45,417 bases of DNA from Gemmatimonadales bacterium (GTDB lineage Bacteria; Gemmatimonadota; Gemmatimonadetes; Palauibacterales; Palauibacteraceae): assembly GCA_030636765.1 (NCBI GenBank), contig DAOVWI010000002.1, positions 1-45,417 on the forward strand, written 5' to 3'. The position numbers and the translations under genes were made by a program. Under the pieces are notes generated by a model that did no database searches, was not told where the DNA came from, and saw only the letters and a program-made list of their open reading frames with translations. This document shows, in pieces, positions 1 to 45,417 of the stretch (positions within the stretch are counted from its first letter, which is position 1; each line of letters begins with the position of its first letter).

Positions 1-59
1 GGCGTGACAGCCGGCTTGGCACGCCGCGGCCGTTACGGCCTACGTGCGCATGAGCCCTC

Positions 60-1682
60 CTAGCTCGCTACACCCTGGCCGCGGAGAAAATCGATCAGCC
101 GCCCCGTGGCCCAGCGGCGTACAGCGGGCCTCCACAGAAATCCGAGCAGGGAGCCCAGCGGTCCGGCATCGATCGCGGCGATCTGGCGGCCGATTCTCGC
201 CTCGATGAGCTGCTCGAGCGCATGTCGCTGCGCGGGAGAGAGGGCGTCGTAGGAGGCGTCGAGATCGGGCACCTGATAGGCGGCCTCCTCATCCGGCTCG
301 TAGCTGACGACGTCGTCGAGCGTGCTCTCGATGACGCGGCGCGCATCGCGCCGCCCGGCACGGAAGTCGGCCTCCCTCCACTCGCGCGAGAACAGTCCCC
401 CGAAGTTGCCCAGGAAGTCGCCCGCCAGTCCCCCGGTAGGTGCTACCAGATAGAGGGGCATCGGCTCCTTGTCGTCGAGCCCGCCTGCCGCCTCGATGAG
501 GAAGATGAGCTTCGCCAGCCGGCTCCGGGCCGCACGCGTCTCCACCCTGGCCAGCACCTCCGGGTAGCGGGCCTCGATGCGGCCAATGTGCTCCTCCAGG
601 AGCTCGAGAACCGGGTCGGCACCGTCACTCCCGTCCGGGACGCGGTGATCGCACACCCGCTCGGCGAGCTCACCGACCAGGCGGCCGAGCTCCAACGCCT
701 CCGGGTCGGTTAGCGACTCGGCGATCTCCGGGAGACGATCCACCAGCGAGTGTAGGATCTCCAGCCGCTCGTTGGTGCGGTTCGCGCGGATCCAGTCCTT
801 GGAGCCACCCTGCCCGAGGAACGCACCGGCCAGGAGGCCCGCGACCTGGACCGCGGAGCTTGGCTCCGCGGGCGGTGGCTTTCCCGCCACCGCCGTCTCC
901 CGCAGGAACGGGTCAACCAACACGTAGCGCCAGTCGCCGCCGGAGTGCGGCGAGCGGTCCGCCAGACGTTTCGCCAGTCCGACCGGCTCGTTGTCGAACA
1001 GCCCGCCGTCCGTGTACCACATGTCGATCTCGGTCGACCCGGGTGGCAGAACGGCTCCCGGGAAGTCGCTCGCATCTCGCCGCAGGAGACGCGGCGGGAA
1101 GGCGAACGGAAAGCTTGCCGACGCTACCGCCGCCCGACGGATCTCCTCCCACACGGGTGCTCGGGCGCCGTCATCCCTGCTCAGCCCGAATCCGATCCAG
1201 TCGTCGAAGAGGCGCGTGCCGAACGATCGCTCGGGCGAGTTTCGGAAGCCGTAGCTCAGCTCGTACCGGACGCCGTGCAGGTTCGAGAGCGTGATGCCGA
1301 GCTGCAGCGAGTCGCCGAGGAGCGGTGAGGACCTGTCGTCCGAGGCTGGATCGGCGGTGATCAGAGCCCGGCTCATCTCTTCCAGAGCGGCGGCGTCGAG
1401 GATCGAGGAGCGCTTGACCGCGCGCGGCTTCAGGAGGATCGAAGCGTCCATGCCGTCGATCCATGCCCTCTCGATCCAGGGAAGGAGGTTCGGATTCACG
1501 ATGAGGGCACGGGCCGCCAGTGCCGCCGTGAGGGCGCCGGATGACGAGCCCGTGATGACGCCCACGCGCACGTTCGAGCCATGGCGGTTGCCCTCGAAGG
1601 CGCGGAGCAGCTCCGTCACGGCCCCCCCGGTATAGGCGCCGAGCGAGGCGCCGCCGCCCAGAATGAGTGCGATGTTCGGCAT
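60..1682 (-). CDS. patatin-like phospholipase with a roughly 250-aa C-terminal extension of unknown function
   Basis: 540-aa ORF. It has the glycine-rich GGGASLGAY motif, a GSSSG (GxSxG) nucleophile elbow and DGGLFDNEP (catalytic Asp, DGG motif). The ATG is at 1680-1682. It starts 9 nt after the stop of the upstream M23 gene on the same strand. Confidence 0.85.
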   Translation of the reverse strand: MPNIALILGGGASLGAYTGGAVTELLRAFEGNRHGSNVRVGVITGSSSGALTAALAARALIVNPNLLPWIERAWIDGMDASILLKPRAVKRSSILDAAALEEMSRALITADPASDDRSSPLLGDSLQLGITLSNLHGVRYELSYGFRNSPERSFGTRLFDDWIGFGLSRDDGARAPVWEEIRRAAVASASFPFAFPPRLLRRDASDFPGAVLPPGSTEIDMWYTDGGLFDNEPVGLAKRLADRSPHSGGDWRYVLVDPFLRETAVAGKPPPAEPSSAVQVAGLLAGAFLGQGGSKDWIRANRTNERLEILHSLVDRLPEIAESLTDPEALELGRLVGELAERVCDHRVPDGSDGADPVLELLEEHIGRIEARYPEVLARVETRAARSRLAKLIFLIEAAGGLDDKEPMPLYLVAPTGGLAGDFLGNFGGLFSREWREADFRAGRRDARRVIESTLDDVVSYEPDEEAAYQVPDLDASYDALSPAQRHALEQLIEARIGRQIAAIDAGPLGSLLGFLWRPAVRRWATGRLIDFLRGQGVAS

Positions 1683-1691
1683 CGTGTGAAC

Positions 1692-2687
1692 CTACGGTGT
1701 CGGATTGGAGTCGAGAAAGGCGTCCGCCTCCGGCACCCGGAAATCGAGGGCGCTGCCGGCATCCAGTCTCTCGCCGTCGACGAAGAAGCTCCAATGAAGG
1801 TGCGGTCCGGTGACACGGCCCGTGGCGCCCACCTTTCCGATGACCTGGCCCCGCTCCACGATCTGGCCTTCGGTCACGTCTATCTCGGAAAGGTGATAGT
1901 AGCCGGTGAAGACGCCGAAACCGTGGCTCACGTAGATGGCGTTGCCCGCGTAGTACAGCTCACGAGCAATCATGACCCGCCCACGCCCCGCTACGCGCAC
2001 CGGCGTGCCGACGTCTCCCGCCAGGTCCACGCCCCAGTGGCGGCTCTGCAGATCCTCGTTGAACAGCCGCTTCTGGCCGAACGGGCTCGTGATCCTGGTG
2101 TTCCTCGGCCTTACGAAATTGCCGTCGATCAGCCATTCGGGTGTTACCTGGCGCAGGGTCGAGCGGACGAGGTCCCGCTCTCGTTCGATTCGCCGCAGCA
2201 CTTCGGGAGGCGGATTGGAGAACCGAGGGGCCACGCTCAGCTCCGTGGTCGAGTAGGTTCGGGGTCTCACCGGCACCGTCCAGCTCTGCACGAACGGTTC
2301 GGCGCCTCCGGCGTGGGCGGAGACAACGAGCTCGACATCCCCCGGGCGGTCGGCCGGGAGCGGCGCGAGGCCGAACCACCCGTCTCCCAGCCGTCCGAGG
2401 CGCAGAGGGCGACCGTCCAGTTCGGCGCTGACCTCGACCCCGTCCGCTCCCGACGCCGCGGCGCGCACGAATACGGCGAGCGCCGTCCCGTCGCTCGGGC
2501 TCGACGGCCCCCATCTCACATCGAGGCCGACGTCGGCCGTGTTGGGAGGCGTCGTCAGCGTATCGACCTGCGCGAGCGTGGAGGCGGCGGCCGGCGGCAT
2601 GCCCCCCGGTGCGCCGGCCATTCCGCTGCCGGCGAGCACCGCGGCCAGCAGGCCTATGACGCGCGTTCCGCGGATCGTGCGTCTCAT
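1692..2687 (-). CDS. M23 family metallopeptidase (secreted)
   Basis: Contains HWGVDLAG (HxxxD) and GPHLHWSF (HxH), the M23/LytM zinc motifs. Starting at the ATG at 2687 gives the signal-like N-terminus MRRTIRGTRVIGLLAAVLAGSGMAGA. The track start at 2705 is a TTG that overlaps the upstream gene. Confidence 0.85.
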   Translation of the reverse strand: MRRTIRGTRVIGLLAAVLAGSGMAGAPGGMPPAAASTLAQVDTLTTPPNTADVGLDVRWGPSSPSDGTALAVFVRAAASGADGVEVSAELDGRPLRLGRLGDGWFGLAPLPADRPGDVELVVSAHAGGAEPFVQSWTVPVRPRTYSTTELSVAPRFSNPPPEVLRRIERERDLVRSTLRQVTPEWLIDGNFVRPRNTRITSPFGQKRLFNEDLQSRHWGVDLAGDVGTPVRVAGRGRVMIARELYYAGNAIYVSHGFGVFTGYYHLSEIDVTEGQIVERGQVIGKVGATGRVTGPHLHWSFFVDGERLDAGSALDFRVPEADAFLDSNPTP

Positions 2688-2691
2688 GCGC

Positions 2692-4239
2692 TCATGCGCC
2701 ACCAAGCCGACGTGTCGCCCGGAAGTAACGATCCAGCCAACGCCGGGAGCGGTCGGTGAGCTTGCTCCGGTAGTACATGTCGGCGGCTCTCCGTATTCCC
2801 TCGCTCATGGTCGGGTATGGGTGAACAAGCTTCGACAGATCGGCGATACGCAGCCGGTGACGAATGGCGATGGCCACCTCCACGATCATCGTGCCGGCCG
2901 ACGGAGCCAGCACGTGGCCGCCAAGCAGGCGCCCTCGCCGGTCCGTGATCAGCTTTACCATTCCACCGGTCTCCCGATCCGTGATGACCCTATCCAGGTC
3001 GGACGTGTCGTAGCGGTAGACCCTCACGGCGTCGCCGTGGCGCTCCCGTGCCTCGGCCTCGGTCAGCCCGACCCTGGCGAGCGGAGGGTCCGAGAACACC
3101 GCCCACGGTACGACCGAGTAGTCCACTCTCGCAGCCAGCGGGAAGAGCGCGTTGCGCACGACGGCGCGGGCCTCGTGGTCCGCCACGTGCGTGAAGCGAA
3201 GGCCGCCCGTGACGTCGCCGGCCGCATAGATATGCCGACGCGAGGTCCGAAGCGTGCCGTCGACGGCGATCCCGTCTCTGCCCACGTCGACGCCGGCTGC
3301 CTCCAGCCCCAGTCCCTCGACGTTGGCGAGCCTGCCGGCGGCGACGAAGATCCGCTCGGCCCGCACGGTCGCCGTCGCCGCGGCCTCGGTCGGGTCCGCG
3401 GAGACGTCCGACGCGGCGGCATTCATGGACTTCAGATGCAAGACCGATTCGCCATTCGACCGCTCGGCCGATATCGCCGCGTGGCCCACATGGATCCGGA
3501 TCCCTTCGCGCCGCAGAAGGCTCTCCAGTTGAGCCGCCACCTCCGCGTCCTCGTTCGGCAGGATGCGACCGGCTAGCTCGACCAGGGTCACCTCGACGCC
3601 GAGCCTGCAGTACGCCTGGGCGAACTCCACCCCGATCGGTCCAGCCCCGAGAACCACCACGGACCGGGGCAGCGAGTCGTCCTCGAACGCGGTTTCGTGC
3701 GTGTAGCAGCCGGCCTCCGCGAGGCCTTCGACCGGCGGAATGGCGGGACGGCTGCCCGTCGCGATCAGGATTCGCCGGCCCTCCAGGACGCGATCGCCTG
3801 CCTCGACGCGGACCGGTGATACGAGCCGCGCAGCCGTGCCCTCGAGGACCTCGACGCCTAGCTCGCGAAAGCGTGACGGGTCGTCGTGAGGCTGCACGCG
3901 CGCCCGCGTCTCGCGCACGCTGGCCAGCACGGCGGAGCCGAACGGACCCGTGCCGGGGGCCCGGCCCGGCAGCTCGGAGGCCGGAGCACCGGCTACCGAG
4001 GACGAAAGCCCGAATTCCGCCGTTCGCCTCAGCGCGTCGGCGATGCGCGCCGAGCCGATGAGCGCCTTGCTCGGGACGCAGCCGCTCCACAGGCATTCCC
4101 CACCGAGCCGTTGCCTCTCGATGAGGACGCTTCGGGCACCCAGGCTTGCCGCGCCGGCCGCTGCGACCAGACCGGCCGTGCCGCCGCCGATCACGATCAG
4201 GTCGAAGAGGTCCCCCGCGCGCTTGGCGTGCATCACCAT
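2692..4239 (-). CDS. FAD-dependent pyridine nucleotide-disulfide oxidoreductase (dihydrolipoyl dehydrogenase / mercuric reductase-like class I)
   Basis: Has the IVIGGGTAGLVAAAGAASLG FAD fold, the redox-active GGECLWSGCVPSK (CxxxxC), a second Rossmann motif VVLGAGPIGVEFA and the C-terminal HPYPTMSE dimerisation motif. I place the start at the ATG at 4237-4239 (MVMHAKR). The 223 upstream codons of the 738-aa track ORF are Arg/Gly/Pro-rich and run into the neighbouring gene. Confidence 0.85.
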   Translation of the reverse strand: MVMHAKRAGDLFDLIVIGGGTAGLVAAAGAASLGARSVLIERQRLGGECLWSGCVPSKALIGSARIADALRRTAEFGLSSSVAGAPASELPGRAPGTGPFGSAVLASVRETRARVQPHDDPSRFRELGVEVLEGTAARLVSPVRVEAGDRVLEGRRILIATGSRPAIPPVEGLAEAGCYTHETAFEDDSLPRSVVVLGAGPIGVEFAQAYCRLGVEVTLVELAGRILPNEDAEVAAQLESLLRREGIRIHVGHAAISAERSNGESVLHLKSMNAAASDVSADPTEAAATATVRAERIFVAAGRLANVEGLGLEAAGVDVGRDGIAVDGTLRTSRRHIYAAGDVTGGLRFTHVADHEARAVVRNALFPLAARVDYSVVPWAVFSDPPLARVGLTEAEARERHGDAVRVYRYDTSDLDRVITDRETGGMVKLITDRRGRLLGGHVLAPSAGTMIVEVAIAIRHRLRIADLSKLVHPYPTMSEGIRRAADMYYRSKLTDRSRRWLDRYFRATRRLGGA

Positions 4240-4298
4240 CGTCTCCGTGAGTGTCCCGTGGGGCGCCGAGCCTCTCGGCGCGCGTGCGCGAGAGTAGG

Positions 4299-5819
4299 CT
4301 AAAGCTCCAGGAAGCACCACTCCCTGGAGACGGGGGCGGTTCCCATCTGCAGCCCTTTCTCCGAAGCCACCAGGATGTTGTTCGAGTGGTTGAACCCGAA
4401 GCCGTGCTCCGGATCGTAGAGGCCCGGCTCGTTCGAGAAGTGCATTCCCTCTCGCATCACGGTGTAGTCCCCCAAGGCGTGATACGGGGGCTGGTGGCCC
4501 TCCATCCCCTCGCCATGGCCGGGCCGGTGGTAGATGAGGTGGGCCATCCCGTTCTCCACCTGGTAGTCGTGCACCGCCTTGGCCACGTTGGAGCAGGTGT
4601 TCCCCGCGTACGATTCCTCGGCTTGGATCTCGTAGCTGCGGGTGTGGACGTCCCACACCCGCTGCTGTCGATCGCCCCCCGGGGCGATCAGGAAGGCCCG
4701 GTACTGCTCTCCTCCGTAGCCTCCGATCCGTACGATACCCGCGATCTGGAGCGCGTCGCCCCGCTGCACCTTCCTCCAGAACATCTGATTGGGGTGCGGA
4801 TACGCCGTCGTGCGGCCCGTCCGACAACCGACGCCGACCGAGATCCCGACGGCGTTGTGCGGCTCCCCAGCCTGCGGGATGTCGTCCATGATCCGGCTCA
4901 CGCCCCAAACGGTGGCCGCGTTCGCCACCTCCCAGTCAACCGCCTGGAGGCCCCGCTCCAGGAGGTAGTTACGGGCGAAAGCGTGAATCTCCGACCAGTA
5001 GTCCTCGGCCAGCTGCGTAAGCCGGGTCTCCATCTCGTCCTTGACGATCCGGTGGAGAACCAGGATGTCGTTGATCTCCTGGAATTCGGCGCCCGGCATC
5101 ATCGCGGCCATGGAGCCGATCGCACCAGCTTCGGGACGCTTCTTCTCCGGCGGAACGATCGGTCCCCACATGTCCAGCCGCTTGACGTCCTCCTGGCCCG
5201 GCATGATCCCGATCTCCGCCTGTCCGCCGCTATCGATCCCGATCGTCCCTTTCCCGTAGCCCAATCGACGGAGCGTCTCTCCCCACCAGCGGTGGATGTT
5301 CACGGTGTCGCCCTGCACCACCTCGCCCCGGTTCGGGAAGCCGCCGCTCGCGTGCTGCCAGTCGAAGTAGGACTCCGAATCGGTGTTCCACCAGTCATTC
5401 ACCAGCTGCTGATCCAGGTGGGGGTTGAGCCAGATGATCGCGTCGTCATCGTCCATCGGCAGGAAGCAGGCGAACGGCCGCTCGGTCGTGGAGTGGAAGA
5501 GGCCGGTGGCATAGATGATGTTCCAGCGTCGCGTAAGGAGAATGCCGCTGTCCACCCCGCGCTCCCCGGCGGCCCGCTTCAACTGGCGGGCCTTCTCCTT
5601 GTACCACTCCATCGGCAACCGGTGGAAATCCGCCGGCTGCGGAAGCTCGTGCTTGCGGCGCGCCTGTTCTCGGCGGAGCAGCTCAAAGCTGTCCGTGCCG
5701 CGCTCGGCGCGCGCCATGGCGCGCTCGTCCGGCCACACCGAGTGCGGGCCTACGATGGCGGCTCCCAGGAACCCCGTGCCTGTCGCGGAAACGAAATCGC
5801 GGCGGCTCCACCGTCCCAT
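4299..5819 (-). CDS. M24-fold (Xaa-Pro peptidase / creatinase-like) protein with a twin-arginine signal
   Basis: The N-terminus MGRWSRRDFVSATGTGFLGAAIVG is a Tat-type SRRDFV motif. The pita-bread core contains GDALQIAGIVRIGGYGGEQYRAF, HRPGHGEGMEGHQ, NEPGLY and GFNHSNNILV. Two of the five canonical metal ligands look substituted (see findings). Confidence 0.8.
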   Translation of the reverse strand: MGRWSRRDFVSATGTGFLGAAIVGPHSVWPDERAMARAERGTDSFELLRREQARRKHELPQPADFHRLPMEWYKEKARQLKRAAGERGVDSGILLTRRWNIIYATGLFHSTTERPFACFLPMDDDDAIIWLNPHLDQQLVNDWWNTDSESYFDWQHASGGFPNRGEVVQGDTVNIHRWWGETLRRLGYGKGTIGIDSGGQAEIGIMPGQEDVKRLDMWGPIVPPEKKRPEAGAIGSMAAMMPGAEFQEINDILVLHRIVKDEMETRLTQLAEDYWSEIHAFARNYLLERGLQAVDWEVANAATVWGVSRIMDDIPQAGEPHNAVGISVGVGCRTGRTTAYPHPNQMFWRKVQRGDALQIAGIVRIGGYGGEQYRAFLIAPGGDRQQRVWDVHTRSYEIQAEESYAGNTCSNVAKAVHDYQVENGMAHLIYHRPGHGEGMEGHQPPYHALGDYTVMREGMHFSNEPGLYDPEHGFGFNHSNNILVASEKGLQMGTAPVSREWCFLEL

Positions 5820-5842
5820 GCTGTCCTCCTTTCGAGGGGTGT

Positions 5843-7297
5843 TTACCAGGCTGACACTTCGACCGTCGTACTCTCAGGACCGGGCGCGTGTCCCTTCAGC
5901 GCGGCGCGTGCGGCGTGATAACCGCACATGCCGTGGACCCCGCCGCCGGGCGGCGTCGAAGCCGAGCAGAGATACACCCCGGAGATGGGCGTCGAGTACG
6001 GCACGCGCTGCAGGAACGGCCTGCCGATCACCTGACGGAGGATGTTGGCCCCGCCGGTGATGTCCCCGCCCACGTAGTTGGGATTGCGGGCCTCCAAGTC
6101 ACCCGGCCCGAGCGCGCTCCGCGCCAGGATACACTCGCGAAACCCGGGAGCGAAGCGCTCGATCTGGCCCTCGATCCTCTTGGTCATGTCATCGGGACAT
6201 CCGTTCGGAACATGGCAGTAGGCCCACGCCGTGTGGCGGCCCCGCGGGGCACGCGTCGGGTCGAAGAGACTCTGCTGAGCCAGCAGGACGAACGGCCGCT
6301 CCGGTGGCTTGCCCTCCCACACCTCGCGTTCGGCCGCCGCGATCTCCTCGAAGGTGCCTCCGACGTGGACCGTGCCGGCGAGGCCGCACTCGCGCGCTCG
6401 CCACGGTATCGGCTCGCCGAGCGCCCAGTCCATCTTGAAGACGCCCGGCCCGTATCGGTAACGCGACAGGCGTCTTCGGTACCGCGGCGGGAGCTGGTCG
6501 CCGGCGATCTCGAGCAGCTGGCGCGGCGTGGTCGAGAGGAGTGCGGTCGCCCCGGCGGGCAGGTCTGCCAGGCTGCGAACCGGCCGCAACGTCGTGATCT
6601 CCCCGCCCAGGTCTCGGAGAACATCGGCGAGCGCGTCGGCCAGCCTGCCCGATCCTCCTCTCGGGAAGGGCCAGCCCGTGAGGTGTCCCAGGATGGCGAG
6701 CACCAGGCCGAACCCCGCGCTCGGGCGCATCTCCAACGGAATAACAGCATGCGCGGCGAGTCCGGCGAAGAGCGCCCGCGCCCGGTCACCCTGGAAACGC
6801 CGGTCCACGAGGCTGCGGGCCGAGCCGGCCGCCTGCCGGGCGAAACGGGCGAACGCCAGCGGGTGCCGGGGCGCTCCGGGCGGACCGAGAAAGTCGGTCT
6901 CCACGCTTTCCCAGCCCTCCACGAGCGGGCGGAGAAGCCGTCCATACGCGTCTCCATCCGGACCGAGGTCCGCGGCGGTGTCGTCCACGGAGCGGCGCAG
7001 AATCACGGCGGTTCCACCGTCGAGCGGATGCGCCAGGGGTGATGGCGGGTGCACCCACGAAAGCCCCCGATCGTCGAGACGGAGCGATCGGAAGAAGGGC
7101 GACGCGACGCCGAGGGGGTGGATCGCCGAGCACACGTCGTGGCGGTAGCCTGGCAGCGTGAGCTCGGCCGTGCGCATGCCGCCGCCGATCGTGTCGCTCG
7201 CCTCCAGCACCGCCACCGAGCGCCCGGCCTGGGCTAGCACGATGGCCGCGGCCAGGCCGTTCGGGCCGGAGCCGACGACCACGGTGTCGGAGTCCAT
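5843..7297 (-). CDS. phytoene-desaturase-family NAD(P)/FAD-dependent oxidoreductase
   Basis: Dinucleotide fold VVVGSGPNGLAAAIVLAQAGRSVAVLEASDTIGGG directly after the ATG at 7297 (MDSDTVVV). The length and C-terminal PPGGGVHGMCGY region are typical of CrtI-like amine-oxidase-fold enzymes. The 50 upstream codons of the track ORF cover an intergenic tandem repeat and were rejected. Confidence 0.8.
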   Translation of the reverse strand: MDSDTVVVGSGPNGLAAAIVLAQAGRSVAVLEASDTIGGGMRTAELTLPGYRHDVCSAIHPLGVASPFFRSLRLDDRGLSWVHPPSPLAHPLDGGTAVILRRSVDDTAADLGPDGDAYGRLLRPLVEGWESVETDFLGPPGAPRHPLAFARFARQAAGSARSLVDRRFQGDRARALFAGLAAHAVIPLEMRPSAGFGLVLAILGHLTGWPFPRGGSGRLADALADVLRDLGGEITTLRPVRSLADLPAGATALLSTTPRQLLEIAGDQLPPRYRRRLSRYRYGPGVFKMDWALGEPIPWRARECGLAGTVHVGGTFEEIAAAEREVWEGKPPERPFVLLAQQSLFDPTRAPRGRHTAWAYCHVPNGCPDDMTKRIEGQIERFAPGFRECILARSALGPGDLEARNPNYVGGDITGGANILRQVIGRPFLQRVPYSTPISGVYLCSASTPPGGGVHGMCGYHAARAALKGHAPGPESTTVEVSAW

Positions 7298-7373
7298 GTG
7301 GTCCAACGAGTTCTCTCCTGTATCGACGACGACTCCGGAGCTGCGGCCGGAAGCCGTTCTCGGGAGGCACCTT

Positions 7374-7438
7374 CCGGCCGGTGAGCCGCCGGTTTTGCTT
7401 CCACGTTCCCCCGGCCGTGAGCCGCCGGTTTTGCTTGC
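7374..7438. repeat. intergenic tandem direct repeat (two copies, about 36-37 nt period)
   Basis: CCGGCCGGTGAGCCGCCGGTTTTGCTTCC at 7374-7402 is repeated as CCGGCCGTGAGCCGCCGGTTTTGCTTGC at 7411-7438. The 20-nt core GTGAGCCGCCGGTTTTGCTT is identical at 7381-7400 and 7417-7436. It lies between divergent starts at 7297 (-) and 7500 (+). Confidence 0.9.
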
Positions 7439-7499
7439 AGGCGCCACAGGCCGCGGGTAGCTTGCCGTGCTCTGCTAGCCAAAGGAAAGGTCACACGTA

Positions 7500-8681
7500 A
7501 TGCACGTTTTCGCCAAGTGCGAGAACTTTACCACCTCCCGCGAGCTCCGCGCGATCGGCCTGTATCCGTACTTCCAGCCTATCGAGGAATCGTGTGACAC
7601 CACCGTCGTCATCCGGGGCGAGCGCAAGATCATGGTGGGATCGAACAACTACATGGGCCTGACCCACGATCCGCGCATCCTCGAGGCGGCGAAGGCCTCT
7701 CTGGACCGATATGGAAGCGGCAACACCGGAAGCCGTTTCCTGAACGGCAACCTCGATATTCACGACCGGCTGGAGGAGGAGCTCGCCCGGTTCGTCGGCA
7801 AGGAGGCCGGGCTCGTCTTCAGCACCGGCTACCTGACGAACCTCGGCACGCTGAGCGCCCTGTGCGGCCGAAACGACACGATCTACGTTGACAAGTTCGA
7901 CCACGCGTGCATACAGGACGGCGCTCGGCTCGGATTCGGCCGCGTGCAGCGCTTCGCCCACGGCGACTACGACAAGCTGCGGCGAATGCTTGCCTCCGAG
8001 AAGGAGGAGCGGGGCAAGCTGGTAACCGTGGACGGGGTGTACAGCATGGAGGGCGATCTCGCGGATCTTCCCACCCTGGTCGAGTTTCGGAGGGAGTTCG
8101 CCGCCGGCCTCGTGGTGGACGACGCGCATTCGCTCGGCGTCGTCGGGCCGCACGGCGACGGTACCGCCGCCCACTTCGGCCTCACTGATGAGGTGGACCT
8201 GATCACGGGGACCTTCTCGAAATCCTTCGCCTCCATCGGCGGATTCGTGGCGGGCACCGAAACGATCATCGAGTACCTCCGGAACAACGCTCGGGCGCTG
8301 ATCTTCAGCGCGAGCATGCCGCCGTCGGCCGTGGCCACGGTGCTGAAGGCCCTCGAGATTATCCGTGAGGAGCCCGAGAGACGCGAGCAGTTGTGGTCGA
8401 ACACGCGGAAGATGATGGACGGTTTCCGCTCGATCGGTTTCGACATCGGGCCGACCGAGACGCCGATCGTGCCGATACTCGTAGGACCGATGGAGAAAAC
8501 CTTCCGCTTCTGGAGAGAGCTTTTCGACGCCGGAGTCTTCACGAATCCCGTCGTACCGCCCGCTGTGCCCGAGGGCAGCTGCCGGCTGCGAACCAGCTAC
8601 ATGGCCACCCACACCGAGGAGCAGCTCGACTTCGTTCTCGAGTGCGTCGAGAGGATCGGAAAGAAGCTGCAAGTAGTGTGA
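7500..8681 (+). CDS. alpha-oxoamine synthase, serine palmitoyltransferase-like (PLP-dependent acyl-CoA/ACP:amino acid C-acyltransferase)
   Basis: 393 aa. Contains GSNNYMGLTHDP, YGSGNTGSRFLNGN, FSTGYLTNLG and the PLP-lysine motif GTFSKSFASIGGF. From memory this matches SPT-type GTFSKS rather than the BioF or KBL variants. Confidence 0.85.
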   Translation: MHVFAKCENFTTSRELRAIGLYPYFQPIEESCDTTVVIRGERKIMVGSNNYMGLTHDPRILEAAKASLDRYGSGNTGSRFLNGNLDIHDRLEEELARFVGKEAGLVFSTGYLTNLGTLSALCGRNDTIYVDKFDHACIQDGARLGFGRVQRFAHGDYDKLRRMLASEKEERGKLVTVDGVYSMEGDLADLPTLVEFRREFAAGLVVDDAHSLGVVGPHGDGTAAHFGLTDEVDLITGTFSKSFASIGGFVAGTETIIEYLRNNARALIFSASMPPSAVATVLKALEIIREEPERREQLWSNTRKMMDGFRSIGFDIGPTETPIVPILVGPMEKTFRFWRELFDAGVFTNPVVPPAVPEGSCRLRTSYMATHTEEQLDFVLECVERIGKKLQVV

Positions 8682-8714
8682 GGGCTCGGGCCGCCGGGTG
8701 AGTCGCCGAAGATC

Positions 8715-9932
8715 TTGAACCGATCCTCGGAGCCCGGGCCGAACTCCGGCGTGGCCACCCGCTCCCGCCTGGACCCTATCGAGGTCCTTCCCGTAGCGCC
8801 GCGAAGCGATGGGATGGAGGCCTTCATCCGCCTGCCGTGGTCGATCTATCACGGCTACCGAACCTGGGTTCCGCCTCTGATCCGCGACGTGCGCGTCATG
8901 ATGGATCCGGAGCGCCACCCGTTTCATCGCCATTCGGAGGTTCAGGCGTTCCTCGCGCTGCGGGACGGCCGACCGGTCGGGCGGATCGCCGCGATCCACA
9001 ACCGGCGCCACGTCGAGTTTCACGAAGAGAAGGTCGGTTTCTTCGGGTTCTACGAGTGCGAGCAGGATGAGGCTGCATCGGCCGGCCTCCTGGACGCGGC
9101 GGCCGAATGGCTGAGCGAGCGGGGTCTCGAGGCGATGCGCGGCCCCACGAGCTTCTCCACCAACGAGGAGGCGGGCCTGCTGGTCGAAGGCTTCGACGAT
9201 CCGCCCGCCGTCATGATGGCGTACAACCCACCGTACTACGAGCGGCTGTTCGAGGTCTACGGCCTGAGTCCCTGCAAGACGCTCCTGGCCTACCACGTGT
9301 ACGCGAGCGAGCCGCCGGAGTATCTGGTCCGGGTCGCGGCCATCGTGGAGCGGCGTACCGGCGTGAAGGTTCGTCATCTGCGGATGCGCGATTTCGATAG
9401 CGAGCTCGAGATCGTTCGGGACATTTACAACGCGGCGTGGCGGCGCAACTGGGGGTTCGTGCCGATGACTGACGAGGAGATCCGGCACATGGCCCGGGAG
9501 CTCAAGCCGGTCGTCGATCCCCGTCTGACGCTGATTGGAGAGAACCCGGACGGAAGACCCGTGGGCTTCGCCCTCGCCCTGCCCGACTTCAACCAGGTGC
9601 TGCGTCGTTTGAACGGGAGGCTCTTTCCCTTCGGGTTGCTCAAGGCGCTCTGGCTGCGCCGACGGATCGACAGCCTCCGCGTCCTCACCCTGGGGGTGCT
9701 GGACGAGTACCGCGGCAAGGGCCTCGACGCGCTGTTCTACCTGGGCATCTTCCGGGGCGGCAATACGCAGGGAATCAACCAGGGCGAGTTCTCATGGGTG
9801 CTGGAGGACAACGTCATGATGCGGCGGCCGCTCGAGCGAATGGGGGCGCGCGTGCGCAAACGGTATCGTATCTACGATGTCTCGCTCCGAGCGTCCCCCT
9901 CCGAGTCGATGCCGGTTTTCGACCCGCGCTGA
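8715..9932 (+). CDS. GNAT-fold N-acyltransferase-like protein (about 400 aa, two-lobed)
   Basis: Starts 33 nt after the SPT-like gene. VLDEYRGKGLDALFY resembles GNAT motif A (R-x-x-G-x-G/A-like). The N-terminal FIRLPWSIYHGYRTWVPPLIRD and RIAAIHN blocks match a widespread uncharacterised roughly 380-400-aa acyltransferase family as I remember it. The start is uncertain: TTG at 8715, or alternatively GTG at 8751. Confidence 0.7.
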   Translation: MNRSSEPGPNSGVATRSRLDPIEVLPVAPRSDGMEAFIRLPWSIYHGYRTWVPPLIRDVRVMMDPERHPFHRHSEVQAFLALRDGRPVGRIAAIHNRRHVEFHEEKVGFFGFYECEQDEAASAGLLDAAAEWLSERGLEAMRGPTSFSTNEEAGLLVEGFDDPPAVMMAYNPPYYERLFEVYGLSPCKTLLAYHVYASEPPEYLVRVAAIVERRTGVKVRHLRMRDFDSELEIVRDIYNAAWRRNWGFVPMTDEEIRHMARELKPVVDPRLTLIGENPDGRPVGFALALPDFNQVLRRLNGRLFPFGLLKALWLRRRIDSLRVLTLGVLDEYRGKGLDALFYLGIFRGGNTQGINQGEFSWVLEDNVMMRRPLERMGARVRKRYRIYDVSLRASPSESMPVFDPR

Positions 9933-9945
9933 TGACCGGTCGTTC

Positions 9946-10899
9946 ATGACCGCTCGCCGCGTCCTCGTAACCGGTGCCACCGGATTCCTGGGAAGCCATG
10001 TGGTCGAGGCGCACCTCGAGGCCGGATGCAGGGTGCGGTGCTCGGTGCGAAGCACGAGCGACCTCCGGTGGCTGGAGGGCCTCGATGTGGAACGGGTCGA
10101 GCTGGACGTGCGCGATGCTTCGGGTCTCTCCGACGCTCTGGTGGGGATCGACACGGTGGTGCACGCCGCCGGGATTACGCGAGCTACGACGGAGGCGGAC
10201 TACTTCCGCGTCAATGCCACCGGGGCGGCGCGCCTCGCCGAGGCAGCCGTGAAGGCGGGGGTGTCCAGGTTCGTGCTGATTAGCAGCCTTGCCGCCCGGG
10301 GACCGGACGGGATGGCGGGCCCGGTCAGCCCCTACGGCGAGAGCAAGCGGCGCGGTGAGGATCTCGCGCGCCTCTTCGAGGAGAGAGTCGAGCTTGTCGT
10401 TCTCCGGCCCGGAGGCATCTACGGGCCGCGGGACACGGAGCTGCTGCCGCTCTTCCAGACGGCCGGACGCGGGTGGCTGATGGTCCCGGCCGGCGGCCCG
10501 CCTCTGCAGCCGGTCTACGCGACCGATGTCGCGCGGCTCACCGTCGCGGCCGCGACGCTCCCGTACGCCGGGGTGGGCCCGTTTCCAGTGGCGGAGGAGC
10601 GGGCGTATGGTTGGGACGAGGTTGCAGCCGGGCTCTCGTCCGCCCTCGGAAGGCGGGTACGATCGATCCCAGTCCCTGCCGGCGCGTTCATACTGGCTGG
10701 CGCCGCCCTCGAGAGAGGGGCGCGGCTCGTCCGCCGACGCCCGCCGCTCGACCGGCGCCGGGCCTTGGATCTGAGCCGGCATGGATGGACGTGCGACACA
10801 CGGCCGACGCGAGATGCGTTCGGCTGGCGGGCGCAGGTCCCGCTGGAAGCCGGGCTCGTGCGAACCGCGGAGTGGTACCGGCGAGTGGGGTGGCTGTAA
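9946..10899 (+). CDS. extended SDR, NAD-dependent epimerase/dehydratase-family reductase
   Basis: VLVTGATGFLGSHVV Rossmann motif directly after the ATG at 9946, and the catalytic YxxxK as SPYGESK. It starts 13 nt after the previous stop. Confidence 0.85.
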   Translation: MTARRVLVTGATGFLGSHVVEAHLEAGCRVRCSVRSTSDLRWLEGLDVERVELDVRDASGLSDALVGIDTVVHAAGITRATTEADYFRVNATGAARLAEAAVKAGVSRFVLISSLAARGPDGMAGPVSPYGESKRRGEDLARLFEERVELVVLRPGGIYGPRDTELLPLFQTAGRGWLMVPAGGPPLQPVYATDVARLTVAAATLPYAGVGPFPVAEERAYGWDEVAAGLSSALGRRVRSIPVPAGAFILAGAALERGARLVRRRPPLDRRRALDLSRHGWTCDTRPTRDAFGWRAQVPLEAGLVRTAEWYRRVGWL

Positions 10900-11753
10900 G
10901 CGCGGAGCGCCAGAGCGGGCTCCTGACGATCGACCGGGTGGCGATCGGCTACCTGGCGGTGTCCGGAGCGCTTGCCCTGGCGGGAGGCCTGAAGGGTCTG
11001 GCGATTGCGGCCGCCCACGGGCTGGCGATCGCCGCGATCTACGGCCTGGCGCGACGACCGATGCCGGCTAGCCACCTGGCCGTCTTCCTCCGGCTGATGT
11101 ATCCGATCATCGCGACGCCGCTCCTTTACCACGAGGTCGCGCTCCTTAGCCGCTTTTTCCATCCGGATTACTTCGACGGGGTCGTGCAGGGCTGGGAGGT
11201 GGCGATCTTCGGCTCTCAGGTGAGTCAGGAGGCGAGCCGGTGGCTGCCGGCCTTCTGGCTCTCCGAGTTCCTAAACCTCGGCTACGTGGCGTACTACCTG
11301 ATCATCCCCGGACTGGCGATCGCGTCGCAACGGTTCGGAGGGGGGGTCGGCCTGCACCGCTTCGCGGTCTCGGTCGCCCTCGGTTTCTTCGTGTGCTACG
11401 TGTGGTTCATTCTCTTCCCCGTTGTGGGGCCGCGCTACGCCTTCGGCCCCCTGGAAGGCGCGCTCTCCGATGGGAGATTCAACCGGATCGTCCGGACGAT
11501 TCTGGAGGGCGGCTCCTCCAAGGGAACGGCCTTCCCGAGCTCACACATTGCGGCGACGTGCTCGGCGTGGATCGCCGCGGGGCGAGAGGATCGACGCGTT
11601 CTGTGGCTCATGGCGGTGCCGGTTGGCGCGCTGGTGCTCGGAACGGTGTACGGGGGGTATCATTACGCTGTCGACGCTGCGGCCGGGCTGGCCGTGGCGG
11701 CCGCGGTCATGGTCGCGGCGCCACGGCTGGCGGCGGCGGCCTCGCCCGTGTGA
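10890..11753 (+). CDS. polytopic PAP2-superfamily membrane protein (lipid phosphatase / phosphotransferase type)
   Basis: Has multiple hydrophobic helices. FPSSHIAATCSAW (SxH, C2 motif) and GGYHYAVDAAAG (HxxxD, C3 motif) are present. I place the start at the GTG at 10890, overlapping the SDR stop by 10 nt. The upstream 139 codons of the track ORF lie out of frame inside the SDR gene. Confidence 0.7.
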   Translation: MAVSAERQSGLLTIDRVAIGYLAVSGALALAGGLKGLAIAAAHGLAIAAIYGLARRPMPASHLAVFLRLMYPIIATPLLYHEVALLSRFFHPDYFDGVVQGWEVAIFGSQVSQEASRWLPAFWLSEFLNLGYVAYYLIIPGLAIASQRFGGGVGLHRFAVSVALGFFVCYVWFILFPVVGPRYAFGPLEGALSDGRFNRIVRTILEGGSSKGTAFPSSHIAATCSAWIAAGREDRRVLWLMAVPVGALVLGTVYGGYHYAVDAAAGLAVAAAVMVAAPRLAAAASPV

Positions 11754-11780
11754 TCGAGCCCGGATCTCCCGGCAAGGCCG

Positions 11781-11807
11781 GGCAACCTTCCCTTGCCGTC
11801 AGGCGTC
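11781..11807 (+). promoter_or_regulatory. candidate ECF-type promoter (GGCAAC-N17-CGTC)
   Basis: GGCAAC at 11781-11786 and CGTC at 11804-11807 resemble the GGAAC-N16/17-CGTC pattern of autoregulated ECF promoters. It lies about 30 nt upstream of the sigma-factor GTG. It overlaps a hairpin (11770-11777 / 11791-11798). Confidence 0.25.
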
Positions 11808-11835
11808 GAATCTGCGGACGATCGAAAGGACTCGG

Positions 11836-12390
11836 GTGGAAGAGCAGGTACTCGTAGAGCGCGCCAGGGCCGGTGATCGACTCGCCATGAGCCAGCTGTA
11901 TCAGGCTCACTCGAGGCGCGTCTACGCCGTCGTTCGGCGGCTGGCAGGCGATGACGATCTCGCGGCCGACCTCTCGCAGGATGCGTGGGTTCGAGCGTTC
12001 GAGCGCCTTCATCTGTACCGTGGCGAGGCGGCGTTCGGCACGTGGATGCACCGCTTGGCCACGAACGTGGCGCTCAACCGGCCGCGGCGGCGCACCAAGC
12101 GACCGGACGTCGAAGCGTCGGCCGTGGGGATGCGGACGTACGAAAAACCGTCCGACGAAGCGGTGATGAGTCGGCGGGTGCTGAGCGATGCTCTGGATAA
12201 ACTGCCCGATGGATATCGGCGCGTGCTCGTGATGCACGACGTCGAAGGTTGGACTCACGAGGAGATAGGGAAGTCGCTGGGCATCGCGTCCGGCACCTCG
12301 AAGTCACAGCTACACAAGGCACGCGCGCGGATGCGGCAGCTGATCGCCCCCTCCGCGGCAGCCACAGAAGCAGGAAATGGCGTGCAATGA
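11836..12390 (+). CDS. ECF (group IV) RNA polymerase sigma-70 factor
   Basis: Region 2 (AMSQLYQAHSRRVYAVVRRLAGDDDLAADLSQDAWVRAF) and region 4 HTH (VMHDVEGWTHEEIGKSLGIASGTSKSQLHKAR) are present. The GTG at 11836 is preceded by AAGGA 5 nt upstream. Confidence 0.85.
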   Translation: MEEQVLVERARAGDRLAMSQLYQAHSRRVYAVVRRLAGDDDLAADLSQDAWVRAFERLHLYRGEAAFGTWMHRLATNVALNRPRRRTKRPDVEASAVGMRTYEKPSDEAVMSRRVLSDALDKLPDGYRRVLVMHDVEGWTHEEIGKSLGIASGTSKSQLHKARARMRQLIAPSAAATEAGNGVQ

Positions 12391-13091
12391 TTGACCAGCG
12401 TTACGAACACCTGACGCTCGAGATGATCTCGGAGGTGCTCGAGGAGCCGGAGCTGCATCCGGAGGCGGCCGAGCATCTGGCTGCATGCGACGTGTGCAGC
12501 CTCGAGCACTCTTTGATGCGCCGAATGCTGATGGCGCTTTCGGGGCTCGGCGAGATGGATCCCCCTGCCGACGAGTGGGAACGGGTCGAGTCGAGGCTTC
12601 CGACCAAGCGGCTTGTGATCCCGATCCGGCCTCTCCACCTCTTCCGAGGATGGCCTGCGCAGGTAGCCGCGGCCATGATCCTCTTTGCGGGCGGCATCCT
12701 GGCCGGTCTCACGTTCATGGGTGGAGGTCCGGACGACGCCGCGACGTTGGTGTTGAACGGCGAGTCCCTGCCGAGCGTGGGCGACCCCGTACCGGGCGGG
12801 CCCGAGACTCGGTCACCGTTCGCTCTGGCGCAGTACTACGAGGCGGTCGCCGGTCTGGAACAGCTCAGAGCCCGGCCCGGCGGATCCGGCGATCTGCTGG
12901 AGGACCCGATGGCGACCACGGAGCGGCTGGTGCGGCTCGACGGGCTGATAGAGGCATCGCGTGAGGCGCTGGCCAACTCGCCCACGGATCCGGCGGTGAA
13001 CAACCTTCTTTTCGATCTGATCAAGGAGCGGGATGATCTCTCCCTCGGTCTGGAGAGCGCCGTTCATCTCGCCGGGCTCGACTACCGATGA
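12387..13091 (+). CDS. zinc-binding (ZAS, HxxxCxxC) transmembrane anti-sigma factor
   Basis: ATGA start/stop overlap with the sigma gene. The HLAACDVC motif and a single TM segment (WPAQVAAAMILFAGGILAGLTF) are present. Confidence 0.75.
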   Translation: MIDQRYEHLTLEMISEVLEEPELHPEAAEHLAACDVCSLEHSLMRRMLMALSGLGEMDPPADEWERVESRLPTKRLVIPIRPLHLFRGWPAQVAAAMILFAGGILAGLTFMGGGPDDAATLVLNGESLPSVGDPVPGGPETRSPFALAQYYEAVAGLEQLRARPGGSGDLLEDPMATTERLVRLDGLIEASREALANSPTDPAVNNLLFDLIKERDDLSLGLESAVHLAGLDYR

Positions 13092-14266
13092 TGTCGAAGC
13101 CGTATTCGCTTCTCTTCGCTCTCGGCCTGACGACCTCGATGGGTCTGGCTGGCCGGCTAGCGGCTCAGGAGCCGCCGATGCCGCCGGTGCCAGCGCCGGG
13201 GGACGCAGCCCGGGCGCCTCGAGTCGGCCAGCCCTGGCTGGGCGTGGGTCTCGAGACTCGCGTAGAGTGCCCCTCGGGTGGGAAGAAGCGAGACTGCAGT
13301 CGTTTCCTTCTGATCAGCTCGGTCGTCGTAGGCAGTCCGGCCGAGGCGGCGGGCATCGCCGTCGGCGACACCGTGGTGGAGATCGACGGTGCGACGCCGG
13401 AGACCGCGGAGTTCCGGCGCCGCCTGAGACGTCTCGAGGTGGGCACGGCGATTGAGGTCGTCGTGGGCCGGGTCGGGGAGCGGACCTCGCTGGAGGTCGT
13501 CCCGCGAGCGCGTCCGGACGTCGTGGCGATGCGGGTTCGCGCTCGACCGAGCGCCGTGTGGAACTGGGCGACGCCGGAAGGAGAGATGAGCCTGCCCATC
13601 ATCGTCGAGACGGCCGATTCGGCCAAGGCGAGCGTCTGGATGTTCAAGAACGGCGACGATCGTCACGTGGTGATCGTGCCGAGCAAGGATGGATGGAAGG
13701 TTCGGATCGTCGAGCGGGACGCTGAGGGCGCGTACGACGACGTCCGGCACCTGGAGGTGCAGGTGCGCGATCTTGAGGGCTACGTCGCGCAGAATGGTGA
13801 GGACATGCGGCGGGCGTGGGCCGAGCTGCGCGAACGGATCAGGACCGAGCTTACTCCGGAGATGGCAGCGCTTCGCGACTCGGTGCTTGCCGAAGCGCGC
13901 GTGAAGCTCGAGGCGGTACGGAAGGCCCGGTCGGCCTACGGATCCGGAAGAGCTCGCGTACGCTACGCGCCCCCTCCACACCTTCTGGAGGCCACTCGGC
14001 GGCTTGCCGGGGCGGAATTCGAGCCGCTCGGACCCGAACTCTCCCACGACGGTCTGGAGCAGGGGCTCCTGGTCCTGCACGTGATCGAGGGGACGCCGGC
14101 CTACCGGCTGGGCTTGCGCCGGGGTGACGTCGTCGTCGAGGTGGGCGGAACGGAGTGTAGCGACGTCTCCGACTTCCGGGATGCCATTCTCGGGACGACC
14201 GGGGGTGGGGTCGAGGTGAAGTGGGTACGCAAGGGCAAGGTAATGAAGAGCGTTCTCGATGAGTGA
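13088..14266 (+). CDS. secreted protein with two PDZ domains and no recognisable protease domain
   Basis: ATGA overlap with the anti-sigma gene. Signal-like MMSKPYSLLFALGLTTSMGLAGRLAAQ. PDZ-like blocks are LLISSVVVGSPAEAAGIAVGDTVVEIDG and LLVLHVIEGTPAYRLGLRRGDVVVEVGG. No GDSGG or other catalytic motif was seen. Confidence 0.8.
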   Translation: MMSKPYSLLFALGLTTSMGLAGRLAAQEPPMPPVPAPGDAARAPRVGQPWLGVGLETRVECPSGGKKRDCSRFLLISSVVVGSPAEAAGIAVGDTVVEIDGATPETAEFRRRLRRLEVGTAIEVVVGRVGERTSLEVVPRARPDVVAMRVRARPSAVWNWATPEGEMSLPIIVETADSAKASVWMFKNGDDRHVVIVPSKDGWKVRIVERDAEGAYDDVRHLEVQVRDLEGYVAQNGEDMRRAWAELRERIRTELTPEMAALRDSVLAEARVKLEAVRKARSAYGSGRARVRYAPPPHLLEATRRLAGAEFEPLGPELSHDGLEQGLLVLHVIEGTPAYRLGLRRGDVVVEVGGTECSDVSDFRDAILGTTGGGVEVKWVRKGKVMKSVLDE

Positions 14267-14355
14267 CCTCCTGGCACATGCGTGACCTTCTGCCACGCCG
14301 TACTTCTTCAACAGCCTTCTAGCCCCCCGGTCCGCCCGGCCTGATCTTACCGGTC

Positions 14356-15531
14356 ATGGACGATGACCTTTCCGCTCGCGGCGCCCTCGAGGCCGATCTG
14401 GAGCGTCTGTCCGCAGAGCTGGCCCGAGCGTTCCAATCCTGGCGGCGGCAGCCCGAGCCGTGGGAGTTCGGCCGCACCAACGAGCTCGCGTGCAGAGCGT
14501 TTGCCATTCAGTATGCAGGTAACGCCCCGTACCGTCTCTACTGCGACAGGCTCGGGGTTTCTCCGGCCGATATAGATGAATGGCGGGATGTGCCGGCGGT
14601 CCCGACCGCCGCGTTCCGGCAGGTTCCCTTGTTCGTGGGCGATCCGGCCGAGGCGTCTCTGGAGTTCAGGACCAGCGGGACCACGCGGGGTCCGGGGCGG
14701 CGAGGGCGGCACCTAGTTCGAGACCCGGAGCTGTACAGGGCTTCCCTGGAAGCGGCGTTCCACCACTTCGTGCTGAAGAGGGCAGGTGGTGACGCCGACC
14801 GGATGCTCGTGGCCTCGCTGGTTCCACCGTTCTGCGATGCTCCGGACTCCTCGCTCTCCTGGATGGCGGACGCCGTCGTCTCCGGCTTCGGACGACCCGG
14901 CTCGACGTTTCTAGCCTCCGCTCGAGCCATCGATTGGCCCCGCGCCGAGCGCTTCGTGACTTCGGCCGCGGCCGCGCCCGACGCCGTTCCCGTTTGCCTT
15001 TTCGGGACGACGCTGGCGTTCGCCGAGTGGCTTCGGCGGCTGGAGGAGTCCGGCCTCTCCGTCTCCCTGCCGGAAGGCTCCGTCGCCATGGACACGGGAG
15101 GCTCGAAGGGAAGGGACGGACCCAGCCGAGAGCGGGTCATGAAGGAGCTCGCAGGACGGCTCGGTATCGCGTCGTCCTCCGTCATCAACGAGTTGGGCAT
15201 GACCGAGCTTCTCTCGCAGCGCTACGCACCGCTCGCCGGGGGCAGGCTGGGCGAATCCGCCGGCCCGCCCCCGCTTCGCGGACCGCCGTGGTTGCTGAGC
15301 CGCGCGCTTGACCCCGAGACGCTGGAGGAGCTGTCGGAAGGCGAAGTTGGCGTGCTCAACCACTTCGACCTGGCGAACGTCTGTAGCGTCTGCAGCATCC
15401 TGACGGAGGATCTCGGCGCGGTGACGGAGAACACGGTTTGCTGGGCGGGACGCTCGCCCGGGGCGCCACCACGCGGGTGCTCGCTGGCAACCGCGGAGCT
15501 CCTGAGGGCACAGGCAGGCCGGACCTCGTGA
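14356..15531 (+). CDS. LuxE-like acyl-protein synthetase (long-chain fatty acid ligase family)
   Basis: FAIQYAGNAPYRLYCDRLGVSPADIDEWRDVPAVPTAAFRQ and FRTSGTT...GRHLVRD match the LuxE family N-terminal and adenylation blocks as I know them. Confidence 0.8.
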   Translation: MDDDLSARGALEADLERLSAELARAFQSWRRQPEPWEFGRTNELACRAFAIQYAGNAPYRLYCDRLGVSPADIDEWRDVPAVPTAAFRQVPLFVGDPAEASLEFRTSGTTRGPGRRGRHLVRDPELYRASLEAAFHHFVLKRAGGDADRMLVASLVPPFCDAPDSSLSWMADAVVSGFGRPGSTFLASARAIDWPRAERFVTSAAAAPDAVPVCLFGTTLAFAEWLRRLEESGLSVSLPEGSVAMDTGGSKGRDGPSRERVMKELAGRLGIASSSVINELGMTELLSQRYAPLAGGRLGESAGPPPLRGPPWLLSRALDPETLEELSEGEVGVLNHFDLANVCSVCSILTEDLGAVTENTVCWAGRSPGAPPRGCSLATAELLRAQAGRTS

Positions 15532-15541
15532 GGGCCGAGCG

Positions 15542-16975
15542 ATGAGCGACGCTTTGGAGCTCTGGCATCTGCCGGGCCTCGACGCAGATGATCCGGCGCT
15601 GTGCTCCGGGTGGATCGAGGGGCGCACCGCTGCTGGCCGAGCCTTCCGAGTCCCCGCGCCGACCGCCGAGGGCGCAGCGCTAATCGCCGGAGAGGTTCGC
15701 CGGGCGGCGCTTCGGGCGCGCGGCGAGCGATCCCTGACCGAGGTGGTCCACTCGGTTGCGACGGCCGCTGGGCGCCTCGCCGAAGCGTCGGCCTCGGCTG
15801 GCGGCGAAGCGGTCCGGCTGCTGGCGGATGAACAGGGCTGGTCGGAGCCGCTGGCGCAGGAGACTCTCGCCGAGATGGGCCGGATCTGGACGGAGGAGTC
15901 GCTGTGGAGGGTGCTGCGCTCGGAGCTGCCCGATCCCCTAGTGCTCGAGGAGTTTCGCGTGGATCCCGAGGTGCGCGACGGGCTGCCGGAAGGCTCAGGG
16001 GGCGAGAGACGGCGGCGAGCTTCGGGGCCGCCGCTCCTCTTTCAGATCATGGCGGGGAACGTTCCGGGAGTCGCGGTCACCGCGGTCATGCGCGGGCTGC
16101 TCGTTCGCTCCGGGGTTCTGACGAAGCTGCCCGAGGAGGAGCCGGGCCTGGTCGTGCTCTTCGCGAGACACCTGGCGGAGGTAGATCCTCTGCTGGCCCT
16201 GTCGTTGGCGGCGACGTGGTGGCCCGCGGAAGAGGAGAATCCCCTGTGGAGCGAGTGGAGGGCCGAGGCCGGCAGGCTGGTCGTGTACGGCGGCGAGGCG
16301 GCTGTCCTCGGTGTGCGTGGCCGGGCACGCGCCGACCAGGAGATCATCTCCTACGGTCCGAAGCTCGGCGTAGGGGTGATTCTGCCGGGCACCGACGTGC
16401 CGGCTGCTGCCGGGGCACTCGCCCGCGATGTGTGTGCATACGAGCAGCAAGGGTGTGTCTCCCCCCGCCTGGTGTTCGTGCTCGGCTCGGCGGAGCCGTT
16501 CGCGAACGAGCTCGCGGGTGCCCTCGCCCGCGAGACCGAGCGCCTCCCGCGGCGGCCACTCCGCCCGGATGAGGCGGTAGCCATCCGATCGGCGCGTGCT
16601 GACGTGGAGTTCCGTGGGTACGCGCAGGGCGCGAGCCGCGTGCTCGCCAGCGAGAGGGACCTGGCCTGGACCGTTCTTCTGGACGACCCGCCCTGTCTGG
16701 AGGTCGAGCCCCTGCCGCGGGTAGTGCGCGTCTCCTGCGTTGGAACGCTTGAGATCCTGAAGAGGCTGATCGGGCCGCTGTCGGGTCGCATCCAGGCGCT
16801 CGGATACGCCGGGGACGGAGGGTTGCTGCGTCCGCTGGCGGAGGTGGCGGCCGACCTCGGCGTCGGCCGCCTGGCACCGCTAGGACGACTTGCCTGGCCG
16901 CCCGCCGACTGGAGGCATGACGGCCGCTACCAGCTGCTGCCGCTTCTGACGTGGACCGACTGGGAAGCGGAGTAG
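15542..16975 (+). CDS. LuxC-like acyl-CoA (acyl-protein) reductase
   Basis: Starts 10 nt after the LuxE-like gene. Contains IMAGNVPGVAVTAVMRGLLVRSGVLTKLPEEEP and the ALDH-like active-site context EQQGCVSPRLVFV. Confidence 0.8.
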   Translation: MSDALELWHLPGLDADDPALCSGWIEGRTAAGRAFRVPAPTAEGAALIAGEVRRAALRARGERSLTEVVHSVATAAGRLAEASASAGGEAVRLLADEQGWSEPLAQETLAEMGRIWTEESLWRVLRSELPDPLVLEEFRVDPEVRDGLPEGSGGERRRRASGPPLLFQIMAGNVPGVAVTAVMRGLLVRSGVLTKLPEEEPGLVVLFARHLAEVDPLLALSLAATWWPAEEENPLWSEWRAEAGRLVVYGGEAAVLGVRGRARADQEIISYGPKLGVGVILPGTDVPAAAGALARDVCAYEQQGCVSPRLVFVLGSAEPFANELAGALARETERLPRRPLRPDEAVAIRSARADVEFRGYAQGASRVLASERDLAWTVLLDDPPCLEVEPLPRVVRVSCVGTLEILKRLIGPLSGRIQALGYAGDGGLLRPLAEVAADLGVGRLAPLGRLAWPPADWRHDGRYQLLPLLTWTDWEAE

Positions 16976-16979
16976 AGAG

Positions 16980-17001
16980 TCGAGGAGTCCGGCCTCCTCG
17001 A
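16980..17001. terminator. hairpin between convergent genes (candidate bidirectional terminator)
   Basis: TCGAGGAG-TCCGGC-CTCCTCGA forms a perfect 8-bp GC-rich stem. It lies 5 nt after the LuxC-like stop and 20 nt before the stop of the minus-strand P460 gene. There is no clear U-tract. Confidence 0.35.
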
Positions 17002-17021
17002 AACCGCTGCTCTCTCCGGGC

Positions 17022-17594
17022 CTACGGTCCGATCTTGGCCGTCATGAGGTAGTCGTTGTCCGCCCCGCCTGCGTGACAGCCGATGCACATCTCGACGCGG
17101 CCCTGCGCCATTCCGTCCATGTCTACGCTGCCATCGGGCATGTACTTCGCCCACCACCAATCGCCGGCCTCAGGGTTGTAACCCTCGACCTTGTACATGA
17201 CGGTGGTGGCCCCCAGCATTCCGTCGGGCATGAAGTTGTCCTTCACGACGACCGACCCGACGGGCATCTCGCCCGCGAGGTCGCTGATAGCCTGGAGGGC
17301 GGGCGCGTTCACGTAGGTCGTGAGAAGCGCTCCATGCGGCTCCGAGCCCTCGTACTTCTCGCCCTTCCCAGGCCAGAGCTCCCAGCTGTCCCGGAAGCCG
17401 GTCGCCTCCAGGAAGGCCCAGACCGCTTCCGCGGTGGCTTCGGGCATTTCTTGGCCCACAATCTCTTCGACGACAGCCTCTTCGACGACAGCCTCTTCGA
17501 CAACGGCTTCTTCGCCGTCGTCCGGTTGTGCGCATCCGGCCGCCAGCACCAGACCCGCGATGAGAAGACCGCTTCTAGTTGCTCCGGGACTCAT
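17022..17594 (-). CDS. cytochrome P460-family haem protein, probable lipoprotein
   Basis: C-terminal CIGCH (CxxCH). The blocks HGALLTTYVN, MPVGSVVVKDNF and GDWWWAKYMPDG are typical of the P460 / cytochrome c-prime-beta family. I start it at the ATG at 17594, which is preceded by GGAGG (MSPGATRSGLLIAGLVLAAGC, lipobox-like). Confidence 0.75.
   Translation of the reverse strand: MSPGATRSGLLIAGLVLAAGCAQPDDGEEAVVEEAVVEEAVVEEIVGQEMPEATAEAVWAFLEATGFRDSWELWPGKGEKYEGSEPHGALLTTYVNAPALQAISDLAGEMPVGSVVVKDNFMPDGMLGATTVMYKVEGYNPEAGDWWWAKYMPDGSVDMDGMAQGRVEMCIGCHAGGADNDYLMTAKIGP
17463..17507. repeat. in-frame 15-bp tandem repeat (3 copies) inside the P460 gene
   Basis: CTCTTCGACGACAGC occurs at 17463-17477 and 17478-17492, with a diverged third copy CTCTTCGACAACGGC at 17493-17507. 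Together they encode EEAVV-EEAVV-EEAVV in the acidic linker after the lipobox. Confidence 0.9.
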
Positions 17595-17753
17595 GGCACC
17601 TCCTCGTGGTTGGCTCAGCCCAACAAAAAGGTGTCGGGCACGTGGCCCCGAGTCAACAAGAAGAAGGGTCACCGATTGACAGGGCCCGATCGTGATACCG
17701 TAACTTGAGGGTCAACCGAGGATTCGACGGACAAGGATACGACAAGAGGAACG

Positions 17754-19073
17754 GTGCAGAGAACGAAACCAACCGCCGCCGCGCGGGACAGGCGCGCGCC
17801 CCCGGCGACACGGACCGACGTGTGGCGCCGCTACGGGGAATACCTGGCGATGCCTCCGGAGATCGTGGTCGAGTGGCAGGATCGAGAGAGCGACGCGCGC
17901 GGCTGGCTTGTGATCAACAGCCTCCGTGGCGGGGCCGCCGGCGGCGGAACTCGGATGCGAACGGGCCTCGATCGCGAGGAGGTGATGTATCTCGCCAAGA
18001 TCATGGAGCTGAAGTTCGCGTTCTCGGGGCCCCCTATGGGCGGCGCCAAGTCCGGGATCGCTTTCGATCCGACCGATTCACGAAAGGCGGATGTCCTGGG
18101 CCGCTGGTTCAAGGCCATCAACCCCTATCTGCGCAGCGTGTATGGCACGGCCGGAGACCTCAACGTGGACGAGAGCCGGGAGGTGCTGCCGATCTGCCGC
18201 CGGCTGGGCCTGGCCCACCCGCAGGAGGGCGCTCTGCGTGGGCACCTCTCGCTGGAGGGCTCGGCGCTGGAGCGACGGCTGGAGGCGATGACCGCGGGGT
18301 TGGAGCAGACGGTCGGAGATCCGTTCGCTTCCCGCGTCTGGAACGCGTCCGTCTCCGATCTGGTGACGGGCTACGGGGTTGCTGCAGCGGCACGCCGCCT
18401 TCTCGGCCTCCAGGGCCGCACGCTCGATGGGGCTCGTGTGCTCGTGGAAGGATTCGGCTGCGTCGGAGGCGGAGCGGCGCTTTATCTCACCCGGTGGGGC
18501 GCCCGGATCGTCGGGATCATCGATGTGGAGAGCGGTCTGGTCGCGTCCGATGGCCTGGGCGAAGCCGAGGTGGAGGATCTCCTCGGGCGCCGAAGGGGCA
18601 ATCGACTTCCGCTCGCGGACCCGGAAAGCGGGCAGGACGCGCGGAGGGAGTTTCGCCGGGTGGCGGCAGATGTGTTCGTGAGCGCCGCGGCCTCGGGCAC
18701 CTTGACGGCGAAGGCGCTCGAAGCGATGGAGCTGCAGGGCGTTCAGACGATCGTGTGCGGTTCCAACCACCCGTTCGCGTCGCTCTCACCTTCCGACACG
18801 GCTCTTCAACGCGATGCGGACACCCGGTTTGCCGTCGTCGCGGACTTCATCGCCAACCTCGGGGCCGCCTATGCGTTCGGGTTTCAGATGCAGCGGAGCG
18901 AGCCAGCGCCGTACCCGGAGTTCTTCCAGGCGGTCGGGCGCACGGTAGAGGATGCCGTCGAGGAGGCGGTGGTGCGAGCCGGCTCAGCGGACCGGGGGCT
19001 GCTGGCCGCCGCGCTCGACCTCGGGCTGGAGCGCATTGGGCACGGCGGGCTCCTCGGCAAGAAACCGGGATGA
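17754..19073 (+). CDS. Glu/Leu/Phe/Val dehydrogenase-family amino acid dehydrogenase
   Basis: Contains GGTRMR, the catalytic-lysine block PPMGGAKSGIAFDP and the NAD fold VLVEGFGCVGGGAALYL. The GTG start at 17754 is preceded by AAGAGGA. Confidence 0.85.
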   Translation: MQRTKPTAAARDRRAPPATRTDVWRRYGEYLAMPPEIVVEWQDRESDARGWLVINSLRGGAAGGGTRMRTGLDREEVMYLAKIMELKFAFSGPPMGGAKSGIAFDPTDSRKADVLGRWFKAINPYLRSVYGTAGDLNVDESREVLPICRRLGLAHPQEGALRGHLSLEGSALERRLEAMTAGLEQTVGDPFASRVWNASVSDLVTGYGVAAAARRLLGLQGRTLDGARVLVEGFGCVGGGAALYLTRWGARIVGIIDVESGLVASDGLGEAEVEDLLGRRRGNRLPLADPESGQDARREFRRVAADVFVSAAASGTLTAKALEAMELQGVQTIVCGSNHPFASLSPSDTALQRDADTRFAVVADFIANLGAAYAFGFQMQRSEPAPYPEFFQAVGRTVEDAVEEAVVRAGSADRGLLAAALDLGLERIGHGGLLGKKPG

Positions 19074-19152
19074 TCGATAGGATGTTCAGCTTGTGTAACG
19101 GCCACCTGTCACGCGTGGCCGCTCGCCGTTCACGCCGCTGAGGGGAAGCACC

Positions 19153-20196
19153 ATGCCACTTGCCGATATCGACCGAGTCGTCAGGGAACGCTACACGGAG
19201 GGCGCGCGCGAGCCGGCTGCCGAGCTCTGCTGTCCGGTGGAGTACGATCCGAAGCATCTATGCGCGATCCCGACGGAGGTGCTCGAGCGGGATTACGGGT
19301 GCGGCGACCCGAGTCGCTACGTCTACCCGGGGGAGACGGTCCTGGATCTGGGCTGCGGATCCGGCAAGATCTGCTTTATCGCCTCGCAGGTCGTGGGGCC
19401 GGTGGGCAGGGTCATCGGCATCGACATGACGTCCGAGATGATCGAGGTGGCGAGGCGGAACGCATCCATTGTGGCCGAAGAGATCGGCTATGGGAACGTG
19501 GAGTTCCTCCGCGGACGCATCCAGGATCTGGCCCTCGGTCTCGAGTCTCTCGATGTGGTCGTCTCCAACTGCGTCTTGAACCTCGTGCCCGCCGCGGACA
19601 GACCCCTGCTCTTCGCGGAGATTCACCGTGTGCTCCGGCCAGGAGGCCGAGCCGTCATCTCCGACATCGTCAGCGACGAGCCCGTTCCTCAACACCTTCA
19701 GGAGGATGCCGAGCTCTGGTCGGGCTGCATCTCGGGGGCGTTCACCGAAGAGGCTTTCCTGGCCGCCTTCGACGAGGCGGGCTTCTACGGGATGCGGATC
19801 CGCGAGCGGCAGCGCGACCCGTGGCGAAGCATCGAGGGAATCGAGTTCCGGTCCACCACCGTGGAAGCGTTCAAGGGGAAGGAGGGTCCCTGCTTGGAGC
19901 GGTTGCAGACGGTCGTCTACAAAGGGCCGTTCCGGGAAATCCTGGACGACGACGGCCACCGAATCGAGCGCGGAAGGCGGTACGCGGTATGCGACAAGAC
20001 GTTCCGCCTGCTGGGCCGTGAGCCGTACGCGGGGCACTTCGAACTGATCGAGCCCCGCGAGGAGGTGCCGCTCGAGGACGCGTCACCGTTCGACTGCAGC
20101 CGCGATACGATCCGTCACCCGCGGGAGACCAAGGGAGAGGACTACCGCCTGACGACCGGCGGCCCGTCCTGCTGTGAACCGGGGAGCTGCGGCTAG
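19153..20196 (+). CDS. arsM: arsenite S-adenosylmethionine methyltransferase-like class I methyltransferase
   Basis: Has the N-terminal Cys pair (ELCCPVEYD), the SAM motif VLDLGCGSGKICF, the conserved GCISGA cysteine, the VYKGPF...DDDGH...AVCDKT C-terminal domain and a Cys-rich tail (CCEPGSCG). Confidence 0.7.
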   Translation: MPLADIDRVVRERYTEGAREPAAELCCPVEYDPKHLCAIPTEVLERDYGCGDPSRYVYPGETVLDLGCGSGKICFIASQVVGPVGRVIGIDMTSEMIEVARRNASIVAEEIGYGNVEFLRGRIQDLALGLESLDVVVSNCVLNLVPAADRPLLFAEIHRVLRPGGRAVISDIVSDEPVPQHLQEDAELWSGCISGAFTEEAFLAAFDEAGFYGMRIRERQRDPWRSIEGIEFRSTTVEAFKGKEGPCLERLQTVVYKGPFREILDDDGHRIERGRRYAVCDKTFRLLGREPYAGHFELIEPREEVPLEDASPFDCSRDTIRHPRETKGEDYRLTTGGPSCCEPGSCG

Positions 20197-20210
20197 CCCG
20201 GGAGCTGCTG

Positions 20211-20945
20211 GTGGCCGCGAAGCCGACGTCCGGGGCGCTCGACCCGAGCGGCATCCCGCCCGAGGAGCGGCTGATCGTGGCGCTCGATGTGCCCACCGCC
20301 GCCGAGGCCCGCGAGCTGGTGGGGGAGCTCGGCGACGCGTGCCGCTTCTATAAGATCGGCCTCGAGCTGTTGATGACCGGCGAGTACTTCGATCTTCTCG
20401 AGTGGTTGATTGGGCGGGGAAAGAAGGTGTTCGCGGATCTCAAGCTGTTCGACGTGCCGAACACCGTCGAGGCGGCCGTACGACGGCTGGCCGGCCGTGG
20501 GATAACGTTCGTCACGGTGCACGGCAACGATACGATGCTCGAGGCCGCCTGCCGGGCCAGGGAAGACCTGAAGATCCTGGCGGTCACGGCGCTCACGAGC
20601 CTGGATCGCGGCGACCTGGAGGATCTCGGCTTTCACACCGACGTTTCCAGCCTCGTGCTTTCGCGCGCGCGCAGGGCCCTGGCGATCGGCTGCGACGGCG
20701 TCATTTCGTCGGGGCACGAGGCGCGCGCCCTCCGATCCGAGCTCGGAGACCGGATCCTGATCGTGGTTCCGGGGATCCGCCCCGTGGCCAACGTGGATGA
20801 CCAGAAGCGCACCGTCGATGTGGAGGACGCCTTTCGGCTCGGTGCGGACTATATCGTCGTGGGAAGGCCGATTCGCTCGCACCCGGATCCGAAGGCGGAG
20901 GCCGGGCGGGTGCAGCAGATCATCCGATCCGTCTTCGGTAATTGA
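20211..20945 (+). CDS. pyrF: orotidine 5'-phosphate decarboxylase
   Basis: Contains LIVALDVP, FYKIGLEL, FADLKLFDVPNTV (the DxKxxD motif) and VTVHG. The GTG start is preceded by GGGAG. Confidence 0.9.
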   Translation: MAAKPTSGALDPSGIPPEERLIVALDVPTAAEARELVGELGDACRFYKIGLELLMTGEYFDLLEWLIGRGKKVFADLKLFDVPNTVEAAVRRLAGRGITFVTVHGNDTMLEAACRAREDLKILAVTALTSLDRGDLEDLGFHTDVSSLVLSRARRALAIGCDGVISSGHEARALRSELGDRILIVVPGIRPVANVDDQKRTVDVEDAFRLGADYIVVGRPIRSHPDPKAEAGRVQQIIRSVFGN

Positions 20946-22195
20946 AGCGTTCCTCCGCCGGGCTGGTGTCGCGCGTTGTGGACCGGGCTACCCAGCCGCC
21001 GGTGCTGACGCTGTTCGCCGTATTGAACCTGGTTGTTAGCCTGACGATTGCGGTCAACCACCTGCGCTCCGTGCAGGGGGTGTTGGGCGAGGACGGCAGC
21101 ATCGTCACCGGCGACTTCATGGCCTTCTACACCGGCGCCACGTTCGTGCGAGAGGGCGACGGTCGCAAGCTGTACGACCTCACCTCTCAATACCGCTTTC
21201 AGATGGAGCTCGCCGGGCCACCTAACACCAAGTGGCAACCGTACGTGAACCCGCCGCTCCTGGCGGTAGCGCTGGCTCCCCTTTCCGCGCTTCCGTATCG
21301 CTACGCCTACATGGGCTTCGCCGGCCTGACGCTCCTGGCCTTTGTCGGCGCGATCCTCCTTCTCAAGCCCGAGCTGCCGGCACTGACTCGCGATCGACTG
21401 ACCTGGCTCACGGCCTTGCTGCTCACGGCCTCGTGGCTACCCCTCTTCCGGGTGATGGTCGGCGGACAGAACACGATGCTGACGCTCCTCCTCCTCACAG
21501 GGATCTACGTGGCATGGCGCGGAAGCCGTCCGGTACTGGCCGGCGTGTTTCTCGGCCTCCTCACCTACAAGCCCCAGTTCGCGCTCCTCATAGGCCTTGT
21601 TTTCATCGCGAGGGGCATGAAGGTGGCGCTGGCGGCGGCGGGGGTCACGGCCGGTGCCCATTACTTTCTCGGGGCCGTGTTCGCGGGTCCCGACTGGCCG
21701 CTGACGATGCTCCGAAGCCTGCGAGGATACAGATTGATCGAGGAGGAGAACCTCTCGGCTCACTTCTCCCTGCTTCCGACGCTCAGCCATTCGTTGCCCG
21801 AGCCCGCGGCATGGCTGCTCGCCGGGGTCGCGATCACGGTGGTGATCGTCGTCGTCGTCCGCTTCGCGCGGCAGATCGAGCCAGGCGACGCGAGCTTTCC
21901 CCTCCTGTATGGTCTGGTGGTCACCGGGGGGATGCTCGTCAGCCCCCACCTCCAGCACTACGAAGTGGCGATCCTCGTGCTGCCCGTCCTGCTGTGCCTG
22001 GACACGTTGCTGGAGGAAGGCAGAGTGCCGGGCGTCCCGGCGAGGCTGCTGCTCGCTGCCGGCTTCCTCCTGTACCCGGCCTACCGGCTCGGCGACACCA
22101 TCGGCTTCCAACCCCTCTTTCTGTGGCTGATGGCCGTATTCCTGTGGGATTGGGCGCTACTTCGGCGCGCCGGACCGGTCAGAGTACGAGCTTGA
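20942..22195 (+). CDS. polytopic membrane glycosyltransferase, GT87/DUF2029-like
   Basis: About 10 hydrophobic helices. The N-terminal loop GDFMAFYTGATFVREGDGRKLYD is typical of the DUF2029 mannosyltransferase-like family. The TTG start overlaps the pyrF stop, so the start is uncertain. Confidence 0.65.
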   Translation: MKRSSAGLVSRVVDRATQPPVLTLFAVLNLVVSLTIAVNHLRSVQGVLGEDGSIVTGDFMAFYTGATFVREGDGRKLYDLTSQYRFQMELAGPPNTKWQPYVNPPLLAVALAPLSALPYRYAYMGFAGLTLLAFVGAILLLKPELPALTRDRLTWLTALLLTASWLPLFRVMVGGQNTMLTLLLLTGIYVAWRGSRPVLAGVFLGLLTYKPQFALLIGLVFIARGMKVALAAAGVTAGAHYFLGAVFAGPDWPLTMLRSLRGYRLIEEENLSAHFSLLPTLSHSLPEPAAWLLAGVAITVVIVVVVRFARQIEPGDASFPLLYGLVVTGGMLVSPHLQHYEVAILVLPVLLCLDTLLEEGRVPGVPARLLLAAGFLLYPAYRLGDTIGFQPLFLWLMAVFLWDWALLRRAGPVRVRA

Positions 22196-22532
22196 GCACC
22201 ACCGAGGTTTTCGGTCCGGAGGAGCCGAACTCCTGCTCGATCCTGACGTCCAGGTCTTTGGCGATGCGGAGTCGAGCGCTCACCTCGCCCGAGAACTCGC
22301 GATTGATGAGGTCTCGCTTCAGGCCTCCGCTGAGCGTGAGCGTGTCGTCGCCGCTCAGCTTGAAGCCCACCGTGGACTCGATCCGCACGGTCATGTCATC
22401 CGGGCTCCGGTAGTCCAGCACGATCTTGGCCCGCGCGGCGTCGCTGATGTCGAATCGCAGCTGGCCGCGTCCCGTGAAGTCGCCCGCGAAGTTCGTCGAA
22501 CCCCTGATCTCGAGTCTGACGTGGCTGGACAT
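22179..22532 (-). CDS. hypothetical 117-aa protein, predicted all-beta, no signal peptide
   Basis: The ATG lies 2 nt after the S9 peptidase stop, with GAGGT 9 nt upstream. Third codon positions are G/C-rich throughout. Residues alternate polar and hydrophobic in strand-like segments. I recognise no family. Confidence 0.6.
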   Translation of the reverse strand: MSSHVRLEIRGSTNFAGDFTGRGQLRFDISDAARAKIVLDYRSPDDMTVRIESTVGFKLSGDDTLTLSGGLKRDLINREFSGEVSARLRIAKDLDVRIEQEFGSSGPKTSVVLKLVL

Positions 22533-22534
22533 GG

Positions 22535-24670
22535 TCAGTTGACCTCGGCCACGTTCTCCGGCTCCCCATCATCGAAGGTTCCCCACCTCTCGAACCAGCT
22601 CATCAGATAGAGCTGCGTCCGCATGAAGTTCGCGGGCTTGGAGCTCGTTCCATGGTACTCCTTGTCGAAGCGGAGGAGGACCGCCGGCACACCCTCCGCC
22701 CTGAGCGCCTGATAGTACTCCTCCGACTGCGACATCGGCGTTCGGAGATCCAGCTCGCCCGTCATGATCACGGTTGGGGTGGTGACGTTCCCGACGTACA
22801 TGAGCGGGGAGTGCTCCAGGTACTTCTCGGGGTTCGTCCATGGGTACCCCTCGTACCGCTCGTATCCCCAACGAACGATGTCGGCCGTTCCGGCGAAGCT
22901 CATCCAGTTCACCACCGGACACCGAACGCCTGCGGCGGCGAACCGGTCGGTGTGGCCAATGACCCAGCTGGAGAGAACGCCCCCGCCGCTGCACCCCGTC
23001 ACGAACATGTTGTCGGCGTCGACGTACCCGCGCTCGATGACGGCGTCCACGCCCGCCATCAGGTCGTCGTAGTCAACGCTCGGGTACCCGTTGTCGATCG
23101 CGTTCCCGAACGCGGTGCCGTAGCCCGTGCTACCGCGCGGGTTCGTGTACAGAACCACGTAGTCCCTCGCCGCGAACGTCTGGAAGGCCAGGCTGAACCC
23201 GACGTTGTACATGGCGTGGGGTCCGCCGTGGATGTTCAGGATCAGCGGATACCGGCGGTCTGGGTCGAAGTCCGGCGGCTTGACGATCCACCCCTGGCCA
23301 TGGGCATCGCCGCTGGAGGTGTACCAGATCTCCTCGACCTCGCCGAGGCGGATGCCATCCAGCACGTCGTCGTTGACAGCCGTCAGCCGCGTGAAGCCAT
23401 CGAAGCCGGGCAGCCGGAACGCCACCACGTCGCCCGGCTCCCGCGGGGACCGGAGGACGCCGGCCGATAAGCCGTTGCGGGCCACCGAGTTGATGGAAAG
23501 CATCTGGGTTCCGCTCGTCACCTGCCGAACGGCGCCATCGGTCGATGCGAAGTGGACATTGCTCGTTCCCCGATCCGGGGCGATGAAGAAGACGCCGCTC
23601 CCATCGGGCGCCCAGTGTACGTTCTGCGGGCCGCGGTCCAGCTCGCCCGAGATCTTCCGCATGCCCGCGCCGTCGAAGCCGATCAGGTACAGCTCCCCCG
23701 CGCGATACGTCTGCCCCGTCCAGGGGAAGCCGGTGAACGCTATCGTCCGGCCGTCCGGGGAGAGTCTGGGGCCGGCCCACGGCCCTTTCTCCTGCGTGAT
23801 CTGCCGGACGTCACCGCTCGCGACGTCGACCGCGTAGAGGTGGGATTCTCGGTAGCGCTCCTCCCAGTCGTCCTCCAGGAGACCTTCGAGCACGATGTGC
23901 CGGCCATCGGGAGTCCACTGGAGGTTGGCGCCGGACGTAACTCCGCCGAAGAGCTGCCCGACCGTGCCCTTGCCGTCGGTAAGCTGCCGGGGAGTGCCTC
24001 CCGTGGCGGGGACGACGAAGACGTGGGTCGAGCCCGTCTCCAGAAAGCCTCGGCGGTCCCTGCGGAAGTGCACTCGCTTGACCTCCCGTGGGGGCGAGGT
24101 CCACGTCGCGCCCTCCGGCGGGGCCGGCATGTCGATCTTCCAGGTGCTCTTGTCGGGCACAAACATCGTGAACGCGATCCGCGAGCCGTCGGGCGACCAG
24201 CGGATGCCGGCCGGCGACTTCAGGGTCCGCGTCACCTGGGACATGGCAGCCTCGCCGTCCATCCACCGGACAAAGATCTGCGTCTTCTTGTCCTCGTCCG
24301 GGGCGAGATACGCCACGCGCGTCCCATCCGGTGACCATCGTGCGCTCGACCCCTTCGCCAGGAAGCGCTGCCGGGAGCCATCGGCGCGCATGATCCACAG
24401 GGCCGATTCCCAGTCGTCCTCCATCTGGTTTACCCAGCGTCGAGTGAAGACGATCTGCGAGCCGTCGGGCGAGATCCGAGGGTCGCTGACGGTTTCCCAA
24501 TCCAGGATCTTCTCGACCGTGAGCCGGTCGCTCCGGCCCTCCGGCTCCTCGGAACCGCTCGCCTGCGCGAGCAGCGGACCCGCGATCGTAGAACAGAGGA
24601 AGAATCCGGTCACGGCCGCCCAGCTCGTGGAGCGCCGGTCTCCGGGTCCTCGCAATAGCTCCTGCGACAT
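22535..24670 (-). CDS. S9 family serine peptidase (acylaminoacyl / prolyl oligopeptidase type) with a TolB-like beta-propeller
   Basis: Propeller repeats (SPDGSQIVFTR, WSPDGTRVAY, WSPDGSRIAF, WTPDGRHIV, LSPDGRTIAF) and the nucleophile motif GCSGGGVLSS. I start it at the ATG at 24670, preceded by AGGAGG. The track start at 24676 is a GTG inside that SD spacing. Confidence 0.9.
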   Translation of the reverse strand: MSQELLRGPGDRRSTSWAAVTGFFLCSTIAGPLLAQASGSEEPEGRSDRLTVEKILDWETVSDPRISPDGSQIVFTRRWVNQMEDDWESALWIMRADGSRQRFLAKGSSARWSPDGTRVAYLAPDEDKKTQIFVRWMDGEAAMSQVTRTLKSPAGIRWSPDGSRIAFTMFVPDKSTWKIDMPAPPEGATWTSPPREVKRVHFRRDRRGFLETGSTHVFVVPATGGTPRQLTDGKGTVGQLFGGVTSGANLQWTPDGRHIVLEGLLEDDWEERYRESHLYAVDVASGDVRQITQEKGPWAGPRLSPDGRTIAFTGFPWTGQTYRAGELYLIGFDGAGMRKISGELDRGPQNVHWAPDGSGVFFIAPDRGTSNVHFASTDGAVRQVTSGTQMLSINSVARNGLSAGVLRSPREPGDVVAFRLPGFDGFTRLTAVNDDVLDGIRLGEVEEIWYTSSGDAHGQGWIVKPPDFDPDRRYPLILNIHGGPHAMYNVGFSLAFQTFAARDYVVLYTNPRGSTGYGTAFGNAIDNGYPSVDYDDLMAGVDAVIERGYVDADNMFVTGCSGGGVLSSWVIGHTDRFAAAGVRCPVVNWMSFAGTADIVRWGYERYEGYPWTNPEKYLEHSPLMYVGNVTTPTVIMTGELDLRTPMSQSEEYYQALRAEGVPAVLLRFDKEYHGTSSKPANFMRTQLYLMSWFERWGTFDDGEPENVAEVN

Positions 24671-24883
24671 GGCCACCTCCTGATGACGGTAAGGAACGAG
24701 GGACTACATGAATGATACGCGCCGCCGACCACACCGAACATCGATCGCGCGTCGGGGAGGCGCTGAGAGGCGTCATTCCGTACACTTACGTTTGGCATGG
24801 CCGGGTAGGCTCGGCAACATGGAAGGGTCTGCAGATCGCCTCTCGCCGGCGCCTCTAGGCAGTCCCCAGTTCGGAGGTCCAGC

Positions 24884-27208
24884 ATGAGGGCTCTACGCCT
24901 CGTGGCCCCTCTCCTCATCGCGGCCCTGTCGCTTTCGCTGCCTGCCTGTGGCGGTGGTGATTCGTCTACCGGTCCGCTCCCGCCGCCACCACCCCCGCCG
25001 CCTCCGCCCCCGCCCGTACAACACTCCCTCACGGTCTTGGGCGCGGGGACCGGAATCGGGACCGTCACCTCCAACCCCGCCGGGCTCGACTGTACGAGTA
25101 CGGCCGGCGTGACCAGCGGGAGCTGTTCCGCCGACTTCGATGACGGAACCGCCGTCACACTAACGGCCAACCCGGCGGCAGGCTCCGCCTTCGTCGCCTG
25201 GTCCGGTGACTGCACCGGCGGTGGCACGTGCAATCTCACCATGGACGCGGACAAAGACGCCACCGCACAACTTCAACTTGCTGTTCAGGGCAGCCCAACG
25301 ATCTCTTCCATCTCGCCCAGCCCCCTCGTCGATGGTGCCTCGGCCACGATCAGCGGCACCGGCTTCAGCGCCGTTGCATCGAACAACACTGTGCTGGTCG
25401 ACGGCGCGGCTGCCACCGTGAACTCGGCGACCGAGACAATGCTCGAGGTTACCCTACCCATCTTCGACTGCCGGCCGGGGCAGTCGGTGGACGTTCAGGT
25501 AGCGGTGGCCGGGCTGTCCAGCAGTCCGGTGCCTCGGGCGTTGATGCCGAAGGAAGCCATTGTCCAAATGGGGATTGGCGAACAGCAGATCCTTCAGAAC
25601 CCCACGGACTTCTGCCTCCAGTTCGAGGACTCGGTGGCGGACGAAGCATATCTTGTCGGGATTCAGTCCGTCTCCGAAGTCGCCTCTGCCTTGACTCCCG
25701 TACAAGTAACCAGCGTGTCGAGTGGGAAGTTGGCAGCCTCTTTGGTACCGAGCGGAGTTCAAGCGCAGCGTTCGCTCGTCAAGGGAGGCCAGCAAGTCCC
25801 ACTTATTGCGCCACGGTGGCGGAGGCACCGGCGGGCGGAAGCTCGCCTGCGGGAGCAGGAACGGCGCATTCTTTCTGATATCCGTCACGACGCGCTAGTG
25901 AGGAGCGCACCATTGCGGGCGAACATCAGCGCCGCCGTGCCGCCGGTTAGCGTGGGGGATGTGATCCAGATGCGGGTGCCGGACCTGAGTGGCGAGAACT
26001 TCTGTCTCGACTTCATCACGGTGAACGCTGAGGTACGGACCATCGGAACTCGGGGGATCTGGTTGGAGGATCAGGCCAACCCGACTGGCGGGTACAGCCA
26101 GGCCGATTATGATGCCCTCAGCGATCGGCTGGACAACCAGATTTATCAGGTGGATGTGGATTTCTTCGGCGAGCCCACGGACATCGATGGGAATGGGCGG
26201 GTCGTCATCCTGATCACTCAGGAGGTAAACAAGCCCGAGGACGCCCCTTTGGCATTCGTGTTTCCTGGCGATCTCTTTCCCCAGCTGGACTGTCCTTCCA
26301 GCGACGTGGGGGAGGTCTTCTACTCTAGAGCTCCGGATCCCAACGGCACAGTGACGCTCAGCGGACCGTACACTCTCGCAGAGGCGATCGAGGATGCGCC
26401 GCTACTGCTGGTACACGAAATCGCCCACATCATCCAGAACCGTCGGCTCTTCACTTTCGCATCCTTTATGGCGGTCTGGATGTTGGAGGGCCAAGCTTTC
26501 ATCGCGGAGGAAGAGCTCGGGCACAGGGTGGAAGGTCGTAGCGCGGGCCAGAATCTTGGCGCTGATGTGCTCTTCAACTCGGCGGGCGCCGATGAACGCA
26601 CCTGGTACCTCCGGTTGTTTGGGAGCTTAGTTAGTTATTTCGGCTTCGGGGTCGACCCGATGGACGAGGTCATTCGGGTCCGGGGTGCCCCGCATGAGTG
26701 CGGTTGGCTTGGCCGGGAGTCCAGCGAGCCGTGCATGGGGAGCTTGGTGAACGGCGTCGCTTGGAGCCTCATTCGTTGGGCAGATGACCACTTCAGCGGC
26801 AGTTTTCCGGGTGGTTCACCGGGGTTCCAACAGGCGCTCATCGACAATGCCGCTGTCGGTTTCGCGAATCTGGAAGGACGGACGGGTCAGAGCATCGAAA
26901 CGATGCTCGCCCAGTGGGCCGCAACCCTGTTCGTCGACGACCGAATCGCAGGTCTCGCCGAGAACCTCACGTTCCCGAGCTGGAACCTGTTCGATGTCGA
27001 CCAGTCCGTGATTGAGCAGGCGCAGCTCCTGCCTACGGGACGTGGCTTCGGCGACTTCCAGAGCGCTCTCTTCACTGTCGCCGCAGCGTCATCGGCGTAC
27101 TTCCGGTTTAGCGGAGGGCCGCGGCAGAACACCGCAGTCCGCTTCCGGGGAAGTGCAGACGAGGTTCTCCGCACTGACATGCAGCTCTGGATCGTACGGC
27201 TACGGTGA
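24884..27208 (+). CDS. probable lipoprotein with a Pro12 linker, InlB-B-repeat-like and IPT/TIG-like domains, and a gluzincin-like HEXXH domain
   Basis: Signal plus Cys (LSLSLPACGG), then 12 consecutive Pro codons. SNPAGLDCTS...FVAWSGDCTGGGTC resembles the bacterial repeat domain. ISSISPSPLVDGASATISGTGF is IPT-like. The metal motif is LLLVHEIAHIIQ followed by WMLEGQAF (HEXXH-X19-E). Confidence 0.75.
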   Translation: MRALRLVAPLLIAALSLSLPACGGGDSSTGPLPPPPPPPPPPPPVQHSLTVLGAGTGIGTVTSNPAGLDCTSTAGVTSGSCSADFDDGTAVTLTANPAAGSAFVAWSGDCTGGGTCNLTMDADKDATAQLQLAVQGSPTISSISPSPLVDGASATISGTGFSAVASNNTVLVDGAAATVNSATETMLEVTLPIFDCRPGQSVDVQVAVAGLSSSPVPRALMPKEAIVQMGIGEQQILQNPTDFCLQFEDSVADEAYLVGIQSVSEVASALTPVQVTSVSSGKLAASLVPSGVQAQRSLVKGGQQVPLIAPRWRRHRRAEARLREQERRILSDIRHDALVRSAPLRANISAAVPPVSVGDVIQMRVPDLSGENFCLDFITVNAEVRTIGTRGIWLEDQANPTGGYSQADYDALSDRLDNQIYQVDVDFFGEPTDIDGNGRVVILITQEVNKPEDAPLAFVFPGDLFPQLDCPSSDVGEVFYSRAPDPNGTVTLSGPYTLAEAIEDAPLLLVHEIAHIIQNRRLFTFASFMAVWMLEGQAFIAEEELGHRVEGRSAGQNLGADVLFNSAGADERTWYLRLFGSLVSYFGFGVDPMDEVIRVRGAPHECGWLGRESSEPCMGSLVNGVAWSLIRWADDHFSGSFPGGSPGFQQALIDNAAVGFANLEGRTGQSIETMLAQWAATLFVDDRIAGLAENLTFPSWNLFDVDQSVIEQAQLLPTGRGFGDFQSALFTVAAASSAYFRFSGGPRQNTAVRFRGSADEVLRTDMQLWIVRLR
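24980..25015 (+). repeat. run of 12 consecutive proline codons (CCN)
   Basis: Read directly from the sequence: ccg ccg cca cca ccc ccg ccg cct ccg ccc ccg ccc, in frame with the 24884 ORF. Confidence 0.95.
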
Positions 27209-27354
27209 CCGGCTTCACGAGCCTGGATGAACCGCCTCACGTCCCCGTTCGCTCGGTTGATTCATAAGAGGCGAGCCCGCAGAATCGCCCTCGATCTGCC
27301 GTCGATGCGTGGGCGGCAACCCGTCGGTATCTTCGGTATCTTCTCCCGAGTTCC

Positions 27355-28749
27355 ATGGACCCATCCGGCAAGCGGAGCGCCGACGTGACCGAGATCGACA
27401 CGTACCTGAGCGAAAACGCAGATCGCTTTGAGGAGGAGCTGAGGGAGCTCCTGAGGATACCGAGCGTGAGCACGGAGAGCCGGTTCGCCGGCGACGTGCA
27501 GCGCTGCGCCGAGTGGATGGCGGCCGACATGGAAAGGGCGGGACTCGAGACCGTGGAGGTCATTCCGACCGACGGCCACCCGGTGGTCTACGCCGAGCAC
27601 CAGGCGGATGTCGAGTCTCCGACCGTGCTGATCTATGGGCACTACGATGTACAGCCAACGGATCCGGACGATCTGTGGACGACCCCGCCGTTCGAACCGG
27701 ACGTGCGGGAGGGCCGCCTGTACGCGCGCGGATCCACGGATGACAAGGGCCAGCTGCACATGCACCTGAGGGCGCTGGAGGCTCGGCTGCGAACGGGCGC
27801 CGGGGTCCCGGCCAACGTGAAGCTGGTGGTCGAGGGCGAGGAGGAGATTGGAAGCCGCCACCTGGAGGGGTTCCTCAAGGAGAACCGCCGGCGCCTGGCG
27901 TGCGACACGGTGATGATCAGCGACACGGTCATGCTCTCCCCGGAGCTGCCGGCCATCACCGTGGGCCTGCGCGGCTTGGCCTACGCAGAGGTGACCGTCC
28001 GGGGCCCGAACCGGGACCTGCACTCCGGGCAGTACGGGGGAGCCGTCCAGAACCCGGCGAACGCCCTCGCCGCGATCATCGCGGGGCTGAAGGACCAGTA
28101 CGGCCGGGTGACCATACCCGGCTTCTACGACCCGGTGCAGGAGATGACGGGGGACGAGCGGGCCCAGCTGCGCGAGATCCCGCTCGATCCGGCCGATCTC
28201 CAGCGCGATCTGAGCGTGCCGGCGCTCGTCGGAGAGGCCGGCTACAGCCCGGTGGAGCAGCTGTGGTATCGGCCGACGCTGGACGTGAACGGCATGATCA
28301 GCGGCTTCACGGGCGAGGGAGCGAAGACCGTGCTTCCGGCGGAGGCCCGGGCCAAGATCTCCATGCGCCTCGTGCCGGATCAAGTCTTCGAGGAGATTCA
28401 GGAGGCGTTCCGCAAGCACGTGCTCGCGCTGGCGCCGGAAGGGGTCACCGTCCACGTCGAGGCCCACCATGGCGCCGCCCCCTGGCGGGCCGACCCCGGC
28501 GGGCCCGTGTTCGAGGCGGCCTCGGCGGCGCTCGAGGAGGCGTTCGGCCACAAACCGCTCCTCATCTGTGAGGGCGGTTCGATCCCGCTCGTGCCGATGT
28601 TCGAGAGGATCCTCGGCGCTCCCGCGGTTCTGATCGGGTTCGGCCTTCCCGGCAGCAACCTGCACGGTCCCGATGAGTGGCTGAACCTCGAGGTCTACCA
28701 CCGGGGAATCGGGGCGCTCGCCTCGATGTGGGGGCGGCTGGCTGGATAG
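27355..28749 (+). CDS. M20 family dipeptidase / peptidase
   Basis: Contains IYGHYDVQP, GRLYARGSTDDKGQ and VVEGEEEIGS, which are the M20 metal-binding and catalytic blocks. 464 aa. Confidence 0.9.
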   Translation: MDPSGKRSADVTEIDTYLSENADRFEEELRELLRIPSVSTESRFAGDVQRCAEWMAADMERAGLETVEVIPTDGHPVVYAEHQADVESPTVLIYGHYDVQPTDPDDLWTTPPFEPDVREGRLYARGSTDDKGQLHMHLRALEARLRTGAGVPANVKLVVEGEEEIGSRHLEGFLKENRRRLACDTVMISDTVMLSPELPAITVGLRGLAYAEVTVRGPNRDLHSGQYGGAVQNPANALAAIIAGLKDQYGRVTIPGFYDPVQEMTGDERAQLREIPLDPADLQRDLSVPALVGEAGYSPVEQLWYRPTLDVNGMISGFTGEGAKTVLPAEARAKISMRLVPDQVFEEIQEAFRKHVLALAPEGVTVHVEAHHGAAPWRADPGGPVFEAASAALEEAFGHKPLLICEGGSIPLVPMFERILGAPAVLIGFGLPGSNLHGPDEWLNLEVYHRGIGALASMWGRLAG

Positions 28750-28992
28750 GCTCGCCCCCACCGCTTTTCAGCTCGTAGGGCGCTTCGTCTCAGCCGGGCG
28801 GTGGCAGCCCCCCGGCTACCGCCACCCTCCGCCATCAACCCAGTTCACAACTCGGATGCGGAGCGGTTGATAGGCGGATGACGTGTGCCGTTTACTTTAG
28901 CACCGTGGTTTCCGTCGGCCAGCGCCTCGCCCTGCCGGCGGCCGAAGCCGTACCGGGGCGCGTCACGGCCCCCTTTGCTGGAGCCAGTTGCC

Positions 28993-31900
28993 ATGATTGA
29001 CATCAGGTGCTTCGGCGGCGTCTCGGTGGTCCTGAGTGCCGGCGACCGGCCCGTCTACTTCCGCTCCAAGAAGCACGTAGCTCTGCTGCTGTATCTCGTC
29101 TCGAACAGGGATCGAGTGTACAGCAGGGACGAACTACTCCCCCTTCTGTGGGACTCGCCCACGCGTTCGGCCCGCCACTCTCTGAGCCAGGCGCTCTACG
29201 ACCTGAAGCGTCGGTTGGGCCAACTCTCGATCGAGCGGTTCGGGGACGGCCTGCGGTTGGCCGGCGACATCACGTTCGAAGGGCGACAGTTCGAGGATGC
29301 TGTTAAGGGAGGCGACCTGCGCGCCGCTGTCGAGCTCTATCGAGGGGACTTCGCCGCTGCCTACGATTCCGTTGGGACCGAGGAGTTCGAGCGCTGGGTC
29401 GACGACGAACGGAGACGCTACGCGATCCTCGCGCAGGCCGCCCTTCACCGGTACGTGCGAGAGTGCGACGGACGAGGTGACTGGGGCCAGATGTGCACTG
29501 CCGCTCTGCAGCTTGTGAAGCTCGACCCACTGAGCCAGGGAGCGCACCGCAGCCTGATGCGGTCTCTCTGGTTGCACGGCGACCAGGCGTCGGCGCTCCG
29601 GCACTTCGGAGGGATCGAAGAGTTCCTGGCTCGGGAGATGCCCGGCGGGATCTCGGCCGAGACTCACGATCTCGTGCAGCGAATCCGCAGTTCGGCACCT
29701 CCCGTGCCGTCCGAGATCACGCGCGGTGAGCTCCCCATGGTCGGGCGCGATGCGGAGTTCGGCCGTCTTCGGGACCTCGTCGACCAGGCGCGCAGAGGCG
29801 GAGGTGCCTTCGTGGTGATTCGCGGCGAGCCAGGTATAGGCAAGACGCGGTTGATATCCGAGCTGGCCAAGTGCGCTTCGGTGGACGGGGTGCGGCTCAT
29901 GAAGAGCCGCTGTTACGCCGCGGAGGAGAACGTAGCGTACGGTCCCGTGCTTGACGCTCTGCAACCGTTCGCGGAGGAGGTGTGCTCGTCGAAAGAAGCA
30001 GCCGGCTACCCACACCTCCGACAGCTGCTGCGCTGCGATCCTGAGCGGCCGTGTGCCTTCGACCTGGAGGCCGATCTGGCCGGCGAGCGTCGGCAGCTGT
30101 ACGAGGAGATCGTCTCTCTCACGACCCGCCTGTGCGATCGGGCCGCGATCCTGTGGGTGGTCGACGACGTGCATTGGATCGATGCGTCCTCTGCGTCTGT
30201 GCTCAGCTATCTCGTGCGTCGGCTCGCCGAACGTCCTTTTCTTCTCCTGGTTACGGTTAGAGATGGGGCCGAGCTGAGCGAAGCCTGCCTTCGACTCCTG
30301 CAGGATCGTTCGACGGATCAAGTATGTGCGACCGTGGCGCTCGGACCGCTCTCGCAGGACGCGATTCGGTCGCTGGTCGACGGATCCGATTTGAGGCAGG
30401 AGAACGGCCAGCTGGCCGAGAAGATCCACCGGCTGTCGGGTGGCAACCCGTTTCTGACGCTCGAGTTCCTGCGCGGCATCGGCAGCGCCACCTCCTTCGA
30501 TCTCGAGAGTTTCAGTGGGGCGTCGCTTCTTTCGGAGCGTGTGACCGGAGTGTTGCAGGCGCGTCTGCAGGGCCTGGCCCCCAGCGCGATCCGCCTTCTT
30601 GAGGCGGTTGCGGTCCTGGGTCGAAACGCGATTCCCAGACACGTGGCGGACGCGGCCGGCCTGAGACTCAATGAGGCTTCAGACGTTTCCGAAGAGCTCT
30701 ATGCGAGGAGCCTCCTCCGCGATCGGGAGGACCGGATCGAGTTTGTCCACGACATCACCAGGGAGTTCGTCTATGGGAACGTCGGCGGAGTACGGAAGGC
30801 ATCCCTGCACTTGTTCGTCGCCGAGGCGCTGGCCAGCGACGTGACAGCCACCCTCCCCACCATCGCTCGCCACTTCCACCTCGGCGGCGATCGTGCCAGG
30901 GCTTTCGAGTACGCTCTGCGGGCTGCGACGTCCTCGATCGCCTCGTTCGGTCACGAGGAGGCGAAGGCTATGGCGACTCTGGCGCTATCGCAGGCGGCGT
31001 TCGATACGGAACGGTACGAAGCCCTGGATATTCTGGCTCGATCGGCGATGGCCCTGGGCCAGCTTGCAGAAGCGGAGCAACATCTCAGGGAAATCCTTGC
31101 CCTACAAACCGTCATCTCGGCCCAGGCGTCAGTCAAGGCCAAGCTCATGCTTGGGCGGATTCGGCTTGAGAGTTCGGACTGGCCAGGAGCCAAGCGCCTA
31201 CTTGAGCGCTTGGATGTTAGTCGTCTACAAGAGCCAGCGGATCGAATCGAAGCTGAACTGGATTCACTGGCTCTCTTGCTCCAGGGCGCTATGCGGCAAC
31301 TCGATGCCACGCATGCTCGCCGTGTCGTATCGAAGATCCGAAAGGCCCATGAGATCGGCACGGCGGAGAAGATCCTGACTAGCGAAGCGGCCGCTCGGAG
31401 CTATCACAGCATGGCCGCCTACTCAGCGTTCTTTGAGTCGGCGGTTGAGGCCGACCGGCTCGTTCAACGAGCTCGGGAACATTCCTCAGGGGTTTCCGAC
31501 GAGCTGGCAACGCGCCTGCTGTTACTAGGCGGGCTGATCAAATCGCACAGAACCCAATGGGACGAAGCGGAGGCCCTGCTCCAAGAGGCACTGTCACGCG
31601 CACGACAGAAGAATCAAGTGTTTGAAACTGGAATAGCGTGGAACAATCTTGCCTTCTGTGCTCTTGAGCAAGGTCATTGGAATGAAGCTGAAGAACGGTG
31701 CCTCGCGAGCATGGAGAGCTTCAAGCGGCTGCCGCCGAACACATTTGTGACAAGGACTCCCCTCACCAACCTTGCCGACATGTACTTCTTTCAGGGGTTC
31801 ACACGCAAGGCGGTGCCTATCTATCAGGAAGCTCTGTCTGATTCCCGGCCGGACTTGCGGCCTCAAATGCTTGCCTCTCTCGGCTTGACCTCGCTACAAC

Positions 31901-32262
31901 TAGGAGACAGGAGTGCTGCGACTGAGTATTGGAGTTCCCTCAACGCGATCAGTGGCATAGAGCAGCAAGGCGGTCAAGAGCAATTCAAGATCGCTTGGCT
32001 CTGCGGCTACATGACTAGCTTGTCCGCTTCGGATCGCGCTGCCGCATTTCTTGGTGAAGCCGCTGAGTTACAGCGCGACATCAACGTGGGGAGCCATTTG
32101 AAGCTCTTGTGGCTAGAACAGCTCCTGGGCGGCCGCTCAAGTGGGAATTCCGACGCCGCACGAGGGATTGTTGAGCGGCTAAGACAAGCTAGACTCGGCT
32201 GGTTCGTACGCTTTTCGCGCCGCTGGCTAACTTTAGTGCAGGCAACGCGACGATCATCTTGA
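28993..32262 (+). CDS. SARP/AfsR-like STAND regulator: winged-helix + BTAD + P-loop NTPase + TPR-like repeats
   Basis: Starts at the ATG at 28993 (MIDIRCFGGVSV...LLLYLVSNRDRVYSRDELLPLLW is an OmpR-type wHTH). BTAD block: AVELYRGDFAA...DPLSQGAHRSLMRSLWLHGDQASAL. Walker A is GEPGIGKT and Walker B-like is ILWVVDDVHWID. The C-terminal ~450 aa are helical repeats. Confidence 0.85.
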   Translation: MIDIRCFGGVSVVLSAGDRPVYFRSKKHVALLLYLVSNRDRVYSRDELLPLLWDSPTRSARHSLSQALYDLKRRLGQLSIERFGDGLRLAGDITFEGRQFEDAVKGGDLRAAVELYRGDFAAAYDSVGTEEFERWVDDERRRYAILAQAALHRYVRECDGRGDWGQMCTAALQLVKLDPLSQGAHRSLMRSLWLHGDQASALRHFGGIEEFLAREMPGGISAETHDLVQRIRSSAPPVPSEITRGELPMVGRDAEFGRLRDLVDQARRGGGAFVVIRGEPGIGKTRLISELAKCASVDGVRLMKSRCYAAEENVAYGPVLDALQPFAEEVCSSKEAAGYPHLRQLLRCDPERPCAFDLEADLAGERRQLYEEIVSLTTRLCDRAAILWVVDDVHWIDASSASVLSYLVRRLAERPFLLLVTVRDGAELSEACLRLLQDRSTDQVCATVALGPLSQDAIRSLVDGSDLRQENGQLAEKIHRLSGGNPFLTLEFLRGIGSATSFDLESFSGASLLSERVTGVLQARLQGLAPSAIRLLEAVAVLGRNAIPRHVADAAGLRLNEASDVSEELYARSLLRDREDRIEFVHDITREFVYGNVGGVRKASLHLFVAEALASDVTATLPTIARHFHLGGDRARAFEYALRAATSSIASFGHEEAKAMATLALSQAAFDTERYEALDILARSAMALGQLAEAEQHLREILALQTVISAQASVKAKLMLGRIRLESSDWPGAKRLLERLDVSRLQEPADRIEAELDSLALLLQGAMRQLDATHARRVVSKIRKAHEIGTAEKILTSEAAARSYHSMAAYSAFFESAVEADRLVQRAREHSSGVSDELATRLLLLGGLIKSHRTQWDEAEALLQEALSRARQKNQVFETGIAWNNLAFCALEQGHWNEAEERCLASMESFKRLPPNTFVTRTPLTNLADMYFFQGFTRKAVPIYQEALSDSRPDLRPQMLASLGLTSLQLGDRSAATEYWSSLNAISGIEQQGGQEQFKIAWLCGYMTSLSASDRAAAFLGEAAELQRDINVGSHLKLLWLEQLLGGRSSGNSDAARGIVERLRQARLGWFVRFSRRWLTLVQATRRSS

Positions 32263-32264
32263 GA

Positions 32265-33623
32265 CTATGACGAGATGCTCAGTACGCCCTGCAGGTTTCG
32301 TTCAAGTGCTAGTTCATCGCCACCTATCTCGAGTTCGTCCAGTATCCCACATTGCAAGGCGGCGGCGACCACTCGTGGGTCGAACTGCGAACCTTGGTTG
32401 TCAATCAACTCTGAGCGAATCTTGTCACGAGTGAGAGCGGCGCGGTAAGGTCTATCGGTCGCCATTGCGTCAATAGAGTCCGCTACCATGATGATGCGAG
32501 CTCCGAACGGGATACTATCACCAGATATTCCTGTCGGATAGCCGCTCCCATCGTACCACTCATGATGGTGTCGGATACAGTGGATAATTTCCTCAGAAAT
32601 GCTGCGGACCGACTGAACGATGTCTACACCCTTGTCTGGATGAGCACGAATGAGTTCTCGTTGCGCGGGCGTCAACGGTCCTGCCTGACGCAGGATCTCG
32701 CCGTAGGCCATATCGATCTTGCCTATATCGTGCAGCAGGGCTCCTGTCTCAACCATCTGAACCTGCCGGGGACCTAGTTTTAGGTGTTCCGCCATGCGAC
32801 GCGTACGTTCCGCGACCCGGATCGAATGTCCCGACGTGTATTGATCCCGCGCTTCGATCGTCTTTACGAGCACCCTCAGGAGATCTCTGTTCAGCTGCTT
32901 GAGTTGCAGGTTGACACCGTAGCTGTACCGCAGGCCGATCAGAGGAATGACGCTGAGCAAGAGGGCAACAGGGCCCCATAGGGCGTAGAGGACGTGTATA
33001 AGGTAGGCGAAGGGACTGATTGCGAGATCGAAGAGGATTATTCCGCCAGTGAGATCACGCCAGGTTCGTAGGAAGCCCTCTTTCTGCGTAATAGACACGA
33101 CATATGAGACTGCTGCTGAGTTAACTCCAAAGAATACCGCAGCAGCCAGTATGAATGGTGGAAAGGAGCTGTTGAACGGCAGAGAATGGAGACTGAATGT
33201 ACCACCAAACCAGTTGTAGACGAGGCCAGCTGCTCCAATCGCGAGAACTGTCTGTGCAGTATTGAAGGCGGCCTTGTGAACAGGCTTGCGCTGCAAGATG
33301 AACTGTTTGAAGAGCATTGTGGCAGTGCTGAGCCCGATCGCGCCTACCGGTCCGAGCAGCAGGAGAGCGCCAAGCTGCGGCAGGAAATCCATGGACGTCG
33401 TCGTGCCGCTCTCGGTAATCCGCAGGTCCAGCATGGACGCGAAGATAGCGAGCGCGAGGAGCGTGACGAGCGCAAGTAACCATGGAGTGTCCATGGTAGG
33501 CGGAAAGGCGATGACCAGAGCAGCGGTTGAAGCTAGCGCCACCGCAATGGTAGAGAGGATCGTCAGGCGAACCTTGCTAGGCAATGACCATCTTACGAAT
33601 AAGCCCCCAATCCCTGCGGTCAC
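32265..33623 (-). CDS. membrane-anchored HD-GYP c-di-GMP phosphodiesterase
   Basis: About 6-8 N-terminal TM helices. Contains HSIRVAE, LLHDIGKI and HHEWYDGSGYPTG (the HD and GYP motifs). The GTG start at 33623 overlaps the stop of an upstream 16-codon ORF. Confidence 0.85.
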   Translation of the reverse strand: MTAGIGGLFVRWSLPSKVRLTILSTIAVALASTAALVIAFPPTMDTPWLLALVTLLALAIFASMLDLRITESGTTTSMDFLPQLGALLLLGPVGAIGLSTATMLFKQFILQRKPVHKAAFNTAQTVLAIGAAGLVYNWFGGTFSLHSLPFNSSFPPFILAAAVFFGVNSAAVSYVVSITQKEGFLRTWRDLTGGIILFDLAISPFAYLIHVLYALWGPVALLLSVIPLIGLRYSYGVNLQLKQLNRDLLRVLVKTIEARDQYTSGHSIRVAERTRRMAEHLKLGPRQVQMVETGALLHDIGKIDMAYGEILRQAGPLTPAQRELIRAHPDKGVDIVQSVRSISEEIIHCIRHHHEWYDGSGYPTGISGDSIPFGARIIMVADSIDAMATDRPYRAALTRDKIRSELIDNQGSQFDPRVVAAALQCGILDELEIGGDELALERNLQGVLSISS

Positions 33624-33670
33624 CAGTCTAACTTACCGGCCAGTAAAGCAAGCGCAAAAGCCCAGAGCAT
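33620..33670 (-). other. 16-codon upstream ORF (MLWAFALALLAGKLDW) with a perfect Shine-Dalgarno sequence
   Basis: AAAGGAGGTGA (reverse complement of 33677-33687) lies 6 nt upstream of the ATG at 33670. Its TGA (33620-33622) overlaps the GTG (33621-33623) of the HD-GYP ORF as tgGTGa. Confidence 0.35.
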
Positions 33671-33924
33671 GTTGTCTCACCTCCTTTCGTGCGAAAGTCG
33701 CAACCGTCCGCTAGGGGTTGCGCTTCCTCTCCGCTCGGAGGATCAGCTTCGCTACTCTCTGGCGTTACGCAGCAGAGATTGGGGGCGTCCGTTACTCCCT
33801 TTTCAGGGTGTCTTAGCTATGTACCGTCTCCTGTCTTCAGCGCAGTCGGATCAAAGGGCCCTAAAGAGAGGGTCCCGAAGCCGCCGGCGCAAGGCAATCT
33901 GCGGTGTTTCTACGGCAGAAAGCC

Positions 33925-34659
33925 CTATAAGGACGCACCAATCCAGCGATTAGTGGCATCCAGGCAGGCCAGTATCGCCGCTTCTTCAAGCGAGTCGTGC
34001 ACCCGGCTCACACCCGGGAGCGTGGCGGACCGTCGCCCGACAAACGCTCTAATGAGCGTGATGACAAGCGGTTGACCGCCCACGTGCGTGCTCGACACAT
34101 CCGAGAGTACGAATCGTACCTTCGAGTCGCGCGTCTTCTCGAGCGCGCGCAGCACGGCACTGGCTGCTACCTCGAGACGTACCGTTGCATAGTCTGCGCC
34201 TTCCGCCTCGCCGACGTACTCCGTTTCTCCTCGGTGGAGGGTGACCCGGCAGGTCGCCTGGCCACCCTTTCGCTCCAGATCGTAGTGGTCTAAAAGGACT
34301 TCGCGGCCCTCGCTCGCGGTGGCGGCCGCCGGTTGCTTCGCCGGCTCCGGCGACTCCCCCTCTTCGGCCTCGGTCCGGGCAATGTCGGGCCTTTGAACCT
34401 GTGCCACGGAGATCTTCCGATGGTCGATCTCCAGTCTGAACTCGGCCATCAGGGCCGACTCGATGTTACGGACGATCTGCTTGGCCCCCAAGGGGGAACT
34501 GGAAAGGACGTGGACCTCGTCGATGCCGCCGGCTCCATCGGGCACGAGCTTGATCGCATCGACGCCCTCCAGCGCGGACAACAGCCTCTCGATGCGCCGG
34601 AGGCCCCACGGGTCCAGCCCGGTCACATCATCTCTTGCCTCAGGCCCCTCAGGCATCAT
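33925..34659 (-). CDS. hypothetical 244-aa cytoplasmic protein (two alpha/beta modules joined by an acidic/Pro/Ala linker)
   Basis: The ATG at 34657-34659 overlaps the TGA (34659-34661) of the upstream GGDEF gene by 1 nt (TGATG). Third codon positions are G/C-rich. I recognise no family motif. Confidence 0.6.
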   Translation of the reverse strand: MMPEGPEARDDVTGLDPWGLRRIERLLSALEGVDAIKLVPDGAGGIDEVHVLSSSPLGAKQIVRNIESALMAEFRLEIDHRKISVAQVQRPDIARTEAEEGESPEPAKQPAAATASEGREVLLDHYDLERKGGQATCRVTLHRGETEYVGEAEGADYATVRLEVAASAVLRALEKTRDSKVRFVLSDVSSTHVGGQPLVITLIRAFVGRRSATLPGVSRVHDSLEEAAILACLDATNRWIGASL

Positions 34660-36503
34660 CAAGCACGTATCCCTTTCTGAATCGGATGCACACGGTTCCC
34701 CCCCTGCGCCTTGGCGATGTAGACCGCGGCATCGGCCTCGGCCAGGAGATCGTCGCTCGTCAGAACGGTCTGGCGAGCACCGCTATGATATGCGATCCCA
34801 ATACTTACAGTAACGCTGAAGCCGCTGTCGGGCACGGGGAGGGCGAGCTCCGCGATCCGACGACGCACGTCCTCCGCCACCCTTTCCACGCCTTCCGGAT
34901 CCGCGTTGACCAACAGGACGACGAACTCATCGCCTCCGAATCGGGCCGCCACGTCGGTCGATCGGATGCTGTCCCTGATGGCGTCGGCCACGCCCCGCAG
35001 CACCTCGTTTCCCGCCTGGTGGCCGTAGGTGTCGTTGGCCTCCTTGAAGCCGTCTAGGTCGAGAAACAGCATCGCCAGCGTCGTCTCGTCCCGGTTCGCC
35101 CGTGCCACTTCCTCTCGAAGCCGGTCCTCCAGAGCCCGGAAGCTGTACAGATCGGTCAAGGCGTCGTGGGCGGCGTCGCGCGCCATGCGCTCCAACTGCC
35201 GGGTCATATAATACGGGCAGATCGTCAGGGTCGATCGGTTCCGCGCCACGGCCTCGGCGAACGCCATGCAGCTCAAGTGACCGCACGCGCCGCAGTCCCA
35301 CGGTTCGCCCCCCGGTGCCGAGCCGATCTCGTCCAGAATGGCCCTGATATCCGTCTCCTCAACGGCTGGCAGAGCCTCCTTGGGCTCGTATGTGGCCGAC
35401 AGGTCGAGGCCTTGCGGCGCCTCGATCACCGGCTCCCCGGCCCTGGGCCCTTCGGCCAACTCCACCAGGCTCCGCCTCCAGAAGAGCTCGTCGTGCGGCC
35501 CGAGCGCGGGGTGATCCAGAGCGCCCTCGAAGGGAAGGATGTCTACGAAGCCGACATTCTTACCTTCCGTCACGGCCCGGGCTACGGCCTCCAGTGCGTG
35601 GAGGCCTCGCAGCTTCCGGAACCCCCTCGACGAGAGCCGCTGCTCGTCCAGCATCTCCCGCGGCAGCCCGCCCGCCGCCGAGAGGTGCCGCCTTTGCTCG
35701 GGCGGCACCACGCTCAAGGAGAGCGGCTGGCGTGCCGGGCCTGCTTCGCGGCTCTCGAGAAACCGCTGCAGCTCCGCGAAGGAGAGGGACGCGGTGATCT
35801 CGTTGGTGCCCTCCGGCCCTGCCGAGTGCACGCCTGCGTAAACGATGTTGTCCTCGGGCAACGTCAGCCTCAGGTAGCGGGCGAGGGCGATCGTAGGGGT
35901 GACCACGGGCGCGAGAAATGGCACGAGCTCCGGGTACTTCGTCCGGACGTAGTCGACCACGATCGGGCTTGTCGAACGGATCCAGGTCCTCCGTTCCTCG
36001 CTCTCACGCCACAGCCGCATGTACTCCGCCGCGACCAGCTCGTCGCCCAGCAGCTCGAAGAACACGGACCGAAATCCCGCGGCCAGGCAGGCGTTCACCA
36101 GCTGCTCCGGGGTCGCCGGGTAGAAGCGTACGATCGCCTCGGAGGGGAGAATGAGCAGAGCGTTCCCTCGATCGACGGCGGCTTCGACGCTCGCCACGTC
36201 TCCCGTTACATCGATAGCGCCGTGGGGACACACCGGGACGCAGAAGCCGCACTCCGTGCAGGCCGTCTCGACGATCTCGAGCGTGCCGCCTTGAATGGAG
36301 ATCGCCTCGACCGGACATGCGCGGACGCACGCCATGCATGCGACGCACCGGTCGTTGATGGAAAGATTCAGACTCACTGCGTTCCGACCAGCTGCCGTTT
36401 CGAACCGATCGGGAGCCGGCGGCTCGGGAGCCGGGGCCGACTTCGCTACCCGAGCCGGCCTGGCTTCTCGAGCTACCCTGGCTACCCGATCCACAATCTG
36501 CAC
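34659..36503 (-). CDS. diguanylate cyclase fused to 2x[4Fe-4S] ferredoxin, a degenerate [FeFe]-hydrogenase-like domain and a CxxCx4C Fe-S domain
   Basis: CVACMACVRACP and CTECGFCVPVCP are ferredoxin motifs. The hydrogenase-large-subunit-like blocks are GFRSVFFELLGDELVAAEY and KYPELVPFLAPVVTP. DCGACGHLSCMAFAEAV...ICPY is the extra Fe-S domain. The GGDEF domain reads LFLDLDGFKEANDTYGH...RSTDVAARFGGDEFVVLL, with an RxxD I-site. Confidence 0.85.
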   Translation of the reverse strand: MQIVDRVARVAREARPARVAKSAPAPEPPAPDRFETAAGRNAVSLNLSINDRCVACMACVRACPVEAISIQGGTLEIVETACTECGFCVPVCPHGAIDVTGDVASVEAAVDRGNALLILPSEAIVRFYPATPEQLVNACLAAGFRSVFFELLGDELVAAEYMRLWRESEERRTWIRSTSPIVVDYVRTKYPELVPFLAPVVTPTIALARYLRLTLPEDNIVYAGVHSAGPEGTNEITASLSFAELQRFLESREAGPARQPLSLSVVPPEQRRHLSAAGGLPREMLDEQRLSSRGFRKLRGLHALEAVARAVTEGKNVGFVDILPFEGALDHPALGPHDELFWRRSLVELAEGPRAGEPVIEAPQGLDLSATYEPKEALPAVEETDIRAILDEIGSAPGGEPWDCGACGHLSCMAFAEAVARNRSTLTICPYYMTRQLERMARDAAHDALTDLYSFRALEDRLREEVARANRDETTLAMLFLDLDGFKEANDTYGHQAGNEVLRGVADAIRDSIRSTDVAARFGGDEFVVLLVNADPEGVERVAEDVRRRIAELALPVPDSGFSVTVSIGIAYHSGARQTVLTSDDLLAEADAAVYIAKAQGGNRVHPIQKGIRA

Positions 36504-36555
36504 GGTGAGTTACAAGAAACAGGCCCCCGACCCGTGTCGACCACTACTCCGTGCG

Positions 36556-36571
36556 GACTTCCCCGGAAGTC
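36556..36571. promoter_or_regulatory. perfect 7-2-7 inverted repeat GACTTCC-CC-GGAAGTC upstream of the Fe-S GGDEF gene
   Basis: Read directly from the sequence. It is centred about 60 nt upstream of the GTG at 36503, in the 238-nt gap after the SRAP gene. Confidence 0.3.
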
Positions 36572-36741
36572 GCTTGTCATCAGCCTGTTAAAGGGCGCGG
36601 CCGGTCCGCTGATCCCGTCGGGTCGAGAAAGCGGCCGACGCGATGCAAACCCTGTGTGGCGGGGGTTCGACGGTGTGACGTGTCTGCCGGCCGCGGGCAT
36701 CCGCGCCGACGCGATTCGGCCAGGCGCGTGCGGATCGGGCT

Positions 36742-37425
36742 TCACCGCTCCAGCACGACGGCTTCGACGCACCGTGCGTCGTCGTGGTCGGTTCGGTTCA
36801 CATAAGTCGATACGGGACTGGCCACCAGAGCGTCCTCGGGCGCCGGACGAAAGAGGTGCTCGAGATCCTCGTGACCACGGATCTCCGGATCGAGCCAGAG
36901 GTCGAAGCCGACCGGAGGGATGATCACCGGCATCCGGTCGTGGAGGCGTGCCACCAGTGCGTTCGAGTCCGTCGTGAGAATCGCGCACGACTCGATGCTT
37001 CGGCCTGCCCGCTCCCAGTGCTCCCAGAGGCCGGCCAGCGCGAAGGCCGCGCCATCGGGTCTGCGGAGGTAGTACGGCTGTTTGCGTCCGCCCTCTCGCC
37101 GCCACTCGTAAAAGCCGTCGGCGACGATGAGGCAGCGGCGATCGGCCAGGGCCTCCCGGAACGCAGGCTTGACGTGGGCGCTCTCGCCCCGCGCGTTGAT
37201 CAGCGTGGGCCAGTTGGCTCGATCGTCGACCCAGTAGGGAAGCAGACCCCACCTGAGCAGGCTGAGCTCGCGGCCGCCCCGCCGATCATCGTAGCGGACG
37301 GCGGCCACCTCCTGCGTGGGAGCGACGTTGTAGCGGGGCGTCGGCAGATCGGCCTCCAGGTAGTCGACCGCGAAGAGTCGCGCCACCTCGGCTGCCTGCG
37401 TAGTGAGTGTGAACCGACCACACAT
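36742..37425 (-). CDS. SOS response-associated peptidase (SRAP / YedK / HMCES family, abasic-site DNA-protein crosslink enzyme)
   Basis: The N-terminal MCGRF (catalytic Cys2), NVAPTQ, LLRWGLLPYW and DGFYEW blocks are diagnostic of SRAP. Confidence 0.9.
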   Translation of the reverse strand: MCGRFTLTTQAAEVARLFAVDYLEADLPTPRYNVAPTQEVAAVRYDDRRGGRELSLLRWGLLPYWVDDRANWPTLINARGESAHVKPAFREALADRRCLIVADGFYEWRREGGRKQPYYLRRPDGAAFALAGLWEHWERAGRSIESCAILTTDSNALVARLHDRMPVIIPPVGFDLWLDPEIRGHEDLEHLFRPAPEDALVASPVSTYVNRTDHDDARCVEAVVLER

Positions 37426-37443
37426 AGGGCTACTCGTGCGCTC

Positions 37444-39255
37444 CTATCGGCCGTCCGGTCTCTCCGCGGGGAGCGGGACCTCGAGGTGCGTCTCGTAGAT
37501 CTCTTCGTTCGCGACCATGAAGGAACCGACTTCGCTGGTTGTGCTTCCGTCCTCCGTCTCGAGTATCGCTCGGGCGTACAGCTCCGTTTCGATGGGAACC
37601 CCGCAGAACAGGAAACTGCCGTTTTGGTCCGACACCGACTCGAATCCGATGTCGGTCCCCGCGCCTCCGGCCGAGCCGGGTTCGCTAACTTCCGACTGCC
37701 GGGTGGACAGACGGACGTGTGCGCCTTGCAACCGCTCTCCGGTCGAGGCTCCTGTAACGAGACCGACGACGATGCCCACCTTCGGACCCTCCATGGACGG
37801 GCACAGGGTCGGAGCGACGTGGCGAGTCGACGGGATGGCGAGATCCAGGTTCACCTGCTGGTCGGCCTGGATCACGACGGGCCGGAGCGCCGAGCCCAGT
37901 CGCAGCATGCCGACCCTGGGATGCGAGATCGTGACGAAGAAGCTTCCGGTGGGTAGGTACGCCATCGAGTAGCGCCCGTCATCGCCGGTGGTCGTTCGGT
38001 GATTCGTGCCGAAAAGGGAGACCGTGGCGCCCACAAGGGCGGCGCTTCGCGTGCTGTCGAAGACCTGGCCGGCAAGGGAACCGCGCCCGATCTGGCTCAC
38101 CTGCCGCCCGCCAGGCTCCGAGAGTCCGATGACCGTCCCGCCCTCCTCCTTGATCGCGACCAGCTTTCGCTTCTCCCGCAGACGGCCCAGGGATCCCGGC
38201 ACCGGCACTGGATTCCCCTCGAAGCTGATCTCGGTGACGGGCATGCGGATGTACCAGTCGTCCACGATCCACTCGCCACCAGGGATCATGCGGAACTCCA
38301 GGCGGCCGCCGAGCTTGTCGGAGGCGCGGATTCTCGAAGGGAGGTTCTCGTACCGGTACTCCACGTGGCGCAGGTGGGCGTCCTGCGCGTTCAGCCAGAG
38401 CACTCCGCTCACATCCGTCTTGTCCTTTTTCTTCACCGGCTCGAAAGCCAGGCCGACCATGCCTCGCCTCTCGCCCTTTCCCTCGACGACCCTGAAACAG
38501 TGGTCATCAAGGAACAGATCCGAGAGAAGGGTCTGGGCATCAGGCGCATAGTACTCCGTGGCGTTTTCCTCCTCGAAACGCCGGACGTACCCGATCTCGG
38601 CCAGCTCCTCCGCGGGCAACGCCCGAAACGCGTAGGTGGCCAGGCCGACCTTGAGCTCCGCTTGCTCCTCGAGAATCTCAAGGTTTCTCGGATCGAGCAG
38701 GCGTTCCCAGAGACGCGTCGTGAAGCGGAATCTGCGCTGTTCCTCGGTCCACACCGCTGCCGACAGCGCCTTGCGCGCCTCCTCCCAGACCACGGCCACC
38801 CGCTGTCCCTCGGACCCTCGGATATTGCACTGGCGCTCGCCTTCGACGCTGATCATGGGGAGCTCAATGGGACGAACCGGCATCGCCAATCGATGATCCA
38901 ACACCTGCTCGGACGCCAGCTCGAGCACCGGGGACGTGAAGTTCTCGTACCCGATGCGCTCGGCCCTCACGGTATAGCGTCCCGGCGTCGGTGCATGCAG
39001 GACGAAGCGGCCGGCCTCGTTGGTGAGCATCGCCGCGACTTGCTCGCCGCGCTCGTCCAGCAGAACGATGAATGCTCCTTCGATCGGTGCGCCCAGCCCC
39101 TCCTCGACGAGCTCGCCGCGGACGGCTTGCGCCGTGAGGAGCACCGGCCACGCGGCGGCTGCCGCCGTCAGAACACAGGCCATCATCACGCCACGGATCG
39201 AGGGGGCGCTTGCTATGCGGTTCCTCTCGCCGGATCGCTTCATTAGATCGGTCAT
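37444..39255 (-). CDS. secreted protein with repeated carboxypeptidase-regulatory-like (CarboxypepD_reg) domains
   Basis: Three blocks fit the pattern G.V.D...G.P..GA.V.L......T...G.F....P.G.Y.V (for example VRGELVEEGLGAPIEGAFIVLLDERGEQ...GRFVLHAPTPGRYTVRAERIGY). The h-region is VMMACVLTAAAAAWPVLLTAQA. The start is ambiguous among the ATGs at 39282, 39255 and 39243. Confidence 0.7.
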   Translation of the reverse strand: MTDLMKRSGERNRIASAPSIRGVMMACVLTAAAAAWPVLLTAQAVRGELVEEGLGAPIEGAFIVLLDERGEQVAAMLTNEAGRFVLHAPTPGRYTVRAERIGYENFTSPVLELASEQVLDHRLAMPVRPIELPMISVEGERQCNIRGSEGQRVAVVWEEARKALSAAVWTEEQRRFRFTTRLWERLLDPRNLEILEEQAELKVGLATYAFRALPAEELAEIGYVRRFEEENATEYYAPDAQTLLSDLFLDDHCFRVVEGKGERRGMVGLAFEPVKKKDKTDVSGVLWLNAQDAHLRHVEYRYENLPSRIRASDKLGGRLEFRMIPGGEWIVDDWYIRMPVTEISFEGNPVPVPGSLGRLREKRKLVAIKEEGGTVIGLSEPGGRQVSQIGRGSLAGQVFDSTRSAALVGATVSLFGTNHRTTTGDDGRYSMAYLPTGSFFVTISHPRVGMLRLGSALRPVVIQADQQVNLDLAIPSTRHVAPTLCPSMEGPKVGIVVGLVTGASTGERLQGAHVRLSTRQSEVSEPGSAGGAGTDIGFESVSDQNGSFLFCGVPIETELYARAILETEDGSTTSEVGSFMVANEEIYETHLEVPLPAERPDGR

Positions 39256-39474
39256 GCCATCAAAGTCATCGACGTGTAACATAGCGGCGTCGCAAAGGCG
39301 GCGGCACCACCAGCGGCGCTCCTGCAGGTTGCTGAAGAACCCTTGTGGGTCGCGCGCATGGCACAACCGGCCACTCTGGCAACGGGCCGGGCTTGCACGA
39401 GCCCGACTCGGGCCAGAGAATGCCAGAGAGTGCCACGCAATCTAGGCTACTGACCCACCAAGCCCGGGAAGCGG

Positions 39475-39777
39475 ATGTCGACAGGCTCATCGCTGCTCAG
39501 AAGGCTCATCTTCCGCCTGGACGGTGCGGCCGACAGCAAGAAAGTGACGTTCACGAGCGCTGCCGGAAACCGCTGGGAGGCGGATCTGTGCATCCACTCC
39601 GGTACGAATGAGCAGTCTCCCCGGCTGATGATCCTCTTTCGCGATCGGGACGATCCGACGCGTCCGCAGAGGTACAACCTCGCTCCGCCGTGGGCGTCGA
39701 AGGTGCCGTCGGAGGCCGCCGAGCAGCTTGCCGAGAAGGATCTGCGCGAGCTGCTGGCCACGTCGGTGAAAGCCTGA
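39475..39777 (+). CDS. hypothetical 100-aa protein, paralogue of the next ORF
   Basis: ATG start and G/C-rich third codon positions. It shares WEA...R(L/I)...F...DR..RP...L.E.DL..LL with the downstream ORF. Its stop overlaps the next start (TGATG). Confidence 0.45.
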   Translation: MSTGSSLLRRLIFRLDGAADSKKVTFTSAAGNRWEADLCIHSGTNEQSPRLMILFRDRDDPTRPQRYNLAPPWASKVPSEAAEQLAEKDLRELLATSVKA

Positions 39778-40013
39778 TGCGCAGGACCTTCCTCGACGAG
39801 AACCTCCTGGAGTGGGAGGCCTACATCTCCGGTGGCCAACCCGGCACGGACGCGGCCGCGCGGATCTACTTCAACTGCCTGACAGACCGGAGCCGAAGAC
39901 CGCTCTTCGTCCCCGACCGGAGCGGAGACGTCGCGGCGGCTCAGCGGACGCTCGGTGGCTTGGAGACGGCGGATCTGATCGCGCTGCTTCAACAGGCCGC
40001 AACGCTGCCCTGA
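39777..40013 (+). CDS. hypothetical 78-aa protein, paralogue of the previous ORF
   Basis: The ATG at 39777 overlaps the previous TGA by 1 nt. It ends 4 nt before the tdk ATG. The sequence is [20 protein letters not shown]...[12 protein letters not shown]. Confidence 0.45.
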
Positions 40014-40017
40014 GCGG

Positions 40018-40641
40018 ATGATTCAGGATCACCGCGACGGCTGGATCGAAGTCATCACCGGCGTGATGTTCAGCGGCAAGTCGGAAGAGCTTATGCGTAG
40101 GGTGCGCCGCGCCATGATCGCTCGCAAGCAGGTTCAGGTGTTCAAGTCGCACCTGGACGATCGGTATGGGGGGCTCGGCCAGATCAGCTCGCACGATGGG
40201 CAGGAGATCCCTGCCCTTCCCGTCTCAGCGTCCCGCGACATCGCGGAGCGCGTGGCCACCGACACCCAGGTCGTGGCGATCGACGAGGCCCAATTCCTGG
40301 ATACGGGCATCGTCTCCGTAACGAACTCGCTGGCCGACGAGGGTCGAAGGGTCATCGTGGCGGGAACCGACATGGACTTCAGAGGCGAGCCGTTCGGTCC
40401 CCTGGGTCCGCTGCTCGCCGTGGCGGAGAAGATCGACAAGCTGCACGCGATCTGCGTCGTGTGCGGTGAGCTGGCGACACGGAATCAGCGCTTGATCGAC
40501 GGGCAGCCGGCCCCGGCCGAAGGGCCGACGATTCAGGTGGGGGGGTTGGAGAGCTACGAGGCGCGCTGTCGCCGCTGCCACGACGTGCCGTCCGCTGTTG
40601 ATGACCAGATGCAGCTAATCTCCGGGGGACGGCGGCCCTAG
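40018..40641 (+). CDS. tdk: thymidine kinase
   Basis: Has the P-loop [11 protein letters not shown], the Walker B block [10 protein letters not shown], and the C-terminal zinc ribbon CVVCG...CRRCH. Confidence 0.9.
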
Positions 40642-40648
40642 CGGTTCG

Positions 40649-40665
40649 CTGGCGCGACCCGCCAG
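40649..40665. terminator. short hairpin between convergent tdk and the TonB-receptor gene
   Basis: CTGGCG-CGACC-CGCCAG (6-bp stem) is followed by GGTTATT. It is the only obvious structure in the 57-nt gap. Confidence 0.25.
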
Positions 40666-40698
40666 GGTTATTCAGCGACCTGCCAAACGGACGGGAGC

Positions 40699-43170
40699 CT
40701 ACAACCCCCACCTCACACCCACGAGCGGGATGAACGGCACGGCTCCGAGAGAGACGGGCCTGCTGTCCTCATCCGGATTGAACTGGAAGAAGAGCGCGTC
40801 CCGTCGATCGAGCGCGTTCAACAGCTTGAGGTACGGCGAGATGCTGAAGGTGACTCCGCTCAGATGGAGGATCCACGTTCGGTAGATGGTTCCGTCCAAC
40901 CGCAGGTACGTGCCCTGTGCCGTGCCGACCAACGCCGGAGGCTCCTGTTGCTGCCGGAAGCTCAGGCGTCCGGCGGGCTGAAGGCCCTCGGTTCCACCGT
41001 CGCTTCCGCCGCCCAGGGATCCTGACTGTTCGTCTTCACTTTGCGGGATCTTCGTGAAGGGGAGCGCGGTGCCGTAGGCGAAGTTCACGTCCAGCCCGAT
41101 GCCCGAGATGAGCTGGGCGCTCAGTCCGCCCGTCACGAGGTGTCGGCCGACCAGGCGCGTCGTCTCGAACGGCTCTTGCGGCCTGTACCAGGCCACCGAA
41201 TACCCGATCCACCCGCCGAGGGCGGCCGCGTCCCTTTGGATCCAGAAGTCGATTCCCGACGCGTCCAGGTCGGGGCCTAGCGGGAGATTCTCGAAAGACT
41301 TGATGTAGCCCTCGATCCCGATGGTCAGCTGTTTCAGCGGCCGGGTGTTGAGGCCCACCACGAAGTGAGTCGAGCTCGAGACCTGGAGGGACGAGCTGTT
41401 CGCGGCATCGGGGGAAGCGGTCTGCGAGGTCGGGTCGTCCGACGCGATCCCTGAGAAGCTCCCGATCTCCGTCGAGAGGAGCGTCTCCGGCGAGAGGACT
41501 CGCTGGTGATATCGCCCGGCGGACACGGAGATCTGGCTGCCCTCCGCGAACTGCCAGGCAGCGCTCAGGCGCGGGGCCAGCCGGCCGCCCTCGGCGAAGA
41601 AGTACTCCGTGCGCAGGCCGCCGCGGAGCAGGAGCGTGGGCGCCAGCTGGAGGGCGGCGTCCGCGTGCGCAGAGACCGACTCGCCGGTGGCTCGGCTGCT
41701 GAACGTGGTCTCGGTCTCCTGGGGCGCGGAGCGCGCCGCGTGCGCGAGCGAAACCCGATCGAAGGAGGCACCAAACTCCACCCTCGCGGCACCGATCGAT
41801 CGGCTCAGAATGCCCGCCAATCTGGCTCGCCGCGAACGGCCATCCACGAGCCGCGGTGTCTTCCCGCCCACGGGAAGACGGGTCGTGAACTCGCCGAAGG
41901 CGGCCGTAAGCTCGAGACCGCTGCCAAACGCCTCTCCCCGATACTGCAGAGAACCGGCCGTATTGCCCCAGCTCGCGACCTCACCCAGCTCCGGCGCCGA
42001 CGCGGCCGGGTCCGCCGGGAGAGTGGTGTCGTCCGCGGTTGGGTCCACTGGGAGAGTGGTGTCGTCCGCGGCCGGCTCCTCGACAGGCCGAGCTAGATTC
42101 ACCGCCTCGCGGTTGAAGAACCCTGTGACGGAGAGCTGGCCGCTTTGGCCTATCGACCAGTCGAAGCGGACCAGGGCATCGGCATAATCGTACGGAAGCT
42201 CCTCGCCCGTGAGCCGATCGGGCCCCGCGCCGTGCACCCAGCGGCCACCCATCAGGAACGACCCGCCCGGCAGCGGACCCTCGACGTCCGCCCGGGCGCT
42301 CATCATGTCCAGGGCGCCGGAGGTGTGCACGCGATCGTCACGTCCCTGCCGCGAGCTGAGGTCCAGGATGTAGGAAAGCCCGCCGTCGTACCGAGCCGGG
42401 GCTCCGCCGATGAAGCGTCGCGATCCGCCGAGCACGTTAGGCATGAAGGCCTCGATCAGCCCGCCGAGGTGGAACGGGGCGTAAACGGGTGCCCCATCCA
42501 GCAGCACGAGCTTGAGGTCCGACGTCGCTCCGCGCACGTACAGGATACTGGACGGGTCGGTGGCGTCCGGGCCGGCGGTGGCCTGCATCACCTGCAGAAG
42601 TCCGAGCTCGGCCACGCCCGGAGAGGAATCCAGCATTCGGCGCTCGGATTCCGCCAACATGGACAGATGGTTCTCCGCCGCCAGCCGGTTCTTCGGGTCG
42701 GTCTCCGCCGCCTCTGCCAGTCGGACCGGACTGGTTCGAGCGCTCAGCGGCGCCATCTCGATCGGTGCGACAGCCAGCGTGAGGTCGAGCGAGATGTGCC
42801 CGCCCCTAGGCACCCGGATCCCGACGACCAGCTCCGAGTGATCCAGCGCGCGAGCGCGGACGAGGCGAGGGCCCGGCGGCACCGATTCGAGCCGGTACCG
42901 CCCGAAGCGGTCGGTGACCGAAGAGATCGCGACGCTTCCCACGAGCACCTCGACGACGGCGAAGGGAAGCGCGAAGCCGGTGAGCTGACTCTGCACCCGC
43001 CCCGTCACCGTGCCGGCGGTGGTGTCGGAACGGGAGGTTGCACTCTGCTGAAAGGCGGGGTCCTGAGACCGGAGAGCCAGGCGAATGGGCACGCTTGTCG
43101 CCGGCAAAGGCTCCGAAGAAGTTGCGAGCCCTGATGCGGCGAGGACGCTGATGAGCAGAGAGGCCAGCAA
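40699..43170 (-). CDS. TonB-dependent outer-membrane receptor with an N-terminal CarboxypepD_reg domain
   Basis: CarboxypepD_reg block: GTVTGRVQSQLTGFALPFAVVEVL...GRYRLESVPPGP. Plug block: ILYVRGATSDLKLVLLDGAPVYAPFHLGG. A long beta-barrel region follows. The start is unresolved. The TTG at 43170 gives a short signal (LLASLLISVLAASGLATSS). The only upstream in-frame start (TTG at 43443) would overlap the anti-sigma gene by 220 nt. Confidence 0.8.
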   Translation of the reverse strand: MLASLLISVLAASGLATSSEPLPATSVPIRLALRSQDPAFQQSATSRSDTTAGTVTGRVQSQLTGFALPFAVVEVLVGSVAISSVTDRFGRYRLESVPPGPRLVRARALDHSELVVGIRVPRGGHISLDLTLAVAPIEMAPLSARTSPVRLAEAAETDPKNRLAAENHLSMLAESERRMLDSSPGVAELGLLQVMQATAGPDATDPSSILYVRGATSDLKLVLLDGAPVYAPFHLGGLIEAFMPNVLGGSRRFIGGAPARYDGGLSYILDLSSRQGRDDRVHTSGALDMMSARADVEGPLPGGSFLMGGRWVHGAGPDRLTGEELPYDYADALVRFDWSIGQSGQLSVTGFFNREAVNLARPVEEPAADDTTLPVDPTADDTTLPADPAASAPELGEVASWGNTAGSLQYRGEAFGSGLELTAAFGEFTTRLPVGGKTPRLVDGRSRRARLAGILSRSIGAARVEFGASFDRVSLAHAARSAPQETETTFSSRATGESVSAHADAALQLAPTLLLRGGLRTEYFFAEGGRLAPRLSAAWQFAEGSQISVSAGRYHQRVLSPETLLSTEIGSFSGIASDDPTSQTASPDAANSSSLQVSSSTHFVVGLNTRPLKQLTIGIEGYIKSFENLPLGPDLDASGIDFWIQRDAAALGGWIGYSVAWYRPQEPFETTRLVGRHLVTGGLSAQLISGIGLDVNFAYGTALPFTKIPQSEDEQSGSLGGGSDGGTEGLQPAGRLSFRQQQEPPALVGTAQGTYLRLDGTIYRTWILHLSGVTFSISPYLKLLNALDRRDALFFQFNPDEDSRPVSLGAVPFIPLVGVRWGL
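42008..42073. repeat. in-frame 33-bp tandem duplication inside the TonB-receptor gene
   Basis: GGGTCCGCCGGGAGAGTGGTGTCGTCCGCGGTT at 42008-42040 is repeated as GGGTCCACTGGGAGAGTGGTGTCGTCCGCGGCC at 42041-42073. Together they encode ...ADDTTLPVDPTADDTTLPADP... Confidence 0.9.
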
Positions 43171-43223
43171 CGGCGCACCCCCTGCGGAGCGAGACAGCGG
43201 ACCGCGGGTGGCCCTAGCTCTCG

Positions 43224-44039
43224 TCAGCCACCCGCTGGAAAGGACACCTCCGTATCCGACGAGTCTGCGGCCGGAGTCAACAGCTTCAGGTCCGGCCCTT
43301 CCTTGATCGCGACCAGGCGGCCGTTCACCTCGACCAGCGCGGTCGGCATCGTCCTCGGAATATACACCAACACCTCGCCGGGACCAGCGTCCAGCACCTC
43401 GATCTCGCCCGGCGCCGTTCGATAGCGGCCGTCCACCGACCAAACGGAGGCCGGACCTCTATTCAACAGGCGAAGCCGGATCATTGTTTCCGGAGCGGCC
43501 CCGGTGATCATGATACGCACGAGACCGTCTTTCGGTTGCACTGACACCGCCGCGGCCCGCCCCGACGCCTTCTCTCCGCTTTCGTCGGGCGGCGGAGTGG
43601 CAGGCCGGGTTCCCGCTACGAAGGCAACCTGCTCGACCGTCCACCTCAGCCAAGCCCGCATCGGAGAACCGGGGATCGCGGCGCTCGCACCGCTGAGGAG
43701 AATCACGATGAGGGCAGCGGCCATCAAGGGCCGCCTCGACAGGAAGCGGCGACGAAGCGGCCGGACGTCGAGCGTCAGTTCAGGCACCGGCGTGTCCAAC
43801 TGCTCCAGCGCGCGCGACAAGAGGCGCTCGCGGATCTCGGACGCCGAGACCACGGGGGCGGGTACATCCAGGCACGCCAGCCCTCCGGACAGATCCCGCC
43901 TGGCTGTCCTCAGCCCGGCGAGCACCTGCGCACAGGATTCGCATGCGTTGAGATGCAGCTCGACCTCCGCGCGCTCACCGAGCGAGAGCTCGTCGTCCAC
44001 GTACGACAGCAGAACGTGATCGGCCAGGTGTCCCATCAC
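43224..44039 (-). CDS. zinc-finger (HxxxCxxC) transmembrane anti-sigma factor
   Basis: Starts 1-4 nt after the sigma-gene stop (GTG at 44039 or ATG at 44036). Contains HLNACESC and one TM segment (LMAAALIVILLSGASAAI). Confidence 0.75.
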   Translation of the reverse strand: MMGHLADHVLLSYVDDELSLGERAEVELHLNACESCAQVLAGLRTARRDLSGGLACLDVPAPVVSASEIRERLLSRALEQLDTPVPELTLDVRPLRRRFLSRRPLMAAALIVILLSGASAAIPGSPMRAWLRWTVEQVAFVAGTRPATPPPDESGEKASGRAAAVSVQPKDGLVRIMITGAAPETMIRLRLLNRGPASVWSVDGRYRTAPGEIEVLDAGPGEVLVYIPRTMPTALVEVNGRLVAIKEGPDLKLLTPAADSSDTEVSFPAGG

Positions 44040-44040
44040 C

Positions 44041-44553
44041 CTATCTCTTCATCTCTTCCTCGGTCCCCTCTTCTCGGCCGTTTCCTTCCCGATACACGGA
44101 GGAGAATCGACGGAGCGCCCGAGCCAGAAGCGTCCCCACCGAACTGGGCGCCACTCCCACCACCTCGGCGATCTCCTCGTAGCGGAAGCCTTCCTCTCGC
44201 ATGAGAAGGATTTCGCGGTCTCTCGGGGCCAGCTTTGCCAGCGCCGCCCTTACCGCCTCGATCCGCTCGGCGCGCTCGACCGCCTCATCCGGCGGCGCGA
44301 GACGCGTCGGTCCCCTGTACGACTCTTGAAGCAACCGGCGCTGACGATCCGCCGAGCGAGCCCAATCGCGGACGAGGTTCGTCGCGACCGTGAAGAGCCA
44401 TCTCCGTGCGTCGGCGTCGGGAATCGGGTGCTGCAGCAGGCGAACGAACGCCTCCTGCGCGATGTCGGCCGCAACGTCCGCGTCGCCCGTCATCCTATTC
44501 AGATATCGGAACAGTGACGGGTATAGTTTGGCGAATACCGCCTCGAAGTCCAC
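44041..44553 (-). CDS. ECF (group IV) RNA polymerase sigma-70 factor
   Basis: Region 2 (YPSLFRYLNRMTGDADVAADIAQEAFVRLL, WLFTVATNLVRDW) and region 4 (LLMREEGFRYEEIAEVVGVAPSSVGTLLARA) are present. Confidence 0.85.
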   Translation of the reverse strand: MDFEAVFAKLYPSLFRYLNRMTGDADVAADIAQEAFVRLLQHPIPDADARRWLFTVATNLVRDWARSADRQRRLLQESYRGPTRLAPPDEAVERAERIEAVRAALAKLAPRDREILLMREEGFRYEEIAEVVGVAPSSVGTLLARALRRFSSVYREGNGREEGTEEEMKR

Positions 44554-44630
44554 ATCACCCCGCGGGTCGGGCCGCTTGCCAATGAAGAACGTGCCGGGCT
44601 CCGGATTAGTGACAGGTTAGCAGCCGCCTC

Positions 44631-45416
44631 CTACAGAGGAAACGCGTGCAGAGCCGCCGGCTTGATGCGGACCGCCACGCGCGAGCCGGGCTTGAGCCCG
44701 ATGCGCTCCGCAGCGGGCCGGCTGAGCAGGGCAACCGTGGCAGGCGGCCCCTGCAACCGCACGCGCACGAGTCCGCCGAGGACGCGGATCTCGGAAACGG
44801 TGGAGAAAAAGGAGTTGCAGGCCGAATCCAGGAGCTCCTCCTCGGCGGGGTCGGCGAGCACCAGATCCTCCGGTCGGTAGGCGACCTTCACCGTGCTGTC
44901 GCGTGCGGCAACCCCGATCGTGCGCATTCTCACCCCCTCCACAGAAACCACCAATAACCCGTCGTCCTCTCCCATCACCTGTCCACGCAGGGCGAGCTCC
45001 GCCCCCGTCAGACCCGCGATGTACAGCGTCGCGGGGTTCTCGTACAGATCGGCCGGCGTTCCCAGCTGAATCAGACGACCCTCCTCGAGCACAGCGATCC
45101 GGTCTGCCAGATAGAACGCTTCGTGCCGGTCGTGGGTTACCAGCAGGGTACTTCCGGCCCGTGTCCGGGCCAGCCTCTCCACGTCCTGGCGGAGCGCCGC
45201 CCGAACTTCCGCGTCCAGGTTGGAGGTGGGCTCGTCGAGGAACAGTATCTCGGGCTCGAGGACGAGCGCGCGAGCGAGCGCTACCCTCTGGGCTTCGCCG
45301 CCCGATAGCGTTGCCGCCGGCTCATCCAGGAGATGGCCGATGCCGAGAACCTGACAGATGCCGCTTACCCGCTTGCGGGTCTCGGGCGCTGCGGCCCGCC
45401 GAAACCGGAGGCCCAA
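44631..45416 (-). CDS. ABC transporter ATP-binding protein with a C-terminal TOBE/MOP-like domain (5' end outside the window)
   Basis: Has the signature LSGGEAQRVALARAL, Walker B ILFLDEPTSNLD and H-loop LLVTHD. The C-terminal ~110 aa resemble the regulatory TOBE fold of ModC/CysA/PotA-type importers. Walker A lies beyond the window edge. Confidence 0.85.
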   Translation of the reverse strand: MGLRFRRAAAPETRKRVSGICQVLGIGHLLDEPAATLSGGEAQRVALARALVLEPEILFLDEPTSNLDAEVRAALRQDVERLARTRAGSTLLVTHDRHEAFYLADRIAVLEEGRLIQLGTPADLYENPATLYIAGLTGAELALRGQVMGEDDGLLVVSVEGVRMRTIGVAARDSTVKVAYRPEDLVLADPAEEELLDSACNSFFSTVSEIRVLGGLVRVRLQGPPATVALLSRPAAERIGLKPGSRVAVRIKPAALHAFPL

Positions 45417-45417
45417 C

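What the first reader, a model, noticed from the sequence alone, without database searches (positions are those of the whole stretch)
7500..11753. Four-gene operon: SPT-like condensing enzyme, GNAT-fold acyltransferase, SDR reductase, PAP2 membrane enzyme. Candidate ceramide/sphingolipid-type pathway.
The four plus-strand genes are packed with 33-nt and 13-nt gaps and a 10-nt overlap. Gene 1 carries the PLP-lysine block GTFSKSFASIGGF plus GSNNYMGL and GSRFLNG, which fits serine palmitoyltransferase better than BioF or KBL as I remember them. Gene 2 is a roughly 400-aa GNAT-fold protein. Gene 3 is an extended SDR (GATGFLG, YGESK). Gene 4 is a polytopic PAP2 protein that retains the SxH and HxxxD motifs. 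Lipid phosphatases use those motifs, and so do IPC / sphingomyelin-synthase-type head-group transferases. The gene order (condensation, N-acylation, keto-reduction) mirrors the Spt, bCerS, CerR logic established for Caulobacter crescentus ceramide synthesis, with a possible head-group step added. No ACP or acyl-ACP synthetase gene is in the operon. The amino-acid substrate (serine, glycine, cysteate as in capnine/sulfonolipids, or alanine) cannot be read from the sequence. If the host is a Gemmatimonadota-like organism, such lipids would be little explored there.
Basis: partly seen in the sequence, partly recalled or inferred. Interest (0 to 1): 0.7.

Follow-up and report, generated by a model that had tools for sequence, protein, structure and literature searches.

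The report
Ceramide operon with AUR1-like head-group enzyme
This Gemmatimonadota operon encodes the three known bacterial ceramide-synthesis enzymes plus a membrane enzyme resembling yeast inositol-phosphorylceramide synthase, so the organism probably makes phosphosphingolipids; the pathway is known, and only the host phylum and the linked fourth gene are new.

Summary
Four co-directional ORFs lie at 7500-11753 with the stated spacing and motifs.

- Gene 1 is 53% identical to the crystallised Sphingobacterium serine palmitoyltransferase, against 35% for Kbl and 31% for BioF.
- Gene 2 is a tandem-GNAT protein, 34% identical over its full length to E. coli YghO. YghO is the published ortholog of Caulobacter CC_1154 (bCerS).
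- Gene 3 is 34% identical to the reductase at the CerR position of a Sphingomonas sphingolipid cluster.
- Gene 4 is a PAP2_3 protein. Its closest solved relative, by profile and by predicted fold, is yeast AUR1 (IPC synthase), not a PAP2 phosphatase.

I examined 80 species with a gene-2 homolog. The condensing enzyme is adjacent in 59, the reductase in 50, the PAP2_3 gene in 25 and all four in 23. Three different gene orders occur across several phyla. Fused Spt::GNAT proteins also exist.

The operon is therefore a new member of the known Spt-bCerS-CerR pathway in Gemmatimonadota. It has a plausible but untested ceramide phospho-head-group transferase attached. The head group and the lipids themselves remain unknown. 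Interest is moderate.

The parts
7483..7490 (+). Shine-Dalgarno-like AGGAAAGG, 9 nt upstream of the gene 1 ATG
   Evidence: Read directly from the sequence.
7500..8681 (+). Gene 1: serine palmitoyltransferase-like alpha-oxoamine synthase (Spt), 393 aa
   Evidence: NCBIfam best hit is SerpalmtaseCFB at 526.6 bits, below its cutoff of 640; bioF scores 384 and Kbl 356. PDB best hit is S. multivorum SPT 3A2B at 439 bits, against 247 for KBL and 242-246 for cysteate acyltransferases. Identity is 53% to 3A2B. In the NJ tree the gene falls in the clade of GNAT-linked AOS enzymes, separated from Kbl and BioF with 87% bootstrap.
8715..9932 (+). Gene 2: tandem-GNAT N-acyltransferase of the YghO / CC_1154 (bCerS) family, 405 aa from TTG; the true start may be GTG 8751
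   Evidence: 34% identity to E. coli YghO, E=2e-69. 35% identity to the Sphingomonas N-acetyltransferase at the cerS position, E=4e-71. YghO is listed as the CC_1154 ortholog in PMC9386255. AF2 model has pLDDT 84 and a tandem-GNAT fold. Spt::GNAT fusion proteins exist: P0128, P0191, P0242.
9946..10899 (+). Gene 3: extended-SDR reductase of the CerR (CC_1164 / ECD_02852) type, 317 aa
   Evidence: Pfam Epimerase 102.5 bits. 34% identity (E=7e-38) to the Sphingomonas NAD(P)H-binding gene upstream of acpR-spt. 29% identity (E=6e-34) to the E. coli epimerase in the aasR-epi-acpR-spt operon. NDUFA9 chains appear among the PDB hits, as reported for CerR. GATGFLG and YGESK are present.
10890..11753 (+). 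Gene 4: polytopic PAP2_3 membrane enzyme, AUR1-like; candidate ceramide phospho-head-group transferase, 287 aa
   Evidence: PAP2_3 53.7 bits against PAP2 24.6 bits. The family profile's best PDB hit is AUR1, E=1.5e-6 over about 230 positions. AF2 model has pLDDT 90. The top two Foldseek hits are AUR1 with TM 0.61-0.65; phosphatases score 0.41 or less. FPVxGPRY, FPSSH and HYxxD are invariant.

Best explanation
This is a Gemmatimonadota sphingolipid operon.

Gene 1 (Spt) condenses L-serine with a long-chain acyl thioester to give 3-ketosphinganine. The thioester is probably acyl-CoA, because the enzyme is of the Bacteroidota (CFB) type and no dedicated ACP or acyl-ACP synthetase gene is in the operon.

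Gene 2 (bCerS, a tandem-GNAT protein of the YghO/CC_1154 family) N-acylates the long-chain base. Gene 3 (CerR, an NDUFA9-like extended SDR) reduces the 3-keto group to give dihydroceramide. [quoted passage not shown]

Gene 4 is an AUR1-like PAP2_3 membrane enzyme with a His-His-Asp triad. It then most likely transfers a phospho-alcohol head group from a glycerophospholipid (PE, PG or PI) to the C1 hydroxyl of the ceramide. This would happen on the outer face of the inner membrane, giving a phosphosphingolipid and diacylglycerol.

What is shown: the gene families, their homology to proteins of experimentally studied clusters, and their conserved linkage. What is inferred: substrates, reaction order, head group and topology. 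My sub-confidences are about 0.85 for ceramide synthesis by genes 1-3 and about 0.55 for gene 4 as a ceramide phosphotransferase.
For: Gene 1. It is closest to characterised SPTs.

Gene 2. It is homologous over its full length to YghO and to the Sphingomonas N-acetyltransferase. Both sit in clusters laid out like Caulobacter CC_1165-CC_1154: aasR, cerR, acpR, spt, lptF2, lptG2, cerS. Its predicted fold is tandem GNAT. Natural Spt::GNAT fusions exist.

Gene 3. It matches the reductases at the cerR position as well as those two reductases match each other, 34% against 35%. It is also NDUFA9-like.

Linkage. Among 80 species with a gene-2 homolog, the AOS gene is within 3 kb in 59, the SDR in 50, PAP2_3 in 25 and all four in 23. 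Three gene orders occur, in Gemmatimonadota, Eisenbacteria, Acidobacteriota, Nitrospiraceae and Planctomycetota. These lineages include Bacteriovoracaceae and Sphingobacteriales, which are known sphingolipid producers.

Gene 4. AUR1 is its best match by sequence profile and by fold. In 13 of 18 family members the SMS-type PAP2_C domain is also hit. FPVxGPRY aligns with AUR1 FPAAPPWY where phosphatases carry KX6RP. The C3 arginine of phosphatases is Thr, as in AUR1. A bacterial AUR1 homolog, BT_1522, is a proven PI-dihydroceramide synthase (PMC9246714).
Against: - Gene 1 is below the NCBIfam equivalog cutoff for every Spt model (526.6 against 640).
- Gene 2 has no NCBIfam hit and only a borderline Pfam GNAT hit.
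- I had no Caulobacter, Bacteroides or BT_1522 sequence, so no direct comparison was made.
- The tree is neighbour-joining, with only E. coli BioF and Kbl as outgroups.
- For gene 4 the AUR1 matches are modest (E=1.5e-6 by profile, 1e-3 by Foldseek, 20-21% identity). PAP2 phosphatases share the same catalytic motifs.
- No inositol, CDP-alcohol or other head-group supply gene is in the window or recurs near the four-gene loci.
- 55 of the 80 loci lack an adjacent PAP2_3 gene.
- I found no lipid data for any Gemmatimonadota.
Confidence: 0.72

Rival explanations
1. Genes 1-3 make ceramide as above, but gene 4 is a lipid phosphate phosphatase. Possible substrates are ceramide-1-phosphate or long-chain-base phosphate, PGP, undecaprenyl-PP or lipid A phosphate. 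It would trim or recycle a phosphate rather than install a head group.
For: Databases name the family 'phosphatase PAP2 family protein'. The generic PAP2 model also hits all 18 members. LpxE and PgpB are the next-best PDB profile hits over the C2/C3 region. Caulobacter builds its phosphosphingolipids through a ceramide kinase route rather than an AUR1-type enzyme.
Against: The phosphatase matches cover only about 70 residues, whereas the AUR1 match covers about 230. Fold similarity to phosphatases is TM 0.41 or less, against 0.61-0.65 for AUR1. The C1 KX6RP motif and the C3 arginine that bind a phosphomonoester are absent, as in AUR1. No ceramide kinase gene is in the window.
Confidence: 0.2
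2. The condensing enzyme uses an amino acid other than serine (alanine, glycine or cysteate). The operon would then make 1-deoxyceramides, or capnine/sulfonolipid-type or other N-acyl amino-ketone lipids.
For: The sequence does not reveal the substrate. Gene 1 misses the Spt equivalog cutoffs. The same enzyme set is reported to make 1-deoxyceramides from alanine. Sulfur-containing 1-deoxy sphingolipids are abundant in nature.
Against: Gene 1 scores 439 bits to SPT and only 242-246 bits to the cysteate acyltransferases 7u7h and 28eh. It is 53% identical to a biochemically characterised SPT. There is no cysteate synthase gene nearby. By inference, an AUR1-like transferase needs the C1 hydroxyl, and only a serine-derived base has one.
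Confidence: 0.08

Closest known systems
Bacterial ceramide pathway Spt / bCerS (CerS, CC_1154, YghO) / CerR (CC_1164) of Caulobacter crescentus, E. coli B and Sphingomonas (Olea-Ozuna 2021; Stankeviciute 2022; PMC9386255; PMC11087976)
   Same: The same three enzyme families occur and are homologous over their full lengths: PLP condensing enzyme, tandem-GNAT N-acyltransferase and NDUFA9-like SDR reductase. They are clustered on the genome.
   Different: There is no AcpR or AasR and there are no LptF2/G2 paralogs. The Spt is of the Bacteroidota (CFB) type rather than the Rhodobacteria type. The genes form one tight operon, Spt-bCerS-CerR-PAP2_3. There is no ceramide kinase/CPG-type head-group set.
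Sphingobacterium multivorum serine palmitoyltransferase (PDB 3A2B, 8GUH)
   Same: 53% identity over 387 residues. The PLP-lysine block, the DDAHSLGV block and the PPAVP loop region are conserved.
   Different: Gene 1 is below the NCBIfam CFB-Spt equivalog cutoff and comes from a different phylum. In Bacteroidota the three genes are usually not clustered.
AUR1 inositol phosphorylceramide synthase (yeast; PDB 9VJ3, 9VJ4, 9IVC) and its Bacteroides homolog BT_1522 (PI-dihydroceramide synthase, PMC9246714)
   Same: PAP2_3 family with the whole-protein fold (TM 0.61-0.65). Both have the His-His-Asp triad in FPS(S/L)H and HYxVD. Both have the P-x-x-(G/P)-P-(R/W)-Y block in place of C1 and Thr in place of the C3 arginine. 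Both are linked to ceramide synthesis.
   Different: Identity is only 20-21%. There is no Kei1-like partner. No inositol-phosphate synthase or PI synthase gene is nearby, so the head group may be ethanolamine-P or glycerol-P rather than inositol-P. No comparison with BT_1522 itself was possible.
PAP2 lipid phosphate phosphatases (PgpB, LpxE/LpxF, YodM)
   Same: They share the C2 and C3 catalytic His/His/Asp residues and are polytopic membrane proteins.
   Different: Gene 4 has no KX6RP C1 motif and no C3 arginine. The similarity is only local (about 70 residues) and fold overlap is poor.

Membership tests
Serine palmitoyltransferase (bacterial Spt, alpha-oxoamine synthase family) | PLP-binding lysine and the conserved His/Asp/His active-site blocks of AOS enzymes | tested here: met
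   GTFSKSFASIGGF, DHACIQDG and DDAHSLGV align column for column with S. multivorum SPT 3A2B.
Serine palmitoyltransferase (bacterial Spt, alpha-oxoamine synthase family) | Closer to characterised SPTs than to BioF, Kbl, ALAS, CqsA or cysteate acyltransferase | tested here: met
   Bit scores to PDB chains: SPT 439, KBL 247, cysteate acyltransferase 242-246, BioF up to about 230, ALAS up to 191, CqsA 148. The NJ tree separates the clade from Kbl and BioF with 87% bootstrap.
Serine palmitoyltransferase (bacterial Spt, alpha-oxoamine synthase family) | Passes a curated NCBIfam Spt equivalog cutoff | tested here: not met
   SerpalmtaseCFB scores 526.6 against a cutoff of 640, BetaP 404.5 against 500 and AlphaP 324.6 against 670. 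It is the best-scoring family but below the trusted score, so I call gene 1 'Spt-like'.
Serine palmitoyltransferase (bacterial Spt, alpha-oxoamine synthase family) | Catalyses the condensation of L-serine with a long-chain acyl thioester | not testable with these tools
   This needs an enzyme assay.
bCerS / CerS (CC_1154, CCNA_01212, YghO) bacterial ceramide synthase | Full-length homology to the N-acyltransferase of experimentally studied sphingolipid clusters | tested here: met
   34% identity (E=2e-69) to E. coli YghO and 35% (E=4e-71) to the Sphingomonas N-acetyltransferase. PMC9386255 lists yghO/ECD_02850 as the ortholog of CC_1154.
bCerS / CerS (CC_1154, CCNA_01212, YghO) bacterial ceramide synthase | Direct similarity to Caulobacter CCNA_01212 itself | not tested
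   The sequence was not obtainable. Stankeviciute 2022 (PMC8891067) is not held, and the single genome scan returned other taxa.
bCerS / CerS (CC_1154, CCNA_01212, YghO) bacterial ceramide synthase | GNAT-type acyltransferase fold and genomic coupling to Spt | tested here: met
   Tandem-GNAT model with pLDDT 84 and Foldseek E=9e-13. The AOS gene is adjacent in 59 of 80 species. Spt::GNAT fusions exist.
CerR (CC_1164) ceramide reductase | Homology to the epimerase/dehydratase-type reductase encoded beside acpR-spt | tested here: met
   34% identity (E=7e-38) to the Sphingomonas gene and 29% (E=6e-34) to the E. coli ECD_02852-type gene, both over the full length.
CerR (CC_1164) ceramide reductase | NAD(P)-binding GxxGxxG, YxxxK catalytic pair and NDUFA9 similarity | tested here: met
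   GATGFLG and YGESK are present. Many NDUFA9 chains are among the PDB hits at 1e-10 to 1e-6. NDUFA9 homology of CerR is stated in PMC11087976.
CerR (CC_1164) ceramide reductase | Periplasmic, peripheral inner-membrane location | not testable with these tools
   The Rossmann motif begins at residue 8 and no signal peptide is visible. The proteobacterial homologs look the same.
AUR1 / IPC synthase - SMS type lipid phosphotransferases (Pfam PAP2_3) | PAP2_3 above the gathering score and stronger than generic PAP2 | tested here: met
   53.7 bits (cutoff 27) against 24.6 bits for PAP2 (cutoff 27.2). All 18 of 18 relatives hit PAP2_3 and 13 of 18 also hit PAP2_C.
AUR1 / IPC synthase - SMS type lipid phosphotransferases (Pfam PAP2_3) | His-His-Asp triad retained, with the phosphatase C1 KX6RP and the C3 Arg missing | tested here: met
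   H219, H258 and D262 are invariant. FPVxGPRY aligns to AUR1 FPAAPPWY, and T252 takes the place of the C3 Arg, as in AUR1 (STMY...HHY).
AUR1 / IPC synthase - SMS type lipid phosphotransferases (Pfam PAP2_3) | Whole-protein similarity to a solved IPC synthase rather than to a phosphatase | tested here: met
   By profile, AUR1 gives E=1.5e-6 over positions 38-266 while phosphatases match only positions 199-271. By Foldseek, AUR1 gives TM 0.61-0.65 and E=1e-3, while phosphatases give TM 0.41 or less and E of 0.39 or more.
AUR1 / IPC synthase - SMS type lipid phosphotransferases (Pfam PAP2_3) | Transfers a phospho-head group from a glycerophospholipid to ceramide; identity of the head group | not testable with these tools
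   No head-group supply genes are nearby. This needs biochemistry.

The most novel reading that the evidence does not exclude
The PAP2_3 gene defines a prokaryotic clade of AUR1-like ceramide phospho-head-group transferases. This clade travels with Spt-bCerS-CerR in Gemmatimonadota, Eisenbacteria, Acidobacteriota and a few other phyla. These abundant soil and sediment lineages would then make complex phosphosphingolipids (CPE, CPG or IPC type) by the same chemistry as eukaryotic IPC and sphingomyelin synthases. That route differs from the Caulobacter kinase-based one, and no lipid of this kind has been reported from these phyla.
Probability: 0.45. Interest if true: 0.6.

Novelty: new member of a known kind. 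Interest (0 to 1): 0.42.

Why it matters
Bacterial sphingolipid synthesis (Spt, bCerS, CerR) has been established since 2021-2022. Genomics already predicts it in about 40 phyla, so finding it in one more MAG lineage is not surprising.

Two things are useful here. First, there is concrete, checkable evidence that Gemmatimonadota carry a complete, tightly packed operon. This phylum is common in soil and sediment, and I found no sphingolipid report for it. Second, an AUR1-like PAP2_3 gene is repeatedly linked to the ceramide genes in several phyla.

The enzymes that attach phospho-head groups to bacterial ceramides are known in only a few cases: BT_1522 in Bacteroides and the CPG genes in Caulobacter. 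This gene family is therefore a ready candidate for a simple heterologous-expression test. It could also explain unassigned environmental phosphosphingolipids.

Tried and rejected
- Obtaining the Caulobacter reference sequences. Stankeviciute 2022 (PMC8891067) is not held. The supplements of PMC11334938 hold no sequences. I used published orthologs in annotated E. coli and Sphingomonas records instead.
The 13-sequence version worked but returned only MAG-dominated taxa, with no Caulobacter.
- Sequence searches of gene 2 and gene 4 against PDB found nothing useful. Only a profile and predicted structures were informative.
- The first bootstrap script timed out.
I rebuilt it from database proteins.
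- I looked for head-group clues by clustering all ORFs around 25 four-gene loci (the 23 counted plus relatives L001 and L004). The only recurrent extra gene was a class-III aminotransferase, directly adjacent only in L008 and L015 and 4-6 kb away in the other six loci, so I judged it uninformative.
- Literature searches for Gemmatimonadota sphingolipids, and for PAP2 linked to Spt/bCerS clusters, found nothing relevant.
- Readings considered and rejected for gene 1: BioF or Kbl, a CqsA-type autoinducer synthase (148-229 bits) and a capnine/sulfonolipid CapB-type enzyme (242-246 bits).


Full report
**Observation**

The four + strand ORFs are real: 7500-8681 (393 aa), 8715-9932 (405 aa, TTG), 9946-10899 (317 aa) and 10890-11753 (287 aa). 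Gene 1 has an AGGAAAGG 9 nt before its ATG. No terminator-like hairpin lies inside the block.

Two start codons are uncertain. Gene-2 homologs are about 376 aa and align from about residue 20, and residues 1-18 are disordered in the model. A 99%-identical database protein for gene 4 is 322 aa. Neither affects the conclusion.

**Host**

The closest gene-2 and gene-4 homologs come from Gemmatimonadales, Longimicrobiales, Palauibacterales and other Gemmatimonadota MAGs. The best genome hit is a Gemmatimonadota MAG with 89% gene-1 identity.

**Gene 1**

- Pfam gives Aminotran_1_2.
- In NCBIfam the top model is the Bacteroidota-type serine palmitoyltransferase: 526.6 bits, below its cutoff of 640. 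bioF (384) and Kbl (356) score lower.
- Against PDB the best chain is Sphingobacterium multivorum SPT (439 bits). It aligns end to end with conserved PLP-lysine and His/Asp/His blocks.
- Other PDB scores are lower: Sphingomonas SPTs 292, KBL 247, cysteate acyltransferases 242-246, BioF up to about 230.
- In a neighbour-joining tree with 200 bootstraps, gene 1 sits inside a clade of AOS enzymes that are all encoded next to a gene-2 homolog. That clade also contains the Sphingobacterium and Sphingomonas SPTs and the E. coli B-type SPT. It separates from E. coli Kbl and BioF with 87% support.
- Identities are 53% to S. multivorum SPT, 35% to Kbl and 31% to BioF.
- The tree is simple and has few outgroups, but it agrees with the bit scores.

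**Gene 2**

Sequence libraries say little: a borderline GNAT hit in Pfam, nothing in NCBIfam and nothing in PDB. The family is nevertheless large. It has 1,733 representatives at E of 1e-30 or better among 50%-identity clusters.

The AlphaFold model is good (pLDDT 84, pTM 0.83). It has a tandem-GNAT fold resembling MshD, glucosamine N-acetyltransferase and other two-domain GNATs.

The link to bCerS came from annotated records.
- Gene 2 is 34% identical over its full length to E. coli YghO (E=2e-69).
- It is 35% identical to a Sphingomonas parapaucimobilis N-acetyltransferase (E=4e-71).
- The E. coli locus reads lptF, lptG, AOS, ACP, epimerase/dehydratase, fatty acyl-AMP ligase, yghO.
- The Sphingomonas locus reads NAD(P)H-binding protein, ACP, AOS, lptF, lptG, N-acetyltransferase, with three other genes interspersed.
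- This is the layout of Caulobacter CC_1165-CC_1154: aasR, cerR, acpR, spt, lptF2, lptG2, cerS (PMC11324152).
- PMC9386255 explicitly lists yghO/ECD_02850 as the ortholog of CC_1154, and ECD_02852 as the ortholog of CC_1164.

Independent support comes from natural fusion proteins with an AOS domain followed by this GNAT domain: P0128, P0191 and P0242. A direct comparison with CCNA_01212 was not possible.

**Gene 3**

This is an extended SDR (Epimerase 102.5 bits) with GATGFLG and YGESK.
- It is 34% identical (E=7e-38) to the Sphingomonas gene just upstream of acpR-spt.
- It is 29% identical (E=6e-34) to the E. coli ECD_02852-type gene.
- Those two reference proteins are themselves only 35% identical.
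- NDUFA9 subunits of complex I are prominent among its PDB hits. This matches the published description of CerR (PMC11087976).

**Gene 4**

PAP2_3 scores 53.7 bits against 24.6 bits for generic PAP2. I aligned 18 cluster-linked relatives. FPVxGPRY, FPSSH and HYxxD are invariant, every member hits PAP2_3, and 13 also hit the sphingomyelin-synthase-type PAP2_C domain.

A profile of this family finds yeast AUR1, the catalytic subunit of inositol phosphorylceramide synthase, as its best solved relative (E=1.5e-6). The alignment covers about 230 positions. In it FPVaGPRY pairs with FPAAPPWY, aFPSsH with AFPSLH and YlryHYavDalaG with YLTHHYFVDLMAG. The phosphatases LpxE, PgpB and YodM match only the last 70 residues or so.

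The canonical phosphatase C1 motif KX6RP is absent. The C3 arginine is replaced by an invariant Thr, as in AUR1.

The AlphaFold model (pLDDT 90, pTM 0.89) has two AUR1 structures as its top Foldseek hits (TM 0.61-0.65, 20-21% identity). PAP2 phosphatases follow at E of 0.39 or more and TM of 0.41 or less.

A bacterial AUR1 homolog, BT_1522, has been shown genetically to be the phosphoinositol-dihydroceramide synthase of Bacteroides thetaiotaomicron (PMC9246714). So there is precedent for this chemistry in bacteria.

**Conservation of the cluster**

Close relatives (gene 2 at 77% identity) and a more distant one (57%, on a 2.8-Mb contig) keep the order AOS-GNAT-SDR-PAP2_3. It is followed there by an ECF sigma factor, a putative anti-sigma factor and a PDZ protein.

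A scan of one genome per species found at least 598 genomes with a gene-2 relative. The best 80 span Gemmatimonadota, Eisenbacteria, Zixibacteria, Ignavibacteria, Bacteroidota, Planctomycetota, Binatia, Acidobacteriota, Nitrospiraceae, Spirochaetia and Bacteriovoracaceae.

Genes within 3 kb of the GNAT gene in those 80 loci:

| Gene | Loci |
|---|---|
| AOS | 59 |
| SDR | 50 |
| PAP2_3 | 25 |
| All four | 23 |

Three gene orders occur. The order 1-2-3-4 is found in Gemmatimonadota and Eisenbacteria, 3-4-2-1 in Acidobacteriota, and 3-1-2-4 elsewhere. Linkage that survives rearrangement across phyla argues that the PAP2_3 enzyme works with the ceramide genes. Many loci are cut by contig ends, so the counts are lower bounds.

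**Mechanism**

The best-supported reading has four steps:
1. Spt condenses serine with an acyl thioester.
2. The tandem-GNAT bCerS N-acylates the base.
3. CerR reduces the 3-keto group.
4. The AUR1-like enzyme moves a phospho-alcohol from a glycerophospholipid onto the ceramide C1 hydroxyl, releasing diacylglycerol.

Use of acyl-CoA is inferred from two points. The Spt is of the CFB type, and the AcpR/AasR pair that Rhodobacteria need is absent (PMC9386255). Serine as substrate is inferred from the similarity to characterised SPTs. It is also inferred from the fact that an AUR1-type transferase needs a C1 hydroxyl.

The order of steps 2 and 3 is disputed in Caulobacter and cannot be read here. 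The head group is unknown. No inositol or CDP-alcohol genes are in the window or recur near the four-gene loci.

**Novelty and score**

The three-gene pathway is established. Its presence has been predicted by genomics in 9 and then about 40 phyla (PMC11334938). The core of the finding is therefore a new member of a known kind.

I found no paper that mentions sphingolipids in Gemmatimonadota, or a PAP2/AUR1-type gene linked to Spt-bCerS-CerR clusters. These searches cover only the held library. The recurrent four-gene module is therefore a modest but testable lead on how uncultured soil and sediment phyla decorate their ceramides. I score interest at 0.42.

Noticed in passing
window 11836-14266 (+); also L001 11426-13935, L004 11008-13393, L006, L007: An ECF sigma factor, a putative anti-sigma protein with no Pfam hit and a double-PDZ protein follow the lipid operon directly. 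They stay with it in relatives down to 57% gene-2 identity. This may be an envelope-stress circuit tied to the sphingolipid genes.
   Followed up: partly
window 14356-16975 (+): A LuxE-like acyl-protein synthetase and a LuxC-like acyl-CoA reductase sit about 2.6 kb downstream. The pair is conserved in L001, L006 and L007 but not in L004. It is a fatty-acid activating and reducing pair of unknown role.
   Followed up: partly
window 5843-7447 (-): An FAD-dependent amine-oxidase / phytoene-desaturase-like gene is transcribed divergently from gene 1. It is conserved at 69% identity in the same position in L001 and L006. In L004 a pyridine-nucleotide disulfide oxidoreductase takes this position.
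   Followed up: no
proteins P0128, P0191, P0242, P0121 (not in the window): Natural fusions of an Spt-like AOS domain to the bCerS-type tandem-GNAT domain exist (777-780 aa). There is also a protein with two copies of the GNAT module (784 aa).
   Followed up: partly
L086 (E. coli PN43 record NZ_MG591698.1), L088 (Streptomyces plasmid), L089 (Roseomonas plasmid): The gene-2 family includes E. coli YghO in a complete aasR-epi-acpR-spt plus lptF/lptG-paralog cluster. A Streptomyces plasmid carries AOS-GNAT-epimerase followed by a condensation-domain gene. Roseomonas replicons carry lptF/G-like genes, a sterol desaturase, the GNAT gene and an NTP transferase.
   Followed up: partly
window 60-1682 (-): A patatin-like phospholipase is conserved at the same relative position in L001-L003. 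This is another lipid-active enzyme in the neighbourhood.
   Followed up: no
window 31500-33500: G+C drops to 0.555 against about 0.67 for the rest of the window. The dip spans the end of a 1125-aa BTAD/AAA/TPR regulator and an HD_5/MASE9 gene.
   Followed up: no
L008 195-1718, L015 6350-7666 and six other four-gene loci: A class-III aminotransferase recurs within a few kb of the four-gene cluster in 8 of the 25 loci clustered. One is also near the Sphingomonas cluster. It is absent from this window.
   Followed up: partly
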